This document shows positions 1 through 64,000 of a stretch of DNA of 64,000 bases, in pieces. The notes beneath the pieces are model-generated. The model saw only the letters and a list, made by a program, of their open reading frames with translations. It had not been told where the DNA came from and ran no database searches. The stretch's first letter is position 1. Each line of letters starts with the position of its first letter. A program made the position numbers and the translations under genes. Location of the stretch: NCBI GenBank assembly GCA_947465495.1, contig CANIAS010000002.1, positions 14,274-78,273 of the forward strand, written 5' to 3'. This DNA comes from Candidatus Pollutiaquabacter sp. (GTDB lineage Bacteria; Bacteroidota; Bacteroidia; AKYH767-A; 2013-40CM-41-45).

Positions 1-1871
1 GCCATTAACACTTGACGATTAATAATTCTAACTTTTTCGCCACCGTACATCTGCTTTTCTTTTACCAGCGAGAACTCGGGTTCAATCCCGGTAGTATCGC
101 AATCCATTAACAATGCAATGGTTCCAGTAGGAGCAATGACAGTTACCTGAGCATTTCGAAAGCCATTCTTTTCACCAGACACCAACGCATCTTTCCATGC
201 AGCTGTGGCTAATTTTTTAATGGTTAGTAGGTCTATATCCAAGTCGCCCTTGATATTTTTTGTACTAATGGTCTGATTTAATTTGTCTAATTCAACCTGA
301 TGCTTTGTCAACACACGAGTCATCTCGACTTCATTTTCTGCATAGCATTTAAATGGGCCAACCACTCCTGCCATTTCAGCTGATGTCCGGTAAGCAACTC
401 CAGTCATTAAAGCAGTGATTGAAGCAGCCAATTCTCTAGCAGATTCACTATCATAGGCTATTAAATTTGACATGAACAAGGCTCCAAGATTCGTATAGCC
501 CAAGCCGATCGTCCGATAGTTATAAGAACGACTGGCCACTTCTTCAGAAGGGTATTGTGCCATTAGTACCGAAATCTCCAAGATCACGGTCCAAAGTCGG
601 CATGCATATTCAAAACCCTCAACATCAAAGCTTCCACTAGATTTAACAAAACCCATAAGATTCAAGGAAGCCAGATTACAAGCAGTATCATCCAAAAAGT
701 GATATTCAGAACAGGGATTGGATGCCAGGATACGACCACCGTTCGGGCAAGTATGCCAATCATTGATAGCTGTATCGAACTGAACACCTGGATCACCGCA
801 CTCCCATGCCGCACAAGACAACTCTTCCCAAATTTGAGACGCATTTACATAAGTAACCGTATTCGAATCGGTACGAGACGTCAGCTTCCATTTACCATCT
901 TTTTCCAATTGATAAAAAAACTCATCAGTAATTCGAACTGAATTGTTGGAATGTTGTCCGCTAACTGAAGCATAAGCTTCTCCTTCCATTCCTCCGTCAT
1001 AACCTTGTTCAATCAGCGCCTGTGCTTTACGCTCTTCTAATGCTTTCCAACGTATGAACGAAATGATCTCGGGATGGTCGATGTCCAAGCAACACATTTT
1101 TGCAGCACGGCGGGTAGTACCTCCTGAGCGGATGGCCCCTGCAGCGGCATCACCGACTTTTAAAAAGGACATAAGGCCCGATGATGTTCCACCGCCAGAC
1201 AATCGCTCATGCCGTGATCGAATAACAGAATAGTTAGTTCCTGCCCCTGATCCATATTTGAATACCCTGGCTTCGCGTAAAAAAAGATCCATAATGCCGC
1301 CTGGATTTACAAGGTCATCTTTAACAGAAAGAATGAAACACGCATGTGGCTGCGGCCGCTCATAGGCAGAAGTGGAACGCGTAACTAATTCTGTTTCCGG
1401 GTCGATAAAATAATGACCTTGAGGAGGACCTGAAATACCATACACATCAAATAATCCTGTATTGAACCACTGTGGAGAATTTGGCGCGACCTTTTGCGCT
1501 AGCATCATGTAGACTGATTCATCATAAAAGATATCCGCATCTTTTTGCGTAGCAAAATAATGATAACGTAAACCTTGATTCCTCCAGGTTGAAGCCAAAC
1601 GATGCACTACCTGCTTGACAGAATATTCCATGCCAATTCTTCCATGCGAAAGCGGAACACCCGATTTTCTAAAATACTTTTGAGCCAGCACATCCGTTGC
1701 TAATTGTGACCAGCCACTCGGAACTTCTATGTCTTTCATTTCAAAAATTACGTTACCATCTGGAGTGGTAATCTTTGAATCCCTTTTCTCAAAAGTAAAT
1801 AATTCAAATACCGGAACTTCTGAACTGGTAAATCGTCTTTGAAAATGAAGTCCGGAAGCAGAAAAATCCAT
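1..1871 (-). CDS. nrdJ: Adenosylcobalamin-dependent (class II) ribonucleotide reductase, N-terminal ~620 aa. The ORF runs off the window start, which is why it is absent from the ORF track.
   Basis: My own minus-strand translation from the ATG at 1869-1871 gives MDFSASGLHFQRRF... and continues without a stop to position 1. It contains the RNR active-site loop SNPCSEYHFLDDTACNLASLNL and a GGGTSSGLMSFLKVGD segment. There is no N-terminal ATP-cone. Confidence 0.75.
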   Translation of the reverse strand, partial: MDFSASGLHFQRRFTSSEVPVFELFTFEKRDSKITTPDGNVIFEMKDIEVPSGWSQLATDVLAQKYFRKSGVPLSHGRIGMEYSVKQVVHRLASTWRNQGLRYHYFATQKDADIFYDESVYMMLAQKVAPNSPQWFNTGLFDVYGISGPPQGHYFIDPETELVTRSTSAYERPQPHACFILSVKDDLVNPGGIMDLFLREARVFKYGSGAGTNYSVIRSRHERLSGGGTSSGLMSFLKVGDAAAGAIRSGGTTRRAAKMCCLDIDHPEIISFIRWKALEERKAQALIEQGYDGGMEGEAYASVSGQHSNNSVRITDEFFYQLEKDGKWKLTSRTDSNTVTYVNASQIWEELSCAAWECGDPGVQFDTAINDWHTCPNGGRILASNPCSEYHFLDDTACNLASLNLMGFVKSSGSFDVEGFEYACRLWTVILEISVLMAQYPSEEVASRSYNYRTIGLGYTNLGALFMSNLIAYDSESARELAASITALMTGVAYRTSAEMAGVVGPFKCYAENEVEMTRVLTKHQVELDKLNQTISTKNIKGDLDIDLLTIKKLATAAWKDALVSGEKNGFRNAQVTVIAPTGTIALLMDCDTTGIEPEFSLVKEKQMYGGEKVRIINRQVLM

Positions 1872-1898
1872 TATTGAAAATTATAAAGAAATAAACGG

Positions 1899-2774
1899 TC
1901 AAAATAGAGGAGTTCCCGATACTTGCATAGCGTGAAAAGCCAACACTGGAACTTCTGAATGATTGACTAACTTCTTGGTTAAACTTCTTGAAGTAAGTCG
2001 ATCAAAGAAATTCCGTCGACGCATTGAAACGGCAATCAAGTCATAAGATTCATTCGCACAATGGCTATTAAGTGCAACTTCTACTGATTCGCCTTTGAGC
2101 AATTGGAAGGTAATATTACTATAGGGAATACTACCCTGCACTTGTTTTTTAAACCAATCCATCAATTCAACCTCCACCGTATGCTCATCGGAAAGCTCCA
2201 CATGCGCTACAACTATTTCTGGTCCAAAATCCCGGAAATATTGCGTCAATAAATAGATAGATTGAAAATCATTGTCGGCATAATTGGTGGCAAACAGCAC
2301 TTTCTTGATTGCGTGAAAGTCTGAAACAATCGGGACAGCAATTACCGGACAACCACATTTCTCAATAATCTCCGAGGTATTACTTCCAAGCAAAATCCCT
2401 GATAATCCTCCTGCACCGTGAGTAGCCATCACGACCAAATCGAATTTTTCATCGGAAGCATAGGCAGCAATCTGATCGACCAATAAACCGGTTCCAGATG
2501 CTGTTTCCAAATTCTCAAAACCCGTTTCAACCTTAATTGCATGCTGCCAGGCCCAAAGTTGGGCGACTGCCTCCTGTTCAATTTCCGCTAAAGAGGTTAC
2601 AGCAATTAATTCCCGTTGACTAATTAAAGGGAGATGCACGGCATGAAATAAAACCACGCGACTATCCATTTTAGTAGCCAATCCTACCGCGTAATTCAAT
2701 GCTTTCCGTGAATCCTTAGAAAAATCTACAGGAACTAGGATCTTTTTAATGGGATGAATCTGATGAATTTTCAT
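1899..2774 (-). CDS. Universal stress protein, tandem UspA domains
   Basis: 291 aa. The N-terminus KKILVPVDFSKDSRKALNYA and a second half with ATHGAGG-like nucleotide-binding glycines are typical of a tandem Usp. Confidence 0.85.
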   Translation of the reverse strand: MKIHQIHPIKKILVPVDFSKDSRKALNYAVGLATKMDSRVVLFHAVHLPLISQRELIAVTSLAEIEQEAVAQLWAWQHAIKVETGFENLETASGTGLLVDQIAAYASDEKFDLVVMATHGAGGLSGILLGSNTSEIIEKCGCPVIAVPIVSDFHAIKKVLFATNYADNDFQSIYLLTQYFRDFGPEIVVAHVELSDEHTVEVELMDWFKKQVQGSIPYSNITFQLLKGESVEVALNSHCANESYDLIAVSMRRRNFFDRLTSRSLTKKLVNHSEVPVLAFHAMQVSGTPLF

Positions 2775-2933
2775 TAATTAGTATTGTCCAATAAAAGTAA
2801 GGCTCTAATTTTTCGTCGATTATGACTTAAATCATGTGCAACCACGATAAATGGTTGGAAATTCGCTAAACGTAAGAAACAAACGTCAAACTGGTGGATA
2901 TCAATTATATTTGAAGAACGTGACATCCCAATT

Positions 2934-4853
2934 ATGAATCAAAAGCGAAACGTCCTTCTTTCCGCAACCTTACTTGCCTTTGCCATTTTCTTAGGTAGCA
3001 TTTACCTGCCAAATAGCATTCACGTAGAATTCCTCTACCCACTAATCGTACTACTTTCCATAACGCTGCACGATCGCCGTTCCACGTTTGATATCAGCGT
3101 AGGACTTACTATTCTTCTTGTCCTTGATTTTTTTATTTCCTCCGATTATACCGCACTTCAAACGCGAGTTATTCCTTCGTTACTTCCGATTCTCTTCGTA
3201 TGGAGCTTTACTTTCGCAGTATTAAAATACAAGGAATCACAATTGAAATTATTGCGTAGTACAGAGCACTTGAATGCCATGTTTCAATACGCAACAGAAG
3301 GCATCTTAATTAGCAATCAAAAAGGAGAGATCATACTTTCAAATCCCATGAGCTCGAAACAATTCGGCTATGAAGAAAACGAATTGTTAGGAAAACGAAT
3401 TGAAGACCTTGTTCCAAAACGGTTTGCCGAAAAGCACCCCAAAAACAGAACGGAATACTACGGAAATCCACACAACCGACCCATGGGTCAAGGAATGAAG
3501 CTCTTTGGAAGAAAAAAGGACGATCAGGAGTTTCCCATTGAAATAAGTCTAAGTTCATTCAAAATTGGTCAGGAATTATTCGTAATCAGCTTCATTATTG
3601 ATATAACTGAGCGCCATCGACAAGAGGAAGCTATCAATAAATCCAACGAAGAACTTGAATTCCGTGTATTGTCAAGGACTATGGAATTGGCGGCGGCGAA
3701 CAAATCACTTGAACAAGCAAATGACCATCTAAAAGCTGAAATGCAAGAGCGAAGTAACGTAGAAGAAGCACTTAGAGATAGTGAAAGACTATACAGTACT
3801 ATCGCTCACAATTTTCCAGATGGTATCATTTGCGTATTAAACCATGCCTTAGAGATTGTTTTTATCGATGGAAAAGAATTGGAGGAACTTAAAATCAACA
3901 ATTCCGATATGCATGGAAAATACTGGCGTTCCCTTAATCTATGCGCTGATGACAAACGCGATTACTTAGAAAGTGTTTTTCGAAAAGTATTTTCCTGGGA
4001 AAATGCAAACATGGAATGTGAATACAATCATCGTAATTATGCCTTAAATGCTGTTCCGCTACCAGATGACCGAGGAAATGTAAAGGAAATACTGCTTGTC
4101 ATTCGCAATATTACCAGAAGAAAAATAGCCGAACAAGAAATTTTAATCTCTTTAGAGAAAGAACGTAATTTAAATGAAATGAAATCGCGTTTCGTTTCGA
4201 TGGCATCGCATGAATTCCGTACACCATTAAGCACAATTCTTTCATCTATTCAACTTGTAGATCGCTATCAGGGTGCCGAGAATCGTGATAAACAGCTAAA
4301 ACACATTGATCGTATTAAATCTTCGGTTAAAAATCTTACTGAAATTCTAAACGATTTCTTGTCACTTGAAAAATTAGAAGCAGGAAAAGTAGAAGTACAA
4401 CTCAACAATGTAAACCTTGTAGAATTCTGCCATGAAATGAGCGAAGAGTTACAAGGAGTAGCTAAGGCTGGTCAGAAAATCATCTACACACATCAGGGAG
4501 GCGACAAAGTAATCCGTACCGACAAACAACTTTTGCGCAACGTGCTTATCAATCTACTTAATAATGCCATTAAATATTCCAAGGAAAACGAAAACATATA
4601 TTTCACGTCACTGGTCAACCATGAAATCTGCATAAACATTTCTGATAACGGAATTGGAATTCCCTTCGATGAACAACCTCAGCTTTTTGAACGTTTTTTC
4701 CGTGCCACCAACGCCAACAACATCCAAGGAACAGGACTAGGGCTTAACATTGTACAACGATATACTAAATTACTTCAGGGAAATATTTCTTTTACCAGTC
4801 AAGAAAACAAAGGAACTACATTCACCGTCCAATTACCTAACATTTTAAACTAA
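2934..4853 (+). CDS. Membrane-anchored PAS/PAC sensor histidine kinase
   Basis: 639 aa. It has 3-4 N-terminal hydrophobic helices, two PAS-like segments, the H-box SMASHEFRTPLSTI and an HATPase_c with NLLNNAIKYS, DNGIGIP and GTGLGLNIV. Confidence 0.9.
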   Translation: MNQKRNVLLSATLLAFAIFLGSIYLPNSIHVEFLYPLIVLLSITLHDRRSTFDISVGLTILLVLDFFISSDYTALQTRVIPSLLPILFVWSFTFAVLKYKESQLKLLRSTEHLNAMFQYATEGILISNQKGEIILSNPMSSKQFGYEENELLGKRIEDLVPKRFAEKHPKNRTEYYGNPHNRPMGQGMKLFGRKKDDQEFPIEISLSSFKIGQELFVISFIIDITERHRQEEAINKSNEELEFRVLSRTMELAAANKSLEQANDHLKAEMQERSNVEEALRDSERLYSTIAHNFPDGIICVLNHALEIVFIDGKELEELKINNSDMHGKYWRSLNLCADDKRDYLESVFRKVFSWENANMECEYNHRNYALNAVPLPDDRGNVKEILLVIRNITRRKIAEQEILISLEKERNLNEMKSRFVSMASHEFRTPLSTILSSIQLVDRYQGAENRDKQLKHIDRIKSSVKNLTEILNDFLSLEKLEAGKVEVQLNNVNLVEFCHEMSEELQGVAKAGQKIIYTHQGGDKVIRTDKQLLRNVLINLLNNAIKYSKENENIYFTSLVNHEICINISDNGIGIPFDEQPQLFERFFRATNANNIQGTGLGLNIVQRYTKLLQGNISFTSQENKGTTFTVQLPNILN

Positions 4854-4860
4854 CACTACC

Positions 4861-5916
4861 ATGAAAAAAATTTTATTGATTGAAGACAACAAAGAAATGC
4901 GCGAAAACACGTGCGAAATTCTGGAACTTGCCAACTACCAGGTGATTACAGCCAGTAATGGCAAAACAGGCGTAGACATTGCGCTAAAAGAGGTGCCGGA
5001 CCTTATCATATGCGATATTATGATGCCCGAATTAGACGGCTATGGTGTCTTATATCTTATCAGCAAGAACCCTACTACTTCGGGCATTCCATTTATTTTC
5101 CTAACCGCCAAAGCCGAAAAATCAGACATGCGTAAAGGCATGAGCATGGGCGCTGACGATTATTTAACAAAACCATTTGAAGAAATGGAATTGCTTAATG
5201 CTGTGGAAGCACGTATGCGGAAAAATGAATTATTCAAACGTGAGTTTTCTAAAAACGTAGACGGTTTAAATGAGTTTCTGGCAAATGCCAAGGGGATGGA
5301 GGAGCTTACGAAATTATCAGCAGAACGTAAACCTCACCATTACAAGAAAAAAGATGCTATCTACATGGAAGGTGACGAACCAACAGGGATTGTCTTCATT
5401 AACAAAGGAAAAATAAAAACGTTTAAGTCAAACAATGACGGCAAAGAATTCATTACAGGCATATATGGTGCCGGCGACTTTATCGGCTACAACGATCTAA
5501 TAGAAAATAAAGAACACAAAGAAACAGCTGAAACATTAGAAGACAGCGAAGTGGTAATCATCCCTAAGCAGGACTTCTTCTCACTACTCTACTCCAACCG
5601 TGATGTTGCCGCTAAGTTTATCAAACTACTTTCAAATAATCTCCAAGATAACGAGGAACGACTGTTAAATCTCGCGTATAATTCCGTGCGTAAACGCGTA
5701 GCCGATGCACTACTTAATTTGCAAGGTCGGTACACAATCGCGGGAAGTCCGCAACCTTTCAATGTATCTCGGGAAGATCTGGCAAGCATGGTAGGCACTG
5801 CGACAGAATCAGTTATCAGAACACTTTCTGATTTCAAGGAAGAAAAGTTAATCGAGATAAAAGATCGAAACATAGTCATCGCCAATACCGATCGCCTTAC
5901 ACGTCTCAAAAACTGA
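4861..5916 (+). CDS. Response regulator with a REC receiver fused to a cNMP-binding (Crp/Fnr) domain and a Crp-type HTH
   Basis: 351 aa. The REC domain reads KKILLIEDNKEMRE...DLIICDIMMPELDG...LTAK. A cNMP-binding beta-roll (IYMEGDEPTGIVFINKGKIKTF) follows, then a C-terminal HTH (SREDLASMVGTATESVIRTLSDF). The start is 8 nt after the kinase stop, so the two are probably one operon. Confidence 0.85.
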   Translation: MKKILLIEDNKEMRENTCEILELANYQVITASNGKTGVDIALKEVPDLIICDIMMPELDGYGVLYLISKNPTTSGIPFIFLTAKAEKSDMRKGMSMGADDYLTKPFEEMELLNAVEARMRKNELFKREFSKNVDGLNEFLANAKGMEELTKLSAERKPHHYKKKDAIYMEGDEPTGIVFINKGKIKTFKSNNDGKEFITGIYGAGDFIGYNDLIENKEHKETAETLEDSEVVIIPKQDFFSLLYSNRDVAAKFIKLLSNNLQDNEERLLNLAYNSVRKRVADALLNLQGRYTIAGSPQPFNVSREDLASMVGTATESVIRTLSDFKEEKLIEIKDRNIVIANTDRLTRLKN

Positions 5917-5944
5917 TTCTATACTTCTTAATTAAACACACAAA

Positions 5945-5979
5945 AATCCCGGCCGAAAAAATCGACCGGGATTTTAATT
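5945..5979. terminator. Bidirectional intrinsic terminator between the convergent REC-Crp and Hsp20 genes
   Basis: An 8-bp perfect inverted repeat, aatcccgg ... ccgggatt, has an A-run upstream and TTAATT downstream. Confidence 0.5.
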
Positions 5980-5998
5980 AAAAGAACAACACCAAAAA

Positions 5999-6433
5999 TC
6001 AGGCTATGGCTATTTCTTTCACCTTCTTGGCATACACCGCCGATTTAACAATTGACAATCGTAAGACACCATTCTCATAATTCGCCTTAATATCGTCTTC
6101 TTTGGCATTTTCAGGAAGTGTGAATGACCTTGAAAAGGATGAATAATTAAACTCTTTGCGAGTATAGTTCTTATCCTTGGTTTCCTTTTCAGATTTCTTT
6201 TCAGAACTAATGGTTAAGAGACCATCTGCCACTTTAACGTGAAAATCATCTTTTCGTAACCCAGGAGCCGCAAGCTCAATATCATAGGTCTTTTCAGTTT
6301 CAGAGACATTAACCGCAGGGACCCAATCGGAAGGAAACAAATCATCAAACCCTAAATTTTCACTTTCAAAAAAATCCGAAAGCACATTACGCATTACCGG
6401 AAAATACCCGTTACTTCTTTTCATGATTGACAT
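5999..6433 (-). CDS. Hsp20 / alpha-crystallin small heat-shock protein
   Basis: 144 aa. The alpha-crystallin core (YDIELAAPGLRKDDFHVKVADGLLTISSEKK...NGVLRLSIVK) is present. Confidence 0.85.
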   Translation of the reverse strand: MSIMKRSNGYFPVMRNVLSDFFESENLGFDDLFPSDWVPAVNVSETEKTYDIELAAPGLRKDDFHVKVADGLLTISSEKKSEKETKDKNYTRKEFNYSSFSRSFTLPENAKEDDIKANYENGVLRLSIVKSAVYAKKVKEIAIA

Positions 6434-6553
6434 AATAATTAATTTTTAAGTGTTAGAATAAAAAATAAATAACACTTCAAAACTACGCGAAGGTATCACC
6501 CTAACCGATGATGCCTATCAATGTCAATTTTGATTGATATCAGCGATTTGCCA

Positions 6554-7399
6554 TTAATCTAAAGGTCGATCAGTATATTTCAGGGACAACAACGGCAGCT
6601 CCACCCTATGCGACATTAATCGTGTAACGCTCGGATGAAACATGGATTCAGGAAAATGACGTTCATGTGTAAAAAGGACCAATAAATCGATTTTCATTTT
6701 TTTAATAAATTTTTCCAGCCCTTTAGAAACCACAGTATCCTTTGCAATGTATCCTGAAATTTTAGCATATTTTACGCTAGAGCGAATACGCTTAGTCATT
6801 TTATTAATGGCAAGATCATCGTGCAAAAGATGCTTATCATCTACAAACACAAAAGAAATTTCAGCATCAAATAGCGTGGCGAACGGTATGATCATGGATG
6901 CGGCCCGTATATTGTCTTCTTTGAGATCCGTGGAATAAGCTATTTTCTTAAACCCTTTGAATTTTACATTCATTGGAACCGTTAGAACCGCACAATGGGC
7001 ATCACGAATAACTTTTGCAGTAGTGCTTCCTACCAACATTCTGCGCCATTTGCTGGTACCGGTAGCGCCGACGATAATCAAATCCACACCTTTTTCATCG
7101 GCGAATGATACGATCTGATGATAAGAAACGCCTTCCGAAGAGACAGCCTCAGCTCTCAAACCAGGATGATTGCGTTTTAATTTATTTACCAAACGTAAAA
7201 GTTTCTTTTGAGACAGTTCATGCAACTGCTTGGTAGCATCACGAACTACGGTCATCGGGGCGTCGGTAAACATGGCCGGAACGTCATAAGCATGTTGAAT
7301 AATCAAATGTGCTTCTATGCGTACTGCTAATGCAGCGGCAAAATCCGCTGCAATCAGCGCGTTTTTCGAAAAATCAACCGGACACAGGATTAGTTTCAT
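6554..7399 (-). CDS. Universal stress protein, tandem UspA domains
   Basis: 281 aa. It has MKLILCPVDFSKNALIAADFA, GATGTSKWRRMLVGS and a second Usp half. Confidence 0.85.
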   Translation of the reverse strand: MKLILCPVDFSKNALIAADFAAALAVRIEAHLIIQHAYDVPAMFTDAPMTVVRDATKQLHELSQKKLLRLVNKLKRNHPGLRAEAVSSEGVSYHQIVSFADEKGVDLIIVGATGTSKWRRMLVGSTTAKVIRDAHCAVLTVPMNVKFKGFKKIAYSTDLKEDNIRAASMIIPFATLFDAEISFVFVDDKHLLHDDLAINKMTKRIRSSVKYAKISGYIAKDTVVSKGLEKFIKKMKIDLLVLFTHERHFPESMFHPSVTRLMSHRVELPLLSLKYTDRPLD

Positions 7400-7427
7400 C
7401 GCGTGCTTTTATAAATCTTTAAATTGA

Positions 7428-7631
7428 TTAAGCACGCAATTTATTTTGCAATTGACTGCTAAGTGCGCCTATCGCTTTGGAAAGCGCAAGGAGAGAAAGA
7501 AAGATGGCCAACAAGGCCACCATTAAAACACTATAAATGCCAAAATCATCATTTTGTACTGGAGCAGTCGACTGCGCAAAATTTAACAACGGAGTAATAA
7601 GAGTAAAGCAAATCAATAATAGGCGTTTCAT
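7428..7631 (-). CDS. Small hypothetical secreted/membrane protein
   Basis: 67 aa. A signal-peptide-like N-terminus (MKRLLLICFTLITPLLNFAQS) and a C-terminal hydrophobic helix are present. It sits 28 nt upstream of the Usp gene on the same strand. Only the ORF and hydropathy support it. Confidence 0.3.
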   Translation of the reverse strand: MKRLLLICFTLITPLLNFAQSTAPVQNDDFGIYSVLMVALLAIFLSLLALSKAIGALSSQLQNKLRA

Positions 7632-7836
7632 GACGAGTTTCTTTTTAACAATAATATAGTGACTCCCTTTAACCCATCATGACGAATATCAGTAAGTACA
7701 ATGAATTTGATCAATTTTATTTGTGAACTACATGTAATACTGTTAAAAAAAAACTGTAAACATCATGCATACATCTTGATATCGCTCATAAAATAATAAG
7801 CGTGCAAAGCATAGTTTTACAAAAAATATAATTAAA

Positions 7837-8061
7837 ATGGAAACAACATCTAACAACAACGGCCGCCTATTTGCAGCGCTATTAGGCGGTTTAGCAGCAG
7901 GAGCACTGCTTGGTGTACTACTGGCACCTAACAAAGGCTCTGAAACACGTCGTAAAATTGTCGATGAGACCAAAAAAGCCGGTGACAAAGTAAAAGGTAA
8001 GTTCCGAGAAGTTTATGAGGCGGTAAGCGGAAGCGGTGGACGAATGAACGACATGGCCTAA
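7837..8061 (+). CDS. YtxH-domain general-stress protein
   Basis: 74 aa. The N-terminal Gly/Ala-rich helix LFAALLGGLAAGALLGVLLAPNKGSETRRKI is followed by a charged tail, which is the YtxH pattern. Confidence 0.7.
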   Translation: METTSNNNGRLFAALLGGLAAGALLGVLLAPNKGSETRRKIVDETKKAGDKVKGKFREVYEAVSGSGGRMNDMA

Positions 8062-8069
8062 ATTAAATA

Positions 8070-8453
8070 ATGATTACTTTGCATAGAAATCATGCAACCA
8101 TGTCCGACAGTAATCACATCGACCAATTGGTGAGCAATACCAAAGAATACCTGGAAACCAGGGTAGAGTTGGTCAAGCTACAGATGATCGAAAAGGGAAG
8201 TGAAATGAGTGGCGCTGTAGTGGCCAACCTCACATTCATTTTCCTTTTCATGATCGTCCTTTCCTTCTTTAGCATAGCAGCAGCGCTATATTTAGGTGTC
8301 ATTTGGGGCGCATATTACTATGGTTTTCTTTTTGTTGGCGCGTGCTATTTGGCCGTCTGCTTACTTTTGTATTTCAATAAAGAAAGTTGGATCAAACGAC
8401 CTGTTTCCAACACCATCATCAAGGCCGTATTCAAAGAAACCGACCATGACTGA
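8070..8453 (+). CDS. Holin-like small membrane protein (the 'phage holin family' / Holin-X-like protein that accompanies YtxH in Bacteroidota)
   Basis: 127 aa with two hydrophobic helices. The real start is probably the ATG near 8100 (MSDSNH). It is conserved next to YtxH. Confidence 0.55.
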   Translation: MITLHRNHATMSDSNHIDQLVSNTKEYLETRVELVKLQMIEKGSEMSGAVVANLTFIFLFMIVLSFFSIAAALYLGVIWGAYYYGFLFVGACYLAVCLLLYFNKESWIKRPVSNTIIKAVFKETDHD

Positions 8454-8814
8454 ACATCGAATTCGAAACATTGATGAACTGCGTTCCGAAATACGCAGAA
8501 TGAAGCACCGTGCCAATGATCAGGAAAAACGAATCGCCGAAGACATTCAAGCCATCCGAGAAAGCCTTCGACCTGAAAACATACTCATTCGAGCACTGTC
8601 TAACATAACAGGAATCCAAATCAACAAAAGTGAGTTTTTGAAGAATGGTGTGTTAATGGGCATTGGTTTACTCCTCCAGCGCTTTGCTTTCAAATCGGAG
8701 AATGCCTTAGAACATAAAGTTTATCACTGGGTTGATCGATTATTCAATAAGTTGAAATCGTATGTGGCCCGTTTTACCAGTTCTCGTTCTGAAAAGGTAG
8801 ATGCGGAAAGCTGA
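8446..8814 (+). CDS. Hypothetical protein, third member of the YtxH operon
   Basis: The ATG at 8446 overlaps the upstream stop (ATGACTGA), indicating translational coupling. The product is 122 aa, charged and helical (MTEHRIRNIDELRSEIRR...). The longer track ORF from 8296 overlaps the previous gene and is rejected. Confidence 0.5.
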   Translation: MTEHRIRNIDELRSEIRRMKHRANDQEKRIAEDIQAIRESLRPENILIRALSNITGIQINKSEFLKNGVLMGIGLLLQRFAFKSENALEHKVYHWVDRLFNKLKSYVARFTSSRSEKVDAES

Positions 8815-8818
8815 TAGT

Positions 8819-9433
8819 TCAAACATGCAAAAGTGTAATCACCTGCTCGTCATTGACCTGCGGGAAATACGTATAAAACTCGCCTACTCCGACAAATTGC
8901 TCCGGTGTGTGTAAGCAGATAAATTCATCCACTTCCTTTTGAATTCGAACTGCTGCTTCGCGTGCTGCCACCGGAACTGCCACGATAATTTTTGTAGGGT
9001 TATATTTACGCAAGTATAAAACTCCCGCTAATAATGTTCGTCCAGTTGCTATTCCATCATCCACAATGATGACGGTTTTACCCAATAAATCTAACTGAAC
9101 ACTTTCTTGACCATATAAATTAGCGCGATCCTGGAGCATCCTGCGCAATCGGTATACTTCATTCTCCAAATACAAATTTGAAACAGGCTCCACCAAATCA
9201 TCCAGTAAAACTTGATCAAGTGAAACAGCGCCAATTGCATACTCTGTATTGGTAGGATGACCAATTTTTTTAATTAACAATGGCTTCAACGGCCAATGCA
9301 AATGATCCGCAAGTATTCTTCCTATCGGAACTCCGCCTCGGGGTATTGCAAAAACAACCCCATCACCTCCAATATACTTGCGCAGTAAGGGTATTAGCAA
9401 CTCAGCCGCGTGTTCGCGGTTTCGAAACTCCAT
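8819..9433 (-). CDS. Phosphoribosyltransferase (type I PRTase fold)
   Basis: 204 aa. The PRPP-binding loop VIIVDDGIATGRT is present, with FAIPRGGVPIG before it. Confidence 0.8.
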   Translation of the reverse strand: MEFRNREHAAELLIPLLRKYIGGDGVVFAIPRGGVPIGRILADHLHWPLKPLLIKKIGHPTNTEYAIGAVSLDQVLLDDLVEPVSNLYLENEVYRLRRMLQDRANLYGQESVQLDLLGKTVIIVDDGIATGRTLLAGVLYLRKYNPTKIIVAVPVAAREAAVRIQKEVDEFICLHTPEQFVGVGEFYTYFPQVNDEQVITLLHV

Positions 9434-9450
9434 CGCTTAATACGTTTAAA

Positions 9451-9660
9451 TCACGTTCGGGGCAAGGTTGACCCGCCAAACAACGTGTATAATGGGCAAA
9501 AGGAGATAAAGCTCGTAAGCAATAACACTCCTGCTAGGACAATAAGTATAACTCCCAAAACACCAGTGACAAAATTCGACAAATACAAAGAAGCTAATAT
9601 AGCCGCTAAAAAAATTCGCAAGAAGCGATCGGTTGATCCCATGTTCTTTTTCATAGTCAT
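9451..9660 (-). CDS. DUF2892 (YgaP-like) small inner-membrane protein
   Basis: 69 aa. MGSTDRFLRIFLAAIL followed by two helices matches the DUF2892 pattern. Confidence 0.7.
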   Translation of the reverse strand: MTMKKNMGSTDRFLRIFLAAILASLYLSNFVTGVLGVILIVLAGVLLLTSFISFCPLYTLFGGSTLPRT

Positions 9661-9727
9661 TCAATTTTCTCACAATCTACAATGTGCCAGAATCCATAAG
9701 TATGACCTAAATCAGTAAATATGTAGA

Positions 9728-10999
9728 TTAACCAAAAACTACCACTCCTATCAATGCTACTGCAGCTGCGGTCATTACCAGTAATGTAATCGCGCCAAAA
9801 ATATTAGACCACCGCCTATTGGTATATCTACCCATGATCGTTGAGTTATTACAGATAAGAAGAACAATTGCAATAATTACGGGTGAAGTCAAACCATATA
9901 GTACAGCAGTGTAAAGCAAAGATTGCACAGGTGATATCCCAATAAAGTTAATTAATAACGCAACGCTTACAGAGCAAATCATCACAACATAAAATCCTCG
10001 AGCTTCATGAAACTTTTTATTCAGTCCTTCGGCCCAACCGAATGTTTCTGAAGTTATATAGGAAAGCGAACCTGCCAATACAGGTATTGCTAAGAATCCT
10101 GTTCCCAGAATTCCTATTGCGAACAACCAATACGCCGAACGTCCAGCCAATGGCAGCAATGCTCTTGCCGCTTGCTCTACCGTGGTTATTTCCGTAAGTC
10201 CGACTGGATGCAAAAGTGCTCCGGTTGAAAGCATAATAAAGAACATTACTAAACAAGAAAAGAGCATACCAAAATCAACATCAGTACGCATATCTGATAA
10301 AATCCGCTTGTCAATAATGAGTTGATACTGCTCCTTCTCTTCCACCTCCATGCTGGTTTGCCAAAAAAACATGTAGGGGGAAATGGTTGTACCCAATACG
10401 CCCACCAGAATTAACAAGTAATCGCGACTAAAGTGCAATTCGGGTATAAAAGTCATTTTAACGACATCGTTCCAATTCACATGTGCTAAAAATGGCACAA
10501 TAATATAGGCTAACAAGGCTACGCAAAGCCATTTCATGATCCCTGCTAATTTCCGATACGGAAGATAAATTATCGTTACTAATAATAACATGGTAAAGAA
10601 GACCGAAAAGAATGCAGGATGAACAGAGGGCACCAAAAGATTTGCAACGGCTCCCATTCCTGCTATATCAGCACCAATGTTCAACGTAATTGCAGGAAAA
10701 CTAAATGCAATCATTACATAAAGCAGTGACTTAGAATAATGTTTTTTCAAAACGCCTGTTAAACCCGTACTTGTGACTAAGCCAATACGAGCGCACATTT
10801 CTTGCATGGACGCCATTAACGGAAAAGTCAACCAAGCGGTCCAAAGTGTTCCGTAGCCAAAAGCAGCACCTGCCTGACTATACGTAGCTATGCCAGAAGG
10901 ATCATCGTCACTTGCACCAGTAATTAAACCCGGCCCTAGCTTTTTCCAGAACCCCTTCGCATCCTGCTTTTTCGTAGTTCCATTCGCTTCCATTATCAA
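9728..10999 (-). CDS. mntH: NRAMP-family divalent metal (Mn2+/Fe2+) transporter
   Basis: 423 aa polytopic. The NRAMP signature GPGLITGASDDDPSGIATYSQAGA is present. Confidence 0.9.
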   Translation of the reverse strand: MIMEANGTTKKQDAKGFWKKLGPGLITGASDDDPSGIATYSQAGAAFGYGTLWTAWLTFPLMASMQEMCARIGLVTSTGLTGVLKKHYSKSLLYVMIAFSFPAITLNIGADIAGMGAVANLLVPSVHPAFFSVFFTMLLLVTIIYLPYRKLAGIMKWLCVALLAYIIVPFLAHVNWNDVVKMTFIPELHFSRDYLLILVGVLGTTISPYMFFWQTSMEVEEKEQYQLIIDKRILSDMRTDVDFGMLFSCLVMFFIMLSTGALLHPVGLTEITTVEQAARALLPLAGRSAYWLFAIGILGTGFLAIPVLAGSLSYITSETFGWAEGLNKKFHEARGFYVVMICSVSVALLINFIGISPVQSLLYTAVLYGLTSPVIIAIVLLICNNSTIMGRYTNRRWSNIFGAITLLVMTAAAVALIGVVVFG

Positions 11000-11158
11000 T
11001 GCATCGCAGTGCGCACCATTTTTTAAAATAATTATTATGTGTCAATATTACTTAATTATACTATTCAATAAATTTTCAAAACCATGATATTCATCATATC
11101 GACACCGCGGCCGTTGCCTAATTTTAACATGAAATACCAATTACTTTAAAATATTGAT

Positions 11159-11965
11159 TTGGTCTATATGTCTCCATTTTCGCTTAATGTCTCCAAAATT
11201 TTCCGTTCCTCCTGGAATAATTTCTTTGAAGAAGTTGGAGCTACTGCGCAATTTGCTGCTGATTTTTCCAAGCAATTATTTTTTCCGCCTTATGAGACAA
11301 AAGAAACGATCAAACAATGCTATGAAATTGGCTATCGTTCCTTTCCATTGGTTGCTATTACCTCTTTCATTATCGGACTTGTTCTGACGCTGCAATCCAG
11401 GCCAACACTCATCGAATTTGGAGCAGAAGCTTGGCTTCCGTCCATGGTTGGAATCTCTATTATTCGCGAAATAGGACCAGTGATTACCGCGCTTATATGT
11501 GCCGGTAAAATTGGATCAAGCATTGGAGCCGAGCTCGGTTCAATGCGTGTCACAGAGCAAATCGACGCGATGGAAGTTTCAGGAACAAATCCATTCAAAT
11601 ACATAGCAGTCACGCGCATGATCGCAACTACGCTGATGGTACCGGTTTTGGTTGTGCTAGGAGATGCTATTGCCTTGTATGGATCCTACCTTGCCGTAAA
11701 CTTAAAGAGCACGATTACCCTGAAGCTTTATTTCAATCAGGTTTTTGAATCCTCGGATTTTAGCGATGCCATTCCATCCATTATAAAATCTTATTTCTTC
11801 GGTTTTGCAATCGGTTTAACGGGATGTTATAAAGGGTACAATTCCAGAAAAGGAACAGAAGGAGTTGGACGATCAGCAAATAGCGCAGTTGTGGTATCAT
11901 CACTGCTCATTTTTATTATTGACCTCATTGCGGTTCAAATCACGGAATTCCTTGGTCTTATATGA
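11159..11965 (+). CDS. mlaE: MlaE-family ABC transporter permease
   Basis: 268 aa. The MlaE/YrbE pattern (REIGPVITALICAGKIGSSIGAELGSMRVTEQIDAMEV) is present. Confidence 0.85.
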   Translation: MVYMSPFSLNVSKIFRSSWNNFFEEVGATAQFAADFSKQLFFPPYETKETIKQCYEIGYRSFPLVAITSFIIGLVLTLQSRPTLIEFGAEAWLPSMVGISIIREIGPVITALICAGKIGSSIGAELGSMRVTEQIDAMEVSGTNPFKYIAVTRMIATTLMVPVLVVLGDAIALYGSYLAVNLKSTITLKLYFNQVFESSDFSDAIPSIIKSYFFGFAIGLTGCYKGYNSRKGTEGVGRSANSAVVVSSLLIFIIDLIAVQITEFLGLI

Positions 11966-11975
11966 AAAAGAAATA

Positions 11976-12722
11976 ATGTCCACCGAACCCATCATAGAAG
12001 TAATCCATCTTAAAAAATCATTTGGCAAAAACCAGGTAATGACCAATTTCAACCTAACCGTTGTTCGGGGTGAAAACGTGGTGGTGCTAGGGCGATCGGG
12101 ATGCGGCAAATCGGTCCTGATCAAATGTATAGTGGGATTACTGCCCTATGATGAAGGATCAATTCGAATTTTTGGCAAAGAAATATGCACTTTGCCGAAG
12201 CAGGAACTGGATCAACTTCGTGCACGTATAGGTTTCGTCTTCCAAAGTAGCGCACTTTATGACAGCATGACCGTTGGTGAAAACCTGGAATTCCCGCTAA
12301 TCAGACATCAAAAAGACAAAAGTAAATCTGAGATCCAGCGCATGGTGCAAGAAACTCTTGCCAACGTTGGGCTAGCGCACGCCATTAATTTAATGCCCGC
12401 TGAATTATCTGGAGGAATGAGAAAAAGAATTGGCCTTGCGAGAGCGCTGGTATTAAAACCTGAAATAATCCTCTACGATGAACCAACGACAGGACTTGAT
12501 CCTATTACTGCTAAGGAAATCAGTCAACTAATGCTACAGTTACAACGCACCTACAATACCACCTCAATTATCATCTCCCACGATATGAACTGTTCACGTT
12601 TGACAGCAAACCGAATGTGCGTGATGATTGATGGCATTAACCACGCAGAAGGAACGTTCGAAAGTTTAAGTACTTCGTTGGACACAAAAGTCAACTCCTT
12701 CTTTGAACAAACCCAGGCATGA
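11976..12722 (+). CDS. mlaF: ABC transporter ATP-binding protein (MlaF-like)
   Basis: It has Walker A GRSGCGKS, the signature LSGGMRKR and Walker B ILYDEPTTGLD. The start is chosen at the ATG at 11976 (MSTEPIIEV...) rather than the overlapping upstream start in the track. Confidence 0.85.
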   Translation: MSTEPIIEVIHLKKSFGKNQVMTNFNLTVVRGENVVVLGRSGCGKSVLIKCIVGLLPYDEGSIRIFGKEICTLPKQELDQLRARIGFVFQSSALYDSMTVGENLEFPLIRHQKDKSKSEIQRMVQETLANVGLAHAINLMPAELSGGMRKRIGLARALVLKPEIILYDEPTTGLDPITAKEISQLMLQLQRTYNTTSIIISHDMNCSRLTANRMCVMIDGINHAEGTFESLSTSLDTKVNSFFEQTQA

Positions 12723-13684
12723 ATACAACCACCAACCATCGCATCAAGTTAGGGATGTTCCTTTTCACTGGCTCTATTTTACTAGTGGTAGGATTATATA
12801 TGATTGGAAAGAACAAAAGCTTGTTTGGAAGTTCTTATACACTAATCGCACATTTTGATCAAATCAGCGGTTTACAGCCGGGCAACAACATCCGGTATTC
12901 AGGAATTGATATCGGCACAGTAGAGGATATTCAATTACTAAACGATACCACCATCGAAGTAACCATGACTATTGCAAAAAAAATGGCTGTGATAATTCGA
13001 ACCAATTCCATTGCTTCCATTGGCACAGATGGATTAATGGGTAACAAGCTTATTAATATAGAACCTGGAACTGTCTCGAGTCCCATGGCCCAGGAGGGAG
13101 AAATACTTCCAAGCATAAAATCTGTGGATACCGAAGCAATGCTTAGGACACTCCAATCAACTAACACCAATGTAGAAAGGATATCAACCGACCTGATGGA
13201 ATTGACCATGACGATTAACAAGAGTAGGGGCACCCTTTACACCATGCTACTGGACACCAACCTAGCCCTAGGTTTAGAAAATACACTTTCCAATGTCGAA
13301 AAAATCAGCATCCACTTAAATAGCTTTTCATCGGGACTAGCAAAAATGAGCAGTGACATACAGCACGGGAAAGGCGCCATAGGAGCACTTCTGAATGATA
13401 CTGGCTCTGTGGTGTTAGATCTTGAGCAAACGATGCGAAATTTACATTCTTCCAGTGAGAAAATTGATAAAACCGCAACATCACTAAACAGTTTAATGCA
13501 AGAAGCAAAAGAAGGCCATGGAAGCCTTACTGTAATCCTACGCGACACTGTAACTGCCAATCATTTAAAACGCGCGTTAGAATACATTGACTCTAGTGCT
13601 TATAATTTAAATTTAAACATGGAAGCATTAAAACATACTTTTCTCATGCGAAACTACTTCAAGAAGTCCAAATCAAACCAATAA
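12719..13684 (+). CDS. mlaD: MCE/MlaD-family substrate-binding protein
   Basis: 321 aa. An N-terminal TM helix is followed by an MCE domain (GLQPGNNIRYSGIDIGTVEDI). It overlaps mlaF by 4 nt. Confidence 0.85.
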   Translation: MNTTTNHRIKLGMFLFTGSILLVVGLYMIGKNKSLFGSSYTLIAHFDQISGLQPGNNIRYSGIDIGTVEDIQLLNDTTIEVTMTIAKKMAVIIRTNSIASIGTDGLMGNKLINIEPGTVSSPMAQEGEILPSIKSVDTEAMLRTLQSTNTNVERISTDLMELTMTINKSRGTLYTMLLDTNLALGLENTLSNVEKISIHLNSFSSGLAKMSSDIQHGKGAIGALLNDTGSVVLDLEQTMRNLHSSSEKIDKTATSLNSLMQEAKEGHGSLTVILRDTVTANHLKRALEYIDSSAYNLNLNMEALKHTFLMRNYFKKSKSNQ

Positions 13685-13721
13685 ATAGAAGACTTCAACC
13701 TTTTAGGCACTATACTCAATT

Positions 13722-14774
13722 ATGAACTCCTCCGTAAAAATAACGCCAACCCTCAAACTCCTTCAGTTAATTGTATTTGCCAGTATCATACTATACTTTG
13801 GGAAGCCGATTTTTGTACCAATTAGCTTTTCCTTGTTGATAAGCTTCATACTCTACCCAATATGCCAAGCTCTTGAAAAAAAAGGTGTTCCTAGAGGATT
13901 AGCAATCGGATTCAATTTGCTATGGCTAAGCGCACTATTAGGACTAATCGTTTATCTCTTATTCTATCAATTCGGAAGGTTCATAAACGACTGGCCCGCA
14001 TTGAAACAAAAATTATCATTTGCTTATCATGAATTACAACATTACATATTTATAAAGACCGGCGTAACCTTACCAGAACAAGACAACTGGCTAAAACAAA
14101 CTATATCGCAATCATCAGGCAATGTGTTTAAATTCTTAAAGACGTTTATATACAATGCAGCCATCAACGTTGTGCTATTAATTCTTATACCTATACTGTC
14201 AGGATTAATTCTATATTCTAGAGAACGGTGGGTAAAAGTACTTTATATGTTGTTGCCAAATCTTGAACACCAAGAAATCAGAAACATCCTAAAAGAATCT
14301 ATCCACGCCTACTATAATTTCATCAAAGGAATGGGCACCGTATACATTGTGGTGGCAATTCTAAACTGTATTGGCTTAATCATCCTTGGAATACCACATG
14401 CCATTCTATTTGGATGCATCGCCTCTGTCCTCACATTCATACCGTACGTCGGCATCCTTGTTGCCTCCTTGTTACCAATTACAATTTCATGGCTAACTTT
14501 CGACTCCATCTGGTATCCCATAGGTGTTATCGTGATCTTTACAATAGTCCAGTACCTAGAAGCGAATGTGATCTTTCCTTTGGCAGTTAGTAGCCGACTC
14601 AGTTTAAACACCTTTATCACCATTGTTGTGATTTTAGTTGGTGGATTACTTTGGGGTGCAGCTGGCATGATCTTATTTATTCCATTCATCGGAATAATAA
14701 AGCTAATTGCCGATCGAAGCGAAAAACTCGCAGGCCTTTCGATGCTACTTGGGAACGGAAAAATTCATCCATGA
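13722..14774 (+). CDS. AI-2E family (PerM/YhhT-like) transporter
   Basis: 350 aa with about 8 TM helices and the typical AI-2E topology. Conserved FIPYVG and LLWGAAGMILFIPF segments are present. Confidence 0.75.
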   Translation: MNSSVKITPTLKLLQLIVFASIILYFGKPIFVPISFSLLISFILYPICQALEKKGVPRGLAIGFNLLWLSALLGLIVYLLFYQFGRFINDWPALKQKLSFAYHELQHYIFIKTGVTLPEQDNWLKQTISQSSGNVFKFLKTFIYNAAINVVLLILIPILSGLILYSRERWVKVLYMLLPNLEHQEIRNILKESIHAYYNFIKGMGTVYIVVAILNCIGLIILGIPHAILFGCIASVLTFIPYVGILVASLLPITISWLTFDSIWYPIGVIVIFTIVQYLEANVIFPLAVSSRLSLNTFITIVVILVGGLLWGAAGMILFIPFIGIIKLIADRSEKLAGLSMLLGNGKIHP

Positions 14775-14776
14775 AA

Positions 14777-15547
14777 TTATCGGAATTGGCTTTGAGGAAT
14801 TGAACCCACCCGTTCCATATATTTGGAGGCAAAGTCATATCCGACTTTAAAAATATCCTCCATATCTACTTTATCAAAAACACCAAATCGACACAAGTCA
14901 GGAGGCTCAAGGTATAAATCGCATAATTTCTTACGCGCTTTGACGGTCTGCCAAGCACCCAGGGACATCAATCGATCCATTAAGGCAAAGGCAGTATTAA
15001 CAGATCGTCCTTTGACCCATGGATTTACATGCACTCCTACCAACGTTACATCTTCTTCGAGAAAAGGCTCCACCGGTAAGTTATTAAGTACTCCGCCATC
15101 TACCAATTGATTTCCATCAATCAAAACAGGTTCGAACAACACTGGGATGGATGAAGAAGCTAGCAGTGGCCGGATCAATTCTCCTGCCGTAAAAAAATCG
15201 GAATGACCTTGAGTGAGATCGCTGCTGGAAACAATTAAAGGGAAATTCAATCGTTCAAATCTATTATCGGGGAAATAATCTAACAACACATTGCCTAATT
15301 TCTCCAATGTCATTACCGGATGACCATTTTGAGGTTGTAGCAGTTGAAACAGATCTCGTTTTATAAGAATTTGCAGAATTTCATCAGGTGTATATCCTCC
15401 CGCCAAAAAAGCACCTGCTACCGCTCCGCTACTAACACCAGAAATCGCCTCTAGCACCATTCCCCGTTGTTGCAGTGCTTTCACTACTCCCAAATGTGCC
15501 ACTCCACGGACACCACCGCCAGATAGTACTAGATTTATAGGTTGCAT
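14777..15547 (-). CDS. Patatin-like phospholipase
   Basis: The oxyanion hole LVLSGGGVRG, the serine lipase motif GVSSG and a downstream DGG are all present. 256 aa. Confidence 0.9.
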   Translation of the reverse strand: MQPINLVLSGGGVRGVAHLGVVKALQQRGMVLEAISGVSSGAVAGAFLAGGYTPDEILQILIKRDLFQLLQPQNGHPVMTLEKLGNVLLDYFPDNRFERLNFPLIVSSSDLTQGHSDFFTAGELIRPLLASSSIPVLFEPVLIDGNQLVDGGVLNNLPVEPFLEEDVTLVGVHVNPWVKGRSVNTAFALMDRLMSLGAWQTVKARKKLCDLYLEPPDLCRFGVFDKVDMEDIFKVGYDFASKYMERVGSIPQSQFR

Positions 15548-15556
15548 AAGCTGAAA

Positions 15557-16672
15557 TTAGGCATGAAGTGCAACGGTTGCATGCTTTCGCAAGGACTGCC
15601 GATAAGAAACGAATTCCATAATATTTTCAAAATCGAGATATCCCTTAAAAGAACCATTTTCTTTGACCAGTAGCAGAGCAGTTTGATCTGCTTGCATGGA
15701 AGCAAATACCTTTTCCAACGGATCATCGGCTTCAGCTGTTTGAATGCCACGTCTCATACAGGTCTCCACAAAGACATCCTGTCCATGCAAACCTATTTCT
15801 TCAAACAATAACTTACGATCAATTGTACCAACCGGTAAATCCCCCTTAAATACCACAAAACGCTCAGTTTGCGTATGTAACAATTGGTCGACCACTTCGC
15901 GAAGTGTAGAATCTGCAGCAACGGCATCCATGTTAGGCATAATGACATCCTTTACTTTGGCACCTCGCAAGAACTCACGTGATATACTCTGAGTAAGCTC
16001 CATCTGCGCTGCTAACAGAACAAAAACTCCCACAAAAGCCAAGATAGCGTTAGAATATAAACCCGATAATATCATGATCATGGCAATCAACTGACCGATC
16101 CTTACAGCTACGCGTGTAGCCTTTAGACGATCTAATCGCAAGGATAGCAGTCCATGCAAAATCCTACCGCCATCCATGGGATAAGCGGGAATTAAATTAA
16201 AAAGCGCCAGCACTACGTTTGCATAGTAAAAGTGAGCCATCCAATTCCTTATAGTGAGTTCACTCATCACAGAAAACGCTGGCACACCTGAATCAATGAA
16301 AAAGAAAACGTATATCAAAACAGCCAATATGACATTGACTAATGGTCCGGCTAAAGAAACATAAACTTCCTCTTTAGGCACATCGGGTAATCTATCCATG
16401 CGTGCCATTCCCCCAATGGGTAGCAGTACAATATCACGCGTAGTGCATCCATAACGGCGGGCCGTTAGCGCATGTCCTAACTCATGCAAGACGACGGTTG
16501 CAAATACAGCCAATACTAACAGGAATAAGAGCACTGTGGATTCGAATCCTGATTTTAAATAAGCCTGTGACAAACCCAGGTAAATGAAAAGCAACAAAAA
16601 GGTCCAATGGACATAAATGCCAATACCGAATAAACTAATCAGCCTCCACGCTCCTTTTACTGCTTGTTTCAT
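15557..16672 (-). CDS. Site-2 protease family (M50) zinc metallopeptidase with a C-terminal CBS pair
   Basis: HELGHAL (HExxH) lies in a TM helix, a second-site NLIPAYPMDGG is present, and CBS-like domains occupy the C-terminus. 371 aa. Confidence 0.85.
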   Translation of the reverse strand: MKQAVKGAWRLISLFGIGIYVHWTFLLLFIYLGLSQAYLKSGFESTVLLFLLVLAVFATVVLHELGHALTARRYGCTTRDIVLLPIGGMARMDRLPDVPKEEVYVSLAGPLVNVILAVLIYVFFFIDSGVPAFSVMSELTIRNWMAHFYYANVVLALFNLIPAYPMDGGRILHGLLSLRLDRLKATRVAVRIGQLIAMIMILSGLYSNAILAFVGVFVLLAAQMELTQSISREFLRGAKVKDVIMPNMDAVAADSTLREVVDQLLHTQTERFVVFKGDLPVGTIDRKLLFEEIGLHGQDVFVETCMRRGIQTAEADDPLEKVFASMQADQTALLLVKENGSFKGYLDFENIMEFVSYRQSLRKHATVALHA

Positions 16673-17067
16673 TTCAACGTAGTTATTTTCACAGCGAGTT
16701 TCTTTAACAAATCAAGTTCGACAGGTTGTAATCCTCTTGCTGCCACAGCTGTATCCTTCAACAAATGAAGTGATCTTTTCTTAGTTTCTTCAGAAATACG
16801 AACGCCTTTATTCTCCTTCACAAAATTGTCAAAGGAAGAAAGTATCTCGTGCGGCTTTGCATTTTTCTCAAGCATATTTTTAAAAGCAATCTTAGCAATC
16901 AGCACCTCGGCGGCAGCTTCACTATTTTCAGCGTCTTGAGGTCTCATCAACCATTCCCGGAACATGGTGTTTACCCGATTGATTTCCGCTTCTTGAATGG
17001 TGCCGTCAATTGCAGCTACTGCATATACTAACTGACCTAATTGCTCATAGAATTTTCGATGTGACAT
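16669..17067 (-). CDS. TerB-family (tellurite-resistance-like) protein
   Basis: 132 aa, all-helical. VAAIDGTIQEAEINRV matches the TerB pattern. The stop overlaps the S2P start (ATGA). Confidence 0.65.
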   Translation of the reverse strand: MSHRKFYEQLGQLVYAVAAIDGTIQEAEINRVNTMFREWLMRPQDAENSEAAAEVLIAKIAFKNMLEKNAKPHEILSSFDNFVKENKGVRISEETKKRSLHLLKDTAVAARGLQPVELDLLKKLAVKITTLK

Positions 17068-17164
17068 AGCGATGGAGTTTTAAAGGGGAGAAACCCTTAC
17101 ATCAGTATTAAATTTATTTTTGAAAACATAATTAGAATTGAAATGGGAATAAAATTGCACTCAA

Positions 17165-17998
17165 TTAAACTGTACCAGGAAAGACGATAAGCGGAAGTCT
17201 GGTGTGATATGCCATCCTTTTAGTTAAACTTCGTTCAAAGAGTTTACGCATGAATGGCCGATGTCGAATTGTCATTGCAACCATATCCGCATCCACTTCT
17301 TCCAAATAATGATTAATGGAAGAGTATACATCAGTCCCATCCAATAACTTAAAACTTATTTTACTGAAATGGCTATCTTCACGTATACTTTCCATGAATT
17401 TCTCAATGGCATCAAATTCAAATGTGCGATCGTATTTACCACTTGTAATATGAAGGAGTATGATTTCAGCTTGCAGAACGCGAGCAAAATCGATTACCTG
17501 TTCAATATTGCCAAAATCGCCTTCCTCATAACTGGTAGCAAAAACAATACGATCAATCGTCTTCTTTGTAGACAGTTCAGGAATGGCAATAACCGGACAT
17601 GTACTATGTTCAAACACGGAAGCAGTGATGGTGCCAATCAACGCTTCGCGTAAGCCAGAGGCCCCCTTCGTACCCATGATGATTAAATCTGCGGATGATT
17701 CAATGGCAGATTTTGGAATTTCATCTTCAGCGTACCCGGCCGAAGCATGAACATTGAATTTCAAGGCTGGGTACTTTTTCAAATATCGCTTACGGACATC
17801 GCCAAGCCCATCCAGTGAATTTTTCTCCAATTCTGCATCCGAAGGAATGGCTAATGGGAGATCAGTAGCATAAATTGGCGACACGTATGAATGGTGCAAG
17901 ACAATTTCAGCCTTTAACTTTAAGCTTAGCCCGCAAGCAAAATCCAATGCATGGTCAGCATCACGAGAGAAGTCGGTAGGGACCAGTATTTTTTTCAT
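17165..17998 (-). CDS. Universal stress protein, tandem UspA domains
   Basis: 277 aa. It has MKKILVPTDFSRDADHALDFA and GTKGASGLREALIGT. Confidence 0.85.
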   Translation of the reverse strand: MKKILVPTDFSRDADHALDFACGLSLKLKAEIVLHHSYVSPIYATDLPLAIPSDAELEKNSLDGLGDVRKRYLKKYPALKFNVHASAGYAEDEIPKSAIESSADLIIMGTKGASGLREALIGTITASVFEHSTCPVIAIPELSTKKTIDRIVFATSYEEGDFGNIEQVIDFARVLQAEIILLHITSGKYDRTFEFDAIEKFMESIREDSHFSKISFKLLDGTDVYSSINHYLEEVDADMVAMTIRHRPFMRKLFERSLTKRMAYHTRLPLIVFPGTV

Positions 17999-18027
17999 AT
18001 CATTATTTTCATAAGATGAAGAGCTAA

Positions 18028-19113
18028 TTAATAATACTTGACGACTGCTATTTTCTGGAAGTCAGTCAATCGACCATTGGAAACAAATTGTATGTCTCCC
18101 TTACTTCGTAATACCATCTCAATGAGATCATCGACTGCATCAGAAATATTACGGTGGGAGCCAGGAAGAAGTTGATCCACGTGAATGGACATACCATCTT
18201 CCCGGAAATAGGCTGGTTGCACATAGTCTTTTTCAACCAACAACAACCTACATTGCCCCTCCGTAACCGCACGCCAGACCTCCTCCACGCCGGCTGCGTA
18301 ACTTCCTTTACTTACCGCTGAGGCCAGCGACAAAAGGCTTTTCTCCTCTACTTCTTGGTTAACTTTATCTAAAATAGGCTCCAACAACTTTCTTAACTGC
18401 GGTGATGTAGCATGTTCGTAATTACCCTCCACAAAACCAATGGTATTGCGCTCATTAGCAGACTGAGCTTTGATGTAGCCTAAAAACTTCTTGTCGCCCA
18501 TAAAAACGATTGGCGTATCGGAATTGCCTAACGCTTGATGAACCGCATGATCTATTAGCCGCAAAAAATTTCGTATGTTTTTTTCGTTATATGCCTTCGT
18601 ATCAAGGTATTCCCATCCTGGTAATGAATGATTATTTGTTACATCAGCGATGTTATCGGGCATATCCTTGAAAACTACCGGAAAGAAGATTTTTCCATAA
18701 ACCATAGAGGTCCGCACTCCATTCTTTGTAATAGCAACCAATAAAAACTGCTTATTCAGTTTGACGGAATAGACCAAGTCACGCACTTCAAAAGAATCGT
18801 CGACAACTACTTTTTCTGTGACGTTGAATGGCAACTGAACCAATCGAGCATGATGAGGAGAAACGTAAATAGCAAGGCCTTCAGAAAGTTGGGTATAATT
18901 GATTTCGTCCACAGTATCATGTAACCTTCTCATCATCTCTTCTGTTTTTTGTTTACTGTAACGATCATGGAGTTGACTTTGCACTTGTGATACCAAATCA
19001 ATCATATGTTCTCGATCCAACTTGAAAGCAGGATATTGAGGGTGAGTTGGGACGACAATTGAAATCGCAGGAAATTCTTTTTGACCGATCAAGTCTTTTT
19101 CGAGGAGTTGCAT
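18028..19113 (-). CDS. eRF1/Pelota-like protein lacking GGQ (a bacterial baeRF-type release-factor homolog). Hypothetical.
   Basis: 361 aa. Three segments align by eye to eRF1 domains 2-3: FLLVAITKNGVRTSMVYG ~ FGFIVIDGSGALFGTL; GFVEGNYEH...KVNQEVEEKSL ~ ISYGGENGF...NVKFIQEKKL; KGSYAAGVEEVWRAVTEGQCRLLLV ~ [23 protein letters not shown]. No GGQ is present in the equivalent loop. Confidence 0.5.
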   Translation of the reverse strand: MQLLEKDLIGQKEFPAISIVVPTHPQYPAFKLDREHMIDLVSQVQSQLHDRYSKQKTEEMMRRLHDTVDEINYTQLSEGLAIYVSPHHARLVQLPFNVTEKVVVDDSFEVRDLVYSVKLNKQFLLVAITKNGVRTSMVYGKIFFPVVFKDMPDNIADVTNNHSLPGWEYLDTKAYNEKNIRNFLRLIDHAVHQALGNSDTPIVFMGDKKFLGYIKAQSANERNTIGFVEGNYEHATSPQLRKLLEPILDKVNQEVEEKSLLSLASAVSKGSYAAGVEEVWRAVTEGQCRLLLVEKDYVQPAYFREDGMSIHVDQLLPGSHRNISDAVDDLIEMVLRSKGDIQFVSNGRLTDFQKIAVVKYY

Positions 19114-19333
19114 GGCAGATTTATTTTAGATTGAAACTCCTGTAAACGTACGCGTCGAAAAACAGAACACCGATGACTGCGGACAAGGCAAGCAGTGATT
19201 TTGCTCACCCATTTTTAAAAACACTAATTTGATGCGGCAACGCGCTATTGTATAAATAGTCACTATAAATCAATTCTGGAAATCGTGGATTAAAACACGA
19301 ATTTGAACGGATTTTTTTATATTTTTAGTCTCG

Positions 19334-20098
19334 ATGAAAAAGAGACTTACTATTGATTTAATTTACAACTTGGTTTTAGCAGGACTACTATCATGCATGT
19401 TGCCTGGCTGTGAAAATGACACTGTTTATCCATTATCTACTACCAGCACTCTTAAGATTAATGTTTCTAATACGGTAAATGGAACATCTTTGCAACTGGG
19501 GCAAATGGCATACACAAACGTATCAGGAAACAATTATCAAGTTGATCTGTTACGATATTACTTGTCCAATTTCTCGCTTGTGAAATCCGATAGCAACTAT
19601 TATAACCTCCGGAATTACGACTTAATAGACGCCGAAAATGCGGAAAGTTGCAAGATCACCGGCGACAACGTTCCCAACGGGAAATACACCTACCTGTGTT
19701 TTTATGTCGGTGTGGATAGCACCCATAACAATTCCATTGATCAAACCGGCGACCTAGATCCACTGTATGGTATGTTTTGGCCCTGGAATACCGGTTATAT
19801 ATTTTTTAAGCACGAAGGGTATTATGTGGACTCTTTAGGATCGACCAATAACCTACTATTCCATTATGGAACAGCGCCTGCATTGGTTACAGTGGCCATT
19901 CCTGTTAATATTGAACTATCGGGTAGCACTTGCAGCATCGATCTGCAATTTGATTTAAATTCGGTGTATAACACACCGACCCCAATTGATTTTAACGTGG
20001 ACAATTATCATCAATCTGCCTCGGGTAGCGAACGAGATTGGATTGAAACCATGAAGCAAAATCTCTCAACCGCCTTTACCATCACCGCCGTACACTAA
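19334..20098 (+). CDS. MbnP-family lipoprotein (periplasmic copper-binding partner of di-haem peroxidase MbnH). Putative.
   Basis: 254 aa. A lipoprotein signal is present with lipobox Cys (LLSCMLPGC). It lies 8 nt upstream of a di-haem cytochrome c peroxidase, which is the canonical MbnP-MbnH pairing. The assignment rests on context and size, not on verified motifs. Confidence 0.5.
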   Translation: MKKRLTIDLIYNLVLAGLLSCMLPGCENDTVYPLSTTSTLKINVSNTVNGTSLQLGQMAYTNVSGNNYQVDLLRYYLSNFSLVKSDSNYYNLRNYDLIDAENAESCKITGDNVPNGKYTYLCFYVGVDSTHNNSIDQTGDLDPLYGMFWPWNTGYIFFKHEGYYVDSLGSTNNLLFHYGTAPALVTVAIPVNIELSGSTCSIDLQFDLNSVYNTPTPIDFNVDNYHQSASGSERDWIETMKQNLSTAFTITAVH

Positions 20099-20105
20099 TT
20101 TCAAC

Positions 20106-21155
20106 ATGGACTTTCGCAGGGTACTCTTTTTAATAGCATCGATCTACTTAGTCATAGTGGCATGCAACAAAGACGAAGTAGAATCCGTCAGTAACGGCCC
20201 TACGCCATATCAGCTTAGTATTCCGTCATCGCTGCCACCGATGAATATTCCAGGATCAAATCCACTGACCGTGGAAGGCATCGCACTCGGAAGAAAATTG
20301 TTTTACGACCCATTATTATCGGGCAACAATATCCAATCTTGTGGAGACTGCCATAATCAGGCATTCGGCTTTACAGACAACAATTTTGCACTCAGTACTG
20401 GGATTGATGGAATCGATGGAACTAGAAATTCGATGCCGCTGTTTAATTTAGGATATGCTTCTAATTTCTTTTGGGACGGTGGTGCCACCACGCTTGAATC
20501 GCAAGTTGTAGGACCGATTACCAATCCGATTGAGATGCACGAAGACCTTACCAATTGTGTCAACGAGCTTAAATCGCAACCAGACTACCCGGCTCTATTC
20601 AAAGCTGCCTTTCAAACTGATTCGATTACGATTTCTATGGTAATGAAAGCCATTGCCCAATTCGAACGCACCCTGATTTCGGGCAGCTCAAAATACGATC
20701 AGTCAGTAAAAGGACAGGTCGCGTTGACTTCTCAAGAAGAGAGCGGAAAGCTAGTATTCCTCTCTGCCGCAAAAGGCGATTGCACCCACTGCCACATTTT
20801 AGGCAGCACCTTCACCGATTTTGCCTACAAGAATAATGGATTAGATTCTATTTCAGCGGACAGTGGCCGGGCTCGTATTACACTCAACCCAACTGACCTC
20901 GGTAAATTCAAAACACCTAGTTTACGTAACATCGCGGTAACTCCACCCTACATGCACGATGGTCGATTTTCTACCTTGCAACAGGTGATAGAGCACTACA
21001 ATACCGGTTTTCATTACGCAGCCAATCTAGATCCAAATCTTCAAAATGCAGTGAAAGGTCGAATGAGCCCCCAGGAGATTAGTGATCTGATTGCTTTTTT
21101 AATGACCTTGACCGATACCGATTTTCTGTCCAATCCTGCTTACGGACATCCGTAA
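20106..21155 (+). CDS. Di-haem cytochrome c peroxidase (CCP/MauG/MbnH family)
   Basis: 349 aa. There are two CxxCH haem motifs (CGDCHNQAF and CTHCHIL) and the conserved MauG/CCP segment PSLRNIAVTPPYMHDG. Confidence 0.85.
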   Translation: MDFRRVLFLIASIYLVIVACNKDEVESVSNGPTPYQLSIPSSLPPMNIPGSNPLTVEGIALGRKLFYDPLLSGNNIQSCGDCHNQAFGFTDNNFALSTGIDGIDGTRNSMPLFNLGYASNFFWDGGATTLESQVVGPITNPIEMHEDLTNCVNELKSQPDYPALFKAAFQTDSITISMVMKAIAQFERTLISGSSKYDQSVKGQVALTSQEESGKLVFLSAAKGDCTHCHILGSTFTDFAYKNNGLDSISADSGRARITLNPTDLGKFKTPSLRNIAVTPPYMHDGRFSTLQQVIEHYNTGFHYAANLDPNLQNAVKGRMSPQEISDLIAFLMTLTDTDFLSNPAYGHP

Positions 21156-21239
21156 TTATCAATTTTTCTTCTGTTAAAAGCTCCCTATTAACTCCAGGAG
21201 CTTTTTACTATATTTCGAGTTGTTAAACATACCCTGTCC

Positions 21240-23576
21240 ATGAAAAAACACCTATTGTTGCTAGTTGTGCTGTTTTTGATCCAATCACAAAGCTACGCAG
21301 CCTGTCAGACTGGTTACACTGAGGTCATCGTTCAGATTATTCCTGACAGTTGGCCGAATGAGATTTCCTGGCAACTCAGTGAATCCGGAGGAAACATCCT
21401 TCAGAGTGGAACTTCAGAAGGAGATACACTGTGTGTGCCTGTCGGATCCTGTCTGGAGTTTGTCATCAACGACAGCTATGGCGATGGAATTTACGCTCCA
21501 GGCGGTTATTGGCTTTACGTTGATGGCATTCAAGTTGCGACTGGCTACAACTACGGCTCGCAGGATATGGTAGCTCTGAATTGTCCGCCCGGCATGCATT
21601 GCACATCGCCATTAGAAATTACCTACGGTACCCATTGGGCAACCTTCGAAGACACGTGGTTTGTATATACGGCTGACTCATCTGGCACCTATAACTTAAC
21701 CACCTGCGATAGCAACAGCTGCAACACACAACTTTGGTTATACACCAGTTGCCCGACCCTTCCTTATACGGATGGACCGATGGGATCCTACATCTACAAC
21801 GACGATAATAATTGCGGTACCCAAGCCAGTATGAATTTCACCCTGGTAGCTGGAACTACGTACCTCATTCGTATTGGCGACAACGGAGGCGACTGCTCCG
21901 ATTCAATCAATTTTAGCTTCTCTTATTTCGGACCAGTCATGGGTTGTATGGACCCCTCGGCCTGCAATTTCAACCCGCTGGCTACAGTATCCGACAATTC
22001 ATGTATTTATTACCCAAATCCGATGTGTCAAGGCCCTGACCTTCAGTTTGACTCACTGTCGTTCATCAATAGCATCTCCTTACAAACCTTCAGCGCATCT
22101 ACATGCGACGTAGCCGAAGGATGTGTGACTGGATATGGTACACGATACGTATTGTCCTTTACTTCCAAAATTAACAACATAGGGACTCAGGATTATTACA
22201 TTGGAACACCCTCGTCTCAACCAGGCATGTTCAATACCAATAATTGTCACGGACATGCACACTACGAAGGGTACGGCGACTATCGACTGTACGATTCCTT
22301 GGGAACCATTGTACCGGCAGGCCATAAAAACGGCTACTGTGTGATGGACTTATGCGGTATGGGCCAATACAACTGTGGCGACATGGGCATTTCAGCAGGA
22401 TGCTATGATGTGTATGGCGCCGGCACACAATGCCAGTGGATCGACATCACCGACGTAGCAGATGGCGACTATCGCTTGGCCATCCTCATCAATTCCCAAC
22501 ACCTCCCGGATGCGTTGGGTCATTACGAAACCAATCATCTCAACAACGCCCTTCAGATTTGCATTCGAATTACGCATAACGCACAAGGTGTTCCTAGCTA
22601 CTCTATACTTCCAAATTGTACTCCTTACGTCGATTGCAACGGAGTACCAGGAGGAGTATCAGAAACAGATTGCAATGGAATTTGTGGCGGACCTTCTGTA
22701 TACGGTGACCTTAATTCGGATGCCTTATTGAACACAGCAGATATTACTAGTTACATGGATCAAGTAGAATCCCAATTCTCTGCTACAACGTGTAATGATC
22801 TGAACGGAGACGGAGAGCTAACCATATTCGATGTAGCACAATCAAATTGGTGTTATTACGGCAATCCGAATATTCAAGGCGGCACTCACAATCATTGCCA
22901 ATTTCCGCGCAACCTAATTAGCTTCACTGACACTTCCGAATTGAGTATAGTCGCATTCGATCCTATTAACAACTACATTGATGTTGGCTTGAAAAATCCG
23001 CGCGTAGGGATCAAAGGATACCAATTTACGGTGAGTGGCATCGATGTGTTTTCTTACATCAGCATGATCAACCCATTGCAATTCCAGGCAGACGTGCGAT
23101 ACATTCCTGCTACCCATGAGGTCATTGCATTTGGCCTGAACGACTCCACGATTCCTAGATCTACATTACCACGTCCATTGATCCGTCTGTTCTACAACAA
23201 TGTAACAGATACAGTGGTTTGTATCAGTTCGATTTCTGACATCATGAACGAACGTGGGGAAGGTACCATACCCGCACTCGCAAACAACTGTCGCAGTTTC
23301 AGCACAACCAATGTAAGTTCCCTGTACAAAAACGCTGCACTGATGGTGGTTCCAAATCCTGCGAAGGACGAAGCTTACTTACACATATCAGAAGGATTCA
23401 ATCCGGGTGCTACCATCATGATGGTCGACATAACTGGAAAACAATTCCAAGTTTCTGTAGCGCAATTGCGAAAAGATTGGGTGAAATTAGACTTGAAGGA
23501 ACTTCCAAATGGAGTTTATATGATTCGAATTCTGGATGGCGATTATGCCGGTACAGCGCGAGTTGTAAAACTCTAA
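21240..23576 (+). CDS. Secreted multidomain protein with a lysyl-oxidase-like copper amine oxidase catalytic domain, dockerin-like Ca-binding repeats and a T9SS C-terminal sorting domain
   Basis: 778 aa with a signal peptide. The LOX copper/LTQ core is [18 protein letters not shown] (vs human LOX CHQHYHSMDEFSHYD), [10 protein letters not shown] (vs GHKASFCLED) and [27 protein letters not shown] (vs [27 protein letters not shown]). The dockerin-like repeats are [13 protein letters not shown] and [13 protein letters not shown]. The T9SS CTD is [14 protein letters not shown]...GVYMIRI...RVVKL. Confidence 0.8.
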   Translation: [778 protein letters not shown]

Positions 23577-23580
23577 GCCA

Positions 23581-24285
23581 TTACATACAGGCAGTCTCAA
23601 GAGCCACTTCCACCATTTGGCGAAGTCCGTTCTGTCGTTGCTCGGCGGTCATTTCTTCGCCGGTACGTATGTGATCGCTGATAGTAAGGATGGCGAGAGC
23701 GCTTGCACCATACTCGGCGGCAACACCATAAAGACCTGCAGCCTCCATTTCAACACATAGAATTCCCATTCGTTCTACGTGATCGTATAGGTCTTTGATA
23801 GGACTATAGAAATAATCGGAAGAGAAGCACATTCCCGTGCGCACTGTGAGTTTCCTGCTGCGACCAGCATCAACCGCACGACGCACCAGCTCAAAATCAG
23901 CGCATGGTGCGAAATCCAAACCAAGCAGACGGGAACGATTGACCATTGAATCTGTACTTGCCGATAGTGCCACTACAAGATCGCCCAACTGGGTGCCTTT
24001 CAATCCACCGGCAGTACCGATTCGTATAATATTTTTAACGCCATATTCGGTAATCAACTCCTTCGCATACAACATGCAGGAAGGAATGCCCATTCCCGAG
24101 CCCATGACAGAGACTCGTTGCCCATGAAAATTGCCCGTGAATGCAAGCATATTTCTGATCTCGTTGACCTGCACCACCTCTGACAAAAAGGTATCCGCGA
24201 TAAATTTGGCTCGTAGCGGATCACCAGGAAATAGAACAGTTTTGGCGAAGGCACCTTCAGGAGCGCCGATATGTATGGTAGACAT
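23581..24285 (-). CDS. deoD: Purine nucleoside phosphorylase, DeoD type
   Basis: 234 aa. The PNP-I pattern MSTIHIGAPEGAFAKTVLFPGDPLRAKFIA...VMGSGMGIPS...RIGTAGG is present. Confidence 0.9.
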   Translation of the reverse strand: MSTIHIGAPEGAFAKTVLFPGDPLRAKFIADTFLSEVVQVNEIRNMLAFTGNFHGQRVSVMGSGMGIPSCMLYAKELITEYGVKNIIRIGTAGGLKGTQLGDLVVALSASTDSMVNRSRLLGLDFAPCADFELVRRAVDAGRSRKLTVRTGMCFSSDYFYSPIKDLYDHVERMGILCVEMEAAGLYGVAAEYGASALAILTISDHIRTGEEMTAEQRQNGLRQMVEVALETACM

Positions 24286-24430
24286 AGCAGTGTTTATTGA
24301 ATGAATGATTCAGATTGGAATGATATTGAATTAAACACTCCATCTACATCAACAAGGTAGGCCAAATTAGACTTTGCTTTTCGTTGATTTTCAGGTATTT
24401 TTTAAAAAAAGAGCTTTTTTTATTCCAATT

Positions 24431-24462
24431 TTTGATTTTCAGTGAAAAGAAATGTACTTTTG
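24431..24462 (+). promoter_or_regulatory. Bacteroidota sigmaA-type promoter (-33 TTTG / -7 TAnnTTTG) driving the tRNA-Gly/tRNA-Leu pair
   Basis: TTTG at 24431-24434, a 20-nt spacer, then TACTTTTG at 24455-24462. This sits about 30 nt upstream of tRNA-Gly. Confidence 0.5.
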
Positions 24463-24495
24463 AGCTCGCTTTTACGGTAGTATCGTAGGCAACAG

Positions 24496-24571
<76 letters not shown>

Positions 24572-24613
24572 AGTTAGAGATCCCTCGTACCAGCGGGGGA
24601 TTTTCTTTTAAAT

Positions 24614-24698
24614 GCCCGGATGGTGGAACTGGTAGACACGAGGGACTTAAAATCCCTTGGCCATTGCGGCCGTGCAGGTTCGATTCCTGTTCCGGGTA
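24614..24698 (+). tRNA. tRNA-Leu (anticodon TAA), type II with a long variable arm
   Basis: The acceptor is gcccgga/tccgggt, the anticodon stem aggga/tccct with loop ctTAAaa, followed by a long variable arm and a T-arm gcagg-ttcgattc-cctgt. CCA is not encoded. Confidence 0.8.
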
Positions 24699-24741
24699 CT
24701 TTAATATAGAGGTGAAGTTTGCTCTTCCAGAGCCTTCACAC

Positions 24742-27531
24742 CTACTTACCTCCTATCACCTTTTTAATTTCGTTCAGCATATTTAAGGCCTGAACAGGTG
24801 TTAGGTTGTCCAAATCAGCTTTCAAAATTTGTTCCCGTACTTGTTCTAGTACCGGATCATCCAACTGAAAAAAGCTCAATTGAAAATCCGGGTCACTAGC
24901 TGCTTTCTTTTTACTTCCAGCAGCACTGGTCGATGACAACTTACCAGCAGTAGCTGAATTCGTCGAAGCGCTGGCTGAGCTGGTCGAAGCGCTGGCTGAG
25001 CTGGTCGAAGCGCTGGCTGAGCTGGTCGAAGCGCTGGCTGAGCTGGTCGAAGCCCGACTTGCCTCCAACTGTTTCAAAATCTCACTCGCACGCTGCACCA
25101 CTTTTATCGGGATGCCCGCCATCTTCGCAACATGTATTCCGAAACTATGCTCGCTCCCACCCGGCACTAACTTTCGCAAGAATAAAACATTCGTACCTGT
25201 CTCTTTGACTGCTACGTGAAAATTACGGATTCGCTGCATCTCAGTAGCCATCTCATTCAGTTCATGATAATGAGTAGCAAAGAGGGTTTTCGCGCTGACA
25301 GTAGGATGTTCATGAATATACTCGGCAATCGACCAGGCGATGCTAATTCCGTCGTAGGTGGCTGTGCCTCGTCCTATTTCATCCAATAAGACCAGACTAC
25401 GATCAGACAAATTATGAAGAATACTGGCGGTCTCATTCATCTCCACCATAAAGGTCGACTCCCCGGAAGAGATATTGTCGGATGCGCCAACACGAGTAAA
25501 AATCTTGTCGACGATTCCAATGCGAGCTGAAGTTGCCGGGACGAAACTTCCCACTTGCGCCATCAAGGTAATTAAAGCGGTCTGCCGCAATAAAGCCGAC
25601 TTACCAGACATATTGGGTCCAGTGATCATGAGCACCTGCTGCACATCAGGATCCAGGTAGATGTCATTAGCGACAAACTTCTCTCCTATTGGCAGCTGTC
25701 TCTCAATTACTGGATGACGACCATCCTTAATGTCAATGATACGTCCTTCATTTATTTCAGGACGTACGTACCCTGATCGTGTAGCGGTTGAAGAGAACGA
25801 TTGCAGTACATCCATGCGTGACAATAAAGCGGCATTCAGCTGCACGGGCTGTATATATTCCAACAATGCGACCATTAAATCAGCAAACAAACGCTCCTCG
25901 ATGGCCAAAATCTTCTCCTCTGCTCCGAGTATCTTCTCTTCGTACTCTTTTAGTTCCGCGGTGATATAGCGTTCGGCGTTTGTCAATGTCTGCTTACGGA
26001 TCCACTCCAAAGGAACCTTGTCTTTGTGTGTATGTGTCACTTCAATGTAATACCCGAAAACATTGTTGAAGCCTACTTTCAAGGATGTAATCCCGGTACG
26101 TTCCGCTTCACGTTGCTGTATTTTCAGTAAGACATCCTTACCATGGAAGGCTATGGCGCGTAACTCATCTAGCTCATGATGGACACCGGACCGAATCACA
26201 CCTCCTTTATGGACAAGTGCAGGAGCTTCCGGGTCCAATTCGCGTACTATCCGTTCGCGCATGATTTGACATGAGTTAAGCTGATCACCAATCATCCGCA
26301 AGGAGTCCCGGTCACTGTTTAGCAGCTGTTCACGTATCCGTTCAGTCATTTCCAATGAACGTCGAAGTTGCAAGACATCTCTTGGAGATACTTTGCCAAG
26401 TGCGACCTTAGAAATCAACCGTTCCAAGTCGCCAACCTGCTTCAACGAATCAACAAGCGTTGCCGTGAACTCATCGTTTTTCAATAAATAATCTACAGCA
26501 TCCAACCGCTCCTCTATCGCTGTACGCTCCTTGAGTGGAAGCATGATCCAACGTTTCATCAGTCGTGCGCCCATCGGAGTGACCGTCTGATCGAGAACAT
26601 CGACCAGCGTAACAGCGTTCTCATTGGACGAGCCGACCAATTCAAGATTTCGTATGGTAAACTTGTCAAGCCATACATACCGATCTTCTTCCAACCTTGA
26701 AATCGCGGTGATGTGCTTCAATTGATCTTGACGTGTGTCTGAAACATAATGAAGCGCAGCTCCAGCAGCAACAATGGCAGCTGGGAATTCTTCGACACCA
26801 AAACCTTTCAATGATTTGGTACCGAAATGGCGCAATAACAATTCGCGTGTATAATCGGGTTGAAACACCCATTCATCGACTGCGTAATTATAAAACCTAG
26901 TGCCTATCCGATCTTGTAAGTCCTTCTTTTGAACACGGGAGAAAATAACCTCCGTTGGTTGAAAATTCTGCAAGAGCTTTTCCACGTAATCCATGGATCC
27001 TTGAGCTGCATAAAATTCACCGGTTGAAATGTCTACAAAAGAAACGCCAGCCACTTTCCCGTCTACATGCAGTGAGGCCAGGTAATTGTTTTTTTTATGC
27101 TCAAGAATTTTGTCGTTGTATGAAACCCCGGGTGTTACAAATTCTGTCACTCCCCTTTTAACGATTTTCTTGGTCAATTTAGGGTCTTCCAGCTGATCGC
27201 AGATAGCTACTCGCATTCCTGCACGCACCAACTTAGGCAGATACGTATCCAATGAATGGTGCGGAAATCCGGCTAACTCAATAAATGTAGCTGATCCATT
27301 GGCACGACGGGTAAGGACGATTCCAAGGATGGAGGACGCCTTCACTGCGTCCTCGCCAAAGGTCTCGTAGAAATCACCCACCCGAAACAATAATAAGGCG
27401 TCCGGATACTTCGCCTTGATGCCGTAGTATTGTTTCATGAGCGGAGTTTCCACTACCGCATTTTTTGTCTCTTCTTTCAACAAGATTTTTCGCTTCTTTG
27501 TCACTGGAAACCCAGTATGCGCAAGATACAA
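24742..27531 (-). CDS. mutS: DNA mismatch repair protein MutS with a C-terminal (ASASTSS)n low-complexity insert
   Basis: 929 aa. It has the N-terminal mismatch-binding domain PLMKQYYGIKAKYPDALLLFRVGDFYETF, Walker A GPNMSGKS and the HTH region. The true start is probably downstream of 27531 (GTG at 27504 or ATG at 27438), because 27517-27531 overlaps the divergent TrmH-family gene. Confidence 0.9.
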   Translation of the reverse strand: MYLAHTGFPVTKKRKILLKEETKNAVVETPLMKQYYGIKAKYPDALLLFRVGDFYETFGEDAVKASSILGIVLTRRANGSATFIELAGFPHHSLDTYLPKLVRAGMRVAICDQLEDPKLTKKIVKRGVTEFVTPGVSYNDKILEHKKNNYLASLHVDGKVAGVSFVDISTGEFYAAQGSMDYVEKLLQNFQPTEVIFSRVQKKDLQDRIGTRFYNYAVDEWVFQPDYTRELLLRHFGTKSLKGFGVEEFPAAIVAAGAALHYVSDTRQDQLKHITAISRLEEDRYVWLDKFTIRNLELVGSSNENAVTLVDVLDQTVTPMGARLMKRWIMLPLKERTAIEERLDAVDYLLKNDEFTATLVDSLKQVGDLERLISKVALGKVSPRDVLQLRRSLEMTERIREQLLNSDRDSLRMIGDQLNSCQIMRERIVRELDPEAPALVHKGGVIRSGVHHELDELRAIAFHGKDVLLKIQQREAERTGITSLKVGFNNVFGYYIEVTHTHKDKVPLEWIRKQTLTNAERYITAELKEYEEKILGAEEKILAIEERLFADLMVALLEYIQPVQLNAALLSRMDVLQSFSSTATRSGYVRPEINEGRIIDIKDGRHPVIERQLPIGEKFVANDIYLDPDVQQVLMITGPNMSGKSALLRQTALITLMAQVGSFVPATSARIGIVDKIFTRVGASDNISSGESTFMVEMNETASILHNLSDRSLVLLDEIGRGTATYDGISIAWSIAEYIHEHPTVSAKTLFATHYHELNEMATEMQRIRNFHVAVKETGTNVLFLRKLVPGGSEHSFGIHVAKMAGIPIKVVQRASEILKQLEASRASTSSASASTSSASASTSSASASTSSASASTNSATAGKLSSTSAAGSKKKAASDPDFQLSFFQLDDPVLEQVREQILKADLDNLTPVQALNMLNEIKKVIGGK

Positions 27532-28050
27532 AACGCTGATTTAGGGCGGAAGACCGCCGACGAATTTCACGCTTCCGAGAAACGACCAATCACCGTGGTC
27601 TTGGACAATGTGCGTAGTTTAAACAACATAGGATCCGTTTTCCGCAGTGCGGACGCATTTTTATGTGAAAAGATATGCCTTTGTGGGATTACTGCCACGC
27701 CTCCCCACCGTGAAATCCACAAGACAGCGCTTGGCGCTGAGGAAACTGTGATTTGGGCTCATTACGCAAACACCCGTGATGCGATCCTTGAATTGAAAGA
27801 AAAAGGGTATCGAATCATTGCCGTTGAACAAGCAGATGGAAGCCTGCCGCTGCACCAACTTAAGTACGAACTATCGGACAAGATTGCCTTTGTATTTGGC
27901 CACGAGATCGATGGTGTGAGCGACGAGGTCCTTGAATTACTGGAAGAGGCATTGGAAATACCACAATTTGGCACTAAGCATTCGTTAAACATTTCTGTTT
28001 GCGCCGGCATCGTGTTGTGGGATCATTTTCTCAAAATTTCCAAGGGTTAA
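27517..28050 (+). CDS. SpoU/TrmH-family RNA 2'-O-methyltransferase
   Basis: The start is the ATG at 27517 (MRKIQNADLG...), internal to the longer track ORF. SPOUT motifs LDNVRSLNNIGSVFRSADAF, VFGHEIDGVSDEVL and LNISVCAGIVLW are present. Confidence 0.75.
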   Translation: MRKIQNADLGRKTADEFHASEKRPITVVLDNVRSLNNIGSVFRSADAFLCEKICLCGITATPPHREIHKTALGAEETVIWAHYANTRDAILELKEKGYRIIAVEQADGSLPLHQLKYELSDKIAFVFGHEIDGVSDEVLELLEEALEIPQFGTKHSLNISVCAGIVLWDHFLKISKG

Positions 28051-28192
28051 GAACATTCTCCGACCAGGAGTTTTTCTTCTCTGCGCAATAAGACTAACGG
28101 TTATAAATACCGTAAAACACGCTTAAATCTCACCGCAATTCAGTTGGAATCACAAGAACTGATTTCCTTTAGAAACACCCTAGCAAAAATAA

Positions 28193-28217
28193 GAGGCTGC
28201 CTTTTATGGGCAGCCTC
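28193..28217 (-). terminator. Intrinsic terminator downstream of the ompA-family gene, probably bidirectional with the TrmH-family gene
   Basis: A 9-bp stem gaggctgcc / ggcagcctc has a 7-nt loop. The minus strand reads a T-run (ttatttttg) after the hairpin. Confidence 0.6.
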
Positions 28218-28246
28218 TCACTATAGGACTTTCTTAATTAGCAGGA

Positions 28247-29578
28247 TTATTTAATTATTCGGAAATCAACTCGACGGTTCAGGTTAATGTCTTTTGCAAT
28301 ATTATTATCTGCACCTACTGATTTTGTTGTCAATCGAGCTGAGTCCACTCCATAAAACTTAACCAGACGTTCTTTAACTGCATCTGCGCGAGTTTGACCA
28401 AGAGACTTATTATAATCTTGACTAGCACGTGTATCGGCGCTTCCGATGATCTCTAACTTCAGCTCTGGATGATCATTAAGCACCACAACAATGGAAGTGA
28501 GGCTTTCGTCATACTTAGGATTGATTTTAATACTATTAACTTCAAAGAAAATAGAAGGCAACCAGGCGCCGTTGTTAATCATCGTAGAGACATCTTCTTT
28601 AGCCTCTTGACTAGCCTGCACCACCGGAACAGTTGTACCATCACCGTATACTTTCACACCGGCAGGGGTATTGGGCTCTTTATCAAAACGATCTGATACA
28701 CCATCACCGTCCGTATCCATACTTCCTTCGTCCACTTTGGCTTTGCGAGTGGTGGTAACCTGAGCAACCAAATTTTGTGAAGGCTTCGACCACTGCAAAA
28801 CGTTCCGTCCTTTTCCTAAGTGGTAAGCAACACCGACGTTTAGGTAAGAATAGGCATCAGTAGCTGACAAGTGGGTGTAAAAGCCATCCATTTTATCGCT
28901 GGTAGAGAAGCGAACTGAAAAATCTGTCGTAAATGAAATGTTTTCAGAGTAATGGAATTTAAATCCTACTCCAACAGGCAAAATGAATTGATTCAAATTA
29001 TGATAATCCTTTGTATCATCAGTCTTAACTGAATCTAAACCAACGGTACCGATGTAATAATTCTTGGAAGGGTTTGGATCAACGCCTGTACGATAGACGT
29101 TAGGGTCCGTATTGACAATACCTGCTCCGAGGTACCCGTAGAATGCCAAACGCGGATCACGGTTCACATAGGCAAAGTTGCCCAACTGAAACATACCCAT
29201 CACTGCAAACTCATAGTTGATGCGTGAGTCAAATGAGTATTTAGCATTTGATCCTTCCTTACTACCATTACCAACCAATTTACCGGTCAACAATTCAGCA
29301 CGCAACGCGAAAGAATAACTAAAGAACTTGGTAGCGTTCAAGCTGAGCGCCCATGAACAATCACGCGTAAAGCTGGTGGATGAGATATCCATGTTAGGTG
29401 CTGTCAGACCAATCGCTCCACCAATATCCCATGTCCTGAAACTTTTAAGAGTCGGGAGGTTAGAATCCTTGATTTCAACTTTGATTGTATCTTGAGTATC
29501 GGCTGTTTGGGCAATGCTTGAAGCACTGGTGAGCAGTATACCTAAGAAGGGCAATACAGAAAGAAGTTTACGTTTCAT
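28247..29578 (-). CDS. OmpA-family outer-membrane protein (N-terminal beta-barrel, thrombospondin-type-3 Ca-binding linker, C-terminal OmpA peptidoglycan-binding domain)
   Basis: 443 aa with a signal peptide. The TSP3 repeat is DTDGDGVSDRFDKEPNTPAG. The OmpA-C signature is NQAPLDG-like ...DYNKSLGQTRADAVKERLV...NRRVDFRII. Confidence 0.85.
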   Translation of the reverse strand: MKRKLLSVLPFLGILLTSASSIAQTADTQDTIKVEIKDSNLPTLKSFRTWDIGGAIGLTAPNMDISSTSFTRDCSWALSLNATKFFSYSFALRAELLTGKLVGNGSKEGSNAKYSFDSRINYEFAVMGMFQLGNFAYVNRDPRLAFYGYLGAGIVNTDPNVYRTGVDPNPSKNYYIGTVGLDSVKTDDTKDYHNLNQFILPVGVGFKFHYSENISFTTDFSVRFSTSDKMDGFYTHLSATDAYSYLNVGVAYHLGKGRNVLQWSKPSQNLVAQVTTTRKAKVDEGSMDTDGDGVSDRFDKEPNTPAGVKVYGDGTTVPVVQASQEAKEDVSTMINNGAWLPSIFFEVNSIKINPKYDESLTSIVVVLNDHPELKLEIIGSADTRASQDYNKSLGQTRADAVKERLVKFYGVDSARLTTKSVGADNNIAKDINLNRRVDFRIIK

Positions 29579-29653
29579 AGAAGTAGTTTATGGCTATTTA
29601 AGGACGGAAAAATACATATATATTTAGAAAAAAAAAGAAAAAACATAAGTTAT

Positions 29654-30322
29654 TTATAACAAATTGAAGCTTTTTCTTAGGTTTTCACATCGGTTAATTC
29701 CAAAATCATAATCCCGGTTAATTAAGCTCAATACTTTAGCGTAATCTTCCGGATCATTTACAAAATCCAAGTCGTTGGTATCAACAACCAAAATTCGCTG
29801 GTTGGATAGCTGTTTGAAAAAATCCCAGTAGCCACGCTCAATATTTCGGAGGTAATCATTCGGAATATTCTGCTCAAAGTCTCTACCGCGTTTACGGATA
29901 TTGTCCTGGAGTCTTGGCACATCTTTGTGCAAATAGACTAACAGGTCGGGCTTGGGCAACTGCCCATGGATGATCTGGAACAATCGCTGATAAAGCTGGA
30001 ACTCGTCCTCTTTCAAGGTAACCTGGGCAAAAATCAAGGATTTACTCAAAATGTAATCGGCAACCGTCTGTTGACGAAATAGCTCCCTGGGCTTCAACTC
30101 ATCATTCAGCTGCTGAAATCGATCAGCCAAAAAAGAAAGTTCTAATGGGAAAGCATATCTCACCTGATTGTCATAGAACTTTGGCAGAAACGGATTGTCG
30201 GCAAATCGCTCAAGAACCAGCTTCGCATCGTATTGATTGGATAACATCTGAGCCAGGGAAGTCTTTCCTGAACCGATGTTTCCTTCAATTACTATATAAT
30301 CGTAGTGCAATCGCTGATTCAT
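29654..30322 (-). CDS. Deoxynucleoside kinase
   Basis: 222 aa. It has the P-loop IVIEGNIGSGKTSLAQML and the dNK-family ERFADNPFLPKFYDN... and DRYxxx-like motifs. Confidence 0.8.
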   Translation of the reverse strand: MNQRLHYDYIVIEGNIGSGKTSLAQMLSNQYDAKLVLERFADNPFLPKFYDNQVRYAFPLELSFLADRFQQLNDELKPRELFRQQTVADYILSKSLIFAQVTLKEDEFQLYQRLFQIIHGQLPKPDLLVYLHKDVPRLQDNIRKRGRDFEQNIPNDYLRNIERGYWDFFKQLSNQRILVVDTNDLDFVNDPEDYAKVLSLINRDYDFGINRCENLRKSFNLL

Positions 30323-30822
30323 GAACCGGAGGAATGAAATACCCTAACTTCGAGTGGATCCCGCAACTCCGCCAATAATGATGATATGGACTTGCGAAGA
30401 ATGGGGTGACGAAATTCGGGAAAAATTTCGCAAAGCGGAACCAGGGTAAATTTACGCAAATGCAACATAGGATGAGGTAATTTTAATTGACTATCATCCA
30501 CCACCTGATCGTCGAGAAACAGTAAATCAATGTCAATCGTCCTTGGCTCCCATTTCTGCTCACGTTTTCTTCCTAAAGATTCCTCGATTTTGAGCGCAAT
30601 TCGCATAATTTCCATCGCAGGTAATTCCGAGTATCCGCTAACCACTTGATTTAAAAAAGCCGGCTGATCCATTTTACCCCAGGCATCAGTTTCATAAATC
30701 GAGGAAATAGTGTCGACTCCTCCAATTTGCCGTCCGATACCAGCAATGGCTCCTTGAAGGTATTCTTCCCTTTGCCCTACGTTGCTCCCTAATAGAATGA
30801 AAAACCTTGCCCGGCCGTGCAT
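30319..30822 (-). CDS. folK: 2-amino-4-hydroxy-6-hydroxymethyldihydropteridine pyrophosphokinase (HPPK)
   Basis: 167 aa. The HPPK motifs ILLGSNVG, RTIDIDLLF and LPHPMLHLRKFTLVPLCEI are present. It overlaps the dNK start by 4 nt. Confidence 0.85.
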   Translation of the reverse strand: MHGRARFFILLGSNVGQREEYLQGAIAGIGRQIGGVDTISSIYETDAWGKMDQPAFLNQVVSGYSELPAMEIMRIALKIEESLGRKREQKWEPRTIDIDLLFLDDQVVDDSQLKLPHPMLHLRKFTLVPLCEIFPEFRHPILRKSISSLLAELRDPLEVRVFHSSGS

Positions 30823-30897
30823 GATTTAAATTTTGATTGTTTAACAAAAGTAATTCATTGATGCATCGTAACTTTACTTCGTTAAAAATAACCACCC

Positions 30898-32670
30898 ATG
30901 AGAGATTTTTTCAAATACGTATTCGCTTCTGCCATTGGCTTCATCCTTGGTAGTTTTTTACTTTTCGGACTACTAATGGTTTTACTTACGGCTGCTATCA
31001 CTACGTTATCCAGCGAATCAGAAGTGGACGTAGCGGATGGAAGTGTCCTGCAACTGAGACTTGACCAACCATTTTCTGAACGTACCTCTAAAAATCCGTT
31101 TCGCAATCTCGACTTCTCGAACCTTGGAACTACGAATACCTTGGGGCTTACCGATATTATTAAAAACATCGAAAAGGCAAAACGAGATCCACACATTAAA
31201 GGCATCCTGCTGGACTTGTCGACCGTGCCAGCAGGGATGGCATCTATGGAAGCTATTCGCTCGTCGTTGAATGACTTCAAAAAATCCGGTAAATTCATTT
31301 ATAGTTACGGGGAATATTACTCACAAGGCGCCTATTATTTAGCAACCGTTTCCAACCGGATTTATCTGCACCCACAAGGAGCAATCGATTTCAAAGGTCT
31401 GCACGCGGAACTAATGTTCTTCAAAGGCGCTCTTGATAAATTGGAAATCGAGCCTCAAATTATACGACACGGGAAATTCAAAAGTGCTATTGAACCATTC
31501 ATACTCGATAAAATGAGTTCTGAGAATCGTGAGCAGATGCAAGTCATGATGGACGGCTTGTGGAATCACCTGGTGCAACAAATTTCAACCAGCCGAGCAA
31601 TCCCTGTTGATAGCTTGCACGCTATGGCTAACGCATTTGATGGTCGCAATCCAGAAACAGCGCTCACTAAAAAACTGGTTGATCGCGTCGCCTATTACGA
31701 TGAATTGTTGGCAGATCTTCAACAAGCTTGCAACTGGAAAAAGGATGAAAAGCCCAAAATGATAGCTGTCAACAAATATGACAAGTCAAGTGTGAAATCA
31801 GATCGACCATTTTCCAACAAAAAAATTGCTGTCATTTATGCCGTAGGAGAAATCGGCGAAGGTGAAGGCTCGGATGAGAAAATCGGATCGGCTACAACAG
31901 CTGGCGAAATCCGAAAAGCGCGTCTCGACACGTCCATCAAAGCGATTGTTCTGCGTGTTAATTCACCCGGAGGAAGCGCACTGGCTTCCGATGTCATCTG
32001 GCGCGAAATCATGCTAGCTAAAAAAGCCAAACCGGTCGTCGCCTCCATGGGTGACTATGCAGCATCTGGTGGATATTATATAGCATGCGCAGCGGATTCA
32101 ATCGTAGCTGAGCCTACTACCATTACTGGCTCTATTGGAGTGTTCGGACTCCTGTTCAATGCCCAAAAAATGTTTAACAATAAACTAGGTATCACCTTCG
32201 ATACGGTAAAGACTTCTCATTTCGCGGATATTGGCTCCATGAGTCGTCCGATGCGAGACGATGAACGGGCAATGATCCAACGTGAAATCGAACATGTTTA
32301 CGATGTTTTCATATCCCACGTCGCCGATGGTCGCCGCATGAGCAAAGCGAATGTAGATAGTATCGGCCAAGGACGAGTATGGACGGGAACAGATGCTGTC
32401 CGATTGGGTCTGGTGGATCGTATCGGTACACTTCAAGATGCCATCGAGGTGGCAGCCAAACTTGCTCGACTGGACAACTACCGCACCATTGAACTCCCCC
32501 GTCAAAAAGAATTACTTGAAGAGCTTATGCAAGACCTAAATGTCGAGGCAGTAACCTACTTCGCTAAAAAAGAACTGGGAGAAAATTACAGGTATTATTC
32601 GGAGTTTAAAAAACTGATCAACGAACAAGGCATTATGGCGCGAATGCCATATTATGCAGACATCCGATAA
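30898..32670 (+). CDS. sppA: Signal peptide peptidase SppA, 67K type (S49, protease IV)
   Basis: 590 aa. An N-terminal TM helix is followed by two S49 domains. The second carries the catalytic region ASMGDYAASGGYYIACAAD. Confidence 0.85.
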   Translation: MRDFFKYVFASAIGFILGSFLLFGLLMVLLTAAITTLSSESEVDVADGSVLQLRLDQPFSERTSKNPFRNLDFSNLGTTNTLGLTDIIKNIEKAKRDPHIKGILLDLSTVPAGMASMEAIRSSLNDFKKSGKFIYSYGEYYSQGAYYLATVSNRIYLHPQGAIDFKGLHAELMFFKGALDKLEIEPQIIRHGKFKSAIEPFILDKMSSENREQMQVMMDGLWNHLVQQISTSRAIPVDSLHAMANAFDGRNPETALTKKLVDRVAYYDELLADLQQACNWKKDEKPKMIAVNKYDKSSVKSDRPFSNKKIAVIYAVGEIGEGEGSDEKIGSATTAGEIRKARLDTSIKAIVLRVNSPGGSALASDVIWREIMLAKKAKPVVASMGDYAASGGYYIACAADSIVAEPTTITGSIGVFGLLFNAQKMFNNKLGITFDTVKTSHFADIGSMSRPMRDDERAMIQREIEHVYDVFISHVADGRRMSKANVDSIGQGRVWTGTDAVRLGLVDRIGTLQDAIEVAAKLARLDNYRTIELPRQKELLEELMQDLNVEAVTYFAKKELGENYRYYSEFKKLINEQGIMARMPYYADIR

Positions 32671-32725
32671 ATTCACCAAGCAACATCCTTGACCTGTACT
32701 CGGATTTTACATTTAAATTCACATT

Positions 32726-34402
32726 GTGTCGAATAAAGAAATTGCACGTGCCTTCCGACTAGCTGCTCAGCTGATGGAATTGCATGACGAGAATCCTTTT
32801 AAGATTCGTTCCATGCAAAATGCCGCATTCAAAGTAGAACGGCTACAGCAGTCATTAGCATCCATGGATGCGGCTGAATTATCGGCCGTAGAAGGCATTG
32901 GTAAAAGTCTTTCACTGAAAGTATCCGAATTAATTCAGCGCGGATCCTTCCAGGATCTCGATGATTTACTGGAAATGACGCCTATAGGCGTGGCGGAGAT
33001 GTTATCCATTAAAGGTATTGGTCCGAAAAAGGTGCGCGCCCTTTGGAAAGAGCTCGGACTTGAATCCGTTGGTGAATTGTTATACGCCTGCCATGAAAAC
33101 AGATTGGTGGAACTAAAAGGATTCGGAGCTAAAACCCAGGAGCTGATTCGCCACTCCATCGAATATGCCAATTCCAATCAAGGTAAATTCCATTATGCAG
33201 TAGCAGAATCCTTGGGCATGCAATTAGTTCACGACCTAGAAGCGACAAACACTACATCTCGAATTTCTATTACCGGAAGCCTTCGCCGGAAGTGCGAGAT
33301 CATCACGAGCATTGACCTCTTAATCGCCACCGAAAACACGGAAGCAATCACTGATTTTTTTTCTACGCATCCTCTGATTCATCAAGATTCCGTTCAGATG
33401 ACCGGGAATCAATTGACAGCGCAATGCGGAACTGGAATTGCAGTGACTTGCTGCATATGTACTTTGGCAGATTTCGAATCGACTCTTTTCGATACAACTG
33501 GCACGGCGGAACATTTGCAACAATTACAACTTCCTTCCAATTGGCGCGAGCTTCGCTATGAAAATGAGGCTTCCATTTATGCCTCCGTGCGCCTTCCCTA
33601 CTTAGAACCTGAATGGCGCGAAGGAATGTTCGAATTCGAATGGGCAAAAAAAGGACAACTACCTTCTTTGGTCGCCGATCTTGATTTGCGCGGCACACTT
33701 CATAATCATACGACATACAGCGACGGAGTTGACTCACTCAAAGAGATGGCTTTGTATGCCCAAAAAATGGGTTACGAATACCTGGGCGTCTGCGACCACA
33801 GTCAAAGTGCATTTTACGCCAACGGAATGAAACCAGACCGGGTATTTCAACAACACGTTGAAATCGACCAATTGAATCGTGAAATGGCGCCATTCCGCAT
33901 ATTCAAAGGAATAGAATCAGACATTCTGAACGATGGTTCATTGGATTATTCGGACGACATCCTGGCATCCTTTGACTTCGTCGTAGCATCTGTCCATTCT
34001 GTCTTGAGAATGGATGAAGCCAAAGCGACCTCACGTCTGATCAAAGCCATTGAACATCCAGCCACAACTATCCTTGGGCATCCTACCGGAAGATTACTGC
34101 TGGCACGGGAGGGGTATCCATTGGACTTCAAAAAAATCATCGACTGTTGTGCTGCCAATGGAGTTATCATCGAACTTAATGCAAATCCATATCGCTTAGA
34201 TATAGACTGGCGTCACATCCCATACGCTTTGGAAAAGGGTGTACTTATCAGCATCAATCCTGATGCGCACCGAAAAGAAGGATATCACGACATGCATTAC
34301 GGCGTTTGTGTAGCCAGAAAAGGCGGTCTATCTGCTGCAGCCACCTTCAATACTTTTACCAAGTCTGAAGTAGAATCTTATTTCACGAATAAGAAGCGAT
34401 AA
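32726..34402 (+). CDS. PolX-family DNA polymerase (Pol beta-like HhH domains plus a C-terminal PHP phosphoesterase)
   Basis: 558 aa from a GTG start. The HhH region is IKGIGPKKVRALW and the PHP region is LHNHTTYSDG...DHSQS...SVHS. Confidence 0.8.
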   Translation: MSNKEIARAFRLAAQLMELHDENPFKIRSMQNAAFKVERLQQSLASMDAAELSAVEGIGKSLSLKVSELIQRGSFQDLDDLLEMTPIGVAEMLSIKGIGPKKVRALWKELGLESVGELLYACHENRLVELKGFGAKTQELIRHSIEYANSNQGKFHYAVAESLGMQLVHDLEATNTTSRISITGSLRRKCEIITSIDLLIATENTEAITDFFSTHPLIHQDSVQMTGNQLTAQCGTGIAVTCCICTLADFESTLFDTTGTAEHLQQLQLPSNWRELRYENEASIYASVRLPYLEPEWREGMFEFEWAKKGQLPSLVADLDLRGTLHNHTTYSDGVDSLKEMALYAQKMGYEYLGVCDHSQSAFYANGMKPDRVFQQHVEIDQLNREMAPFRIFKGIESDILNDGSLDYSDDILASFDFVVASVHSVLRMDEAKATSRLIKAIEHPATTILGHPTGRLLLAREGYPLDFKKIIDCCAANGVIIELNANPYRLDIDWRHIPYALEKGVLISINPDAHRKEGYHDMHYGVCVARKGGLSAAATFNTFTKSEVESYFTNKKR

Positions 34403-34413
34403 CAAAGTGTTAT

Positions 34414-34737
34414 TTAGGAAGCAGCATCACCTGATTTCTCGGTATCACTGGTTCCGGAATTAACGGAGCCGGAGGTTGTCACCGAACCAGTCGGCGCTGT
34501 TGGTGGATTAAAAGAAGTTGTTGCAGGCGGAACGCTTTTCGGAGTATCCGTATTAGCCGCATCGCGAACTTCACGCTCAATACCACCCATTGCATCCTTG
34601 AATTCACGCATTCCTTTTCCGAGGCCTTTAGCGAGTTCTGGAATACGTTTTGAGCCGAAAAATAGCAGCACTACAACGAGAATGAAAAAAACTTCACCTC
34701 CGCCGAGGTTGAGGAAAAGTAGGATGGAATTGAGCAT
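34414..34737 (-). CDS. tatA: Twin-arginine translocase subunit TatA/E
   Basis: 107 aa. It has a TM helix, then the amphipathic [23 protein letters not shown], and a Ser/Thr/Pro-rich tail. Confidence 0.85.
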
Positions 34738-34860
34738 TGGGATGGATTTGAAGGTGTAAAGTTATGGATATTAAATGAAGCCAAGGTGTAGCAGAACCTC
34801 CTCAAGATTCAAAGATTGAGGTGATTTTTCAGCGTGATAAAACACCGAAAAAAAAGGAAA

Positions 34861-34885
34861 AGTTGACACGTTTTGTGTCAACTTA
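34861..34885 (-). terminator. Second hairpin followed by a T-run between secDF and tatA. It is either a terminator or an attenuator-like element.
   Basis: A perfect 9-bp inverted repeat agttgacac / gtgtcaact has a 5-nt loop. The minus strand reads ttttcctttttttt after it. Confidence 0.4.
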
Positions 34886-34914
34886 TTCTAGGACGCTACA
34901 GTTGAATCAAAAAA

Positions 34915-34939
34915 AAGGCTGTCTTATTCAGACAGCCTT
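34915..34939 (-). terminator. Intrinsic terminator of secDF
   Basis: A 10-bp stem aaggctgtct / agacagcctt has loop tattc. The minus strand has an 8-T run directly after the hairpin. Confidence 0.7.
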
Positions 34940-34959
34940 TGAAGATTCAGTGCTTAGGA

Positions 34960-37900
34960 TTACTTCTTAGAAGTATCGCCTTTTTGGAAGTCGATAACGA
35001 TTGGAGTGGCGATACAGATGGATGAATACGTACCGATCACGATACCGATCAACAGCGCGAATGTAAATCCACGAATAACTTCCCCTCCGAATACGAAGAT
35101 GGCGAGGAGTACGAAGAAGATTGTGAGCGATGTATTAATCGTTCGGCTTAAGGTTGAATTCAAGGCATCGTTGATGACCTTTTTCTGATCCTGAGAATGG
35201 TGATGAACACCGACGAATTCACGAATACGGTCAAATACCACCACGGTATCAGTCATGGAGTAACCCATAACAGTTAAGATGGCGGCGATGAATGCCTGAT
35301 CGATCTCCAGTGAAAACGGCAACACGCCGTTGAAGATAGCGAAGAAAGCGAGTACTACTACTGCATCGTGCAACAACGCCACAACGGCACCAAGACCGTA
35401 TTGCCAACGCTTGAATCGAATGAAGATGTAGATAAACATCAAAGCACAAGAAATCAAGATGGCCCATACGGCAGACGACTTGATATCGTCGGCGACGGTA
35501 GGACCGACTTTTTGAGTACTCATGACTTGGTACTGATACCCCGCTAAGGACGAAAGTCCTTCCGTAAGCTTATCCGAAACTTTTTGTTCAGCATCCGGAG
35601 AAGCATCTTCGATCAGGTATGTAGTGGTAATTTTAACCTGGTTGTTATCGCCAAAGGTTTTCACTTCAGGCGCTTTGGTCAAAGGCCCTTTTAACGCATC
35701 GATAACTTGTACCGTAGAGACTTCCTTGTCAAAACGTACAACATAGGTACGACCACCTTTAAAGTCGACACCGAAGTTCAATCCTTTCACAGCGAAGGCG
35801 CCGATACCGGCAAGGATGATCGCAGAGGAGATCATGTAATACACCTTACGGCGAGCCACGAAATTGATGTTGATGTTTTTGAAAGCACCCTTCGAGAAAT
35901 TACTCCAGAAACGAATGTCCTTGTTACGATCCGTCATCCAGTCGAAAATCAAACGAGTGATGAAAATCGCGCAGAAAAGCGACGAAAGAATACCGATGAT
36001 CAACGTGGTGGCAAATCCCTGAATAGGTCCGGTACCGAAAGTATACAGAATGATACCGAGAATAAGTGTTGTGATGTTGGAGTCAATAATTGATGAGTAA
36101 GCATGCTTGAAACCATCAGAGATGGCGAGGCGACCGCCTTTCCCAAGTGCCATTTCTTCACGTACACGTTCGAAGATAAGAATGTTCGCATCCACCGACA
36201 TACCGATGGTAAGGACGATACCGGCAATACCAGGTAAGGTTAACACCGCTCCCAAAGAAGACAGGATACCCATTACAAAGAAGACGTTGGCGAAGAGCGC
36301 GATATCCGCTACAAGTCCGGCGTTGTTATAATAAGACACCATGAACAACAGCACGAGGATCAAAGCAATTACGAAAGAAAGTAGACCAGAGCTAATAGCT
36401 TCTTTACCGAGCGTGGGACCAACTACCGTATCTTCAACGATACGTGCAGGTGCAGGAAGTTTACCTACTTTAAGAATGTTTGCCAAGTCATCAGCTTCTT
36501 CAAGAGAGAACTGACCGGTGATACTGGAGTTTCCTCCTGCAATTTCTCCTTGTACGACAGGGTATGAATAGACATATTCATCCAGGACGATAGCGATGGA
36601 CTTGCCCACGTTGTCACGGGTCAAGCGTTTCCAAACGCGAGCACCTTCAGCATTCATACTCATGCTGATCTCCCAATTATCGCTGAATTGACCCTTTTGT
36701 TTGCGCGCATCAACAATGGCTGAACCATCGAGTGGAGCCTGATTATCACGGGCTGGAACACGGATAGCGACCAACTGCAGAACACGTCCATCTTTATCAA
36801 TCGGTTTTACCGACCAATAAGGTTTAAAATCTTTAGGGAACTTGGAACGAACTTGTTCCATGGCAAAGTACGCATTGACCTTGCCTGTATCTTTCACCAA
36901 AGAGGCACCGATGACTGGTCCTTTACGAAGTTCGGATTGACCTTTTTCATTCTGACCAACGGAAGGAGTAAGTACGCCAAAGAGTGGATTCTCACGGGCA
37001 AAATCTTCAAACGTTTTTGCTGCTTTAGAAGTATCTGTCTTAGCTGCTGTATCTGTCTTAGCTGCTGTCAACTGATCTTCAAGACTTGATTTCTTCGTGC
37101 TATCAGCCATGGCGAGTGAATCTCCAGCAGCTTTAACGGTGTCGGTACTCGCCGTCATGGAATCCATCGCTATTGCAGGAGAAGCGGTTGCATCAGCATC
37201 CACCACCAACTTGAGCGCCTTGTTGGCTTCTTCCAACTTAGGATAGATATCCATGTTGTCGTAGGTTTCCCAGAATTCAAGCTTTGCAGTACCCTGCAGG
37301 AGTTTACGTACACGTTCTGGTTCTTTAATACCAGGAAGTTCAACTAGGATTCGTCCGTTCCCAAGTTTCTGAACGTTAGGCTGGGTCACACCGAACTTGT
37401 CGATACGTGTTTTGATAATTTGGTAGGTGCGATCAAAAGCAGCATCAGCTTCTTTTTTGATGACATTCTTTACTTCTTCATTGGAAGAATTAAAATTGAT
37501 GCGGTCAGAAAGTTCTTTTGTAGCAAAAATGGCGGCCAGTTTTCCGTTGGGATCCAGCTTCTGAAACTCATCCACAAAAAGTGTTACGAAATCCTTCTGA
37601 CTGTTGGCTTGAGCAGCAACAGCATTTTGCAGCGCCTTGTTAAAGGTGGCATCAGTGCTATTGTTAGCCATCGAACGAACAAGGTCAACCAAGGAAACTT
37701 CCAGGGTGACGTTCATTCCACCCTTCAAGTCAAGTCCGAGATTCAACTCATTCTCTTTACATTTCTTATACGTGAAATCGAAGAGCGGATAAACCGGTTG
37801 TGTATTGATTGAATCGAGATACGCACGTTCTTTGGCAACGTCACCTGCTGCATATTCGCGGGCATCGTTTTCGACTCCACGTGTCACCAGCGTGAAAGAC

Positions 37901-37965
37901 AGCTGATAGAGGCACACGAGGGCCAACAGAATTGCAAACAGTTTTATAGCACCTTTACTTTGCAT
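34960..37965 (-). CDS. secDF: Protein translocase subunit SecDF, a fused SecD-SecF
   Basis: It has SecD periplasmic domains and twelve TM helices with conserved SecD/SecF segments such as GLDLKGGM and GFTFALLIGIVIGTYSS. The start is probably the ATG at 37965 (MQSKGAIKLFAILL). The track ORF extends to 38046. Confidence 0.9.
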   Translation of the reverse strand: MQSKGAIKLFAILLALVCLYQLSFTLVTRGVENDAREYAAGDVAKERAYLDSINTQPVYPLFDFTYKKCKENELNLGLDLKGGMNVTLEVSLVDLVRSMANNSTDATFNKALQNAVAAQANSQKDFVTLFVDEFQKLDPNGKLAAIFATKELSDRINFNSSNEEVKNVIKKEADAAFDRTYQIIKTRIDKFGVTQPNVQKLGNGRILVELPGIKEPERVRKLLQGTAKLEFWETYDNMDIYPKLEEANKALKLVVDADATASPAIAMDSMTASTDTVKAAGDSLAMADSTKKSSLEDQLTAAKTDTAAKTDTSKAAKTFEDFARENPLFGVLTPSVGQNEKGQSELRKGPVIGASLVKDTGKVNAYFAMEQVRSKFPKDFKPYWSVKPIDKDGRVLQLVAIRVPARDNQAPLDGSAIVDARKQKGQFSDNWEISMSMNAEGARVWKRLTRDNVGKSIAIVLDEYVYSYPVVQGEIAGGNSSITGQFSLEEADDLANILKVGKLPAPARIVEDTVVGPTLGKEAISSGLLSFVIALILVLLFMVSYYNNAGLVADIALFANVFFVMGILSSLGAVLTLPGIAGIVLTIGMSVDANILIFERVREEMALGKGGRLAISDGFKHAYSSIIDSNITTLILGIILYTFGTGPIQGFATTLIIGILSSLFCAIFITRLIFDWMTDRNKDIRFWSNFSKGAFKNININFVARRKVYYMISSAIILAGIGAFAVKGLNFGVDFKGGRTYVVRFDKEVSTVQVIDALKGPLTKAPEVKTFGDNNQVKITTTYLIEDASPDAEQKVSDKLTEGLSSLAGYQYQVMSTQKVGPTVADDIKSSAVWAILISCALMFIYIFIRFKRWQYGLGAVVALLHDAVVVLAFFAIFNGVLPFSLEIDQAFIAAILTVMGYSMTDTVVVFDRIREFVGVHHHSQDQKKVINDALNSTLSRTINTSLTIFFVLLAIFVFGGEVIRGFTFALLIGIVIGTYSSICIATPIVIDFQKGDTSKK

Positions 37966-38440
37966 GGATGATAGGGAATTTAAATAAAATCGCGATTTTA
38001 AATTAATTTTAGCGTGCAAAGATAGAATTTCACAGCTAAAATCCAATTAAAAGACAAGCCAATTTCGGGGTCAGCCCAAACACCGTCATAAATTAAATAA
38101 CTATTTATTGTTCAACGCCTTAAGGCTGAGCCATGTACTTCACTGCCAGGCAATGAACGAACCGATGAATCCCTGGTTATTAAGCTGACCATCAGAAACA
38201 ATCCTACATAAAAAGCGATTACAATCAATAAATTAACGGGTTGGGGCCATTCCGAGGATCGTACCTTCGGAGTTGTTGGGGTTAAATGTTTCATCGTTTT
38301 TGCATCCAAGTTGGAGGAGCACCCATGATAATCCCGCTTTAGGTATCCATTTCAAGAGATTAGCCGTGGACTTGCCGATTGTAAGGAAACACCTGAAATA
38401 TCCGGAAGGATCACTCCTTCCTCCTTTCCGTTCAAATCGC

Positions 38441-38448
38441 TAACTTTG
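38441..38448 (+). promoter_or_regulatory. Candidate -7 element (TAACTTTG) of the aconitase promoter
   Basis: It matches the Bacteroidota TAnnTTTG motif and lies 25 nt upstream of the acn ATG. No clean upstream TTTG is found, hence the low confidence. Confidence 0.3.
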
Positions 38449-38472
38449 CCATCCTTTTAAAACACGAAAAAC

Positions 38473-40740
38473 ATGGCTTTTGACCTCGAAATGATTCGCG
38501 CACTCTATCAGCGCATGCCCGAAAGAATCCATACCGCTCGCCAGTTGACTGGACGGCCATTGACATTGACCGAAAAAATACTCTATTCCCATTTGATGGA
38601 AGGAGTTGCCTCGCAGATGTATGAGCGCGGAAAATCCTATGTTGATTTCAACCCAGACAGAGTAGCTATGCAGGATGCAACGGCCCAAATGGCCCTGTTG
38701 CAATTCATGCAAGCTGGTCGCCCTAAGGTTGCTGTTCCATCCACTGTTCACTGCGACCATTTAATCACCGCAAAAACGGGCAGTGGCGAAGACTTGGCGT
38801 TCGCTGAGAAGGAGAATGAAGAAGTCTACGACTTCCTTAGTTCTGTGTCCAACAAATATGGAATCGGATTCTGGAAGCCAGGAGCGGGTATCATTCACCA
38901 GGTAGTATTGGAAAATTATGCTTTCCCGGGAGGGATGATGATTGGAACTGATTCGCACACTGTCAACGCAGGTGGTTTAGGTATGATTGCCATTGGTGTT
39001 GGTGGTGCCGACGCCTGCGATGTCATGGCAGGTCTTCCCTGGGAATTAAAATGGCCGAAACTTATCGGCGTTCGTCTATCCGGAAAATTAAACGGATGGA
39101 CCAGTGCGAAAGATGTAATTCTGAAAGTCGCAGGTATACTTACTGTTAAAGGCGGCACGGGAGCCATTGTTGAATATTTCGGTGACGGAGCCGTGAACAT
39201 GAGCTGCACAGGCAAAGGCACCATTTGCAACATGGGTGCAGAAATCGGCGCCACTACTTCTACATTCGGTTATGACGACAGCATGGAGCGTTACCTGCGT
39301 TCTACCGGTCGTGCCGACGTAGCCGATTTAGCAAACAGCATCCGCGAACATCTGACCGGCGATGCTGAAGCCTACGCGAATCCCGAGCGCTATTTCGATC
39401 AAGTCATTGATATCAACCTGGATGAATTGGAGCCCTATGTAAATGGTCCTTTCTCCCCTGACCTGGCTACTCCAATTAGCAAGATGAAGGAAGCTGCTGC
39501 AGCGAACGATTGGCCGACAAAAGTCGAAGTAGGTCTGATCGGCTCCTGCACGAATTCGTCGTACGAAGACATTGCTCGAGCTGCTTCGTTGGCGCAACAA
39601 GCCGTTGATAAAAAATTAGTCCCTAAAGCAGAATTTACGATTACACCTGGCTCCGAACAAGTACGTTTCACCATCGAGCGCGATGGCTTCATTGGCATCT
39701 TCGACAAGATCGGTGCTAAAGTATTTGCGAATGCTTGCGGACCATGCATCGGCATGTGGGCACGCACTGGAGCTGAGAAGCACGAGAAGAACACCATTGT
39801 GCATTCCTTTAACCGTAATTTCAAAGCGCGCCAAGACAGCAACCCGAATACGTTTGCCTTTGTAGCATCCCCTGAACTTGTCACTGCACTCGCTTTAGCT
39901 GGAGACCTTTCTTTCAATCCATTGACAGACACTTTGACCAACACCGATGGCCAAGCTGTTCGCCTTGACCCGCCATCTGGATCAGAGCTTCCGGCAAAAG
40001 GATTTGCTGTTGGTGATAACGGCTACCAGGCACCAGCTGCCGATGGCTCAACTGTAAAAGTGAACGTTGCAGCGACCAGCAGTCGACTTCAATTGCTGGA
40101 CCCCTTTGCAGCATGGGAAGGTACAGAGCTTCATCAGTTGCGCCTGCTAATCAAAGCAAAAGGAAAATGTACGACGGACCATATTTCACCTGCAGGTAAA
40201 TGGCTTAAATTCCGCGGGCACCTAGACAATATTAGTAACAACATGTTGACGGGTGCTACCAACTTCTTCAACGACGCTACCAACTCCGTCAAGAACCAAT
40301 TGAACGGAACCTATGGCGAAGTGCCAAACGTTCAACGTGCCTATAAGGCAGCCGGAATTGGCTCTATTGTGGTCGGTGACGAAAACTATGGCGAAGGATC
40401 CAGCCGCGAACATGCCGCCATGGAGCCACGCCATCTTGGTGTACGTGCAGTCCTGGTAAAATCGTTCGCACGTATCCACGAAACCAACTTGAAAAAGCAA
40501 GGCATGTTGGCATTGACTTTTGCGAATGTGTCGGATTACGATAAGATTCGGGAGGATGATTTACTGGATATTACCGGATTGACAACCTTCGCACCAGGAG
40601 CCGCACTGAATATCGTCTTACACCATGCTGATGGATACTCGGAAACGTTTGCTGTCAACCACACCTACAATGAAAACCAAATCGAATGGTTCAAAGCAGG
40701 TGGCGCACTGAACATCATCCGTGCATCTGTGAATCAATAA
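38473..40740 (+). CDS. acn: Aconitate hydratase (mitochondrial-type / AcnA-family, 755 aa)
   Basis: Fe-S ligand regions CTNSSYEDI and ANACGPCIG are present, and the family is recognisable throughout (e.g. [25 protein letters not shown]). Confidence 0.9.
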
Positions 40741-40757
40741 TTCCAATCTAAATTTTC

Positions 40758-40788
40758 GAGACCCCGCCACACACGGGGTCTTTTTTTT
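40758..40788 (+). terminator. Intrinsic terminator of the aconitase gene
   Basis: A stem gagaccccg / cggggtc with an 8-nt loop is followed by TTTTTTTT. Confidence 0.75.
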
Positions 40789-40808
40789 ACCTTTCTCCAT
40801 CCTGCAAT

Positions 40809-42185
40809 TTGAGCACCGAACAACAACATATCGCCATCATTGGGGGTGGATTCTGTGGTACTATGACTGCCTTTCATGTACTTCACCAAAACCCCTTTTC
40901 GAGCGTATCTCTTTTCGAATCCGGATCGATGCCTGGACAGGGAGTTGCCTATACCACCTATTCTTCAGGGCATTTACTGAATGTGGTTGCGAGAAACATG
41001 AGCGCCCTTCCTGATCATCCTTCCGATTTTGTTGAGTGGCTACACCGCAGGGAGGAATACCGCCACCTCGGCACACCAGAGATTAACCAATTGTATGCCC
41101 CGAGAACTTTGTACGGAATTTACTTACGTAACAAGCTGGATGAACTTAAAAATAAGTTTCCATTGCGCTTCACCATCGTACCAGAACGTATCATTGGTTG
41201 TCGTCTTCTCAACGGAAGTATCGAACTCACCAGCTCAACAGGAAAGCAGCTGGTTTTCGACAAAGTGGTACTTGCCACGGGCAATTTCCTTCCTGGTAAA
41301 CCGAAAGGAATCCCTCAATCATTCACTAGTAGCACAAATTATTTCAACGACCCGTGGAGTGAAAAATCTGTGAGCAACCTGTCCGGAGAATTACCCGTGT
41401 TAATTGTCGGCACTGGCTTGACGATGGTCGATGTAGTCATCGGAATTTCTGAGAAAAGAAAAGACCAAAAGATTATCGCGATTTCTCCAAAAGGCTTTGA
41501 AATATTATCGCACAAACAATATGAACATCAGCCGGCCATTCTGGATGATTTGAAGCCACCCTATCAGTTGGATGAACTTGTTCGTTTGTTTAGAAGCCAT
41601 CTCCGTGCTGTATGGAAACTTGGAATCACGGGAGAAACTGTCGTAGATGCAATTCGTAGTAAGACACAAGAAATCTGGACATCACTGACGCCGACGGAAC
41701 GAAAACGTTTCCTGTCCCACCTTCGTCATCTATGGGGACTTGCACGTCATCGTTTACCAGAGGGCATCCATTCTATCATACGTCAATTGCGGCAGCGTGG
41801 CCAACTGATTGTATTGGCAGGACGGATAATAGATGTCCATGAAGATTCTAATTCCATCGCAGTCACCTATCAGGAACGGTCAACAAAAAACATACGTGAA
41901 CTACAGGTTAGTCGGGTCATCAATTGCACCGGACCACAGACCAATGTAGAACGATTGACCGATCCATTGTTTATTGATTTATTGAAAAATGGAATAGTCC
42001 AGCCAGACCCACTCGGTATGGGAATTTCATGCGATCTAAAAGGTCACCCTATTGATTCAACCGGATCATCCATAAAAAAAATTTTAGCCATCGGCTCCTT
42101 GTTAAAAGGCGATCTTTGGGAAAGCACCGCAGTGCCCGAACTTCGGGCACAAGCTTCCGCAGCAGCGAAGGAATTGTTTTCGTAA
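40809..42185 (+). CDS. FAD/NAD(P)-binding oxidoreductase of unknown specificity
   Basis: 458 aa. The N-terminal dinucleotide-binding motif is IAIIGGGFCGTMTA and a second Rossmann segment VLIVGTGLTMVDV is present. It may be co-transcribed downstream of acn. Confidence 0.6.
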   Translation: MSTEQQHIAIIGGGFCGTMTAFHVLHQNPFSSVSLFESGSMPGQGVAYTTYSSGHLLNVVARNMSALPDHPSDFVEWLHRREEYRHLGTPEINQLYAPRTLYGIYLRNKLDELKNKFPLRFTIVPERIIGCRLLNGSIELTSSTGKQLVFDKVVLATGNFLPGKPKGIPQSFTSSTNYFNDPWSEKSVSNLSGELPVLIVGTGLTMVDVVIGISEKRKDQKIIAISPKGFEILSHKQYEHQPAILDDLKPPYQLDELVRLFRSHLRAVWKLGITGETVVDAIRSKTQEIWTSLTPTERKRFLSHLRHLWGLARHRLPEGIHSIIRQLRQRGQLIVLAGRIIDVHEDSNSIAVTYQERSTKNIRELQVSRVINCTGPQTNVERLTDPLFIDLLKNGIVQPDPLGMGISCDLKGHPIDSTGSSIKKILAIGSLLKGDLWESTAVPELRAQASAAAKELFS

Positions 42186-42275
42186 AACACGATAAACTTT
42201 ACTAGTAACCGTTTGTTAAAGTAGGTTAATTGCAAACTATTTTCTGAACAACCACGTTCCAACTTTAAACGAACA

Positions 42276-42785
42276 ATGAACCGAATACTCCTTTTACAAA
42301 TCATACTACTCTCGCAACTTATTTGCGCTTGCGGACAATCAACAACTAATAGCACACAGGATTTACCCATAACCAATTCAAATACCATGAACGACTCCAC
42401 GCTACCAACCAACCAAGAACTCAGACAAAGACTTACTGCCGAACAATGGTATATTACCCAGGAGAAAGGAACTGAGCGCGCGTTCACTGGCGAATATTGG
42501 GATCATCATGAAAAGGGAATCTACGAATGCGTATGCTGCGGATTGCCGCTTTTCGTATCCGACACCAAATTCGAGAGCGGATGTGGATGGCCCAGTTTTT
42601 TTCAGGCTGTAAAAAAAGAGAACGTCAAAGAGATTCTCGATAAGAGCCATGGGATGATTCGCACTGAAATAACCTGTGGTCGTTGCGGTGCGCACTTGGG
42701 ACATGTATTCAACGATGGACCACCTCCCACCGGACTTCGCTATTGCTTGAATTCTGGTGCGATGCGCTTTGTACCATCAAAGTGA
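42276..42785 (+). CDS. msrB: Peptide-methionine (R)-S-oxide reductase MsrB with an N-terminal lipoprotein signal (periplasmic or surface MsrB)
   Basis: 169 aa. A signal with lipobox ([10 protein letters not shown]) is present. The MsrB zinc ribbon and active site are CVCCGLPLF...GCGWPSF...[16 protein letters not shown]. Confidence 0.85.
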
Positions 42786-42786
42786 A

Positions 42787-45039
42787 TCAATCTTGAATAA
42801 TAATTCGCGTTACCGCTACGGCGTTGTTACGCTCCATTTTTAAGAAATAAATTCCTGACGAAAGTCCTCTTAGCGACAAATTAACTCTGTTATGCCACGA
42901 ATCCATCTGCGTAACACTGCGCCCCAACTGATCCATCAACACTAAACGACTGAGACTACGAGCATCATTGTCATCAAATACAATGAGCAGATTATCATGA
43001 GCGGGATTCGGATAAACAGAAAACTGCAACTGGCTTTCAGGACTTGAAATATCGGACGTGCCATTGTGTTGATACCACAATTGCGCACCTCCGGATGATT
43101 GACCAATCACCAGATCACAGAATCCATCATTATTCAGATCACCTCCGCCCACAGAAACATTAAATCGGATTCGAGAAGATTCTGTTGCATCATACAAAGA
43201 ATCGATAAGCGTATAAGCTCCTAGAATATTACCGTCAATATTACCATAGAAATAAACATTCCCTGCCATGTTGGAAGCGGCCAAACGATATGTACCTGCG
43301 CTGTCATAAACAAAAGGAACTGAATATCCGTCCGTATAGCCTGGTGATTGCAATATGATACGACCCAATGTGTCTTCAGAAGGAATGCTAGAAAAGGCAG
43401 CAGAATTTGTAGTTCCAATGTTTTTATAAAGATTAATAAAACCGTTTTTTTCTCCGGATACAATATCGAGCTTTCCATCACGGTCAAGATCCACCAACTG
43501 CGGCGTTGCATTATTACCAACGTCTATCGCCATAAAATTGGCTACTGCCAGCTGAAAGGCACCCGCATTATTTATGAAATACTGCAACTTGCCATCTTCT
43601 GTCCCCAATAATAAATCTTTGTCGCCATCATTGTCAAGATCACCAAAAGCAGGATAAATGGTGGAATTATATGCGAGCGTGCTAATTCCAGCAAGGTCAT
43701 CATCCATCAGATCGAAGATCGGAGCAGAAGATGTTCCAATATTGTGGAGATAGTAAAGACGGGTCGAGTAATACGAAGTTGCTGTATCGTACACTGAACC
43801 TGCTACAACCAGATCATTCAATCCATCACTATCTAAATCGATCACAACAGGAGCCGCATTTTCACCAACATCGAGCATGGTATTTTGTAAGAAGTCTGTT
43901 GCCAAACGATGAAACACAGGAAGACTAGTGGAACCTTGGTTCTTGTAAATCCATTGAGCCGCTTTGTTCTCGTATTCATTGGGAGAAACGATCAGGTCTT
44001 TCAATCCATCGTTATCTACATCCAGATAAGCATGTGAATGAAATCCATTAAAGATTGCTGGTATATCCATAGAAGGGTAATTGACATCTTGGGAATCCAT
44101 AGCAGCGACTTGTGAAGTACCGCCGTTGTAGACAAGCAACGATGTTAATGCAGAGATATCACCAACCAACAAATCCTTATCGGCATCACCATCAATATCG
44201 ATGGAGAAAATACTAGTAACGGTATCATCGCGTTTAGCTTCTTCGTAGGAATATGACAAAGGATCGTTAAGATACGGATTAGATGACCCACGGCAGGGGC
44301 AACCAAAACAACCCACCTCGTTCGCACCACCAACACGAAATGCGAAATTACCCCAACAAGCGTTGGCGTAATTGAAGATCAACGAATCGCAGATTCCATA
44401 GGTCTCCATGGATTCGTTTTTATGCAAGATGACGCGACCATCAGGAATAGAATTATATCCGAGAATATCCATATCACCATCACCATCGACATCATCGAAA
44501 GCTGGAAGCAACACGCCGGAAGCAAATACCGGAAAAACCGTAGTGCTGAACGACTCTTCCAGAATAGGATCAACCAAGGTAAAACGAAGCCCGGTTGCCG
44601 GCGAATAGTCGTTGCGATAACAAGCAATACACGAAGGGTAGATCGGTGATAATGTGAAGAGATCTTCTTTGCCGTCGCAGTTATAATCATACATCAATGC
44701 CCAACGGTTAATGTAGGGGAATTTTGATGCGTAGGATGGATCATATTTCCACGCACTTAAGGAGTTGCTTCCATCATTGACATAGCACGTCAAGCGGCTA
44801 TTAACACGGTCATAGGCAACCATGTCTTTCACTCCATCCCCATTCAAATCAACCGAATTAAATAGCGGGAAATTTAATCCACCGGCCCATGCATTCTGCA
44901 GTGCTACACCATTTTCAAATAGAGACACAGTATCCTGCCGATCAAAACGCACCTGCGCACGAATGGTAGTCCATCCAGAAAAAGCGAAAATGCATACAGC
45001 AAATAAAATGCTGCGAAATGGAAGTGGTAGGATTTTCAT
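42787..45039 (-). CDS. FG-GAP (integrin-alpha-like) repeat protein with a T9SS C-terminal sorting domain
   Basis: 750 aa with a signal peptide. At least 8 Ca-binding FG-GAP loops are present (DLNGDGVKDMV, DVDGDGDMDIL, DIDGDADKDLLVGD, DVDNDGLKDLIV, DLDSDGLNDLVVAG, DLDNDGDKDLLLG, DLDRDGKLDIV, DLNNDGFCDLVIG). The CTD is VYPNPAHDNLLIVF...GIYFLKM...RIIIQD. Confidence 0.85.
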   Translation of the reverse strand: MKILPLPFRSILFAVCIFAFSGWTTIRAQVRFDRQDTVSLFENGVALQNAWAGGLNFPLFNSVDLNGDGVKDMVAYDRVNSRLTCYVNDGSNSLSAWKYDPSYASKFPYINRWALMYDYNCDGKEDLFTLSPIYPSCIACYRNDYSPATGLRFTLVDPILEESFSTTVFPVFASGVLLPAFDDVDGDGDMDILGYNSIPDGRVILHKNESMETYGICDSLIFNYANACWGNFAFRVGGANEVGCFGCPCRGSSNPYLNDPLSYSYEEAKRDDTVTSIFSIDIDGDADKDLLVGDISALTSLLVYNGGTSQVAAMDSQDVNYPSMDIPAIFNGFHSHAYLDVDNDGLKDLIVSPNEYENKAAQWIYKNQGSTSLPVFHRLATDFLQNTMLDVGENAAPVVIDLDSDGLNDLVVAGSVYDTATSYYSTRLYYLHNIGTSSAPIFDLMDDDLAGISTLAYNSTIYPAFGDLDNDGDKDLLLGTEDGKLQYFINNAGAFQLAVANFMAIDVGNNATPQLVDLDRDGKLDIVSGEKNGFINLYKNIGTTNSAAFSSIPSEDTLGRIILQSPGYTDGYSVPFVYDSAGTYRLAASNMAGNVYFYGNIDGNILGAYTLIDSLYDATESSRIRFNVSVGGGDLNNDGFCDLVIGQSSGGAQLWYQHNGTSDISSPESQLQFSVYPNPAHDNLLIVFDDNDARSLSRLVLMDQLGRSVTQMDSWHNRVNLSLRGLSSGIYFLKMERNNAVAVTRIIIQD

Positions 45040-45163
45040 AGCTCCTAAGATACGGAGTAACGAGGTAAAACTTTCCCTCTAAAAGTCATAAAAACCAAAA
45101 GAATTAACAACCTCCGGAGTTTAACCGTGAATCCGTATTTTTAGGCGACCAATCAAAAACAAA

Positions 45164-45655
45164 ATGGCTTCCTTCGACATCGTCTCCAAAACAGACCTTC
45201 AGAAACTCGACAATGCCATCAACACGGCTGTTAAAGAGATTCTCAACCGCTTTGACTTCAACGGCTCAAAAACTACGGTAGAGCTCGACAAAAAGACGAT
45301 GATGATTCACATTGTGACCGAGAACGACATGCGACTAAAAGCGATCGAAGGTATCATCATCGGTCGTATGGTAAAGCAGCAGCTAAGCAGCTCTTGCCTT
45401 GACTTCGGTAAAGAAATGTACGCTTCCGGAAATATGGTAAAAAAAGATATTACGGTCAAGCAAGGCATTGACAAGGACACTGCTAAGAAAATCGTAAAAA
45501 TCATCAAGGAGAGCGGCAAAAAGGTTCAGGCCTCCATCATGGACGAACAAGTACGCGTCACCGGAAAAAAAATTGATGATTTGCAAGAGATCATTTCACT
45601 GATGGAAGGCCATTCGATTGGAACACCGCTACAGTACGAAAACTACCGTAACTGA
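45164..45655 (+). CDS. yajQ: YajQ-family (UPF0234) nucleotide-binding protein
   Basis: 163 aa. MASFDIVSKTDLQKLDNAINTAVKEILNRFDFNGS is a characteristic YajQ N-terminus. Confidence 0.8.
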   Translation: MASFDIVSKTDLQKLDNAINTAVKEILNRFDFNGSKTTVELDKKTMMIHIVTENDMRLKAIEGIIIGRMVKQQLSSSCLDFGKEMYASGNMVKKDITVKQGIDKDTAKKIVKIIKESGKKVQASIMDEQVRVTGKKIDDLQEIISLMEGHSIGTPLQYENYRN

Positions 45656-45843
45656 GCTGGCTGAGCAATGACGCACGTGCGTGTCATCGACCTGACCTGC
45701 GGCATTATTTACAACGAACGAATTGAAAAGTCTAGTGGTAGCAATTCACAAGTACTTAATATTGGACAACTAACCAAAAGTGTTCACATGCTACGATTGG
45801 AAAAACCCGATCAACCAACAGCATTGAAACGTTTGATTATTCA

Positions 45844-45878
45844 ATAAAAAAACCGGGTTGGCCGCCCGGGATTTTTTT
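45844..45878. terminator. Bidirectional intrinsic terminator between the convergent yajQ and pheT
   Basis: A hairpin ccggg-ttggccg-cccgg is flanked by an A-run upstream and a T-run downstream. Confidence 0.6.
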
Positions 45879-45887
45879 GAACTCCAA

Positions 45888-48332
45888 TTATGCTTTACGA
45901 ATAACCGCAGCGACCTCTTTCTCGAAAGTCAACATCAACTTATCCATTACCTTATCGATTTGCTGATCCGTCAACGTCTGTTGCTCATCCTGCAGCAAGA
46001 AAGCTACCGCATAGGACTTCTTACCTGCTTCAATTTTATCGCCATCGTAAACATCAAAGAGACGAACATCCTTCAGTAATTTTCGCTCGGTCTTGTAGGC
46101 CAATTCTTCAATTCGACCAAATTGCACTTCTTGCGAAATTAACATGGATAAATCACGACGAACTTGTGGAAATTTGGGTATATCGACTACTTGTACCGGC
46201 TTTTTCCTTGCAAGTTTTAATAGGGTATCCCAACTGAAATCAGCGAACACAGTATCGGCGGTGATATCAAATCGTTTCAACATGGAACGTTTCAACGTGC
46301 CAAAAGTAACCACCACCCGATCACCGGATTTCAAGGTGACACCGGAAGAAAATGAAGAATGGTTAGCATCGGAGACGTTGAATTTACCTGCATCGATTCC
46401 ACAATTTTCCAGAACTCGCTGTACGAATCCTTTCAATAGAAAATGATCAACAGCAATATCTTTTGAATTCCACGACGCCTCTTTTTCGGCTCCACTTAAA
46501 AAAAGAACAAGGTGTTTCTTTTCATGATAACCGTCCTGCAATCGATGGTATGATTTTCCGAATTCAAAAAAACGTACATCAGACTGCTTGCGATTGCGGT
46601 TGTATTGAATGGCTTCTAAGCCCGTGTGTAATAACTCTTGCCGTAGTATGCCCAAATCCTGACTCAACGGATTGAGCAATCGAACAGCATCGTCGGGAGC
46701 GTTTCCTGACTCCTCCGCATAGGCGGCTCGTGTAAGGGAATTCGTAAACAACTCATTGAAACCATTGGCTGCTAAAAAGGAGGCAATTTTTTCCTGCAAC
46801 GCTTCCTCATCAAATCCAACTACTGCCGGCAGAGAAACGTTCAGCTTAGCAGGAACCGGAATATTGTTGTAGCCATAAATTCGAAGCACCTCTTCCACCA
46901 CATCAACAGAACGCGTAACATCTACTTTTCCGGTAGGAATGGAAACAGTGCAACCCTTATCTGAACTTCTCACCACCTGCATACCTAATGACTGTACTAT
47001 GATTAACACTGATTCACGATCAATGAAATGTCCACTAAAACGGTCGAGATAATTATAGTCAAGTTCAACCTGTACCGGTTCTATTACGTCTGGATAATGA
47101 TCGATGATTTGAGATGTAATTTTACCACCTGCAATTTCTCGAATAAGCGAAGCAGCTCGCAGTAGCGCATAACGTGTGATGGAGGGGTCAGCGCCACGCT
47201 CATAACGGAACGAAGCATCGGTTTTCAACCCATGAAACTTTCCTGTCTTACGGATGGAAGCAGGATCAAAATACGCGCTTTCCAAAAAAACACTCTTTGT
47301 TGAAGCAGTAATCCCTGAATCCAAACCACCAAATACTCCTGCGATGCACATTGACCGCTCTGCGTTACAAATCATCAGATCATTGGCAGACAATTCCCGT
47401 TCAACCGAATCAAGGGTTACAAACTTTTCAGCGGATTGAGCTCTACGCACATGAACGCTTCCGCCAACAATCTTATCCGCATCGAATGCGTGCAATGGTT
47501 GCCCACATTCATGCAATACATAATTAGTAATATCGACAATGTTGTTGATTGGACCAATACCGATGGCTTGCAATTTCTGCTTTAACCAATCTGGTGAATC
47601 TGCAACTGTCACATCTTCCAAGGTAATCCCCGTATACCTAGGGCAGCCTTTTGCATCGTGTATTGTGACTGATATCGATTTGCCCGGGCGATCAATTTCA
47701 CAGGAGGATACTTCTGGCATAGTTATTCGGAAAGCATGCTGGTTCCTGGCCTTCAGATTAAGTATCGCAGCTAGATCGCGGGCTACACCTAGGTGAGAAG
47801 CTGCATCCACACGATTAGGGGTTAAACCAATCTCGAAAACAATATCATCTTCTAGGTTAAAATAACTTTTAGCTGTTTGGCCAACAACTGCGGTTTCGGG
47901 GAGCACAAGAATTCCTTCGTGGGAACGACCTAATCCAATTTCGTCTTCAGCACAAATCATCCCCTCGGACAATTCGCCCCGAATCTTTGATTTTTTGATT
48001 TCAAAAGATTCACCTGAGGTGGGATGCACCGTTGTACCAACAGGAGCCACCACCACACGCTGGCCCACAGCTACGTTAGGCGCACCACAAACAATTTGAA
48101 GATCCTGACCACTACCTATATCAACGGTAGTCAAACTGAGTTTATCTGCATTCGGATGCCGTAAGCAGGTTTTAACTTGACCAATCACCAATCCCGATAA
48201 GCCACCCTTAACGGTTTGAAAAACCGATGTCCCTTCGACTTCTAGTCCGCAATCAGTCAACAACACAGCTACTTCCTCGGGAGCAAGTTCGACGGGAAGG
48301 TATTGCTTTAGCCAGTTATAAGTTATTTTCAT
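45888..48332 (-). CDS. pheT: Phenylalanine--tRNA ligase beta subunit
   Basis: 814 aa. MKITYNWLKQYLP is the typical PheT N-terminus. The tRNA-binding, B3/B4, B5 and FDX-ACB regions are recognisable. Confidence 0.9.
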   Translation of the reverse strand: MKITYNWLKQYLPVELAPEEVAVLLTDCGLEVEGTSVFQTVKGGLSGLVIGQVKTCLRHPNADKLSLTTVDIGSGQDLQIVCGAPNVAVGQRVVVAPVGTTVHPTSGESFEIKKSKIRGELSEGMICAEDEIGLGRSHEGILVLPETAVVGQTAKSYFNLEDDIVFEIGLTPNRVDAASHLGVARDLAAILNLKARNQHAFRITMPEVSSCEIDRPGKSISVTIHDAKGCPRYTGITLEDVTVADSPDWLKQKLQAIGIGPINNIVDITNYVLHECGQPLHAFDADKIVGGSVHVRRAQSAEKFVTLDSVERELSANDLMICNAERSMCIAGVFGGLDSGITASTKSVFLESAYFDPASIRKTGKFHGLKTDASFRYERGADPSITRYALLRAASLIREIAGGKITSQIIDHYPDVIEPVQVELDYNYLDRFSGHFIDRESVLIIVQSLGMQVVRSSDKGCTVSIPTGKVDVTRSVDVVEEVLRIYGYNNIPVPAKLNVSLPAVVGFDEEALQEKIASFLAANGFNELFTNSLTRAAYAEESGNAPDDAVRLLNPLSQDLGILRQELLHTGLEAIQYNRNRKQSDVRFFEFGKSYHRLQDGYHEKKHLVLFLSGAEKEASWNSKDIAVDHFLLKGFVQRVLENCGIDAGKFNVSDANHSSFSSGVTLKSGDRVVVTFGTLKRSMLKRFDITADTVFADFSWDTLLKLARKKPVQVVDIPKFPQVRRDLSMLISQEVQFGRIEELAYKTERKLLKDVRLFDVYDGDKIEAGKKSYAVAFLLQDEQQTLTDQQIDKVMDKLMLTFEKEVAAVIRKA

Positions 48333-48378
48333 ACGCCAGAATTGAGGCGTAAAGATAATCGTTTCAAGGTCCTATTCA

Positions 48379-50520
48379 TCAGCTGATTCGCCCCCAATTA
48401 CCAGACTTTTTCAGCACTTGTGACAGCTGTTCCTTGACACCTTGATGATGCGGATCATCCATGTAGGGATCCTGCTTGAGCAATGTCATAGCCGCATCGC
48501 GTGCAACTTGGATCAGTTGACTGTCTTTTGCCAGGTCAGCGATTTTCAAATCCATTAGACCACTCTGCTGGGTACCATCAGCATCGCCTGGGCCCCGAAG
48601 CTGGAGATCCATTTCTGCGATTTTAAATCCATCGTTGGTGTCACACATGGCTTTTAAACGAAGGCGTGCATCCTGACTAAGTTTATAGGAAGACATCAGG
48701 ATGCAATAAGATTGCTCCGCTCCACGGCCTACACGGCCCCTTAGTTGATGCAATTGAGAAAGTCCGAAGCGTTCTGCATTTTCAATGACCATTACAGAAG
48801 CATTCGGCACATTAACACCAACTTCGATGACAGTAGTAGCCACCATTATTTGCGTTTCGTGTTTGACGAATCGTTGCATTTCAAAATCCTTGTCCGCTGA
48901 TTTCATTTTACCATGCACAATACTAACATGATAGTTAGGAGCCGGAAAATCCCTACAGATAGACTCATAGCCTTGCATGAGATTATTAAGGTCCATCTTT
49001 TCCGACTCTTCAATAAGCGGATATACGACATAAACCTGGCGTCCTTTTTCAATTTCTTGTTTCAGAGATGCCCATACTTGTAGCCGATGATGGTCCGTAC
49101 GATGTAATGTTGTTACCGGCTTACGACCTGGCGGCAACTCGTCAATTATGGAAACGTCGAGATCGCCATAGAGTGTCATGGCCAGCGTACGCGGAATCGG
49201 CGTTGCCGTCATAACCAACACATGCGGAGGATTTACATTCTTTTCCCAAAGTCGCGCACGCTGCTGAACACCAAAACGATGCTGCTCATCAACCACGACA
49301 AAGCCAAGATCCTTGAAGCGAACCTGATCCTCAATCAATGCATGGGTTCCGATTAAAATTTGAATACTACCATCCGCAACCCCTTCCAGAGCGGCGCGTC
49401 GCTTTGCAACCTTGGCAGACCCCGTAAGCAAAGCGCAAGTAACGCCTAACCCTTCCAACATTTTACCAATAGAATCAGCGTGTTGATTGGCAAGAATTTC
49501 AGTAGGAGCCATCAAACACGCTTGATAGCCATTATCAATGGCAATTAGCATGCTCATCAGGGCCACCACTGTCTTTCCTGAACCCACATCACCCTGCAAC
49601 AATCGATTCATCTGGTTACCAGAACCAAGGTCTTGCCGTATTTCACGGATGACCCGTTTTTGGGCCTCCGTAAGGGGAAATGGAAGACGTTCTTTAAAAA
49701 AAGCATTGAACTTTTCTCCAACAATTGCGAAATTCATTCCGCGGAATTTCTCGGTTCGAACCAGCTTCTGCTGCAATAATCGAAGTTGCAGGTAAAATAA
49801 TTCTTCGAATTTAAGTCGAACCTCTGCTTGCTTCAGCGATTCAGCAGAATCGGGGAAGTGAATAAGCGATAAGGCTTTTCGACGATCGATAAGTCGAAAG
49901 GAGCGTAGCATTTCTTGCGGCAACGTCTCCTTAAGAGAAGGAGACATTTGCAATTGCAACTGACGCTGGAGCCGCAGTATCCCTTTGCTATCAAGGCCAC
50001 GAGCCTTTAGTTTTTCTGTGGAAGCATACACTGGTTGCAACGAACTAGCGGCTTCTTGCGAAACATCGGAGACCAACTCCAGCTCGGGATGTATCACATT
50101 AACAGTACCATTGAATACAGAAGGTTTTCCAAAAAGCACGTATTCAGCATTAAGCCGTATAGATTGCATAACCCACTTTAGACCTTGAAACCATTTAAGT
50201 TCAAGCGTACCCGCCTCATCCTGAAAGAGTCCGGATAAGTGCTTTCGGCGTTTTTCCCCTTTCACAGTTAGCCGAACAATCCGACCCTTGAGCTGGACGT
50301 AAGGCATTTCGGCATTGATTTCACGCGTCGAATAGAAGCGAGTTCGATCGACATACCTAAACGGAAAATGAAAAAGCAAATCGCCAAAAGAATGAATGCC
50401 CAATTCGGTGCGCAACGACTCCGCACGTTGTGGACCTACCCCTTTGAGGAATTCAATCGGTGTCTCAAAAAAATCTGGAGGTCGCATCTCCTGCAAAAAT
50501 ATAGTTTGTGCTGCCTTCAT
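48379..50520 (-). CDS. recG: ATP-dependent DNA helicase RecG
   Basis: 713 aa. It has the wedge domain, Walker A GDVGSGKT, DEAH-like VVVDEQHRFG and helicase C motifs (QLHQLRGRVGRG). Confidence 0.9.
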   Translation of the reverse strand: MKAAQTIFLQEMRPPDFFETPIEFLKGVGPQRAESLRTELGIHSFGDLLFHFPFRYVDRTRFYSTREINAEMPYVQLKGRIVRLTVKGEKRRKHLSGLFQDEAGTLELKWFQGLKWVMQSIRLNAEYVLFGKPSVFNGTVNVIHPELELVSDVSQEAASSLQPVYASTEKLKARGLDSKGILRLQRQLQLQMSPSLKETLPQEMLRSFRLIDRRKALSLIHFPDSAESLKQAEVRLKFEELFYLQLRLLQQKLVRTEKFRGMNFAIVGEKFNAFFKERLPFPLTEAQKRVIREIRQDLGSGNQMNRLLQGDVGSGKTVVALMSMLIAIDNGYQACLMAPTEILANQHADSIGKMLEGLGVTCALLTGSAKVAKRRAALEGVADGSIQILIGTHALIEDQVRFKDLGFVVVDEQHRFGVQQRARLWEKNVNPPHVLVMTATPIPRTLAMTLYGDLDVSIIDELPPGRKPVTTLHRTDHHRLQVWASLKQEIEKGRQVYVVYPLIEESEKMDLNNLMQGYESICRDFPAPNYHVSIVHGKMKSADKDFEMQRFVKHETQIMVATTVIEVGVNVPNASVMVIENAERFGLSQLHQLRGRVGRGAEQSYCILMSSYKLSQDARLRLKAMCDTNDGFKIAEMDLQLRGPGDADGTQQSGLMDLKIADLAKDSQLIQVARDAAMTLLKQDPYMDDPHHQGVKEQLSQVLKKSGNWGRIS

Positions 50521-50565
50521 CGACTGCTTTCGTGCTGATATTTATACTATTTTTCGCATCAACGC

Positions 50566-51321
50566 ATGGAACAAGAAGCACCTGTTAAGCCAAACGAAGC
50601 AGAGAAGCCATCCCCTGCGAAATTCTCCGTTTCCCAGATGTGGGATGCCGCACTATGGCCGTTGCTTTTTGCCGCCATTTGCTGGGCCGTACATTTTATA
50701 TCAGAAAGAAACCCCGGCGCCAATTCCGCCTGGGGGATTTTTCCCCGAACGAGCATTGGTTTATCAGGCATTTTAACTGCTCCCTTTATCCATGCTGATC
50801 TTGACCATCTCTTGGCCAATACACTTCCAATACTTCTAGTCGGAACAGGCATTTTTCATTTTTATCGCTCGCTTGCCTTCAGAGTCATCGCATTAATCTG
50901 GATACTTGGGGGATTCTGGGTATGGTTAATCGCTAGACCATCCTGGCATATTGGAGCTAGCGGATTGATTTACGGTGGCGTTGTATTTCTCTTTTTCTCA
51001 GGGGTTTTTAGACGAGATATACGCCTGATGGCCATCTCATTTTTAGTGGTTTTTCTGTATGGCAGTCTTGCATGGGGAATTTTACCGATACATCCTGCCC
51101 AATCGTGGGAATCACATCTTTCTGGGAGTATGGCAGGACTATTAGCGGCCATCTACTATCGACACGACGGCCCCCAGCGCCAGAAATTCGACTGGGAAGA
51201 CGAACCACTAGCAGATGACACAGAACATTTAGGGGCTCCATCTGAAGATGAGCAAACATTCACCATCAGGTATGAATACAAACCTGACAAAAAGCAGGTT
51301 GCGCCGGGTGAAAATGATTGA
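50566..51321 (+). CDS. Rhomboid-family intramembrane serine protease
   Basis: 251 aa with about 6 TM helices. The catalytic GASGLIYGG (GxSG) and a downstream His in a TM helix (HLSGSMAGL) are present. Confidence 0.75.
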   Translation: MEQEAPVKPNEAEKPSPAKFSVSQMWDAALWPLLFAAICWAVHFISERNPGANSAWGIFPRTSIGLSGILTAPFIHADLDHLLANTLPILLVGTGIFHFYRSLAFRVIALIWILGGFWVWLIARPSWHIGASGLIYGGVVFLFFSGVFRRDIRLMAISFLVVFLYGSLAWGILPIHPAQSWESHLSGSMAGLLAAIYYRHDGPQRQKFDWEDEPLADDTEHLGAPSEDEQTFTIRYEYKPDKKQVAPGEND

Positions 51322-51458
51322 TCTTTGACTGCCTTATTAACAGCTTCATTGTCGAAATGTTGACGTAACGAATACCATAACGTTGCGTACAATGTAGATA
51401 ACTTTGAATCGGGTCAATCTCGGCCTTATTTCAATCTAACCAACCAATTTAAAAACTG

Positions 51459-54400
51459 ATGAAAAAACTTGTATCGGCCATTAAAGGCCTTGCGATGATC
51501 TGTCTGTTAGCATCGTTGAACGCATCTGCACAGACCACAGACATAGGGGTATCTGCCTTGGTGTCTCCGACTACCAATCTTTGCAGCGGCAGTTTGGATG
51601 TCATCGTTATCATTGAGAATTTCGGCACCAACGACGTGAACAACGCAACCATCGACTGGTCGGTGAACGGAATCCCTCAACCAACGGTAGTATACACCAA
51701 CACTCTTCTATCGGGAGTGACCGACACGGTGATTTTGGGAAGTTATAATTTCCTCCCAGGCACCAGTAACACCTTGATTGCTTCCACGGCTAATCCAAAT
51801 GGATTAGTGGATGACGATAGCTCCAACGATACCTTGGCTAGGACTATCAGCATACCTATGAGCGGAACTTACACCGTTGGCGGTACCGCTCCAAACTTTG
51901 CTAGAATTACGGATGCAATCACAGCACTTTCAACATTCGGAGTGTGCGGCCCTACTACATTCGATATCCGTCCACTCATTGATACGGTTCGAATCATCAT
52001 TCCAACAATTACCGGCGCCAGCGCCAGCAACACAATCACCTTTCAAGCAGAAAACGGTGATAGTTCTTCCGTTAAATTCACATTCCGTTCCGACGTACTT
52101 GCTGCCAATCCCAATTATGTCATCTTGCTGGATGGGGCCGACTATATTAACATCAATCACTTAACCCTTGAAAGAACAGGCCTTGAGCCAAACGCTCGGG
52201 TAATTGAATTTAAAAATAGCTCTTGTAACATAAACATCACCGGTTGCCAACTGATTGGTGCTCCTCAAATACAAGTAGCAAATTCCCTGGCAGCCATCCT
52301 CTATTCTTCAGCGGCTACTCCAACCAACGACTCGAATGTTGTCATTTCTGGCAACCTGCTTAAGAACGGAGCCCTAGGTATTTATATGAATGGAGTCGCT
52401 TCTCTAAATCCAGAAAACGGGGTTGTCATCGATAACAATACCTTTCTAAATCAGTATGCAAAAGGTATGGACTTAACGAATCATGGCGGCTTGGTGGTTC
52501 GCGGAAACACAATCACCACCAACACCGCATATACTCAATTTACTGCCATTGAACTGGACCGTTCGCAGCGTAATCAAAACATTACCAAGAACAAGATTTC
52601 TGGCAATGTAAAAGTTGGCTTGAATTTTATCGATTGTTCGGGCTATAATGGCACCCCGGGATTGGTGGCGAACAACTTTGTTCAAGCAACAGACTCCATT
52701 GGAATTCGTGTCAACAATGGTGATTACCAGCACTATTACTTTAATAGCATCAACATGACGGGTGCCAATTCAGCTGCCTTTGAAATCAGCGGCATTGGTG
52801 TTGGAAATAGGGTAATTGATAATATCATGGCCAATTCAGGTGGAGGAATTTCTTACCGTGTAGCCAATTCAGCCACCGCAGGACTACAATCATCAAATTA
52901 CAACGATCTTTTTTCAACTGGCGCTAACGTAGGGTCCTTTAACGCTACACTAACAGCAACGTTGAATGCATGGAGAACAACAGCAGCACACGATACCAAT
53001 TCTGTAAGCGCTGACCCAACCTTCACCAGTATTACCGACCTTCACACTACTTCAACCGCACTTGATAACACTGGAACACCTGTTACAGGAGTTGCTGACG
53101 ACATCGACAATACTAGCCGCAGTTTGACTACGCCTGATATTGGTGCCGATGAATTCACTGGTATTGCACGCGACTTAGCCGTAACAGCCATCATCGACCC
53201 ATTGAACCTTTCCTGTGGATCAACCAACACTCTGGTATCAGCTATTGTCACCAATTTTGGAGGTGCAACTGCTACTGGTTTCAACGTCTACATGACATCT
53301 TCTCTGACCGGCTCCACAGCCACCGTACTATTTAGCGACAGTCTTCCTTCAGGAGTCAGCGATACCGTCACCTTCTCTAATCCAGTGAACACATCCGCTG
53401 GCGGTATCGTTACATTTAGCGTATATACCGGTTTGGCAATTGATATCGATCGTTCGAACGACACCTTAACCGTAACCCGCACCATTACCGCCATTCCTGC
53501 AGCACCAATAACTACTGGAGACAGCATCTGCGGTGGAGGCTTGGCAACATTGACAGCAACTGGAACTGGAAGCATCAACTGGTATAGCGCTTCAACAGGC
53601 GGAACATCCATTTTCAGCGGCAACTCATTTATAACACCTGCTATCTCAGCTTCTACCGACTACTATGCATCAGTCACTTTTGGCGGATGTGAAGGTCCGC
53701 GTGCAGCTGCATCCGTTACAATACTTCCTCAACCAATAGTTTCACTTGGAAATGACACCAGCGCGATTCAAGGATCTTCTGTTACGCTGAATGCTGGCTC
53801 AGGATTCTCTACCTACCTTTGGAATGATGGCTCTACCGCATCAAGCATCACCGTCACTACGGATGGCTGCTATTCAGTAATTGTATCGAATTCCTATGGT
53901 TGCACTGCAACAGATACGGCTTGTGTACTTTTCGTGCTAGCAACCGATCTTTCGACCGGAGCAATCACCTCACCTACAAATTCGCTTTGCACCTCAAGCA
54001 ATACGCCAGTATCAGTTTGGATATACAATAATGGTCCTAACGACGCTACCAACATCACCATCGTTGCAACCATTGCTGGTAGCGTGAGTACTTCTATCAG
54101 TAATGTCTTTGCCGGACCATTAGCAGTACAGGATAGTGTTGAATTTCTAGTAGGCACCATCAATACTACGAATGGAGGAAACCTCAACATTAGCGCTACC
54201 ATTGACTATTCGTCAGATTCTAACACTGGCAACAACACCACTACCGGAAGTTTCTCATTGTTAGTTCAACCCACACCTCCGGTCACTGTTGATATATCAT
54301 TTTGCGGTACGCAATCAGTGGCGCTTAATGCTACTTCAAGCCAAACCATTTATTGGTACGACGCCCCTACTGGCGGAAATTTATTAGGTCAGGGACCCAT

Positions 54401-54977
54401 TGCTATTTCCAATTTGTCACAGTCCACTACCTTCTACGCGCAATCTGGAATTATTTGCACCAATCAAGACCGCTCTCCATTGAATGTAACCGTGAATCCT
54501 TTACCGGTTGTCAATCTTGGACCTGACACCTCTGTCACGCTGCCAATCACCTTGGATGCCGGCCCTGGATTCCTGAACTATTCTTGGTCTACACTAGCTA
54601 ACACACAGACTATCCTAGTAACACAGTCTGGCAGCTATTACGTAACCGTTGAGAATGCGAGCGGATGTTTGGGATCTGATACAGTAAATGTGCAATTTGG
54701 AGTAGGAGTCACGAGTACACCATTCGTAGCGAATGTTAGCATATACCCTAACCCTACTTCCGGACATTTCATCCTGGAAGGAACTTCACTGGTTAGTGGC
54801 CAGGTTAACCTTTCAGTGACGGACTTACGAGGTGCATTGATTTCTACACAACCTATAAAAGTCACTGCAGGATATATTCATGAGGAGATGAATCTGAATG
54901 GACTTGCCAAAGGAGTTTATACCATTAGATTAATCAGCGAAAATGCAACGCAGCAACTTCGTCTAATTATTGAATAA
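51459..54977 (+). CDS. Large T9SS-secreted surface protein with CARDB-like domains, a right-handed beta-helix, Ig-like domains and a T9SS CTD. Putative adhesin.
   Basis: 1172 aa with a signal peptide. About 3 CARDB-like units are present (e.g. DIGVSALVSPT..., RDLAVTAIIDP..., TDLSTGAITSPT...). An N/T-rich beta-helix region has NIT/GN repeats. Two Ig-like domains carry the IC-GG-TLTA...WY-A-TGG...Y motif. The C-terminal CTD is IYPNPTSGHFILE...GVYTIRL. Confidence 0.8.
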   Translation: MKKLVSAIKGLAMICLLASLNASAQTTDIGVSALVSPTTNLCSGSLDVIVIIENFGTNDVNNATIDWSVNGIPQPTVVYTNTLLSGVTDTVILGSYNFLPGTSNTLIASTANPNGLVDDDSSNDTLARTISIPMSGTYTVGGTAPNFARITDAITALSTFGVCGPTTFDIRPLIDTVRIIIPTITGASASNTITFQAENGDSSSVKFTFRSDVLAANPNYVILLDGADYININHLTLERTGLEPNARVIEFKNSSCNINITGCQLIGAPQIQVANSLAAILYSSAATPTNDSNVVISGNLLKNGALGIYMNGVASLNPENGVVIDNNTFLNQYAKGMDLTNHGGLVVRGNTITTNTAYTQFTAIELDRSQRNQNITKNKISGNVKVGLNFIDCSGYNGTPGLVANNFVQATDSIGIRVNNGDYQHYYFNSINMTGANSAAFEISGIGVGNRVIDNIMANSGGGISYRVANSATAGLQSSNYNDLFSTGANVGSFNATLTATLNAWRTTAAHDTNSVSADPTFTSITDLHTTSTALDNTGTPVTGVADDIDNTSRSLTTPDIGADEFTGIARDLAVTAIIDPLNLSCGSTNTLVSAIVTNFGGATATGFNVYMTSSLTGSTATVLFSDSLPSGVSDTVTFSNPVNTSAGGIVTFSVYTGLAIDIDRSNDTLTVTRTITAIPAAPITTGDSICGGGLATLTATGTGSINWYSASTGGTSIFSGNSFITPAISASTDYYASVTFGGCEGPRAAASVTILPQPIVSLGNDTSAIQGSSVTLNAGSGFSTYLWNDGSTASSITVTTDGCYSVIVSNSYGCTATDTACVLFVLATDLSTGAITSPTNSLCTSSNTPVSVWIYNNGPNDATNITIVATIAGSVSTSISNVFAGPLAVQDSVEFLVGTINTTNGGNLNISATIDYSSDSNTGNNTTTGSFSLLVQPTPPVTVDISFCGTQSVALNATSSQTIYWYDAPTGGNLLGQGPIAISNLSQSTTFYAQSGIICTNQDRSPLNVTVNPLPVVNLGPDTSVTLPITLDAGPGFLNYSWSTLANTQTILVTQSGSYYVTVENASGCLGSDTVNVQFGVGVTSTPFVANVSIYPNPTSGHFILEGTSLVSGQVNLSVTDLRGALISTQPIKVTAGYIHEEMNLNGLAKGVYTIRLISENATQQLRLIIE

Positions 54978-54998
54978 TCGAAAATAGTTCAATGCCAA

Positions 54999-55026
54999 GA
55001 AAGGCTGTCCAACTGGGCAGCCTTTC
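54999..55026. terminator. Bidirectional intrinsic terminator between the adhesin and the PDH E2 gene
   Basis: A 9-bp stem gaaaggctg / cagcctttc is followed by ttattct. Confidence 0.55.
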
Positions 55027-55057
55027 TTATTCTATGGAATTTGGCATTAAATAAAAA

Positions 55058-56332
55058 TCAAATGGAAGCCTCTCCTAATAAAACTACCGGATGCTCCAGT
55101 AGCCCTTTGAACGTACGTAAGAACTCCGAACCAGTAGCCCCATCAACAACACGGTGATCGCAACTCAACGTCACTTTCATTTCATTACCTGGAACAACTT
55201 GACCATTCTTAACAACTGGCTTTTGAAGGATTCCACCTACTGCGAGAATGCAGGCGTCCGGAGGATTAATAATGGCGGTAAATTCTTCTATACCATACAT
55301 ACCCAAGTTGGAAATGGTAAACGTGTTACCTTCCCAGTCTGAAGGCTGCAGCTTCTTTTCTTTTGCTTTTGAAGCATACGACTTGACATCAGCATTGATC
55401 TGACGCAATGTCTTTGTATCTGCAAAACGGACTACCGGCACTAATAATCCCTCGTCAACTGCGACAGCGACGCCTATATTAATGTGGTGGTTAGTTCGAA
55501 TTTTTTCACCCAACCAGGAGGAGTTCACTTTAGGATGCTGACGCAGAGCCGCAGCGGCGGCTTTGATCACAAAATCATTAAAAGAAACCTTTGACCCAGT
55601 CACGGCATTGATACTTTCACGCGCAGCAATGACAGCATCCATATCGATGGATATAGTCAGGTAAAAGTGCGGAGCTGTGAACATACTTTCACTCAAACGA
55701 CGCGCAATAGTTTTGCGCATTTGGGAAATAGGAGACTCCTCGTAACTTTCTTTGCTAAGTCCGGCAGGTTGACCTAAACCTCCAGCAACGTATTGACCTG
55801 GCTTAAACCAATCAATATCTCGCTTTACAATTCGACCGTGATCACCGCTGCCCATGACTTGACGCAGATCAATCCCACGTTCAGTAGCCAGTCGACGGGC
55901 CAATGGAGAGGCTTTGGTGCGTCCGTCGGAAACAGGTAACGCAACTGGAGCCGGCACTTGCTCAGGAGCAGGAATAGAAACTATCGGGGTTGGAGCCAAC
56001 GAAGGTTTAACTTCGGTTGGTTTAGGAGCAAATACCACGGGAGCAGAAGCTACTGGAGCTGTTGCCTGAGACAATAGCGCAGAATAGTCTTCTCCGGGCT
56101 TTCCAATGACCGCGAGCACAGCATCCACTGGCGCACCTTTACCCTCCTCAATGCCGATATAGAGTAGCGTACCTTCTTGATAAGATTCAAATTCCATTGT
56201 TGCCTTATCAGTTTCAATCTCAGCGACTACGTCACCCGGTTTGATTGCATCTCCTATCTTCTTATGCCACTTGGCCACGACGCCTTCGGTCATCGTGTCG
56301 CTCATCTTGGGCATACGGATAATTTCAGCCAT
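55058..56332 (-). CDS. Dihydrolipoyllysine-residue acetyltransferase (E2 of the pyruvate / 2-oxoacid dehydrogenase complex)
   Basis: 424 aa. It has the lipoyl domain EIETDKATME, a Pro/Ala linker, an E3-binding domain and the catalytic domain with DHRVVDGA. Confidence 0.9.
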   Translation of the reverse strand: MAEIIRMPKMSDTMTEGVVAKWHKKIGDAIKPGDVVAEIETDKATMEFESYQEGTLLYIGIEEGKGAPVDAVLAVIGKPGEDYSALLSQATAPVASAPVVFAPKPTEVKPSLAPTPIVSIPAPEQVPAPVALPVSDGRTKASPLARRLATERGIDLRQVMGSGDHGRIVKRDIDWFKPGQYVAGGLGQPAGLSKESYEESPISQMRKTIARRLSESMFTAPHFYLTISIDMDAVIAARESINAVTGSKVSFNDFVIKAAAAALRQHPKVNSSWLGEKIRTNHHINIGVAVAVDEGLLVPVVRFADTKTLRQINADVKSYASKAKEKKLQPSDWEGNTFTISNLGMYGIEEFTAIINPPDACILAVGGILQKPVVKNGQVVPGNEMKVTLSCDHRVVDGATGSEFLRTFKGLLEHPVVLLGEASI

Positions 56333-56366
56333 GTTGCAATTGTATTTTTAAATTCAATTTTAGAAA

Positions 56367-57362
56367 TTATTCGGTGATGAATGGATAATCTGCTTGGACA
56401 TAAACATCTGTAAATAGTTCGGATGGATCCGGCCACGGAGATTCTTCCGAGAATTGGACGCTGTCTTCTACGATATCTTTTACCTTATTAATAATCGCTT
56501 CAATTTCTGCTTCAGTCGCATAGTTCTTATCGCGAATCGTCTTCAGCACTACTTCAACAGGATCTTTCGACTTATAATTCTCCACCTCTTCTTTTGTGCG
56601 GTATTTAGCAGGATCACTCATAGAATGACCTTTATATCGGTAGGTATTAAGTTCCAAGAGATAAGGGCCTTTGCCCTCTCGTGCATGATTGACGGCACGT
56701 TCCATGGCCTCGTGTACAGCTTCCACCGACATCCCATCAACAGGCTCACTTGGCATATCATAAGCAAGCCCCAATTTGTACAACTGAGTAACATTGCTTG
56801 TACGTTCGACGGATGTACCCATCGCGTAGTTATTATTTTCAATAACAAAGATGACTGGCACTTTCCATGTCATCGCAATATTAAAGGTCTCGTGAAGCGC
56901 TCCTTGTCGTACAGCTCCATCCCCCATATAACACACGGTCACCGAATCATTGCCTCGGTACATATCGGCAAAAGCGATACCTGCTCCTAATGGAATCTGA
57001 CCACCAACGATACCATGTCCACCGAAAAACCTGTGCTCCGCATCAAACATGTGCATCGAGCCCCCTTTGCCTTTGCTGCACCCGGTGGACTTTCCATACA
57101 ATTCGGCCATCACCGCTCTGGCAGATGTGCCTTTACCTAATGCATGAGCATGATCACGATACGCTGTAATCATGTTGTCTGTTGGGCGGAGTACCGACAT
57201 GGCGCCAGCAACAATGGCCTCTTGCCCGATGTATAGGTGGCAAAAACCTTTGATTTTTTGCATGCCATACAATTGCCCTGCTCGCTCTTCGAAACGACGC
57301 ATTAGCAACATTTCTTCATACCACTTTAGATAATGCTCCTTGGTGAACTTTGATTTTGCCAT
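56367..57362 (-). CDS. pdhA: Pyruvate dehydrogenase E1 component alpha subunit (TPP-dependent)
   Basis: 331 aa. The TPP-binding region is GDGAVRQGALHETFNIAMTWKVPVIFVIENNNYAMGT. No E1-beta gene is adjacent. Confidence 0.85.
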   Translation of the reverse strand: MAKSKFTKEHYLKWYEEMLLMRRFEERAGQLYGMQKIKGFCHLYIGQEAIVAGAMSVLRPTDNMITAYRDHAHALGKGTSARAVMAELYGKSTGCSKGKGGSMHMFDAEHRFFGGHGIVGGQIPLGAGIAFADMYRGNDSVTVCYMGDGAVRQGALHETFNIAMTWKVPVIFVIENNNYAMGTSVERTSNVTQLYKLGLAYDMPSEPVDGMSVEAVHEAMERAVNHAREGKGPYLLELNTYRYKGHSMSDPAKYRTKEEVENYKSKDPVEVVLKTIRDKNYATEAEIEAIINKVKDIVEDSVQFSEESPWPDPSELFTDVYVQADYPFITE

Positions 57363-57526
57363 TTTTTTGTAAATCTACCGAACGGCAAAGATAGTTTTTC
57401 CGTAGAACTCATCAGCATTTGAAAGTTCCCCGAAAATCGGCTTTTGTTATGGTCTATAAATCTGAATAACAGACACTTAAAAGACTCACGGGAATTACCT
57501 ATATTCGCAGTCCGATTTTAGAGCGT

Positions 57527-58660
57527 ATGAAGAAAATACAGATGGTCGATTTGGTCGGCCAATACGAAAAGATCCAAGCAGAGGTAGATCAGGCTGTTTT
57601 AAACGTGATCCGATCCTCTGCCTTCATCAACGGACCCGAAGTCAAGTCCTTTCAAGCCGAGTTAGAACAATACTTGGGCGTAAAGCATGTAATCCCATGC
57701 GCCAACGGCACGGATGCCCTTCAAATTGTAATGATGGCGCTGAATTTGCAACCTGGAGACGAGGTAATCACCGCAGACTTCACCTATGTGGCTACTGCGG
57801 AAGTTATCGCCTTATTGAAATTGAAACCCGTCTTAGTGGATGTAAATAAAGACACTTTTACGTTAGACGTTGAGGCGGTTGAAAAAGCAATTACTCCGCG
57901 CACAAAAGCCATCGTACCTGTTCACCTTTTCGGACAATGTGCTCCGATGGACGAACTGATGAAGGTTGCACAAAAACACAATCTGTACGTCATCGAAGAC
58001 ACCGCTCAAGCCATAGGTGCAGATTACCATTTTCCGGATGGATCAAAAAAGAAGGCCGGAACTATTGGAACTGCAGGATGCACTTCTTTTTTTCCGTCAA
58101 AAAATCTTGGATGTTACGGCGATGGCGGCGCGATCTATACCAACGATGATGAATTAGGTCAAAAAATCAGAATGATTGCCAACCATGGCCAATCCGTTCA
58201 ATATTATCACGATGAGATTGGTGTGAATTCCAGATTGGATAGCATACAAGCAGCCATCCTTCGAATCAAACTTCGTCAACTTGATGGATACGCCAAAGCA
58301 AGGCAGTCCGTTGCCGATTATTACGACCAGGCATTCTCGGGATCGGAAAAAGTAATTATTCCTAAACGCGCCAGTTATTCCGACCATGTTTTTCACCAAT
58401 ATACGCTCGTATTGAATGGTGTTGATCGAACCAAAATGCGAGAATACCTTGCAGCGAAGGACATACCTGCCATGATCTACTACCCGGTTCCATTGCATTT
58501 GCAAAAAGCCTACCGGGACGATCGTTATAAGTCTGGCGACTTCCCTGTCACCGAATGGCTCTGCGCGAATGTTATTTCGCTACCCATACATACGGAAATG
58601 GACGAAGAGACCCTACGCTATATAACAGGACACGTTCTTGATTTCTTAAACGCTAACTGA
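57527..58660 (+). CDS. DegT/DnrJ/EryC1/StrS-family PLP-dependent sugar aminotransferase (WbpE/WlbC-like)
   Basis: 377 aa. The family is recognisable throughout. The PLP-lysine region is FFPSKNLGCYGDGGAI. Confidence 0.85.
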   Translation: MKKIQMVDLVGQYEKIQAEVDQAVLNVIRSSAFINGPEVKSFQAELEQYLGVKHVIPCANGTDALQIVMMALNLQPGDEVITADFTYVATAEVIALLKLKPVLVDVNKDTFTLDVEAVEKAITPRTKAIVPVHLFGQCAPMDELMKVAQKHNLYVIEDTAQAIGADYHFPDGSKKKAGTIGTAGCTSFFPSKNLGCYGDGGAIYTNDDELGQKIRMIANHGQSVQYYHDEIGVNSRLDSIQAAILRIKLRQLDGYAKARQSVADYYDQAFSGSEKVIIPKRASYSDHVFHQYTLVLNGVDRTKMREYLAAKDIPAMIYYPVPLHLQKAYRDDRYKSGDFPVTEWLCANVISLPIHTEMDEETLRYITGHVLDFLNAN

Positions 58661-58675
58661 TTATTTTTCCCATTC

Positions 58676-59989
58676 ATGAAAATCGCAGTCGTCGGAACAG
58701 GATATGTCGGATTAGTTACTGGAACATGCTTTGCAGAAACAGGCAATCAAGTAGTATGTGTGGATATAGATGCCGATAAGGTTAGCCGTATGCAACGGGG
58801 TGAGATCCCAATCTATGAACCACATCTTGACTCCATCTTCGAGCGAAATATCAGTCAAGGACGACTGACCTTTACAACAGACCTTGCTGTTGGTGTAAGT
58901 GACGCCTCGATTGTTTTTCTGGCACTTCCTACGCCACCCGGAGAAGACGGGTCAGCTGATCTTCAGTATATACTTCGAGTAGCTGATCAACTAGGGCACC
59001 TGCTGAAAGACTACAAGGTCATCGTGAATAAAAGCACCGTTCCGGTTGGAACAGCTGAAAAAGTACGAGTGGCAATTGCTAAAAACTGCACCTGCGAATT
59101 TGACGTTGTATCCAATCCTGAATTCCTTCGCGAAGGATTTGCAGTGGATGATTTCATGAAACCAGACCGCGTCGTGGTAGGTACCACTTCCCAGCGTGCG
59201 CGCGACCTGATGTCTGAACTGTATGGTCCTTTTATCCGTCAAGGCAATCCTATTTATTTTATGGACGAACGTTCTTCGGAATTAACTAAATATGCTGCCA
59301 ATGCATTTCTGGCTATGAAGATTACTTTCATGAATGAAATGGGCAATCTCTGTGAAAAAGTCGGCGCTAACATAGACGCCGTGCGGATTGGTATTGGGTC
59401 GGACGAACGAATTGGAAAAAGATTCCTCTTTGCCGGAATTGGCTACGGAGGAAGCTGCTTTCCGAAAGACGTACAAGCACTCAGCAAAATTGCCGAGGAT
59501 TCGCACTATGAATTCCGTATTCTTGATTCCGTCATGGCTGTGAATGAAAAACAGAAGCTCATTCTGATTGACAAAGTTCGTAAGCACTTTGGCGGCTCAT
59601 TGAAAGGCAAAAAAGCAGCCTTCTGGGGACTCGCTTTCAAACCCGATACCGATGATATTCGTGAAGCACCTTCACTCTATATGATTGATGAATTGTTGCA
59701 GGAAGGAGTCTCCATATCCGCCTACGATCCGGAAGCAATGAATAATGTGCGTAAACTGAAAGGTGATGCTATCAGCTACGGAACCGATGCATATTCCGTA
59801 TTGGATGGCGCCGACTTCCTCATCATCGCAACTGAATGGTCCGTTTTCCGCACCCCTGAATTTGAGCGTATGACAACAGCGATGAAACAGCCACTCATTT
59901 TTGATGGGCGCAACCTCTACGATTTACAGCGCATGAAGGAAAAGGGATTCACTTACTATAGTATTGGCCGAGAAGCCGTAATTTCTTAA
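58676..59989 (+). CDS. ugd: UDP-glucose 6-dehydrogenase
   Basis: 437 aa. It has the N-terminal NAD fold [16 protein letters not shown] and the catalytic Cys region [13 protein letters not shown]. Confidence 0.9.
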
Positions 59990-59993
59990 ACGA

Positions 59994-60962
59994 ATGAAAA
60001 GAGTGTTGATCACCGGCGCAGCCGGATTCCTCGGTTCCCATTTGTGTGACCGCTTTATTAAAGAGGGTTACAGTGTGATCGGCATGGACAATCTGATTAC
60101 AGGTGACTTGAAGAACATCGAGCATCTTTTCAAATTAAAAGAGTTCGAATTCTATCATCACGACGTCAGCAAATTTGTGTATGTTCCCGGAGAACTGCAC
60201 TATATACTGCACTTCGCTTCACCGGCAAGTCCCATCGACTACCTTAAAATTCCAATTCAAACACTAAAAGTTGGATCATTGGGTACACACAATCTACTAG
60301 GACTAGCAAAAGCTAAAAACGCTAGAATCCTGGTAGCCTCTACTTCAGAAGTATACGGCGACCCAATGGTTCATCCACAACCCGAAGATTACTGGGGACA
60401 TGTCAACCCAATTGGTCCACGCGGCGTTTACGATGAAGCCAAACGTTTCCAAGAAGCCATTACTATGGCGTATCATAATTTTCACGGATTGGAAACACGA
60501 ATTGTAAGAATCTTCAATACCTATGGACCTCGTATGCGTCTAAACGATGGACGTGTGCTTCCAGCATTCATTGGACAGGCGTTGCGAGGTGAAGACTTAA
60601 CGGTTTTTGGAGATGGCACACAGACCCGCTCTTTTTGCTACGTCGATGATCTAATCGAAGGAATTTATAGACTCTTGATGAGCGACTATCATCTGCCTGT
60701 CAACATTGGCAACCCCGATGAAATTACCATTGCAGAATTTGGCGAAGAGATTATCAAACTAACCGGCGCTAATCAACAACTTGTTTTCCACCCACTACCC
60801 ACCGACGATCCCAAGCAACGACAACCGGACATTTCGCGTGCGAAATCCATCTTGGGCTGGGAACCGACAATCAATCGTTCGGAAGGATTGAAGCGAACCT
60901 ATGCGTATTTCAAAAGTCTTACCCCGGAAGAACTTCACAGGACTGCACACCGATTCGCTTAA
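59994..60962 (+). CDS. UDP-glucuronate decarboxylase (UDP-xylose synthase), SDR-family
   Basis: 322 aa. It has [22 protein letters not shown] and the UXS-typical STSEVYGDP and [10 protein letters not shown] segments. Confidence 0.8.
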
Positions 60963-61041
60963 CCAACATTAATCATATTATTGATAATCAATACATTGAA
61001 ATTGATTTTCAATCGTTAACTTTACAGACAACGAGTACCTT

Positions 61042-61620
61042 ATGGAAAAGCATTATTACAGCCACGAGACAGCGGTCATTGATGATCAAGTCACCATTGG
61101 TAAAGGCACCAAGATTTGGCATTTTAGTCATATCATGAGCAACACCGTCATTGGCGAAAATTGCAATCTCGGGCAAAACGTTGTAGTCTCCCCTGAAGTT
61201 ATACTGGGAAACAATGTGAAAGTACAAAACAACGTATCCATCTATACCGGAGTGACATGCGAAGATGATGTCTTCTTAGGCCCTTCCATGGTTTTTACCA
61301 ATGTTAATAATCCCAGGAGTGCGATCACGCGTAGAGGACTATATTTAAAAACGATTGTAGGCAAAGGTGCCACCATTGGCGCAAACGCCACCATCGTTTG
61401 CGGACATAATATTGGAGAATTCGCTTTCATCGGCGCAGGCGCTGTTGTTACAAAAGACATCCCACCGTATGCATTGGTAGTTGGCAATCCGGCTAAGCAA
61501 CTTGGTTGGATGAGTGAATATGGACACCGCTTAAAATTTGACACCAACGGAATTGCCATTTGTCCTGAAAGTCGGCAGGAATATTTGTTAGAAGGCAAAA
61601 AAGTTAGACGAACCAAATGA
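61042..61620 (+). CDS. Hexapeptide-repeat (left-handed beta-helix) N-acetyltransferase, WbpD/WlbB-like
   Basis: 192 aa. Recurring hexapeptide [LIV]GxxxxI repeats are present. The overall pattern resembles the UDP-GlcNAc3NA N-acetyltransferase family. Confidence 0.65.
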
Positions 61621-62666
61621 GTATCGCGAACCTAGATTCATCCATTATCCGTTTTGCAGTTATCGGAGCAGGTCACATCGGTAAAAGACACGCCGAAATG
61701 GTGCGTAGAAATACCGAAGCGAAATTGGTGGCCATGTGCGACATCAAACCAGCTACTGAACTCGGAATTGAAGTGTCTGAAGTTCCCCTTTTCGCTTCTG
61801 CCGACGCACTCTTCGCATCTGGGATTGAGTTCGATGTCGTGTGCGTATGTACTCCGAACGGACTTCATGCCGAACACACACTATTAGCACTTGAAAACAG
61901 AAAGCATGTAGTCCTGGAAAAACCCATGGCGCTGTCTGTTGCCGACTGCGAAAAAATCATCTTTAAAGCCTTACAAGTTTCCCGACAGGTATTCTGTGTA
62001 ATGCAAAACCGCTACTCTCCGCCATCAATTTGGATTAAGGAAATGGTTCAGAGCGGAAGACTTGGGGAGATCTATATGGTTCAACTAAATTGTTACTGGA
62101 ACAGGGATCAGCGCTACTACAACGGAAAAAACTGGAAAGGATCTCAAAACCTTGACGGCGGAACATTATTCACGCAATTTTCCCACTTCATTGACATCAT
62201 GTACTGGCTCTTCGGCGACATCACTGACATACAGGGAAAATACAACGACTTCAACCACCACGGTCTGACGGAGTTTGAAGATTCTGGGTTTGTGAGTTTT
62301 AATTTTATGAATGGCGGAATGGGAAGTATCAATTATTCTACTTCCGTGTGGGACACTAACCTGGAAAGCAGCATCACCATTATTGCCAAAAACGGCAGCA
62401 TTAAAATCGGCGGTCAATACATGAATGAAGTGGAATACTGTCATGTACGCGACTATGTCATGCCAGAGCTTCCTGCGTCAAGTCCTGCCAATGACTATGG
62501 ATCGTACAAAGGATCTGCAGCTAACCACCATTTTATTATCGAGAATACCATTGACACCATCAAAGGACGGACGACTGCTACCACCAATGCGTTGGAAGGA
62601 TTGAAAGTGGTGGATATCATCGAACGTATCTATTCGCTCCGTGATCTTACTAAATTAAAAAAATAA
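61617..62666 (+). CDS. Gfo/Idh/MocA-family NAD-dependent sugar oxidoreductase, WbpB/WlbA-like
   Basis: 349 aa. The N-terminal Rossmann fold is [17 protein letters not shown] and EKP is present in the catalytic region. It overlaps the acetyltransferase stop by 4 nt. Confidence 0.7.
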
Positions 62667-62701
62667 TAACCCTTGCAGTTGCACTTGCAACTGCTCCTAC
62701 C

Positions 62702-64000
62702 TTGCCCAATATGCATCGGGAATTAATCGAAAAGAAAAAGAAACTGGCAGTATTAGGACTCGGCTATGTCGGCCTGCCGATAGCCCTTGAATTCGCACGC
62801 AAGATTAGTGTTATTGGATTTGATATCAACGAAGGACGACTTGAAAAAATGCGTAACGGAATTGATCCGAGTGGAGAATTGGATAATGGCGCCTTCAACG
62901 GCTGTGACATTACCTTCACCTCCTCTTTGGAAGAATTGCGTGAAGCAAATTTTTACATCGTCACTGTTCCAACTCCAATCGATGAGCACAATTTGCCAGA
63001 CCTCAAACCTTTGCTGGGCGCCACCAAATTTATTGGACAGGTGCTAAAGAAAGGCGACTATGTGGTGTATGAATCTACGGTCTATCCAGGTTGTACAGAA
63101 GAAGACTGCGTTCCTTTGCTGGAAGAGCTATCCGGGTTAAAAGCAGGATCGGATTTCAAATACGGATATTCCCCGGAAAGGATAAATCCTGGCGATAAAG
63201 AACACACCATCACTAAAATCCTAAAAGTGGTTTCAGGATGTGATGAAGAAGCACTGACAACGGTTTCTGAAGTCTATCGTATCATCGTTCAAGCAGGCGT
63301 TTATCATGCGGCTTCCGTTAAAGTAGCCGAAGCAGCCAAGATCATTGAAAACACCCAGCGCGACGTAAACATCGCACTGATGAATGAGCTATCCATCATT
63401 TTTAATAAGATGGGCATTAACACGTATGATGTATTGGAGGCCGCAGGCACGAAATGGAACTTCATTCGGTTTCAGCCTGGATTAGTCGGAGGTCACTGTA
63501 TTGGAGTAGATCCTTACTACCTCACCTACAAAGCTCAGGAGATGGGCTACCATGCACAGGTCATCAACAGTGGCCGCTTTGTAAATGATAGCATGGGATT
63601 TTACATTGCAAAGCAAACCGTCAAAAAAATAATTGCAGCCGGCAAAGACGTTTCTAAATCCAAGGCCCTGGTTATGGGCGCAACGTTCAAAGAAAACGTA
63701 GAAGATATCCGCAATTCAAAAGTAGCGGATGTCGTGAAAGAACTGCAATCCTATGGAGTACAAGTCGACGTGACCGACCCGCGAGCAGATTCGGACGACC
63801 TCAAGCACGAGTATGGTTTCGAACTCGTAAAATCACTAAGCAACTCATACGATGCCATTATCATTACTGTCGGTCATCAGGAGTACAAAGAGTTGGATAA
63901 TGCTTGGCTGAAACGTCATCTAGTTTCCGATGGATTGGTGGTCGACTTAAAAGGTATCTTTAAAAAGAAAACGGACGGATTCACTTACTGGAGCCTTTGA
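62702..64000 (+). CDS. Nucleotide-sugar 6-dehydrogenase of the UDP-GlcNAc/ManNAc dehydrogenase type (WbpA/TviB-like)
   Basis: 432 aa. It has KLAVLGLGYVGLPIALEFA and the catalytic Cys region GLVGGHCIGVDP. The stop lies at the window end. Confidence 0.8.
   Translation: MPNMHRELIEKKKKLAVLGLGYVGLPIALEFARKISVIGFDINEGRLEKMRNGIDPSGELDNGAFNGCDITFTSSLEELREANFYIVTVPTPIDEHNLPDLKPLLGATKFIGQVLKKGDYVVYESTVYPGCTEEDCVPLLEELSGLKAGSDFKYGYSPERINPGDKEHTITKILKVVSGCDEEALTTVSEVYRIIVQAGVYHAASVKVAEAAKIIENTQRDVNIALMNELSIIFNKMGINTYDVLEAAGTKWNFIRFQPGLVGGHCIGVDPYYLTYKAQEMGYHAQVINSGRFVNDSMGFYIAKQTVKKIIAAGKDVSKSKALVMGATFKENVEDIRNSKVADVVKELQSYGVQVDVTDPRADSDDLKHEYGFELVKSLSNSYDAIIITVGHQEYKELDNAWLKRHLVSDGLVVDLKGIFKKKTDGFTYWSL

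Follow-up and report, generated by a model that had tools for sequence, protein, structure and literature searches.

The window, a stretch of 64,000 nucleotides, contains five tightly packed open reading frames on the minus strand:

14777..15547, minus strand: patatin, 256 aa (PF01734, E 2.5e-35)
15557..16672, minus strand: CBS-type site-2 protease (S2P; peptidase M50 plus C-terminal CBS), 371 aa (PF02163 and PF00571)
16669..17067, minus strand: TerB-like protein of a divergent TerB-fold family, small, soluble and all-helical, 132 aa
17165..17998, minus strand: tandem-domain universal stress protein (Usp), 277 aa (PF00582, E 4.3e-30)
18028..19113, minus strand: homologue of the Balon-family (baeRF family 3) ribosome hibernation factors, 361 aa

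All five had been placed at these positions by an earlier sequence-only reading, and the overlap of the TerB-like stop codon with the S2P start (ATGA), the 9-nt gap between S2P and patatin (tttcagctt) and the 29 nt between baeRF and Usp are likewise seen in the sequence; the Usp-to-TerB-like gap is 97 nt rather than the 98 nt given there. In relatives L001, L005, L011 and L170 the latter gap measures 3-37 nt. Within the 97-nt gap lies TAAATTTA, a possible internal promoter. No terminator-like site was found inside the five-gene cluster, and the view that the genes form a compact, same-strand cluster of stress character, with an exact gene set that carries no name, is supported.

The label "eRF1-like" under-read the first gene of the cluster, whose product is, by similarity across its full length, a Balon relative in the ribosome hibernation factor family. 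The protein matches the baeRF_family3 domain (E 1.8e-21), PDB entry 8rd8_B over residues 6-361 (E 9.5e-25) and, at full length, the NCBIfam model NF052287 ("AOC03_06830 family ribosome hibernation factor"; E 1.8e-69), the last with a score of 234.9 bits that lies below the curated cut-off of 330 bits. A motif check found neither GGQ nor NIKS in the protein. Balon genes typically occur within operons of the stress response, where the neighbours named are RaiA, Hsp20, OsmC/OsmY, HdeD, MarC/EmrB and RtcB (Helena-Bueno et al. 2024, PMC10901736); a text search of that paper for Usp, "universal stress" or "protease" came back empty. The window resembles these operons in that its first gene encodes a full-length family 3 protein without GGQ/NIKS and lies among stress genes, with Hsp20 in the same regulon. 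It differs in that no RaiA/HPF gene is seen beside the Balon gene, and in that the window protein is a Balon homologue by sequence, for which ribosome binding is predicted.

The PF00582 match of the Usp covers two stretches of the protein, and a Usp gene lies directly 3' of baeRF in L001, L002, L005, L010, L119 and L170. The TerB-like protein, for which no transmembrane segment is predicted, carries the signature FY..LG.L.YA.A..DG..Q..E near its N-terminus and A.A..G....E near its C-terminus, and relatives were found as 81 representatives at E<=1e-3 among 1.84 billion proteins. Like the TerB domain of the Ter (tellurite-resistance) stress system (PF05099), it has a helical "DG....E" signature in two repeats and structural neighbours of the TerB type, but it scores under the Pfam gathering score, is a stand-alone protein of ~130 aa, and has no adjacent TerC, TerD or TerZ genes. 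The S2P has Peptidase_M50 (E 4.8e-26) and CBS (E 1.2e-8) domains, intact HELGH63 and NLIPAYPMDG159 motifs, and hydrophobic segments confined to the N-terminal 230 residues; it is predicted to be an active member of the CBS-type group, which is defined by its C-terminal CBS domain(s) (PMC11486902). It matches MjS2P (3b4r, E 6.4e-37) and SpoIVFB (E 1.1e-10) and has in common with them the HExxH and NxxPxxxxDG motifs, the multi-pass membrane core and the C-terminal CBS. Unlike these proteins, the window S2P has a soluble TerB-fold protein as its partner, and neither a pro-sigma-K-like substrate nor BofA- or SpoIVFA-type membrane inhibitors lie near it.

The order baeRF-Usp-S2P recurs in the same chromosomal context in L001, L002, L010 and L170, with MbnP/CCP on one side and Mla/Nramp, usually with AI-2E, on the other; L005 matches in gene order but, of the flanks, on the Mla/Nramp side alone. 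The S2Ps of L001, L002, L005 and L010 are 42-52% identical to that of the window. A sister lineage (L002, L003 and L010) has the same flanks but only baeRF-Usp-S2P, with S2P 53 nt after Usp in L002 and L010. Within the clade to which the window belongs (L001, L005, L011 and L170), the homologues of TerB-like run up to or into the S2P start, and it is only here that patatin follows S2P; TerB-like and patatin are jointly present or jointly absent within the clade, and could form a tighter sub-module than a set of parallel actors. In a set of 80 S2P-anchored genome loci, 4 have baeRF, 15 have Usp, 8 have TerB-like and 1 has patatin; with baeRF near S2P in so few of them, the S2P family in general has no fixed link to Balon. 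Genes for baeRF also lie near or adjoin S2P in MAGs from a distant member of the Saprospiraceae (L080, where a divergent 2-oxoacid:ferredoxin oxidoreductase is also found), from Armatimonadota (L048) and from Eisenbacteria (L055), and on metagenome contig L119. Patatin occurs in 0 of 80 TerB-like-anchored metagenome loci, S2P follows TerB-like in 2 of these 80, and Usp follows TerB-like in 18 loci. Balon-Usp-S2P, anchored by baeRF, is the conserved core, with TerB-like and patatin as accessory genes added in the clade, and the TerB/S2P/patatin trio is not a conserved system. Base composition at the locus equals that of its flanks, and no mobile-element genes are present among the annotated genes of the locus and its relatives' context, consistent with a stable, vertically inherited core context.

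The patatin retains the motifs GGGVRG10, GVSSG37 (Ser39) and DGG150, which include the catalytic dyad, and no transmembrane segment or signal peptide is predicted. It scores better with PlpD (5fqu, E 4.7e-33) and the RssA model (E 2e-17; 63 bits against a 272-bit cut-off) than with the CBASS phospholipase effector model (E 2e-8; 33.7 bits against a 200-bit cut-off), and is predicted to be an active, short cytoplasmic phospholipase of the RssA/PlpD kind. It shares the Gly-rich oxyanion loop, the GxSxG Ser39 and the DGG Asp150 of RssA/YchK and PlpD, but at only 256 aa lacks a POTRA or beta-barrel passenger architecture. The protein belongs to a widespread Bacteroidota family of ~255 aa, in which orthologues at 44-45% identity occupy unrelated neighbourhoods without S2P or TerB-like, two of three adjoining a PlsC-type acyltransferase gene; in the window's clade it has been taken on as the last gene of a probable stress operon. 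These observations bear on the proposal of the sequence-only reading that TerB-like, S2P and patatin make up a system of sensor, protease and effector for abortive infection or defence, with S2P releasing or activating a membrane-lytic phospholipase. The proposal draws on the tight coupling of the three genes, on the joint presence or absence of TerB-like and patatin, and on the intact dyad together with the CBASS match and weak, generic matches to PADLOC phospholipase models (E 2e-11), but we consider it very improbable. It is already weakened by synteny and fails on the test that the sequence-only reading had itself named, synteny of the genes beyond close relatives, given that S2P-patatin adjacency is confined to one clade, that the sister lineage does without the trio between the same flanks, and that patatin is so rare at S2P- and TerB-like-anchored loci. 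PADLOC, moreover, is silent for S2P, TerB-like and baeRF and gives a single chance-level match for Usp, and the patatin offers no membrane anchor or pro-sequence for an intramembrane protease to cut. Although CapV of CBASS and the PADLOC phospholipase effectors share the patatin fold and intact dyad, the window locus lacks a cyclase, a sensor or any further defence partner and its context is not a defence island. The vertically inherited context without compositional shift, the better RssA and PlpD scores, the patatin orthologues elsewhere, and an operator common to the operon, Hsp20 and Usp genes (below) argue in the same direction, and the cluster does not look like a new anti-phage or suicide system.

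Every bacterial S2P that has been characterised is known to work in signalling, which counts in favour of regulated intramembrane proteolysis, with the CBS-type S2P as the central component cleaving a regulator tethered to the membrane, either an anti-sigma factor or a pro-transcription factor, in the manner of SpoIVFB and RseP. SpoIVFB is one example of a signalling S2P (PMC11486902). We regard such a role as unlikely, and equally so the accompanying suggestion that the TerB-like protein is an inhibitor or adaptor of S2P while Balon, Usp and patatin are merely co-expressed neighbours. Translational coupling of TerB-like and S2P is kept in the four clade loci and in L145, and TerB-like lies no more than two genes from S2P in Daejeonella (L019), L022 and Aquimarina (L060). 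Against this, no sigma/anti-sigma gene or membrane-tethered regulator lies beside S2P in the window or the clade, TerB-like is followed by Usp far more commonly than by S2P, and the sister lineage has S2P without TerB-like; for the CBS-type group, moreover, the natural substrate is unknown even for MjS2P (PMC11486902).

Regulatory elements and candidate regulators in the window are as follows:

19174..19207, minus strand: tandem FNR/CRP-like operator upstream of baeRF, two TGA-N6-TCA boxes, 22 bp start to start
19143..19150, minus strand: putative element TACGTTTA, probably a Bacteroidota -7 promoter element, 29 nt before the baeRF ATG
6509..6542, minus strand: second tandem operator, perfect, upstream of an Hsp20 gene (5999-6433, minus strand) and followed by TAGTTTTG
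7680..7713, no strand assigned: third tandem operator, perfect
2823..2834, no strand assigned: single box (ATGACTTAAATCAT), intergenic between a divergent Usp gene (1899-2774) and the PAS histidine kinase gene
2934-4853, plus strand: PAS histidine kinase, candidate regulator (Pfam; tblastn with island proteins)
4861-5916, plus strand: receiver-cNMP_binding-Crp-HTH response regulator, candidate (Pfam; tblastn with island proteins)

The baeRF operator has one mismatch in its promoter-proximal box (TGTCCGCAGTCA). Perfect tandem boxes precede baeRF in L001, L002, L005 and L010 and a one-mismatch pair does so in L170, so that the operator is kept in every relative having upstream sequence. In the alignment upstream of baeRF the columns TA..TTTAC are invariant across five lineages, and TACGTTTA is called a -7 element by its likeness to TAnnTTTG, which we take to be the Bacteroidota consensus. 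The third operator lies between a 67-aa ORF plus Usp (6554-7631, minus strand) and YtxH-like plus Holin-X-like genes (7837-8453, plus strand); the window has three such pairs where shuffles give an expectation of 0.17, and all three fall in stress-gene promoters. Across 169 loci there are 60 pairs at spacing 22 versus 3-16 at spacings 16-29, and a pair at spacing 22 lies directly upstream of 11 of 73 TerB-like genes (<=1 at other spacings). In other Bacteroidota the same operator precedes TerB-like, S2P, Usp and Hsp20 genes, with tandem pairs 5' of TerB-like-S2P (L145), S2P (L028, L040), baeRF-S2P (L080), Usp (L019), a Usp-Hsp20-Usp run (L105) and an Hsp20 gene (L145). Regulation is what the locus conserves. 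The kinase and response regulator genes lie ~12 kb from the baeRF operon, near the Hsp20 and Usp operators, and such a pair is found beside TerB-like, Usp or S2P in L039, L053, L054, L060, L063, L075 and L105, a co-location from which we infer that the response regulator acts on the tandem operator; the 22-bp tandem boxes were not found in Flavobacteriaceae islands having the same pair.

On another reading, TerB-like, S2P and patatin would be transcribed separately and constitutively from the 97-nt gap, leaving baeRF-Usp as the stress-regulated unit and the module as partly a positional coincidence. This gap is wider than in the clade relatives, contains no tandem operator, and its TAAATTTA resembles the conserved TACGTTTA box. 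We nevertheless hold two transcription units to be distinctly unlikely, because the 3-37 nt of the relatives leave scant room for a promoter, S2P closely follows Usp in L002 and L010, and the cluster interior is free of terminator-like sites. Furthermore, the tandem operators before TerB-like-S2P or S2P in L145, L028 and L040 place these genes in the same regulon even apart from baeRF.

We therefore favour, with a probability of about 0.68, a single operon of five genes that belongs, in an uncultured member of the Bacteroidota, to a regulon for general stress or low-oxygen dormancy. Co-transcription is suggested by the spacing and the conserved single upstream promoter. The inducing signal may be low oxygen, as the FNR-like boxes, the PAS domains, the oxidoreductase gene of L080 and an analogy with DosR would suggest, or else redox or energy stress. 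The DosR regulon of M. tuberculosis, which is induced by low oxygen or NO via a two-component system, co-regulates the same protein families in one block (Rv2623-Rv2631), namely the tandem Usp Rv2623, the zinc metalloprotease Rip3 Rv2625c, CBS-pair protein Rv2626c and the hypoxia-induced Balon homologue Rv2629, with Hsp20 (HspX) elsewhere in the regulon (PMC5309233; PMC2442614; PMC10901736). The window differs in phylum and gene order, in having a receiver-cNMP-Crp hybrid and FNR-like boxes rather than the LuxR-type DosR, and in its TerB-like and patatin genes, which have no stated counterpart, so the relationship is best taken as an analogy rather than demonstrated orthology. By database annotation, Rv2625c presumably carries M50 and CBS domains like the window S2P.

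In the operon that we favour, a Crp/Fnr-family activator, most likely the receiver-cNMP-Crp response regulator encoded beside the PAS histidine kinase, would bind the two boxes upstream of the Balon gene; should TACGTTTA be the -7 element, these boxes would lie at about -41.5 and -63.5. Binding would turn on the operon along with Hsp20, another two Usp genes and membrane stress genes of the YtxH type, and the products would then work side by side, each on a different part of a cell going into shutdown. The Balon homologue would occupy the ribosomal A site and hibernate ribosomes, the tandem Usp would bind adenine nucleotides and restrain growth, and the S2P, perhaps gated by a nucleotide on its CBS pair, would cleave one or more membrane proteins, with the TerB-fold protein made in step as its accessory or regulatory partner. 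The patatin, for its part, may remodel membrane phospholipids.

The ORF listing and the raw sequence both place five co-directional genes on the minus strand, as the sequence-only reading had described.

Genes of the cluster in 5' to 3' order, from the ORF listing and raw sequence
18028-19113, minus strand, baeRF gene (Balon-family homologue), 361 aa
17165-17998, minus strand, tandem Usp gene, 277 aa
16669-17067, minus strand, TerB-like gene, 132 aa
15557-16672, minus strand, gene for the M50+CBS site-2 protease (S2P), 371 aa
14777-15547, minus strand, patatin gene, 256 aa

The spacings of 29 nt, a 4-nt ATGA overlap and 9 nt (5' to 3') were likewise correct, except that the Usp/TerB-like gap, given earlier as 98 nt, is actually 97 nt; an internal promoter (TAAATTTA) could lie in this gap in the window. 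The Pfam identities are strong for patatin, M50+CBS, Usp (two domains) and baeRF_family3, whereas that of TerB is weak. An Rfam scan of 14000-20000 at E<=0.1 gave zero matches, and we therefore place no riboswitch or leader RNA in the intergenic gaps. A scan of the same interval for sigma-70 promoters and intrinsic terminators returned fewer sites than shuffled sequence, and so carries no information for a genome from Bacteroidota. Acquisition of the module by horizontal transfer was considered and ruled out because the GC content of the cluster (0.40-0.41) equals that of its flanks, and these flanks are conserved. Divergent beside the operon are genes for MbnP (19334-20098), a di-haem CCP/MauG-like peroxidase (20106-21155) and then a 778-aa secreted protein, the homologue of which in the related locus L001 matches Lysyl_oxidase and a T9SS Por_Secre_tail. 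This region (19334-23576) looks like an MbnP/MbnH-type copper-related cluster, which is conserved beside the operon, and divergent from it, in L001 and two further loci, L002 and L170.

Residues 8-361 of the baeRF protein align to positions 4-361 of NF052287, the NCBIfam model 'AOC03_06830 family ribosome hibernation factor' (E 1.8e-69), with a score of 234.9 bits that is under the curated 330-bit cut-off; PF18845 is matched at 77.7 bits (cut-off 31.5 bits). Residues 6-361 also match chain B of PDB 8rd8 (E 9.5e-25), which we take to be the Psychrobacter Balon protein (the deposit label reads 'Methyl-accepting chemotaxis protein'). Neither GGQ nor NIKS motifs were found in the 361-aa sequence, and Balon and Rv2629 are also without them (PMC10901736). 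In the S2P, the motifs HELGH63 and NLIPAYPMDG159 are intact and invariant across 14 homologues, the hydrophobic segments span residues 11-228 and are confined to the N-terminal 230 residues, and a CBS domain (PF00571) is present at residues 302-355 (35.6 bits versus a 24-bit cut-off). The CBS-pair protein 2ef7 aligns weakly to residues 240-353 (E 0.0093), and the protease comes nearest to MjS2P (E 6.4e-37) and SpoIVFB (E 1.1e-10). The group is defined by its C-terminal CBS domains, and outside sporulation no natural substrate is known for it, MjS2P with its solved structure included (PMC11486902); the M50+CBS family is very large and exceeds 6,186 clusters at E<=1e-10.

The TerB-like protein is soluble and all-helical (AF2 pLDDT 93.8) and matches PF05099 at 19.2 bits, under the Pfam gathering threshold of 24.4, with 32 of 56 family members matching that model at E<0.01 (3e-7 for the best). 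The description that fits best is a divergent, putative TerB-fold superfamily member, and not a Pfam-grade TerB. A word-indexed homologue search yielded only three near-identical matches, and exhaustive HMMER against 1.84 billion representatives was required to recover relatives, of which there are only 81 at E<=1e-3, almost all stand-alone proteins of ~130 aa. Family members share the motifs FY..LG.L.YA.A..DG..Q..E (N-terminal) and A.A..G....E (C-terminal). The family is probably under-annotated; the TerB-like ORF of L001 is intact yet uncalled in the public annotation of that MAG (GCA_046052345.1). We also considered this protein as a substrate of the S2P, and rejected the idea because it has no transmembrane segment.

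Patatin motifs GGGVRG10, GVSSG37 and DGG150 are present and aligned to those of PlpD, and no hydrophobic segment was found on scanning the sequence. By sequence comparison the protein is nearer to PlpD (patatin domain, E 4.7e-33) and to RssA (E 2e-17), the match to the CBASS lipase being weaker (E 2e-8).

The sequence-only reading had singled out the module with the TerB-like, S2P and patatin genes as its best candidate for an undescribed system, resembling signal-to-effector stress or abortive-infection-like systems. Gene order in related loci does not bear this out.

Gene order in loci related to the window
L001: baeRF-Usp-TerB-like-S2P-patatin; TerB-like ORF (7612-8004) overlaps the S2P start by 4 nt
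L170: baeRF-Usp-TerB-like-S2P-patatin, the same five genes as the window
L005: baeRF-Usp-TerB-like-S2P-(beta-lactamase-family gene)-patatin, one gene inserted
L011: Usp-TerB-like-S2P-patatin; contig begins within the Usp gene
L002, L003, L010: baeRF-Usp-S2P, without TerB-like and without patatin

S2P identity to the window protein is 42-52% for L001, L002, L005 and L010, and 45% for L011. The window's flanks (MbnP/CCP on one side; AI-2E, Mla and Nramp on the other) are kept on both sides in L001 and L002, partly in L010 and L170, and on a single side only in L003 and L005. The gene inserted in L005 (8162-9337) belongs to the serine beta-lactamase family (PF00144). The conserved core is thus Balon-Usp-S2P, and the trio is not a conserved system, being present only in the window clade (L001, L005, L011 and L170). 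Joint presence or absence of the TerB-like and patatin genes within this clade represents a single evolutionary contrast, which leaves room for a functional link tighter than action in parallel.

Wider surveys point the same way. For S2P-anchored loci, an S2P alignment was run against one genome per GTDB species, giving 80 loci from many phyla; HMMs iterated from the window proteins served to annotate them, and genes within ±8 kb of the S2P were counted. Patatin is present in one of the 80 (L011, a close relative) and TerB-like in eight: L011, L019 (Daejeonella), L022, and the Flavobacteriaceae MAGs L053, L054, L060, L063 and L075. Usp is found in 15/80, and baeRF in four, namely L010, L080 (Saprospiraceae, directly adjacent), L048 (Armatimonadota) and L055 (Eisenbacteria), so that Balon is near the S2P in a minority of S2P-family loci only; the chance rates against which Usp and baeRF adjacency is judged are approximate, and assume typical copy numbers. 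The Balon/S2P linkage nevertheless recurs in Bacteroidota, Armatimonadota and Eisenbacteria. In L048 (201-9092), genes almost all on one strand encode a histidine kinase, baeRF, NfeD, an SPFH/Band-7 protein, an alpha/beta-hydrolase esterase, further proteins including YetF, and then the CBS-S2P, another grouping of Balon with membrane-protein quality control.

Metagenome contigs scanned with a TerB-like alignment gave a further 80 loci, many on short contigs. Here Usp is present in 23, S2P in two (L119 and L145), baeRF in one (L119) and patatin in none, and in 18 of the 80 the next gene downstream falls in a cluster mostly of tandem Usp. Tandem Usp is most often immediately 3' of the TerB-fold gene, and lycopene cyclase and PEMT/NnrU-like genes are frequently close by; the other context that recurs comprises, in this order, a Kelch-repeat protein, an O-methyltransferase, TerB-like and a beta-eliminating lyase (these contexts are seen in L097, L098, L149, L150, L153, L156, L158, L160, L162, L163, L165, L167 and L169).

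Comparison with PADLOC 2.0 also argues against a defence system: the S2P, TerB-like and baeRF proteins have zero matches, Usp has a chance-level match to a Cas12a model (E 0.0037), and patatin has weak matches only. Against the CBASS lipase model, patatin scores 33.7 bits, the cut-off being 200 bits. With synteny and PADLOC both against it, the abortive-infection proposal is unsupported, and the failure of this candidate saves follow-up effort. The alternative stress reading in the earlier description is supported, and can now be made more precise as a Balon-containing stress operon with a shared operator.

Homologues of the patatin, 'NTE family' proteins of roughly 255 aa, grade into one another without a break across Bacteroidota. 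The whole operon is present with the homologue at 62% identity (L170). Dyadobacter, Rhodocytophaga and one JGI contig have homologues at 44-45% identity, which occupy unrelated neighbourhoods. No S2P or TerB-like gene is found in these three neighbourhoods; a metallo-beta-lactamase-fold gene lies directly 5' of patatin in two of the three, a PlsC-type acyltransferase gene is adjacent to it or one gene off in two of three, and acetyl-CoA carboxylase and DAG-kinase genes are nearby in Rhodocytophaga. These contexts argue that the proposed 'effector' is, as judged from its homologues, a member of a widespread Bacteroidota family recruited to the end of the operon in one clade.

Flavobacterium and three gamma-proteobacterial MAGs have a two-HKD PLD gene near the S2P, a P-type cation ATPase often lying upstream; in four Flavobacteriaceae loci, of which three are labelled Flavobacterium, and in the gamma-proteobacterial MAG L029, the PLD gene is directly 3' of the S2P. 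The PLD or cardiolipin-synthase-like gene adjoins (3') or overlaps the S2P gene in L006 (8091-9251), L013, L015, L029 and L031, and is nearby in two more gamma-proteobacterial MAGs, L069 and L085; it is possibly a non-homologous counterpart in the patatin position. Together these cases hint at a recurring arrangement in which the gene behind the S2P encodes a lipid enzyme, the enzymes themselves being non-homologous and each case representing few evolutionary events.

Upstream of baeRF, alignment of five lineages (only 40-50% identical in protein) reveals three conserved non-coding elements: two TGA-N6-TCA palindromes exactly 22 bp apart from start to start, and TAcgTTTAC some 23 nt downstream of these boxes. 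The same tandem operator recurs in the window 11-13 kb from the operon, where two perfect pairs lie in stress-gene promoters.

Operator elements and associated genes in the window
1899-2774, Usp gene, flanking the PAS histidine kinase/response regulator pair
2823-2834, single box in the Usp/histidine kinase intergenic region
2934-4853, PAS histidine kinase gene, between operator elements
4861-5916, receiver-cNMP_binding-Crp-HTH response regulator gene, between operator elements
6509-6542, perfect tandem operator upstream of the Hsp20 gene (5999-6433), followed by a perfect TAGTTTTG
7680-7713, perfect tandem operator between a 67-aa ORF plus Usp (6554-7631) and a YtxH-like/Holin-X-like pair (7837-8453)
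19143-19150, TACGTTTA, 29 nt before the baeRF ATG
19174-19207, tandem operator upstream of baeRF, one mismatch in the proximal box

Region 1899-8453 constitutes a stress island (Usp, PAS histidine kinase, receiver-cNMP-Crp, Hsp20, a second Usp, YtxH-like and Holin-X-like), and its 67-aa ORF is hydrophobic. Single TGA-N6-TCA boxes show no enrichment over the window (30 versus 24.8 expected); pairs at 22 bp number three versus 0.17 expected (maximum of two in 300 shuffles). Across all 169 fetched loci, there are 60 box pairs at spacing 22 and 3-16 at every other spacing between 16 and 29. Moreover, a spacing-22 pair lies within 300 nt directly upstream of 11 of 73 TerB-like genes, the other spacings giving at most one.

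Genes preceded by the tandem pair in the fetched loci
L001, L002, L003, L005, L010, L170: baeRF-Usp-(TerB-like)-S2P-(patatin)
L080: baeRF-S2P, with 2-oxoacid:ferredoxin oxidoreductase divergent
L028 (Hymenobacter), L040: S2P
L145: TerB-like-S2P
Many loci: TerB-like
L019, L105: Usp
L018: PPDK

Most copies of the box have TGAT-N4-ATCA, the core of FNR/CRP-family sites. If TACGTTTA is the -7 element, the boxes would be centred near -41.5 and -63.5, the layout of a class-II activator. Six tandem pairs are present in 14 kb of the metagenome contig L145 (3070-12152), among genes for Hsp20, DUF892, a PolX-type DNA polymerase, TerB-like-S2P, two Usp, DUF2267 and a BON-domain protein; this contig repeats the regulon of the operon in dense form. 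L105 carries TerB-like, an RR-Crp and PAS histidine kinase pair, and then two tandem pairs before Usp-Hsp20-Usp. In L080, the operator (5313-5346, one mismatch) lies between divergent units, the 2-oxoacid:ferredoxin oxidoreductase subunit genes occupying 2095-5003, an arrangement that fits a low-oxygen regulon. The 22-bp tandem boxes were not seen in Flavobacteriaceae islands with the same PAS histidine kinase/receiver-cNMP-Crp pair.

Most economically, the cluster is one operon of a general-stress or dormancy regulon, probably controlled by the PAS histidine kinase and receiver-cNMP-Crp pair via the tandem FNR-like boxes. The closest parallel is the DosR block Rv2623-Rv2631 of M. tuberculosis, the Rip3/Rv2629 part of which the Balon-S2P linkage resembles. 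Going by database annotation, Rv2625c presumably has M50 and CBS domains like the window S2P. The block contains Usp, the zinc metalloprotease Rip3 (Rv2625c), the CBS-pair protein Rv2626c and the Balon homologue Rv2629, with Hsp20 (HspX) elsewhere in the DosR regulon (PMC5309233, PMC2442614, PMC10901736). Burroughs and Aravind linked baeRF genes to HPF, in a text where Usp, S2P and CBS do not occur; for Balon, the links drawn by Helena-Bueno et al. are to RaiA, Hsp20, Osm proteins and RtcB, and neither Usp nor 'protease' occurs in that text (PMC10901736). A literature search for a described Bacteroidota Usp/Hsp20/Fnr/S2P regulon found none. The cluster belongs to a known kind, the Balon-containing stress operon, with an operator/regulator architecture that we did not find described.

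The products of such an operon would act in parallel, the Balon homologue in ribosome hibernation, the tandem Usp in nucleotide-linked growth restraint like Rv2623 (PMC5309233), the CBS-S2P and its co-translated TerB-fold partner in intramembrane proteolysis, and the patatin in phospholipid remodelling. A bolder and, in our judgement, unlikely proposal is that the S2P, its TerB-fold partner and a phospholipid-modifying enzyme form a membrane arm of ribosome hibernation. The last enzyme would be patatin here, with PLD in its place in Flavobacterium and gamma-proteobacterial loci; energy-state-gated intramembrane proteolysis would control entry into or exit from Balon-dependent dormancy, and the PAS histidine kinase/receiver-cNMP-Crp pair with its tandem FNR-like boxes would be a previously undescribed DosR-like dormancy regulator.

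The cluster is a clean, conserved case of a Balon-family homologue heading an operon with a recognisable operator, which makes the switching-on of hibernation in Bacteroidota open to test. It also brings a small, so far uncharacterised TerB-fold family into the operon's regulon. In addition, there is now cross-phylum evidence that a CBS-type S2P travels with Balon and Usp genes, a linkage possibly of interest to researchers of hibernation and Rip3, and the Balon/S2P association hints at a dormancy role for M. tuberculosis Rip3 (Rv2625c).

Follow-up and report, generated by a model that had tools for sequence, protein, structure and literature searches.

A Balon-family ribosome hibernation factor homologue and its conserved tandem-box promoter in an uncultured Bacteroidota lineage

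Introduction

HPF, RaiA and RMF are small proteins, unrelated to Balon, that bind the 30S decoding or mRNA channel. They inactivate and protect ribosomes during stress (PMC10901736). The baeRF families, a second group of bacterial proteins, were defined in 2019, with the prediction that they turn off translation jointly with HPF; a two-strand insert was described for them in the same comparative analysis (PMC6514570). In 2024, cryo-EM, genetics and biochemistry established that Balon of Psychrobacter urativorans (baeRF family 3; AOC03_06830; PDB 8rd8, 8rdv and 8rdw) is a ribosome hibernation factor that occupies the A site. About 20% of bacteria have Balon, as a rule encoded within stress operons, and RaiA/HPF is its commonest neighbour (Helena-Bueno et al. 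2024, PMC10901736). Structures have also been solved for the mycobacterial proteins Msmeg1130 and Rv2629 (PDB 8v9j, 8v9k and 8v9l). Rv2629 is encoded in block 8 of the DosR regulon (Rv2623-Rv2631), which also includes the stress protein Rv2623 (a Usp), the stress-response protein Rv2624c and the metalloprotease Rip3/Rv2625c.

Here, we describe a Balon-family gene in a 64,000-nucleotide stretch of DNA (the window) from an uncultured Bacteroidota lineage. An initial sequence-only reading of the locus had regarded the function as essentially uncharacterised in Bacteroidota. As far as experiments in this phylum are concerned this holds, and our literature search found no experimental study on any Bacteroidota member of the Balon family. 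It does not hold for the family as such, which was defined in 2019 and for which Balon was characterised in 2024 (PMC6514570, PMC10901736).

Gene product and family membership

The gene occupies positions 18028-19113 on the minus strand, starts with ATG and encodes 361 aa. The sequence-only reading had delimited this reading frame exactly, leaving the strand unstated, and had assigned the product to the bacterial release-factor-like (baeRF-type) proteins. Profile searches agree with that assignment. In a Pfam scan the protein scores 77.7 bits (E 1.8e-21) on PF18845 (baeRF_family3), whose cut-off is 31.5; P. urativorans Balon, rebuilt from the PDB alignment, scores 105.6 bits on the same profile. 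It also matches NF052287 (AOC03_06830 family ribosome hibernation factor) over nearly its full length, aa 8-361 against profile positions 4-361, with 234.9 bits (E 1.8e-69). As this score lies under the curated NCBIfam equivalog cut-off of 330, it establishes membership in the family and not strict orthology to Balon.

Searched as a single protein, the product aligns with the Balon chain PDB 8rd8_B at E 9.5e-25 (aa 6-361), and the family profile does so at E 1.7e-62. The alignment is full-length and collinear at an identity of only 21-23%. The family is large, with 8,881 representatives of 50%-identity clusters matching at E<=1e-3. Based on the sequence matches and the predicted structure, the product is a Bacteroidota member of the Balon family (Pfam baeRF family 3), an already known kind of protein, and a bacterial descendant of the archaeo-eukaryotic release factor aeRF1.

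The AlphaFold2 model of the 361-aa protein (pLDDT 85.5, pTM 0.76) has three domains with approximate boundaries: an N-terminal domain (aa 1-119), a middle, RNase H-like domain (aa 120-236) and a C-terminal domain (aa 237-361). This aeRF1-like architecture superposes on ribosome-bound Balon, which provides the best Foldseek matches (TM 0.78-0.82; for 8rdw_B, E 2.2e-28 and TM 0.82/0.81 over 369 columns). Next by TM come Msmeg1130 (0.77-0.79) and Rv2629 (0.73). These two share the fold and are very distant in sequence, since the family profile reaches them only at E 1.2e-4 and NF052288 gives only 14 bits; their C-domain insertions are larger than the one found here.

Fold-level likeness to the eRF1 superfamily, as judged from the model, is far above chance. 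Foldseek retrieves aRF1 4af1 at E 2.7e-18 and eRF1 chains at about 1e-16 to 1e-13, all with the homologous three-domain fold. Their global superposition is poor, however, with TM about 0.5, and Pelota/Dom34 structures of the same superfamily (E 7e-10 to 2e-5) reach TM of only 0.22-0.40. The structural resemblance to eRF1 and Dom34 that the sequence-only reading expected is significant, yet the resemblance to Balon, at TM 0.82, is much closer.

At the sequence level the connection to eRF1 is faint. The reading had lined up three segments by eye with eRF1 domain 2 and the start of domain 3, and had proposed Pfam eRF1 and baeRF profiles as a check. The baeRF_family3 profile scores above its cut-off; eRF1_1, eRF1_2 and eRF1_3 do not match the protein even at E<=10. 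With hhalign, the family profile aligns to human eRF1 at E=0.094 and to a metazoan eRF1 profile at E=0.15, the latter built from 18 sequences that are 85-100% identical to one another and hence shallow. The sole alignment pairs aa 179-316 with eRF1 197-350, a stretch that covers helix alpha5 and the LVLAGS strand as well as the last part of domain 2 and the beginning of domain 3. This is the very region that had been named by eye. In this weak alignment helix alpha5 and the junction of domains 2 and 3 are in the correct register, although by sequence alone the similarity is not significant. Given the negative Pfam result and the hhalign E-values, the link to eRF1 rests on fold and not on sequence.

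Candidate ribosome-contacting loops

Neither GGQ nor NIKS occurs in the protein or in 44 aligned family members, and the protein lacks even a GG. Unlike aeRF1/eRF1, it would thus be expected neither to read stop codons nor to release peptides, in line with the earlier proposal that it cannot hydrolyse via GGQ. Balon is characterised by a lasso loop around A2602 and by the bL27 trap. The equivalent of the eRF1 GGQ loop and the candidate for the Balon lasso-loop region, as placed by the AlphaFold2 model and the hhalign register, is the middle-domain loop at aa 147-171 (18601-18675, minus strand). In the model it lies between a strand (aa 142-146) and a helix (aa 172-195), and pLDDT falls below 50 at aa 161-165. 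The motif HSLPGWEY, which had been read as standing in place of GGQ, lies inside this loop at aa 162-169 (nt 18607-18630). Extending the hhalign register without gaps sets eRF1 GGQ 183-185 against P165-G166-W167, within that motif.

Inspection of the sequence shows that the loop contains no Gln. In the closest 16 of the 44 homologues the motif is kept as HS[LF]PGW[DE]Y, from which a few of them deviate slightly; it is variable in the others, and both the sequence and the length of the loop vary across the family. Compared with that of Balon, the loop is about 8 residues shorter.

In the N-terminal domain, alignment to Balon identifies THPQYP (aa 23-28; 19030-19047, minus strand) as a candidate decoding-centre loop at the position of the 'HP motif'. 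The corresponding Balon loop, which is extended and binds the decoding centre, is described in Supplementary Fig. 5 of PMC10901736. Here THPQYPAFKLD aligns without gaps to Balon THREHPANDQD; a His-Pro pair is present at aa 24-25, and the position of Balon H27-P28 is taken by Y27-P28. Because of the shorter middle-domain loop with its own clade-specific motif, and the Tyr in place of the His of the likely 'HP' pair, contacts with the decoding and peptidyl-transferase centres may differ from those of Balon.

The C-terminal, Pelota-like domain carries an insertion at aa 297-324 (18142-18225, minus strand). It consists of short beta-strands in the model (aa 301-303 and following) and aligns to Balon 308-335 with a 2-residue gap. 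On the basis of alignment and model, it is the equivalent of the beta-hairpin with which Balon binds EF-Tu and of the two-strand insert of baeRF proteins.

Gene neighbourhood

The Balon gene is followed on the same strand by four genes, and it probably heads an operon in which a tandem Usp gene comes next and then, in this lineage, genes for a TerB-like protein, an S2P-type protease and a patatin. The Usp gene (17165-17998, minus strand; PF00582, E 4.3e-30, in two stretches) begins 29 nt downstream and is probably co-transcribed with Balon. Across the phylum it is the top neighbour cluster (32 of 80 species loci). It lies directly downstream on the same strand in 26/76 informative species loci, and in 14 of the 15 loci of the close clade.

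The next gene (16669-17067, minus strand) encodes a TerB-like protein of 132 aa, which matches Pfam TerB at E 0.0015, below the cut-off; three of ten orthologues match TerB, at best with E 5.5e-6. Its stop codon overlaps by 4 nt the start codon of a gene for an S2P-type membrane metalloprotease with a CBS domain (Peptidase_M50; 15557-16672, minus strand; PF02163, E 4.8e-26; CBS, E 1.2e-8). The last gene of the cluster encodes a patatin-like phospholipase (14777-15547, minus strand; PF01734, E 2.5e-35). Pfam therefore supports the Usp, S2P and patatin members of the cluster that the sequence-only reading had recognised, and TerB weakly. Of the Usp/TerB neighbourhood whose conservation across Bacteroidota it had proposed to test, Usp is the dominant conserved member. 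The TerB-like, S2P-CBS and patatin genes are conserved near Balon only in close relatives: S2P is found within 4 kb in 6/80 species loci, mostly close relatives, and patatin in the vicinity in only 4/80.

A terminator scan found no intrinsic terminators in 14400-19500, which is compatible with a five-gene operon and no proof of one. Generic sigma-70 sites in the same interval were at or below chance, and such a scan is uninformative for Bacteroidota promoters.

Genes for BON/OsmY-like proteins and Hsp20 are also recurrent Balon neighbours in the 80 species loci; these two clusters were assigned from inspection of their sequences and from likeness to the window's Hsp20. Together with Usp, they match the stress operons reported for Balon (PMC10901736). 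In contrast to P. urativorans, we found no adjacent RaiA gene. No RaiA/HPF was detected in the window or in 91 loci using phmmer with approximate E. coli HPF and RaiA queries, a search of limited sensitivity, so that their absence is not proven. The Rv2629 locus and the window hold the same kinds of partner genes, Usp and S2P-type protease, where we take Rv2624c to be a further Usp and Rip3 to be an M50 protease with CBS domains.

A conserved tandem-box promoter

Alignment of the upstream regions of 14 orthologous loci revealed a promoter region at 19143-19207 (minus strand). It comprises box 1, TGAGCAAAATCA (19196-19207), box 2, TGTCCGCAGTCA (19174-19185), and, 30-37 nt ahead of the ATG of the Balon gene, a Bacteroidetes-type -7 element, TACGTTTA (19143-19150). 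The boxes are two tandem Crp/Fnr-type TGA-N6-TCA palindromes, 22 nt apart and 23 nt before the -7 element. Judging from the spacing to the consensus -7 element, and not from a mapped start, their centres would fall near -41.5 and -63.5, with transcription predicted to begin about 6-8 nt past the -7 element.

The arrangement is widely conserved. Of 80 Bacteroidota species genomes, 53 have tandem boxes upstream of the Balon gene, and in 32 of these 53 loci TAnnTTT starts exactly 23 nt after box 2. The window holds three tandem boxes against 0.24 expected, a count that none of 100 shuffles reached. Among about 874 kb of loci there are 96 exact tandem-box copies; 49 precede Balon, and only 8 have no gene start within 260 nt. 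A palindromic TGA-N6-TCA at a fixed distance upstream of the core promoter, kept across orthologues, is a class II-type layout, and it suggests that the Balon operon is probably switched on by a Crp/Fnr-family activator acting on the two boxes. This conserved stress-type promoter is the less expected part of the Balon gene and goes beyond what had previously been read from the sequence.

Two other candidates were set aside. The 7-mer AATTGAT had caught the eye in four upstream regions but shows no enrichment, as it matches 33 times where 23.8 are expected and 7 of 100 shuffles reach 33; it was dropped for the alignment-derived boxes. Nor do we claim the box-like site at 9673-9714, which precedes a phosphoribosyltransferase gene by 240 nt, because it is too distant from the start codon and its -7 element is mismatched.

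Other genes with these boxes and a candidate regulator

Several further genes in the window carry the same elements. Tandem boxes (6509-6542) with a -7 element precede an Hsp20 gene (5999-6433, minus strand), and tandem boxes at 7680-7713 lie upstream of a second Usp gene (6554-7399, minus strand), which is preceded by a small ORF of 67 aa (7428-7631). Single boxes with a -7 element are found before a third Usp gene (1899-2774, minus strand; elements at 2793-2834) and before a gene for a protein of 74 aa (7837-8061, plus strand; elements at 7777-7818), putatively YtxH-like as read by eye.

Next to these genes, Pfam identifies a PAS histidine kinase (2934-4853) and a regulator in which a receiver domain is fused to a cNMP-binding and a Crp-type HTH domain (4861-5916), both on the plus strand. 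The fusion is the only Crp-type protein in the window, and its recognition helix retains E-x3-R. Full-length orthologues of the fusion lie within 6 kb of Balon in five other species loci. Based on these sequence features, the pair is a candidate regulator of the boxes.

Comparable circuits exist in other phyla. FixK2 acts on a TTGAT-N4-ATCAA-type box. It belongs to the CRP/FNR-type factors, and FixLJ induces it under microoxia; in the low-oxygen and dormancy regulons of rhizobia (FixLJ-FixK2) and mycobacteria (DosRST) a sensor kinase and a response regulator drive genes of the Usp/Hsp20 type. Tandem boxes are named as a hallmark of DevR/DosR promoters (PMC3177182). The predicted regulator here differs in that the receiver is fused directly to the cNMP/Crp module; the regulator of Rv2629 is DosR, of the NarL type, whereas the candidate in this window is of the Crp/Fnr type.

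Proposed function

By analogy to the solved homologues, we consider it likely that the protein is a non-hydrolytic, A-site ribosome hibernation factor of the Balon type. The sequence matches and the model point to this function, and the mechanism follows from the solved homologues of the 361-aa protein. Under stress, the protein would enter the A site without depending on mRNA, whether the ribosome is vacant or still translating. The N-domain loop THPQYP would touch the decoding centre, and the loop at aa 147-171, with HSLPGWEY replacing GGQ, would sit beside the peptidyl-transferase centre without catalysing peptide release. The C-domain insertion at aa 297-324 could then recruit EF-Tu in its GDP form. 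Translation would be paused and the ribosome protected until conditions improve, the same physiological outcome as with HPF, RaiA and RMF, none of which turned up in this window. That the protein binds ribosomes, recruits EF-Tu and plays this physiological role is what we infer by homology, as these properties have been shown only for P. urativorans Balon, Msmeg1130 and Rv2629.

A rescue factor like Dom34/Pelota, which recognises stalled ribosomes and promotes their splitting or recycling rather than their storage, would also be a non-catalytic protein of this superfamily. Such a role was among those proposed for baeRF-1 proteins in the 2019 analysis (PMC6514570), the catalytic Gln is missing here as it is in Dom34, and Pelota/Dom34 structures are significant in Foldseek. 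We nevertheless regard it as improbable. The model fits Balon (TM 0.82) far more closely than Pelota/Dom34 (0.22-0.40), and the solved homologues bind vacant and translating ribosomes independently of mRNA, keep the nascent chain and act as hibernation factors, storing and not splitting ribosomes. Moreover, the cluster contains no gene for an ABCE1-like partner or an Hbs1-like partner GTPase, and the promoter is common to Hsp20 and Usp genes, not to quality-control genes.

The sequence-only reading had left the choice between a stress and a conflict function. The stress context stands, with a promoter common to Hsp20 and Usp genes. A conflict or anti-phage system, in which sensing or blocking of ribosomes would fall to the release-factor-like protein and the effector would be the patatin phospholipase, appears very unlikely. 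Some release-factor radiations were linked to biological conflicts in 2019 (PMC6514570), and the patatin gives weak PADLOC matches to a 'phospholipase effector' and to CBASS-lipase-like proteins; all of these are far below the curated cut-offs. PADLOC returned nothing for Balon, the TerB-like protein or S2P, and only a chance-level Cas12a match for Usp. Patatin accompanies Balon in only 4/80 species loci, and the boxes are common to housekeeping stress genes. GC content is uniform across the region (0.39-0.47), no integrase or transposase was seen among the proteins scanned, and a horizontal-transfer island was rejected because the composition profile is flat.

That the protein is an alternative release factor, or a peptidyl-tRNA hydrolase, active through some non-GGQ motif is hardly credible: all three domains of the aeRF1 fold are present and in a few baeRF families (e.g. 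family 10), which are possibly catalytic, a Gln is conserved (PMC6514570), but the loop at aa 147-171 has no Gln, its variation in sequence and length across the family is the pattern tied to catalytically inactive families (PMC6514570), and the corresponding Balon loop is kept out of the catalytic centre with the nascent chain retained (PMC10901736).

More tentatively, hibernation by Balon in Bacteroidota could belong to the outputs of a conserved dormancy regulon that has so far not been described; our literature search found no paper on such a regulon in Bacteroidetes. The odds are, in our view, slightly against this broader reading, under which the PAS kinase and the receiver-cNMP-Crp fusion would act through the tandem boxes, and Balon, several Usp proteins, Hsp20, BON-like and YtxH-like proteins would be under common control. 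The fusion would then be an analogue, in a single protein, of FixJ-FixK, or else functionally analogous to mycobacterial DosR. The combination of Balon, Usp and an S2P-type protease, here and in DosR block 8 of M. tuberculosis, would reflect a functional module, and the HS[LF]PGW[DE]Y loop would be a lineage-specific mode of docking at the peptidyl-transferase centre.

Significance

Taken by itself the protein adds little: a family of hibernation factors that was already widespread and defined by experiment now extends to an uncultured Bacteroidota lineage. What gives it value is the context, namely Balon's place in Bacteroidota genomes, beside a tandem Usp gene and, in this lineage, also near TerB-like, S2P-CBS and patatin genes. 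A 2025 preprint describes ribosome-hibernation strategies as under-appreciated in Bacteroidetes. The sharply defined, phylum-wide promoter architecture could predict a whole stress or dormancy regulon together with its regulator, and the cis-elements and the candidate regulator make the question of hibernation testable in culturable relatives, such as Terrimonas and Flavihumibacter.

Assignment to the Balon family

The coordinates given in the sequence-only reading, 18028-19113, hold a single open reading frame for a 361-aa protein; it lies on the minus strand and has an ATG start. The protein matches Pfam baeRF_family3 (PF18845) with 77.7 bits (cut-off 31.5), which bears out the baeRF-type assignment proposed in that reading, and gives weaker cross-matches to baeRF families 8, 11 and 7. 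Balon of Psychrobacter urativorans, in a sequence rebuilt from the printed PDB alignment, itself scores 105.6 bits on PF18845. The NCBIfam model "AOC03_06830 family ribosome hibernation factor" is matched over the full length (E 1.8e-69), and the 234.9 bits fall short of its equivalog cut-off of 330. In a sequence search of the PDB the sole meaningful match is chain B of 8rd8, 8rdv and 8rdw (E 9.5e-25, aa 6-361), structures of the P. urativorans ribosome with the hibernation factor Balon (AOC03_06830); with a 44-member family profile, the E-value for the same chain improves to 1.7e-62.

The family is large: an exhaustive profile search recovered 8,881 representatives of 50%-identity clusters at E<=1e-3, and 6,306 at E<=1e-10. 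The window gene is a divergent further member of this family, which has been known since 2019 (PMC6514570) and was characterised experimentally in 2024 (Helena-Bueno et al., PMC10901736), so that the earlier description "essentially uncharacterised" no longer holds for the family.

Predicted structure and relationship to eRF1

An AlphaFold2 model built from the family alignment (pLDDT 85.5, pTM 0.76) was compared with the PDB using Foldseek. The closest structures are Balon (TM-score 0.78-0.82, E about 1e-28), Msmeg1130 (0.77-0.79) and Rv2629 (0.73). The eRF1/Pelota fold proposed earlier is recovered for aRF1/eRF1 with E-values of 1e-18 to 1e-13, but at a TM-score of only about 0.5, and Pelota/Dom34 reach 0.4 or less.

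At the sequence level, the likeness to eRF1 that had been noted by eye is not significant. The protein has no match to the Pfam eRF1 families, and hhalign comparisons of the family profile gave E 0.094 against human eRF1 (identical to PDB 1dt9_A) and E 0.15 against an eRF1 profile. The region that hhalign aligns is nonetheless the one that had been named. It pairs NFLRLIDHAV of the window protein with NYVRKVAETA of eRF1 in helix alpha5, IVFMGD with LVLAGS, and, as a third segment, GVEEVWRAVTEGQCRLLLV with a 19-residue eRF1 stretch. If this register is extended, GGQ of eRF1 (183-185) faces P165-G166-W167 of the window protein. In the model, the loop at 147-171 is preceded by a strand and followed by the long helix 172-195. 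The GGQ loop of eRF1 has the same topology, so the earlier placement of the loop was correct, and at the level of the fold the homology is genuine.

The 361-aa protein contains no GGQ, GG or NIKS, and neither GGQ nor NIKS occurs in any of 44 aligned homologues. The GGQ-equivalent loop instead contains HSLPGWEY (aa 162-169; nt 18607-18630, minus strand), as had been read from the sequence, with hhalign register and model topology in agreement. The pattern HS[LF]PGW[DE]Y is kept, with small deviations in a few, only in 16 of the 44 homologues, those nearest to the window protein (41-57% identity); the others have different sequences and lengths at this position. Model confidence is lowest around it, and the model's sole disordered internal segment (aa 161-165) lies inside the HSLPG loop. 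Overall, the sequence-only interpretation was essentially right.

Comparison with the mechanism of Balon

Balon fills the ribosomal A site, whether the ribosome is vacant or translating, and does not depend on mRNA to do so. A loop of its N-domain (HP motif) contacts A1492 and A1913, a lasso loop that replaces GGQ encircles A2602, and the tail of bL27 is trapped while the catalytic centre stays inert. A beta-hairpin insertion in the C-domain is the element that binds EF-Tu(GDP), and mycobacterial homologues act as Balon does (PMC10901736).

The window protein has the same three-domain architecture and also lacks NIKS and GGQ. Its N-domain loop has the same length (THPQYP, compared with THREHP in Balon), and it carries the C-domain insertion (aa 297-324). 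In contrast, identity to Balon is low (21-23%), the GGQ-equivalent loop is about eight residues shorter, and a tyrosine aligns with the probable HP histidine of Balon. Because of these three differences, we only infer, by homology with Balon, that the protein would bind ribosomes, recruit EF-Tu and have a protective role.

Genomic neighbourhood

The cluster described earlier is present on the same minus strand, with a tandem Usp (17165-17998), a 132-aa protein (16669-17067), an M50 site-2-type (S2P) protease with a CBS domain (15557-16672) and a patatin-like phospholipase (14777-15547). Only the TerB member is weak: the 132-aa protein scores E 0.0015 against Pfam TerB, under the cut-off, and three of 10 orthologues match (best E 5.5e-6). 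This gene and the protease gene share 4 nt (16669-16672), where the stop codon of the former overlaps the start codon of the latter, and the pair is retained in several relatives; the overlap suggests translational coupling.

We sampled 80 species-representative genomes with a relative of the gene, nearly all Bacteroidota with a few Chloroflexota, Planctomycetota or Abditibacteriota bins. Conservation of the neighbourhood holds for Usp, the commonest neighbouring family (32/80 loci), but not for TerB-like genes, which lie within 4 kb in seven loci; S2P (six loci) and patatin (four) are similarly rare within that distance, and all three occur mainly in close relatives. Usp directly follows Balon in the same orientation in 26 of the 76 loci that are informative, comprising 14/15 in the clade with 41-54% identity and 12/55 among relatives at about 30%, mostly Chitinophagaceae. 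In the more distant relatives (L034-L091 of our 91 genomic loci, mostly Chitinophagaceae), other genes recur beside Balon: a BON/OsmY-like protein of 224 aa in 20 loci, which frequently has a tandem box of its own 65-75 nt upstream; a DEAD-box helicase that follows in the same orientation in 15 loci; and Hsp20 in 11-18 loci. These clusters were assigned by reading the sequences, and Hsp20 also by similarity to the Hsp20 of the window. These neighbourhoods agree with the stress-operon contexts reported for Balon (PMC10901736).

PADLOC gave no defence-system signal for the window cluster, and no compositional anomaly was found across the region. RaiA/HPF was not found in the window or the 91 loci with E. 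coli queries, a search of limited sensitivity.

In M. tuberculosis, DosR block 8 (Rv2623-Rv2631) contains the Balon homologue Rv2629 with Rv2623, Rv2624c, which we take to be a Usp, and the metalloprotease Rip3/Rv2625c, presumably an M50-CBS protease. The combination of Balon, Usp and an S2P-type protease, with the proteases likened by kind, therefore recurs in a second phylum.

Divergent from the Balon gene, and sharing the intergenic region that bears the tandem boxes, is a copper-related cluster (19334-23576, plus strand). Its products are an MbnP-like protein, a di-haem peroxidase resembling MbnH/MauG, and a protein that combines a lysyl-oxidase domain with a T9SS sorting tail. It also occurs in loci L001, L004 and L014-L024; relatives additionally have a large PKD/MopE copper-binding protein. 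Six MAG records (L032, L040, L047, L065, L067 and L077) carry Bacteroidota-type Balon loci under the titles Streptomyces griseus, Citrobacter sp., Chryseobacterium gleum, Chitinophaga pinensis and Sphingobacterium thalpophilum, and at least the Streptomyces and Citrobacter titles look like mislabelled bins.

A conserved promoter and its candidate regulator

When the upstream sequences of 14 orthologues were aligned, two conserved TGA-N6-TCA palindromes emerged, whose starts are 22 nt apart and after which comes the Bacteroidetes -7 motif TAnnTTTG. Upstream of the window gene these are box 1 (TGAGCAAAATCA, 19196-19207), box 2 (TGTCCGCAGTCA, 19174-19185) and the -7 element (TACGTTTA, 19143-19150). 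The 64-kb window has three instances of the tandem pattern (0.24 expected; none of 100 shuffles attains three), each on the minus strand: before Balon (19143-19207 including the -7 element), Hsp20 (gene 5999-6433; site 6479-6542, its boxes at 6509-6542) and a small ORF with a second Usp (genes 6554-7631; site 7650-7713, its boxes at 7680-7713). A single box followed after 23 nt by TAnnTTT also occurs three times (0.06 expected), before a third Usp (1899-2774; site 2793-2834), Hsp20 and a 74-aa protein (7837-8061; site 7777-7818) that is YtxH-like on reading its sequence. A box-like site at 9673-9714, 240 nt upstream of a phosphoribosyltransferase gene (8819-9433, minus strand), has one mismatch and is doubtful.

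The region 7428-8814 is a divergent pair of small stress-type units. Its minus arm has a 67-aa protein with an apparent signal peptide ahead of Usp, and its plus arm the 74-aa protein, a 127-aa Holin-X-family membrane protein and a 172-aa protein without a family match.

Of the 80 species genomes (nearly all Bacteroidota), 53 have tandem boxes ahead of Balon, and in 32 of these 53 loci TAnnTTT starts exactly 23 nt past box 2. Exact tandem copies number 96 in about 874 kb of loci; 49 lie before Balon, and only eight have no gene start inside 260 nt. The spacing is consistent with class II-type activation by a Crp/Fnr protein from a site at about -41.5, with another site at about -63.5; both positions are inferred from the -7 element.

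The sole Crp-type regulator in the window, amid the box-bearing stress genes, is a receiver-cNMP-binding-Crp HTH fusion (4861-5916, plus strand) that adjoins a PAS histidine kinase (2934-4853, plus strand). Its recognition helix retains the E-x3-R pattern typical of those of CRP and FNR, and five further species loci (L031, L033 with two copies, L038, L055 and L071) have a full-length orthologue no more than 6 kb from Balon. We consider this fusion a candidate regulator of the tandem boxes. We found no published description of such a regulon in Bacteroidetes. Two features of the gene stand out as testable leads: the loop motif specific to its lineage, and the conserved stress promoter of Crp/Fnr type together with the candidate regulator.

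Follow-up and report, generated by a model that had tools for sequence, protein, structure and literature searches.

MbnP/MbnH gene pairs were described in 2013 outside methanobactin operons and far beyond methanobactin producers (PMC3621798). In the published copper site of MbnP the ligands are a histidine, a methionine, a water molecule and Kyn174 of a WxW motif; MbnH produces this kynurenine (PMC11951088). The pair of Methylosinus trichosporium OB3b (structures 7L6G and 6e1c) belongs to the families TIGR04052 and TIGR04039, the 'metallo-mystery pair'. A copper protein beside a di-haem cytochrome c peroxidase homologue is also found in gammaproteobacterial methanotrophs, where MopE/CorA has a di-haem partner, CorB in Methylomicrobium (PMC3621798). 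MopE/CorA binds copper at the surface or in the periplasm, and its site likewise contains a Trp-derived kynurenine (PMC3621798, PMC11951088). However, its fold differs from that of MbnP, the two have no marked sequence similarity, and its site is built from two histidines instead of a histidine and a methionine (PMC11951088). NCBI already names such genes in Bacteroidota 'MbnP family protein'; published work and annotation pipelines already cover the family, its pairing and its presence outside methanobactin operons. To our knowledge, none of the Bacteroidota members has been studied so far.

We analysed a 64-kb stretch of DNA (the window), in which the first-pass annotation had described a lipoprotein of about 250 aa, followed 8 nt downstream by an enzyme of the CCP/MauG family with two CxxCH motifs. 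Both descriptions hold. The first ORF encodes 254 aa with a signal peptide and a lipobox, and the second encodes 349 aa. The last base of the first stop codon is 20098 and the following ATG begins at 20106, which leaves 7 bases in between and makes the ATG start on the eighth base past the stop. The features discussed below are:

19334..20098, + strand: MbnP-family lipoprotein of the Bacteroidota subfamily (PF20243, fold match to 7L6G, lipobox Cys26)
20106..21155, + strand: MbnH-like di-haem cytochrome c enzyme, predicted to be MauG-type (CCP_MauG, TIGR04039 as best NCBIfam match, 6e1c)
21176..21205, + strand: terminator-like hairpin (minimum free energy compared with shuffles)
21240..23576, + strand: lysyl-oxidase-family protein with a T9SS C-terminal sorting domain (Pfam Lysyl_oxidase, Por_Secre_tail)
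19174..19207, strand not assigned: two Crp/Fnr-like boxes (conserved with equal spacing in relatives)

Both ORFs of the pair are real genes, because they match the Pfam families MbnP (1.8e-40) and CCP_MauG (7.1e-58) and two independent metagenome contigs carry an identical protein. The gene for MbnH lies directly downstream of that for MbnP in 59 of the 73 related Bacteroidota loci. Each product carries a lipobox (Cys26 in the MbnP-like and Cys20 in the MbnH-like protein), and we infer that both are exported and lipid-anchored, and likewise their cellular compartment. Together the two genes are a genuine, unexceptional Bacteroidota form of the known MbnP/MbnH pair, with little weight as a discovery since this type of pair is already known. 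The only unusual feature of the locus, which is mildly new, is the gene for a secreted copper-dependent lysyl-oxidase-like protein directly downstream.

The lipoprotein matched the Pfam MbnP profile with 139.3 bits against a gathering cut-off of 27, over profile positions 2-182 of 189. The match to TIGR04052 was also significant (E 1.4e-11), yet its 44.3 bits fall below the equivalog cut-off of 140; as controls, the methanobactin-operon MbnPs of Methylocystis and Pseudoalteromonas scored 291 and 153 bits. Bacteroidota genes named 'MbnP family protein' by NCBI reach 49-52 bits and are likewise sub-threshold. The proposed assignment to MbnP by HMM therefore stands for the family and not for the equivalog. 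The AlphaFold model of the protein (pLDDT 92.3) has the fold of crystallised MbnP, as judged by Foldseek, where the best six matches were chains of 7L6G (E 4.6e-9 to 1.5e-7, probability 1.00). These chains were also the sole matches with E < 1e-6 and the next one had E 0.012; in the Foldseek alignment the identity is just 16-19% and the TM-score 0.44-0.55. When the family was aligned by hhalign with canonical MbnPs (Methylocystis, Trichormus and Pseudoalteromonas plasmid sequences and the sequence of 7L6G), we obtained a probability of 98.1% and E 7e-14 over 178 columns. PDB sequence searches with the protein or with its 32-sequence family profile did not reach 7L6G. The link to 7L6G was established via the fold search and the profile-profile alignment.

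The residues around which a copper site could form are conserved. In the alignment, the motifs G-M-A-W-N-W and V-H-V-G-S of 7L6G match Met147, the WxW residues Trp149 and Trp151, and His177, with W149-P-W151 in the place of W-N-W. Among 257 relatives Met147 is kept in 255, Trp149 in 256, Trp151 in 251 and His177 in 252 (98-100%). A lack of Trp, His and Met copper-site residues, which the annotation had named as refuting, was not observed. In the canonical MbnPs the residue aligned to His177 is invariant and the one aligned to Met147 nearly so; Glu161 of the lipoprotein is conserved as well. We propose Met147, His177 and one of Trp149/Trp151, as the kynurenine precursor in the WxW motif, as the copper-site residues, a reading based on the alignment.

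The tandem order of MbnP and MbnH, their tight spacing, the 7L6G fold and the core G-M-x-W-x-W..G..F..(E/D) ... H-x-G-(S/T) are shared with the OB3b system, as is a di-haem partner with a tyrosine at the ligand position of the second haem. However, both window proteins score under the cut-offs of the equivalogs, with 44 bits against 140 and 252 against 363. Compared with the methanotroph MbnPs of 322 and 350 aa, the lipoprotein is some 40-70 residues shorter, and it has neither their conserved cysteines nor their C-terminal extension. Both window proteins have lipoboxes, whereas a lipobox cysteine is missing at that position from the canonical MbnP of Methylocystis. The second histidine, that of the NHS motif, is invariant in five canonical MbnPs but is replaced by Asn133 here, and it is a histidine in only 133 of the 257 relatives. 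None of the invariant cysteines of the canonical alignment (C87, C187, C199, C242 and C251) has a counterpart in the aligned lipoprotein, and 177 of the 257 relatives have no cysteine past residue 30; the depositors of 7L6G labelled it a 'four-Cys motif protein'. The cysteine of the lipobox (..LPGC, Cys26), on the other hand, is kept in 244 of the 257 family members.

Another counterpart is found on the Chondrinema litorale plasmid NZ_CP111054, annotated as 'MbnP family protein' and 'cytochrome c peroxidase'. It shares with the window the phylum, a similar protein size (249 and 271 aa), the cysteine after the signal peptide, the absence of methanobactin genes and the sub-threshold scores for TIGR04052 (49-52, compared with 44 here) and TIGR04039 (235-277, compared with 252 here). 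Chondrinema differs in having two successive pairs, one of them in reversed order, beside an ABC/RND-type efflux system, whereas the window has a single pair and then the lysyl oxidase. The window proteins showed no similarity to MopE/CorA in any search that we ran. The Bacteroidota subfamily is large and uniform: its profile found 6127 cluster representatives in a library of 1.84 billion proteins, and the 257 relatives are lipoproteins without the canonical cysteines which score below the cut-off and keep the Met/Trp/Trp/His core. The retention of this core shortens the list of candidate essential residues in MbnP.

The downstream enzyme has the two haem motifs C79GDCH (C79xxC82H83) and C226THCH (C226xxC229H230). 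TIGR04039 (MbnH) was its best NCBIfam match with 251.9 bits, below the cut-off of 362.85; the Methylocystis MbnH, used as a control, scored 494 bits. The closest PDB relative is the MbnH structure 6e1c (1.9e-50), with which it has in common both CxxCH motifs and the inter-haem Trp123. Tyr298 aligns with Tyr294 of MauG and with the corresponding tyrosine of MbnH, at the place of the second haem's axial ligand. All 57 of 57 orthologues have both CxxCH motifs, Trp123 and Tyr298 unchanged. His-Tyr ligation distinguishes MauG-type enzymes from His-Met peroxidases (PMC11892367). Since Tyr298 is at the position of MauG Tyr294, the enzyme is assigned to the MauG type and not to the His/Met peroxidases, with the tyrosine ligation predicted from the alignment. 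Taken together with the 139 bits of the Pfam match and the 7L6G fold of its partner, 6e1c as the best solved relative bears out the proposal of an MbnP-like and MbnH-like pair.

The annotation had also stated that mbnT, mbnA and mbnBC were missing from the neighbourhood. Every window ORF of at least 200 aa could be assigned, some from Pfam scans and the others from Pfam families precomputed for the matching contig, and among these ORFs there was no mbnB, mbnC, mbnM/MATE pump or TonB-dependent receptor in the 64 kb, in agreement with this statement. Nor was mbnA found in the window, which, encoding a short peptide, is beyond what ORF scanning alone can exclude; mbnB and mbnC are absent. The locus is not a methanobactin operon, in contrast to two Methylocystis loci (L163 and L164) that carry the operon genes, and compared with OB3b there is no TonB receptor, sigma/anti-sigma pair or methanobactin gene near the pair. 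Apart from the lysyl oxidase, we found no copper-homeostasis genes in the 64-kb window. The related loci are richer in this respect. A protein with an HMA domain is encoded near the pair in 15 of them and a TonB receptor in about 10, and a multicopper oxidase gene lies immediately upstream of MbnP in L013, L014 and L084. In L013 and L014 the multicopper oxidase and MbnP are located inside a DUF3347/AraC/HMA-MauE cluster, and L014 has a T9SS-tailed multicopper oxidase downstream as well. Because the relatives adjoin HMA-domain proteins, TonB receptors and multicopper oxidases, the non-methanobactin copper role that had been suggested for the pair is supported, by homology and by gene neighbourhoods in relatives. 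These neighbourhoods, including those with lysyl oxidase, are independent support for such a role.

We consider it probable that the locus is a two-gene MbnP/MbnH-type module of a kind common in Bacteroidota, for methanobactin-independent copper handling. The di-haem enzyme would act as a MauG-type oxidant and not as a peroxide-scavenging peroxidase. By analogy with the Methylosinus MbnH, H2O2 would convert it to the bis-Fe(IV) state, and the bis-Fe(IV) enzyme would then oxidise a single tryptophan in the partner's invariant G-M-x-W-x-W motif to kynurenine. This kynurenine, together with Met147 and His177, may form a mononuclear copper site in the lipoprotein, which would serve on the periplasm side as a copper-binding protein for copper acquisition or handling, independently of methanobactin. 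The copper is perhaps destined for the adjacent T9SS-secreted cuproenzyme of the lysyl-oxidase type, which we put forward as a suggestion only.

The lysyl-oxidase gene is on the same strand, 84 nt past the MbnH-like gene, and encodes 778 aa with a signal peptide. The protein matches Pfam Lysyl_oxidase (PF01186, 4.8e-24) and has a Por_Secre_tail, the T9SS sorting domain. In the alignment to human LOXL2 (5ZE3, 9.6e-19) the motifs CHxHxH, GHK and GCxDxY were all found, as C-H337-G-H339-A-H341, G-H-K363 and G-C-Y-D-V-Y392, and they are invariant in 15 homologues. On this alignment, H337, H339 and H341 are assigned as the copper histidines, and K363 and Y392 as the presumed precursor residues of the LTQ cofactor, as in LOXL2. 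The loci in which lysyl oxidase adjoins the pair are L003, L004, L005 and L083, and L012 ends in a partial match to it; among 80 MbnP loci it is found only in the closest clade. Conversely, only 7 of 80 lysyl-oxidase loci have MbnP/MbnH within 6 kb, 4 of these 7 have unrelated housekeeping genes between lysyl oxidase and the pair, and the remaining 73 loci are without the pair. In a different lineage (L084 and L085) a T9SS-tailed multicopper oxidase, MbnP and MbnH follow one another, with lysyl oxidase 2.7 kb further on.

The hairpin between the MbnH-like and the lysyl-oxidase gene has a 9-bp stem, a 12-nt loop and a 3' arm that enters a U-rich tract. Its minimum free energy is -14.2 kcal/mol (z = -3.3), and none of 200 shuffles folded equally well. 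Past the hairpin, about 25 nt ahead of the lysyl-oxidase ATG, lies the element TATATTTCG, which in our own reading resembles the Bacteroidota -7 promoter box. A similar hairpin and a TTTCG element are present in L005 and L083. A scan for sigma-70 promoters and terminators, not designed for Bacteroidota promoters, returned background-level numbers. A three-gene operon that includes lysyl oxidase is not supported, given the hairpin and promoter-like box in between, the restriction to the nearest clade and the many lysyl-oxidase loci without the pair. The lysyl-oxidase gene is possibly linked to the pair in function.

A more specific version of our main explanation would make the pair a dedicated copper loader, in which MbnP holds periplasmic copper and metallates T9SS cargo, such as lysyl oxidase and multicopper oxidases, before export. 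The position of the lysyl-oxidase gene on the same strand only 84 nt away, with its copper and LTQ residues intact, speaks for it, as do the retention of the trio in related loci, the order of multicopper oxidase, MbnP and MbnH in L084 and L085, and the multicopper oxidases directly upstream of MbnP in L013 and L014 and, with a T9SS tail, downstream in L014. However, the pair accompanies lysyl oxidase so rarely, and in four cases only behind housekeeping genes, and the restriction to the closest clade is consistent with a single insertion event. The hairpin and the promoter-like box also divide the region into two transcription units. Moreover, T9SS cargo genes are recurrent in the related loci and in the window, and therefore adjacency to one of them is weak evidence. 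We thus regard the dedicated loader as unlikely, and we view with equal reserve the general idea that Bacteroidota MbnP/MbnH, anchored by lipid, store or chaperone copper and load it into enzymes before T9SS export, lysyl oxidase here and multicopper oxidases elsewhere. The route by which cuproenzymes secreted through T9SS obtain their metal is not known to be established, and the adjacency to such enzymes suggests a testable idea on the metallation of exported copper enzymes.

It is quite improbable that the second gene encodes a common cytochrome c peroxidase of the periplasm for H2O2 detoxification, with the lipoprotein as an unrelated or merely structural neighbour. NCBI does call the equivalent Bacteroidota genes simply 'cytochrome c peroxidase', the canonical peroxidases MacA and Nitrosomonas CCP are also strong PDB matches (~1e-41), and the divergently oriented neighbours are stress genes with Crp/Fnr-like sites. 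Against this stand the tyrosine in place of methionine at the second-haem ligand position in every orthologue, the best matches to the MbnH structure and the MbnH HMM, and the direct coupling to an MbnP-family gene in most related loci, here with the 7-nt spacer. The enzyme could also act on lysyl oxidase, instead of or besides MbnP, and help to build its quinone cofactor, much as the tryptophan tryptophylquinone of methylamine dehydrogenase is built by MauG. Enzymes of the MauG family are known to mature quinone cofactors in partner proteins (PMC11951088), the lysyl-oxidase gene adjoins, and the MauG profile TIGR03791 was the second-best NCBIfam match of our enzyme, with 181 bits against a cut-off of 444. 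The MauG/pre-methylamine dehydrogenase system resembles the window pair in superfamily, in the remote oxidation of tryptophan in a partner protein and in Tyr294, which corresponds to Tyr298. It differs in its product, a cross-linked quinone where kynurenine is expected here, and the window has no methylamine dehydrogenase genes. Against the action on lysyl oxidase, the quinone of this enzyme is generally regarded as self-catalysed and copper-dependent in its formation. In addition, pairing of MbnH with MbnP is near-universal in the family while lysyl oxidase is confined to one clade, and most lysyl-oxidase homologues have no such neighbour, so we find this role for the enzyme the least credible. 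The reading as an MbnP/MbnH-type module for copper handling is the one that we retain.

Upstream, the pair is separated by a divergent intergenic region from its stress-gene neighbours, which encode Usp and a protein of the ribosome-hibernation-factor family (baeRF). Two Crp/Fnr-like boxes lie in this region, TGACTGCGGACA and TGATTTTGCTCA, with 22 nt from start to start, and they are kept with equal spacing in L003, L004, L005, L008, L009, L011 and L012. In 64 other MbnP loci of the class without a called baeRF neighbour, the exact Crp/Fnr-like site was present in none save L005. The boxes could control the MbnP/MbnH pair, but this is probably not the case since, L005 apart, every locus that has them also has baeRF as its divergent neighbour. 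It is probably the baeRF/Usp genes, oriented the other way, to which they belong.

The lipoprotein and the di-haem gene lie exactly where the first-pass annotation had placed them. They are followed on the same strand by a lysyl-oxidase gene, and the three stand between minus-strand genes:

18028-19113, minus strand: baeRF-domain ribosome-hibernation-factor family gene
19334-20098, plus strand: MbnP-family lipoprotein gene; 254 aa, signal peptide and lipobox LPGC26
20106-21155, plus strand: MbnH-like di-haem gene; 349 aa, lipobox Cys20, haem motifs C79GDCH and C226THCH
21240-23576, plus strand: lysyl-oxidase-family gene; 778 aa, lysyl-oxidase catalytic domain and T9SS sorting domain
23581-24285, minus strand: purine nucleoside phosphorylase gene

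This bears out the first-pass observation. Seven bases separate the lipoprotein stop codon (ending at 20098) from the di-haem ATG (20106). Two independent metagenome contigs (81-84 kb) carry an identical lipoprotein with the same neighbours; nearly all of its relatives come from Bacteroidota metagenome-assembled genomes. All ORFs of at least 200 aa in the 64-kb window were assigned by Pfam scans or from the precomputed Pfam families of a matching contig. Among them there was no methanobactin gene, MATE pump or TonB-dependent receptor, so the claim that methanobactin genes are missing nearby holds at this size.

The lipoprotein scored 139 bits on the Pfam MbnP model (PF20243), whose gathering score is 27. 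Its match to the NCBI equivalog TIGR04052 was significant (E 1.4e-11), yet at 44 bits it stayed below the cut-off of 140. Control MbnPs, from genuine methanobactin operons or with a copper-binding annotation, reached 291 and 153 bits, while plasmid proteins of the Bacteroidota species Chondrinema litorale, named "MbnP family protein" by NCBI, scored similarly to ours (49-52 bits). Searching the PDB by sequence with the lipoprotein missed the MbnP crystal structure. We built an AlphaFold model from 32 relatives (mean pLDDT 92.3), and its best six Foldseek matches in the PDB were the six chains of the methanotroph MbnP 7L6G (E 4.6e-9 to 1.5e-7, probability 1.00, TM-score about 0.5, identity 16-19%); the next match had an E of 0.012. 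The 7L6G sequence was obtained via Methylocystis parvus MbnP. A profile of five canonical MbnPs aligned with the Bacteroidota profile in hhalign over 178 columns (probability 98.1%, E 7e-14), and MAFFT and hhalign agreed on the core shared with 7L6G. Here L-Y-G146-M147-F-W149-P-W151-N-T-G154-Y-I-F157 aligns to I-S-G-M-A-W-N-W-Q-A-G-R-R-F, and F-H177-Y-G-T to V-H-V-G-S. The expected conserved tryptophans, W149 and W151, thus fall on the WxW of 7L6G and are kept in 256 and 251 of 257 relatives; M147 is kept in 255, H177 in 252 and E161 in 249. The copper ligands of MbnP are a His, a Met, water and Kyn174; MbnH makes this kynurenine by modifying a WxW tryptophan (PMC11951088).

Unlike the canonical MbnPs, which have invariant cysteines (the depositors call the 7L6G molecule a "four-Cys motif protein"), the window lipoprotein lacks them. 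No Cys occurs past residue 30 in 177 of the 257 relatives, and 244 have one at the lipobox Cys26 position. A second His, in an N-H-S motif, is invariant in the five canonical MbnPs but is Asn133 here, and only 133/257 relatives have a His at this position. Since H177 is the sole His conserved in both the canonical and the Bacteroidota groups, it is, as judged from the alignment, the more parsimonious candidate for the copper ligand than the N-H-S position. The window pair belongs to a divergent Bacteroidota subfamily, which is of the lipoprotein type, cysteine-free and previously uncharacterised.

The di-haem protein matched Pfam CCP_MauG (7.1e-58). Its top NCBIfam model was TIGR04039, "MbnH family di-heme enzyme" (252 bits, cut-off 363), followed by MauG (181 bits). 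The closest solved relative was Methylosinus trichosporium MbnH (PDB 6e1c, 1.9e-50), outranking canonical peroxidases (about 1e-41) and MauG (about 1e-28). MauG-type enzymes differ from peroxide-scavenging peroxidases in having a His-Tyr instead of a His-Met second haem (PMC11892367). Tyr298 (V-I-E-H-Y-N) takes the MauG-type ligand position, aligned to MauG Tyr294 (A-I-L-F-Y-N) and to the MbnH Tyr (V-I-D-I-Y-S). Together with both CxxCH motifs, the inter-haem Trp123 and the lipobox Cys20, it is invariant across 57 Bacteroidota orthologues. Because of the MbnH/MauG-type matches and the Tyr in place of Met, we predict a protein-modifying oxidant and not a detoxifying peroxidase.

By analogy with the Methylosinus system, the di-haem enzyme would react with H2O2 to give a bis-Fe(IV) state and would oxidise a tryptophan of the lipoprotein (W149 or W151) to kynurenine, and copper would then be held by the kynurenine, M147 and H177. 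Judging from the lipoboxes in both proteins, they are probably membrane-anchored, facing the periplasm or the surface.

Scanning one genome per species turned up over 575 lipoprotein relatives, of which the best 80 loci were kept. The di-haem gene was directly downstream in 59 of the 73 of these with enough downstream sequence. Searching 1.84 billion representative proteins with the family profile gave 6127 cluster representatives at E <= 0.001. As a module, the pair is both common and conserved. The HMM and fold matches, motifs, pairing and relatives' neighbourhoods support the MbnP/MbnH interpretation overall. However, its novelty outside a methanobactin cluster had been overstated: pairs without methanobactin genes are found on annotated plasmids of a cyanobacterium, a gammaproteobacterium and a Bacteroidota species, and elsewhere among bacteria MbnPH-like genes have been recorded in operons under copper regulation (PMC9426467). 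The window pair therefore falls within a known kind of system.

About one fifth of the related loci (L025, L029, L030, L032, L040, L058, L067, L073, L078 and L079) have an "orphan" MbnP-family gene with the WxW and no di-haem gene downstream; a DUF4159 gene regularly precedes it. Several MbnH genes are listed in the PLSDB gene table as 'methanobactin export MATE transporter MbnM' (NZ_CP092970.1, NZ_CP047243.1, NZ_CP049906.1 and others; loci L164, L166 and L168), and the true mbnM position in L164, a Methylocystis methanobactin locus, is named 'hypothetical protein'. These MbnH/MbnM product labels appear to sit on the wrong genes.

Inside the window, the evidence for a copper role is the neighbouring lysyl oxidase alone. 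In 15 related loci, a 115-aa HMA-domain protein with a CxxC adjoins the pair, mostly directly 3' of the di-haem gene, and a TonB-dependent receptor follows it in about 10, akin to the way mbnT accompanies canonical pairs. Two further Bacteroidota genomes (L013, 1857-8759; L014, 2396-13012) carry the pair inside a copper gene cluster on one strand. The cluster also holds a multicopper oxidase gene that stops shortly before MbnP, an HMA-MauE fusion, a DUF3347 protein and an AraC regulator; in L014 several proteins with T9SS tails come next, one of them a second multicopper oxidase. A T9SS-tailed multicopper oxidase gene is also immediately 5' of MbnP in L084 and L085. These neighbourhoods, which span several lineages, are the strongest support available for the pair having a copper function in Bacteroidota.

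The gene order in L084 (7-8295), also seen in L085, is multicopper oxidase-T9SS, MbnP, MbnH, a 742-aa protein and lysyl-oxidase-T9SS, which puts one pair between two secreted cuproenzyme genes; the 742-aa protein, on the opposite strand, has a T9SS tail and otherwise no recognised domain. Directly 5' of MbnP in loci also bearing HMA and TonB-receptor genes is a conserved protein of about 130 aa (gene cluster 17; L041, 7516-7905, with equivalents in L013, L059, L068, L081 and L082). It has a Cys-rich stretch (C-G-G..C-D-C-G..C-C-H) and no Pfam match, and may be an extra component of this version of the system.

The lysyl-oxidase protein matched human LOXL2 (5ZE3, 9.6e-19) and keeps its C-H-x-H-x-H copper motif, G-H-K lysine and G-C-x-D-x-Y tyrosine, all invariant in 15 full-length homologues. 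Bacteroidetes lysyl oxidases were noted previously, their function not being known (PMC4448552). The gene follows the pair only in the closest clade (L003, L004, L005, L083, and a partial match at the end of L012) and is absent from L008, L009, L011 and L016, which share the upstream synteny and have more distant MbnPs. A three-gene operon is disfavoured, as the di-haem and lysyl-oxidase genes are separated by a hairpin (9-bp stem, U-rich tail, -14.2 kcal/mol, z -3.3) and, 3' of it, a TATATTTCG box about 25 nt ahead of the lysyl-oxidase ATG; L005 and L083 have a similar hairpin and a TTTCG element. From these elements we read the pair and the lysyl-oxidase gene as two adjacent transcription units. 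Conversely, a pair lies within 6 kb in 7 of 80 lysyl-oxidase loci, in three arrangements, with a peptidase gene and a helicase gene intervening in four of the seven. That the pair recurs near secreted cuproenzymes hints at a possible link, and it is speculative that copper from the lipoprotein serves the neighbouring lysyl oxidase. This possible link between the module and T9SS-secreted copper enzymes is the sole element that merits follow-up.

Crp/Fnr-like motif copies and two signalling genes were also noted in the window:

2934-4853: PAS histidine kinase, encoded near motif copies
4861-5916: response-regulator/cNMP-binding/Crp-HTH protein, encoded near motif copies
19174-19185 and 19196-19207: two Crp/Fnr-like boxes (TGAY-N4-RTCA), in the divergent baeRF-MbnP region

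The two boxes start 22 nt apart, and the pair of boxes with its spacing is kept in seven related genomes, all with the baeRF-MbnP neighbourhood; in L005, one box-bearing genome, the contig end is too near for a baeRF call. Except for L005, no exact site was found in 64 other MbnP loci. Further exact copies (2823, 6509, 6531, 7680, 9703 and 11085) are concentrated in non-coding DNA around Usp and Nramp genes within the window's initial 11 kb. Motif and gene content suggest a regulon for stress or hypoxia.

The gap between the purine nucleoside phosphorylase and MutS genes holds two tRNA genes:

24496-24571, plus strand: tRNA-Gly(GCC)
24614-24699, plus strand: tRNA-Leu(TAA)

A 91-aa ORF at 24511-24786 reads across both and is spurious. 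The 3' end of the MutS gene (24742-27531, minus strand) encodes a Ser/Ala-rich tandem repeat (…SSASASTSSASAS…), and the MutS call is 891 aa long in L001 but 905 aa in L002, although these metagenome contigs otherwise match.

Follow-up and report, generated by a model that had tools for sequence, protein, structure and literature searches.

Gene content of the locus and the LOX catalytic domain

The window, i.e., the complete 64,000-nt stretch of DNA analyzed here, carries a lysyl oxidase (LOX)-family gene at positions 21240..23576 of the + strand. Located directly upstream, in the same orientation, are genes for an MbnP-family protein (19334..20098, +) and an MbnH-like di-haem peroxidase (20106..21155, +). 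The MbnH-like gene starts 7 nt past MbnP, the gap between MbnH and LOX amounts to 84 nt, and the genes flanking this trio lie on the opposite strand. From its ATG start, the LOX gene encodes a protein of 778 aa, which the ORF list together with Pfam and NCBIfam matches describe as a multi-domain T9SS cargo. Two further T9SS cargo genes, encoding Por_Secre_tail proteins, are present in the same window, and the relatives of the LOX protein are found in Bacteroidota MAGs.

The catalytic domain spans aa 263–462 (22026..22625, +), in agreement with the earlier note, which had placed the LOX region at 21990–22620 (aa 251–460). The Pfam profile PF01186 (Lysyl_oxidase) matched aa 296–438 with E=4.8e-24 and 85.6 bits (cut-off 20.4), covering profile positions 46–188 of 204, and the sole PDB sequence match retrieved by phmmer was human LOXL2 (5ZE3, E=4.3e-18). 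In the 5ZE3 alignment, CHGHAH of the LOX protein lies opposite CHRHYH and GHKNGYC opposite GHKASFC, six cysteines are aligned, and the copper ligands H337/H339/H341 and the LTQ residues K363 and Y392 correspond to LOXL2 H626/H628/H630, K653 and Y689, respectively (LOXL2 numbering is the 5ZE3 chain position +317). The LOX-type domain with intact Cu/LTQ residues that had been proposed from the sequence is thus confirmed; near-identity to animal LOX extends over one 20-residue block only, overall identity being ~29%. The AF2 model (mean pLDDT 81.7) adopts the LOX catalytic-domain fold, the comparison being with the Zn-bound precursor captured in the LOXL2 crystal structure and thus not with mature-site geometry.

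In 65/65 orthologs, H337, H339, H341, K363 and Y392 are unchanged; each of the ten cysteines of the domain is conserved in 63–65 of these 65. Among sequences with 45–68% overall identity, invariant catalytic residues combined with near-invariant cysteines represent a signature of selection on catalysis. The same conservation speaks against a domain without catalysis that keeps only the fold and serves structure or adhesion, a reading that the richness of the protein in binding-type modules might invite and that we regard as very improbable.

Export signals and accessory modules

A Sec signal peptide with a predicted cleavage site was read from the sequence at aa 1–20 (21240..21299, +); the AF2 model places a helix at aa 3–14, and the orthologs share the same N-terminus. 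At the opposite end, a T9SS type A C-terminal sorting domain (CTD) occupies aa 700–778 (23337..23573, +). It is recognized by PF18962 (Por_Secre_tail; aa 705–769, E=2.1e-8, 34.7 bits, cut-off 27) and by TIGR04183 (30.8 bits, cut-off 23) and shows CTD fold matches, in line with the T9SS signal suggested earlier. A literature search on LOX combined with T9SS or Bacteroidetes found no paper describing a LOX-type T9SS cargo.

Between the signal peptide and the catalytic domain, two β-sandwiches are followed by a short Cys motif. The first sandwich (aa 22–115; 21303..21584, +) was delineated from model strands at aa 26–113 and from alignments and contains a DSYGDGI motif; according to the alignments, it is missing from the 682-aa proteins of a distant clade (L067 and relatives, see below) and doubled in the homolog P0118. 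The second (aa 116–232; 21585..21935, +) is probably PPC/collagen-binding-domain-like, although the PPC-like similarity may belong to either of the two N-terminal sandwiches; Pfam and PDB profile searches with the N-terminal domains gave nothing better than E=0.13. The Cys motif (aa 233–262; 21936..22025, +), which was assigned to no family, has C236, C242 and C255 in every one of 65 sequences.

Downstream of the catalytic domain, a Cys-rich linker (aa 463–488; 22626..22703, +) with invariant D465, C466, C478 and C482 leads into a dockerin-like module (aa 489–541; 22704..22862, +). The latter comprises two Ca-type D-x-N-x-D-x6-D loops, D490–D501 and D520–D531, each followed by a helix (aa 499–510 and 529–541 in the AF2 model). 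Loop 2 is conserved, with D520 and D531 present in 65/65 sequences, and loop 1 is degenerate, with Asn at position 3 in only 13/65. The earlier proposal of dockerin-like Ca repeats therefore stands as regards the duplicated loop–helix pattern, but the Pfam family Dockerin_1 (PF00404) scored 13.7 bits (E=0.074), below its cut-off of 22.9, and a PDB search with the family profile returned dockerins as 10 of 13 weak matches, the best at E=0.013. A further module, absent from the earlier list, is a cohesin-like β-sandwich at aa 553–690 (22896..23309, +), which is modeled with the cohesin jelly-roll fold; searches of aa 550–700 against Pfam and PDB sequences gave no match. The dockerin-like and cohesin-like labels accordingly denote likeness, suggested by sub-threshold sequence scores and fold similarity.

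A large Bacteroidota LOX family

To our knowledge, prokaryotic LOX proteins are known from genome surveys, and the archaeal HTU-LOX is the only one to have been assayed; what they do in their hosts is still described as cryptic. At E<=1e-10, the LOX domain was detected in 1346 clusters (50% identity), and relatives are encoded at no fewer than 572 loci (>=572) in species-representative genomes. Near-full-length orthologs of the window protein form >120 clusters (90% identity) at 40–68% identity, and the ~780-aa multi-module architecture is conserved in the Bacteroidota family over >100 clusters. LOX in Bacteroidetes was already listed in the 2015 survey of Grau-Bove et al. (PMC4448552), and NCBI names family members “lysyl oxidase family protein”. 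The statement that LOX-domain proteins are rare in bacteria is thus exaggerated: they are uncommon, not rare, and the gene belongs to a large Bacteroidota family that has been annotated before but is biochemically unstudied.

The reference point for activity is the recombinant enzyme of Haloterrigena turkmenica, HTU-LOX, for which refolding with Cu2+ alone suffices to yield activity and which 3-aminopropionitrile inhibits (PMC6452851). Its specificity is relaxed: many small amines, aminoglycosides and polymyxin are oxidized (PMC6452851). LTQ formation is described as autocatalytic (PMC11951088).

The MbnP/MbnH pair and the MbnH–LOX spacer

The presence of MbnP and an MbnH-like peroxidase directly upstream of LOX was verified. 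The MbnP-family protein carries a lipobox and a WPW (WxW) motif and matches PF20243 with E=1.8e-40 and 139 bits (cut-off 27); against TIGR04052, it reaches 44 bits, under the cut-off of 140. Two divergent clades both retain M147, W149, W151 and H177 without exception. Mapping of the MbnP copper ligands on 7L6G was attempted, and the alignment, E=1.8 with an 8-sequence profile, was not usable. The MbnH-like protein has a lipoprotein-type N-terminus and belongs to the MauG/CcP family (CCP_MauG, E=7e-58); its best NCBIfam match is the MbnH family TIGR04039 at 252 bits, under the cut-off of 363. Its best PDB match, ahead of CcPs, is 6E1C (E=1.9e-50), which we take to be MbnH of Methylosinus trichosporium.

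The spacer between MbnH and LOX contains a terminator-like hairpin at 21176..21206 (+), formed by AAAAGCTCC, a 12-nt loop and GGAGCTTTT and followed by a T-run; the 90-nt intergenic stretch that includes it has dG -15.2 kcal/mol (z=-3.2). Hairpins occur at the matching position in three close relatives (L001, L002 and L005). Just downstream lies a promoter-like box, TATATTTC (21209..21216, +), 31 nt before the LOX ATG, which resembles TAnnTTTG, the consensus of the Bacteroidetes -7 promoter box. A TAnnTTT[CG] box is present 25–46 nt upstream of LOX in 6/6 members of the window clade and upstream of LOX in 29 of 72 loci, regardless of the upstream gene. A sigma-70/terminator consensus scan of the spacer, limited to loops of <=8 nt and with Bacteroidota promoters outside its scope, returned nothing meaningful; the hairpin was missed because its loop exceeds 8 nt. 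The hairpin with its T-run and the conserved box argue for separate transcription units. At the level of motifs, LOX appears to be transcribed from a separate promoter located beyond a terminator-like hairpin, and mbnPH transcripts may read through into it.

Genomic context of LOX and of MbnP/MbnH

To analyze how stable this arrangement is, 81 LOX loci were compared. MbnP–MbnH lies directly upstream of LOX in the window clade only (the window and L001–L005), where the arrangement is identical and the whole neighborhood is syntenic. About 60 of the 81 loci have neither MbnP nor MbnH within the sequence available, up to 10 kb on each side. A LOX clade distant in the tree (L067–L075) has MbnP and two MbnH genes 4.5 kb downstream, separated from LOX by an opposite-strand helicase-like gene. 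Conversely, nine diverse Bacteroidota MbnP loci keep MbnH in 9/9 cases and have LOX in 0/9. One of the loci compared, L085, retains the upstream order of the window, M50–Usp–baeRF–MbnP–MbnH, without LOX, and LOX therefore sits at a synteny break. Elsewhere, MbnPH adjoins a multicopper oxidase that bears a T9SS tag and lies within a cluster of copper genes (L083), or MopE-domain proteins (L091).

A conserved operon partner for LOX was sought by clustering all ORFs of the 81 loci, and no neighbor cluster was common to more than 17 of them. The neighbors are housekeeping or clade-specific genes (DUF3089, beta-lactamase-family hydrolase, thioredoxin-like DUF255, DnaK and others). A His-rich 105-aa protein encoded with a TonB receptor upstream of LOX in L010, L017 and L018 was compared with the DUF8199 genes upstream of MbnP; the link was dropped (BLASTP E ~1, no Pfam match). 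A genomic island or horizontal transfer was also considered and rejected: GC is 0.455–0.465 over 20–28 kb versus 0.40–0.41 just upstream, yet other parts of the window cover the same range, and the locus is flanked by syntenic housekeeping genes.

The MbnP/MbnH–LOX adjacency is thus specific to a lineage and does not reflect a conserved operon. With no neighbor cluster reaching more than 17 of the 81 loci, a promoter-like box present whatever the neighbor and a hairpin with a T-run after MbnH, LOX would act as a unit of one gene under a promoter of its own. Overall, we assign a probability of roughly 0.75 to the reading that the gene encodes a copper-dependent, Sec/T9SS-exported LOX-family amine oxidase and forms a single-gene unit, its adjacency to MbnP/MbnH being lineage-specific without a conserved operon.

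The earlier note had instead proposed a copper-delivery and cuproenzyme unit. Spelled out, MbnP would hand its copper to LOX folding in the periplasm before T9SS transport, the three genes forming one module. MbnP binds copper via His, Met and a kynurenine made by MbnH (PMC11951088), and the tight, co-directional arrangement bounded by opposite-strand genes and its preservation in five relatives fit such a unit, as do the second, distant clade and the MbnPH pairs beside the exported copper proteins of L083 and L091. Two such clades among ~15 would arise by chance in ~1% of cases if a genome has 1–3 pairs, a rough post hoc estimate. Set against this are the ~60 loci that lack the pair, the nine MbnPH loci that lack LOX, the L085 order kept without LOX, the intervening opposite-strand gene in the distant clade, the hairpin and separate promoter-like box, and the sufficiency of free Cu2+ for activating a prokaryotic LOX (PMC6452851). 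As stated, the unit is not supported, MbnP and MbnH are taken as neighbors of LOX, and we consider such copper hand-over unlikely. Because MbnPH is found in the vicinity of LOX in one more, distant clade, and elsewhere close to other exported copper proteins, we hypothesize a looser copper link. An extended form, equally improbable in our view, would make Bacteroidota MbnP/MbnH a periplasmic copper-loading station for T9SS-bound cuproproteins (LOX in the window and in the L067 clade, the multicopper oxidase of L083, the MopE-domain proteins of L091), with the dockerin- and cohesin-like modules letting LOX self-assemble on the surface.

The MbnH-like protein could also be pictured as a MauG-like maturase acting on the quinone cofactor or another cross-link of LOX instead of on MbnP. 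It belongs to the same family as MauG, which builds the TTQ of methylamine dehydrogenase (PMC11951088), it matches MauG structures in the PDB at E ~1e-28, and its gene directly precedes that of a quinoprotein. However, MbnH accompanied MbnP, its known substrate (PMC11951088), at every one of the nine loci, LTQ forms autocatalytically with Cu and O2 (PMC11951088, PMC6452851), and most LOX orthologs have no such neighbor; this role is extremely improbable.

Proposed mode of action and significance

Returning to the single-gene reading, we propose that the Sec signal peptide would bring the LOX protein first into the periplasm and that the type A CTD would let T9SS carry it over the outer membrane, followed by release or cell-surface attachment. 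By analogy with animal LOX and HTU-LOX, the catalytic domain would hold Cu(II) through H337/H339/H341, build lysine tyrosylquinone by itself from K363 and Y392 with copper and O2, and convert primary amines into aldehydes, NH3 and H2O2. The accessory modules probably guide the enzyme to a polymer as its substrate and/or permit surface assembly with itself or a partner; together with T9SS export, they suggest that it acts extracellularly, on a polymer or in a surface assembly.

The most likely substrates would be proteins or peptides outside the cell, oxidized at their lysine side chains; this is a guess because the specificity of HTU-LOX is relaxed and includes small amines. The protein might instead be a broad-specificity oxidase of polyamines, amino sugars or amine antibiotics, serving nitrogen scavenging or H2O2 antagonism rather than cross-linking. 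The amines, aminoglycosides and polymyxin accepted by HTU-LOX (PMC6452851) fit this possibility, NH3 and H2O2 could be useful to a freshwater heterotroph, and no collagen-like or matrix gene was linked to the LOX gene among the examined loci. The conserved PPC-, dockerin- and cohesin-like architecture, in contrast, would suggest a macromolecular target or surface assembly, and we regard a small-amine role as possible but doubtful.

The window protein cleanly represents a large and well-conserved subfamily in Bacteroidota, which makes it a sensible choice if a bacterial LOX is to be studied biochemically for the first time. It might also supply a soluble LOX domain for determining the mature-LTQ structure, which the family still lacks (PMC11951088). 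The MbnP/MbnH link, if true, would give this “mysterious” copper pair a testable function in organisms other than methanotrophs and would bear on how T9SS cargo obtain metals; with the synteny data showing no conserved operon, it matters as a hypothesis only.

Comparison with known systems

The MbnP/MbnH pair resembles that of Methylosinus trichosporium (MbnP, 7L6G) in combining a PF20243 MbnP bearing a WxW motif with a di-haem MauG-like peroxidase that follows it. It differs in that both window proteins score under the NCBIfam equivalog cut-offs and that neither a methanobactin operon nor an MbnT-type TonB transporter lies beside the pair.

Among the accessory modules, the dockerin- and cohesin-like domains recall non-cellulosomal cohesins and dockerins (Archaeoglobus 2XDH; C. 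perfringens GH84C/GH33, 2W1N and 2VO8). In the LOX protein, however, the two modules would be adjacent within one polypeptide, most members have a residue other than the canonical Asn in loop 1, and the scores stay under the family thresholds. At least one of the N-terminal sandwiches resembles the collagen-binding/PPC domain of clostridial collagenases. The CTD is that of Bacteroidota T9SS type A cargo, e.g., mirolase (CTD 8QB1) and NucA (CTD 8GLK), and the difference lies in the passenger, here a LOX-type cuproenzyme.

With animal LOX, especially human LOXL2 (5ZE3), the Bacteroidota protein shares the PF01186 domain. It has neither SRCR domains nor an animal-type propeptide and instead has PPC-like sandwiches, dockerin-like and cohesin-like modules and a T9SS CTD; no collagen or elastin is involved. 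HTU-LOX and the surveyed prokaryotic LOX proteins (PMC6452851, PMC4448552) belong to the same domain family as the window protein. HTU-LOX being an active, BAPN-sensitive, Cu-dependent amine oxidase, a prokaryotic LOX can thus be an enzyme, and the Bacteroidota family differs from these prokaryotic LOX in its ~780-aa architecture, which is conserved, comprises several modules and includes a T9SS signal.

The lysyl oxidase gene and its catalytic residues

The sole long ORF at window positions 21240..23576 (+) encodes a 778-aa protein of the lysyl oxidase (LOX) family. Residues 296-438 match Pfam Lysyl_oxidase (PF01186; E=4.8e-24; score 85.6 bits, cut-off 20.4), and a search of all PDB sequences returned human LOXL2 (5ZE3, E=4.3e-18) as the sole match. 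These similarities lie far beyond chance and bear out the LOX-type catalytic domain proposed in the earlier note from the segment 21990-22620, which corresponds to aa 251-460 and thus to that domain. The 5ZE3 chain, which we take to be LOXL2 residues 318-774 (LOXL2 numbering = chain position +317), has 457 residues, a length that fits the deposited construct. In the 5ZE3 alignment, H337/H339/H341 are aligned with LOXL2 H626/H628/H630, K363 with K653 and Y392 with Y689, and six cysteines are also paired. In LOXL2, H626/H628/H630 are the Cu ligands and K653 and Y689 the LTQ precursors, as established with the crystal structure; these roles are echoed in the study of HTU-LOX, the archaeal lysyl oxidase of Haloterrigena turkmenica (PMC6452851). 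All five bacterial residues, including the histidines expected to ligate copper, are invariant in a 65-sequence alignment, as are 8 of the 10 cysteines of the LOX domain, the other two being present in 63-64 of 65 sequences. Conservation of this kind among proteins that are 45-68% identical overall points to a functional enzyme rather than a relic.

Export signals and modular architecture

The protein carries both Sec and T9SS export signals, namely a signal peptide (aa 1-20) and a C-terminal Por_Secre_tail (PF18962, aa 705-769, E=2.1e-8), and passes the NCBIfam TIGR04183 cut-off, in agreement with its earlier description as T9SS-secreted. Two further T9SS cargo genes with Por_Secre_tail are found in the window, an FG-GAP repeat protein at 42787-45039 (-) and a 1172-aa Ig_7 (CHU_C-associated) protein at 51459-54977 (+).

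AF2 modeling on the 65-sequence alignment (mean pLDDT 81.7) provided the fold. In a domain map with inferred boundaries, the signal peptide is followed by beta-sandwich 1 (aa 22-115), a second, probably PPC-like beta-sandwich (aa 116-232), a short Cys motif (aa 233-262), the LOX catalytic domain (aa 263-462), a Cys-rich linker (aa 463-488), a dockerin-like module (aa 489-541), a cohesin-like sandwich (aa 553-690) and the T9SS C-terminal domain (aa 700-778). Beta-sandwich 1 is absent from the 682-aa proteins of a distant LOX group (the L067 clade, loci L067-L075) and present twice in another relative, P0118. The Cys motif, GC[MT]DPxACN[YF]NPLA..D.SC, at window 21936-22025 between beta-sandwich 2 and the LOX domain, has three invariant cysteines, and no family match was found for it. 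The dockerin-like repeats of the earlier note are partly upheld: two D-x-N-x-D-x6-D loops, each with a helix after it, lie at aa 490-501 (partly degenerate) and aa 520-531 (kept family-wide), and dockerins make up 10 of the 13 weak PDB matches to a family profile of aa 463-700 (best E=0.013), whereas Pfam Dockerin_1 stays sub-threshold (E=0.074).

Conservation of the PPC-like, dockerin-like and cohesin-like modules suggests that LOX acts on a polymeric, probably protein, substrate and/or in surface assembly. Oxidation of small amines is a serious alternative, since the specificity of HTU-LOX is relaxed. On refolding, Cu2+ alone suffices to activate HTU-LOX, and 3-aminopropionitrile inhibits the enzyme (PMC6452851); LTQ formation is listed as autocatalytic (PMC11951088). 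Both findings favor a mechanism in which the LOX domain would bind copper, form its LTQ cofactor unaided and oxidize primary amines. The LOX protein must obtain its copper either in the periplasm or extracellularly.

The upstream MbnP/MbnH pair

LOX is preceded by an MbnP-family gene (19334..20098; PF20243, E=1.8e-40), whose product keeps the WPW motif, M147 and H177 invariant in two divergent clades, and by a gene for an MbnH-like di-haem MauG/CcP-family protein (20106..21155). The best NCBIfam match of the latter is the MbnH family, below cut-off, and its best PDB match is 6E1C (E=1.9e-50; canonical peroxidases 1e-42, MauG 1e-28), labeled only 'Di-heme enzyme' in the PDB table and presumably MbnH of Methylosinus trichosporium OB3b. 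MbnH is reported to convert a Trp of the MbnP WxW motif to kynurenine, forming a Cu site with His and Met (PMC11951088), which makes it reasonable to regard the two as a putative periplasmic copper-handling pair.

The flanks are housekeeping in character: baeRF_family3, Usp, M50 protease and patatin genes upstream on the opposite strand, and PNP, tRNA-Gly, tRNA-Leu and MutS downstream. The tRNA-Gly(GCC) and tRNA-Leu(TAA) genes lie at 24496-24699 (+), between PNP and MutS and ~1 kb 3' of LOX; MutS (24742-27531, -) is listed with TTG as start codon and carries about five copies of a Ser/Ala/Thr-rich tandem repeat, SSASAST, close to the C-terminus. Between window positions 18001 and 30000, the GC content of 0.40-0.41 increases to 0.455-0.465 over 20-28 kb, inside the range of the remaining window, and returns to 0.41 at 28-30 kb; no mobile-element signs were seen around this rise.

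Genomic context of LOX and MbnP/MbnH

The earlier note had suggested that LOX and the pair form a joint copper-delivery and cuproenzyme unit, which the genomic context does not favor. Among 80 LOX loci with flanks of at most 10 kb per side (81 including the window), the pair lies directly 5' of LOX only in L001-L005, whose LOX proteins are 62-72% identical to that of the window; baeRF, Usp, PNP and MutS are also syntenic there, so the adjacency is simply inherited. About 60 LOX loci (40-57% identity) have neither MbnP nor MbnH within these flanks. In L067-L075, all Flavobacteriales MAGs, MbnP and two tandem MbnH genes are found 4.5 kb 3' of LOX, separated from it by an aminopeptidase gene and an opposite-strand gene for a 1040-aa helicase-like protein. 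As the two clades are far apart in a neighbor-joining tree of 70 LOX proteins, two separate juxtapositions are indicated. In the L067 clade (e.g., L067 10001-19398), the tandem MbnH-like genes are followed by a CxxCxxCC-domain gene.

Seen from the MbnP side, in nine diverse Bacteroidota homologs (39-48% identical), a CCP_MauG gene is immediately 3' of MbnP in 9/9 loci, and LOX was found within 7 kb in 0/9. A more distant locus, L085, shares the upstream block M50-Usp-baeRF-MbnP-MbnH and continues with unrelated genes, which places LOX at a synteny break. The M50/CBS protease, tandem Usp and baeRF_family3 genes precede the pair on the opposite strand in the window (14777-19113), L001/L004 and L085 (3266-6420), so their syntenic partner is the pair rather than LOX. 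In L083 (CP096135.1, a Sphingobacteriales MAG; 7001-14539), five T9SS-tagged genes follow MbnP and MbnH on the same strand, among them a gene for a multicopper oxidase (Cu-oxidase_2/3 + Por_Secre_tail), and copper-related genes (DUF305, DUF3347, HMA/MauE, HMBD, DUF8199) flank the cluster on either side; in L091 (JANQUG010000029.1, 1048-7183), the pair is divergent from two adjacent large Cu-binding_MopE-domain proteins, one with a T9SS C-terminal domain. MbnP/MbnH is thus an autonomous two-gene module that recurs, not regularly, beside exported copper proteins. A role of MbnP in LOX copper acquisition is possible, but no conserved linkage points to it, and the copper unit as such has a low probability.

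Any one gene cluster recurs beside LOX in at most 17 of the 81 loci. In L010 (7063-9854), L017 and L018, genes for a 105-aa His/Cys-rich protein (HxxxH, HHHCxLC) and a TonB-dependent receptor lie directly 5' of LOX and may form a metal-uptake pair; for the small protein, neither a Pfam match nor similarity to DUF8199 was found. A thioredoxin-like (Thioredoxin_7/DUF255) gene occurs just 5' of LOX in ~12 loci of one group of clades (e.g., L034 1640-2686), a notable neighbor given the more than 30 conserved cysteines of the LOX protein.

Putative transcription signals upstream of LOX

A 9-bp hairpin (21176-21205) that leads into a T-run is present in the 84-nt MbnH-LOX spacer. The 90 nt of intergenic sequence that include it fold with a dG of -15.2 kcal/mol (z=-3.2), and the corresponding spacers of L001, L002 and L005 likewise have predicted hairpins. 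After the hairpin, TATATTTC at 21209-21216 lies 31 nt 5' of the LOX ATG. A TAnnTTTC box is found 25-46 nt 5' of LOX in 6/6 members of the window clade (the window and L001-L005), and similar boxes, TAnnTTTG/C, in 29/72 LOX loci regardless of the upstream gene; we take them to resemble the Bacteroidetes -7 promoter element TAnnTTTG. Together, hairpin, T-run and promoter-like box suggest independent transcription of LOX; some read-through into LOX may occur.

Family size and relation to known lysyl oxidases

A search of 5.8 billion proteins gave 734 matches. Of the best 120, nearly all are full-length orthologs (770-806 aa, 40-68% identity); they come from Bacteroidota MAGs and metagenomes, and NCBI already calls several of them 'lysyl oxidase family protein'. 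The isolated LOX domain matched 2461 of 1.84 billion cluster representatives at E<=1e-3, the number falling to 1346 (E<=1e-10) and 245 (E<=1e-30); the same ~780-810-aa layout is common to many of the matches listed, and some reach 1000-2284 aa. With one genome per species scanned, at least 572 loci encode relatives. Considering these counts and the 2015 survey of Grau-Bove et al. (PMC4448552), in which Bacteroidetes and a further four bacterial phyla were already reported to have LOX, calling such proteins rare in bacteria was an overstatement; the gene is real, was correctly recognized and joins a known, already annotated family. The architecture of this family is not discussed in the literature searched. 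In nearly all prokaryotic LOX proteins known in 2015 the LOX domain stood alone (PMC4448552), whereas the family of the window protein is multi-module.
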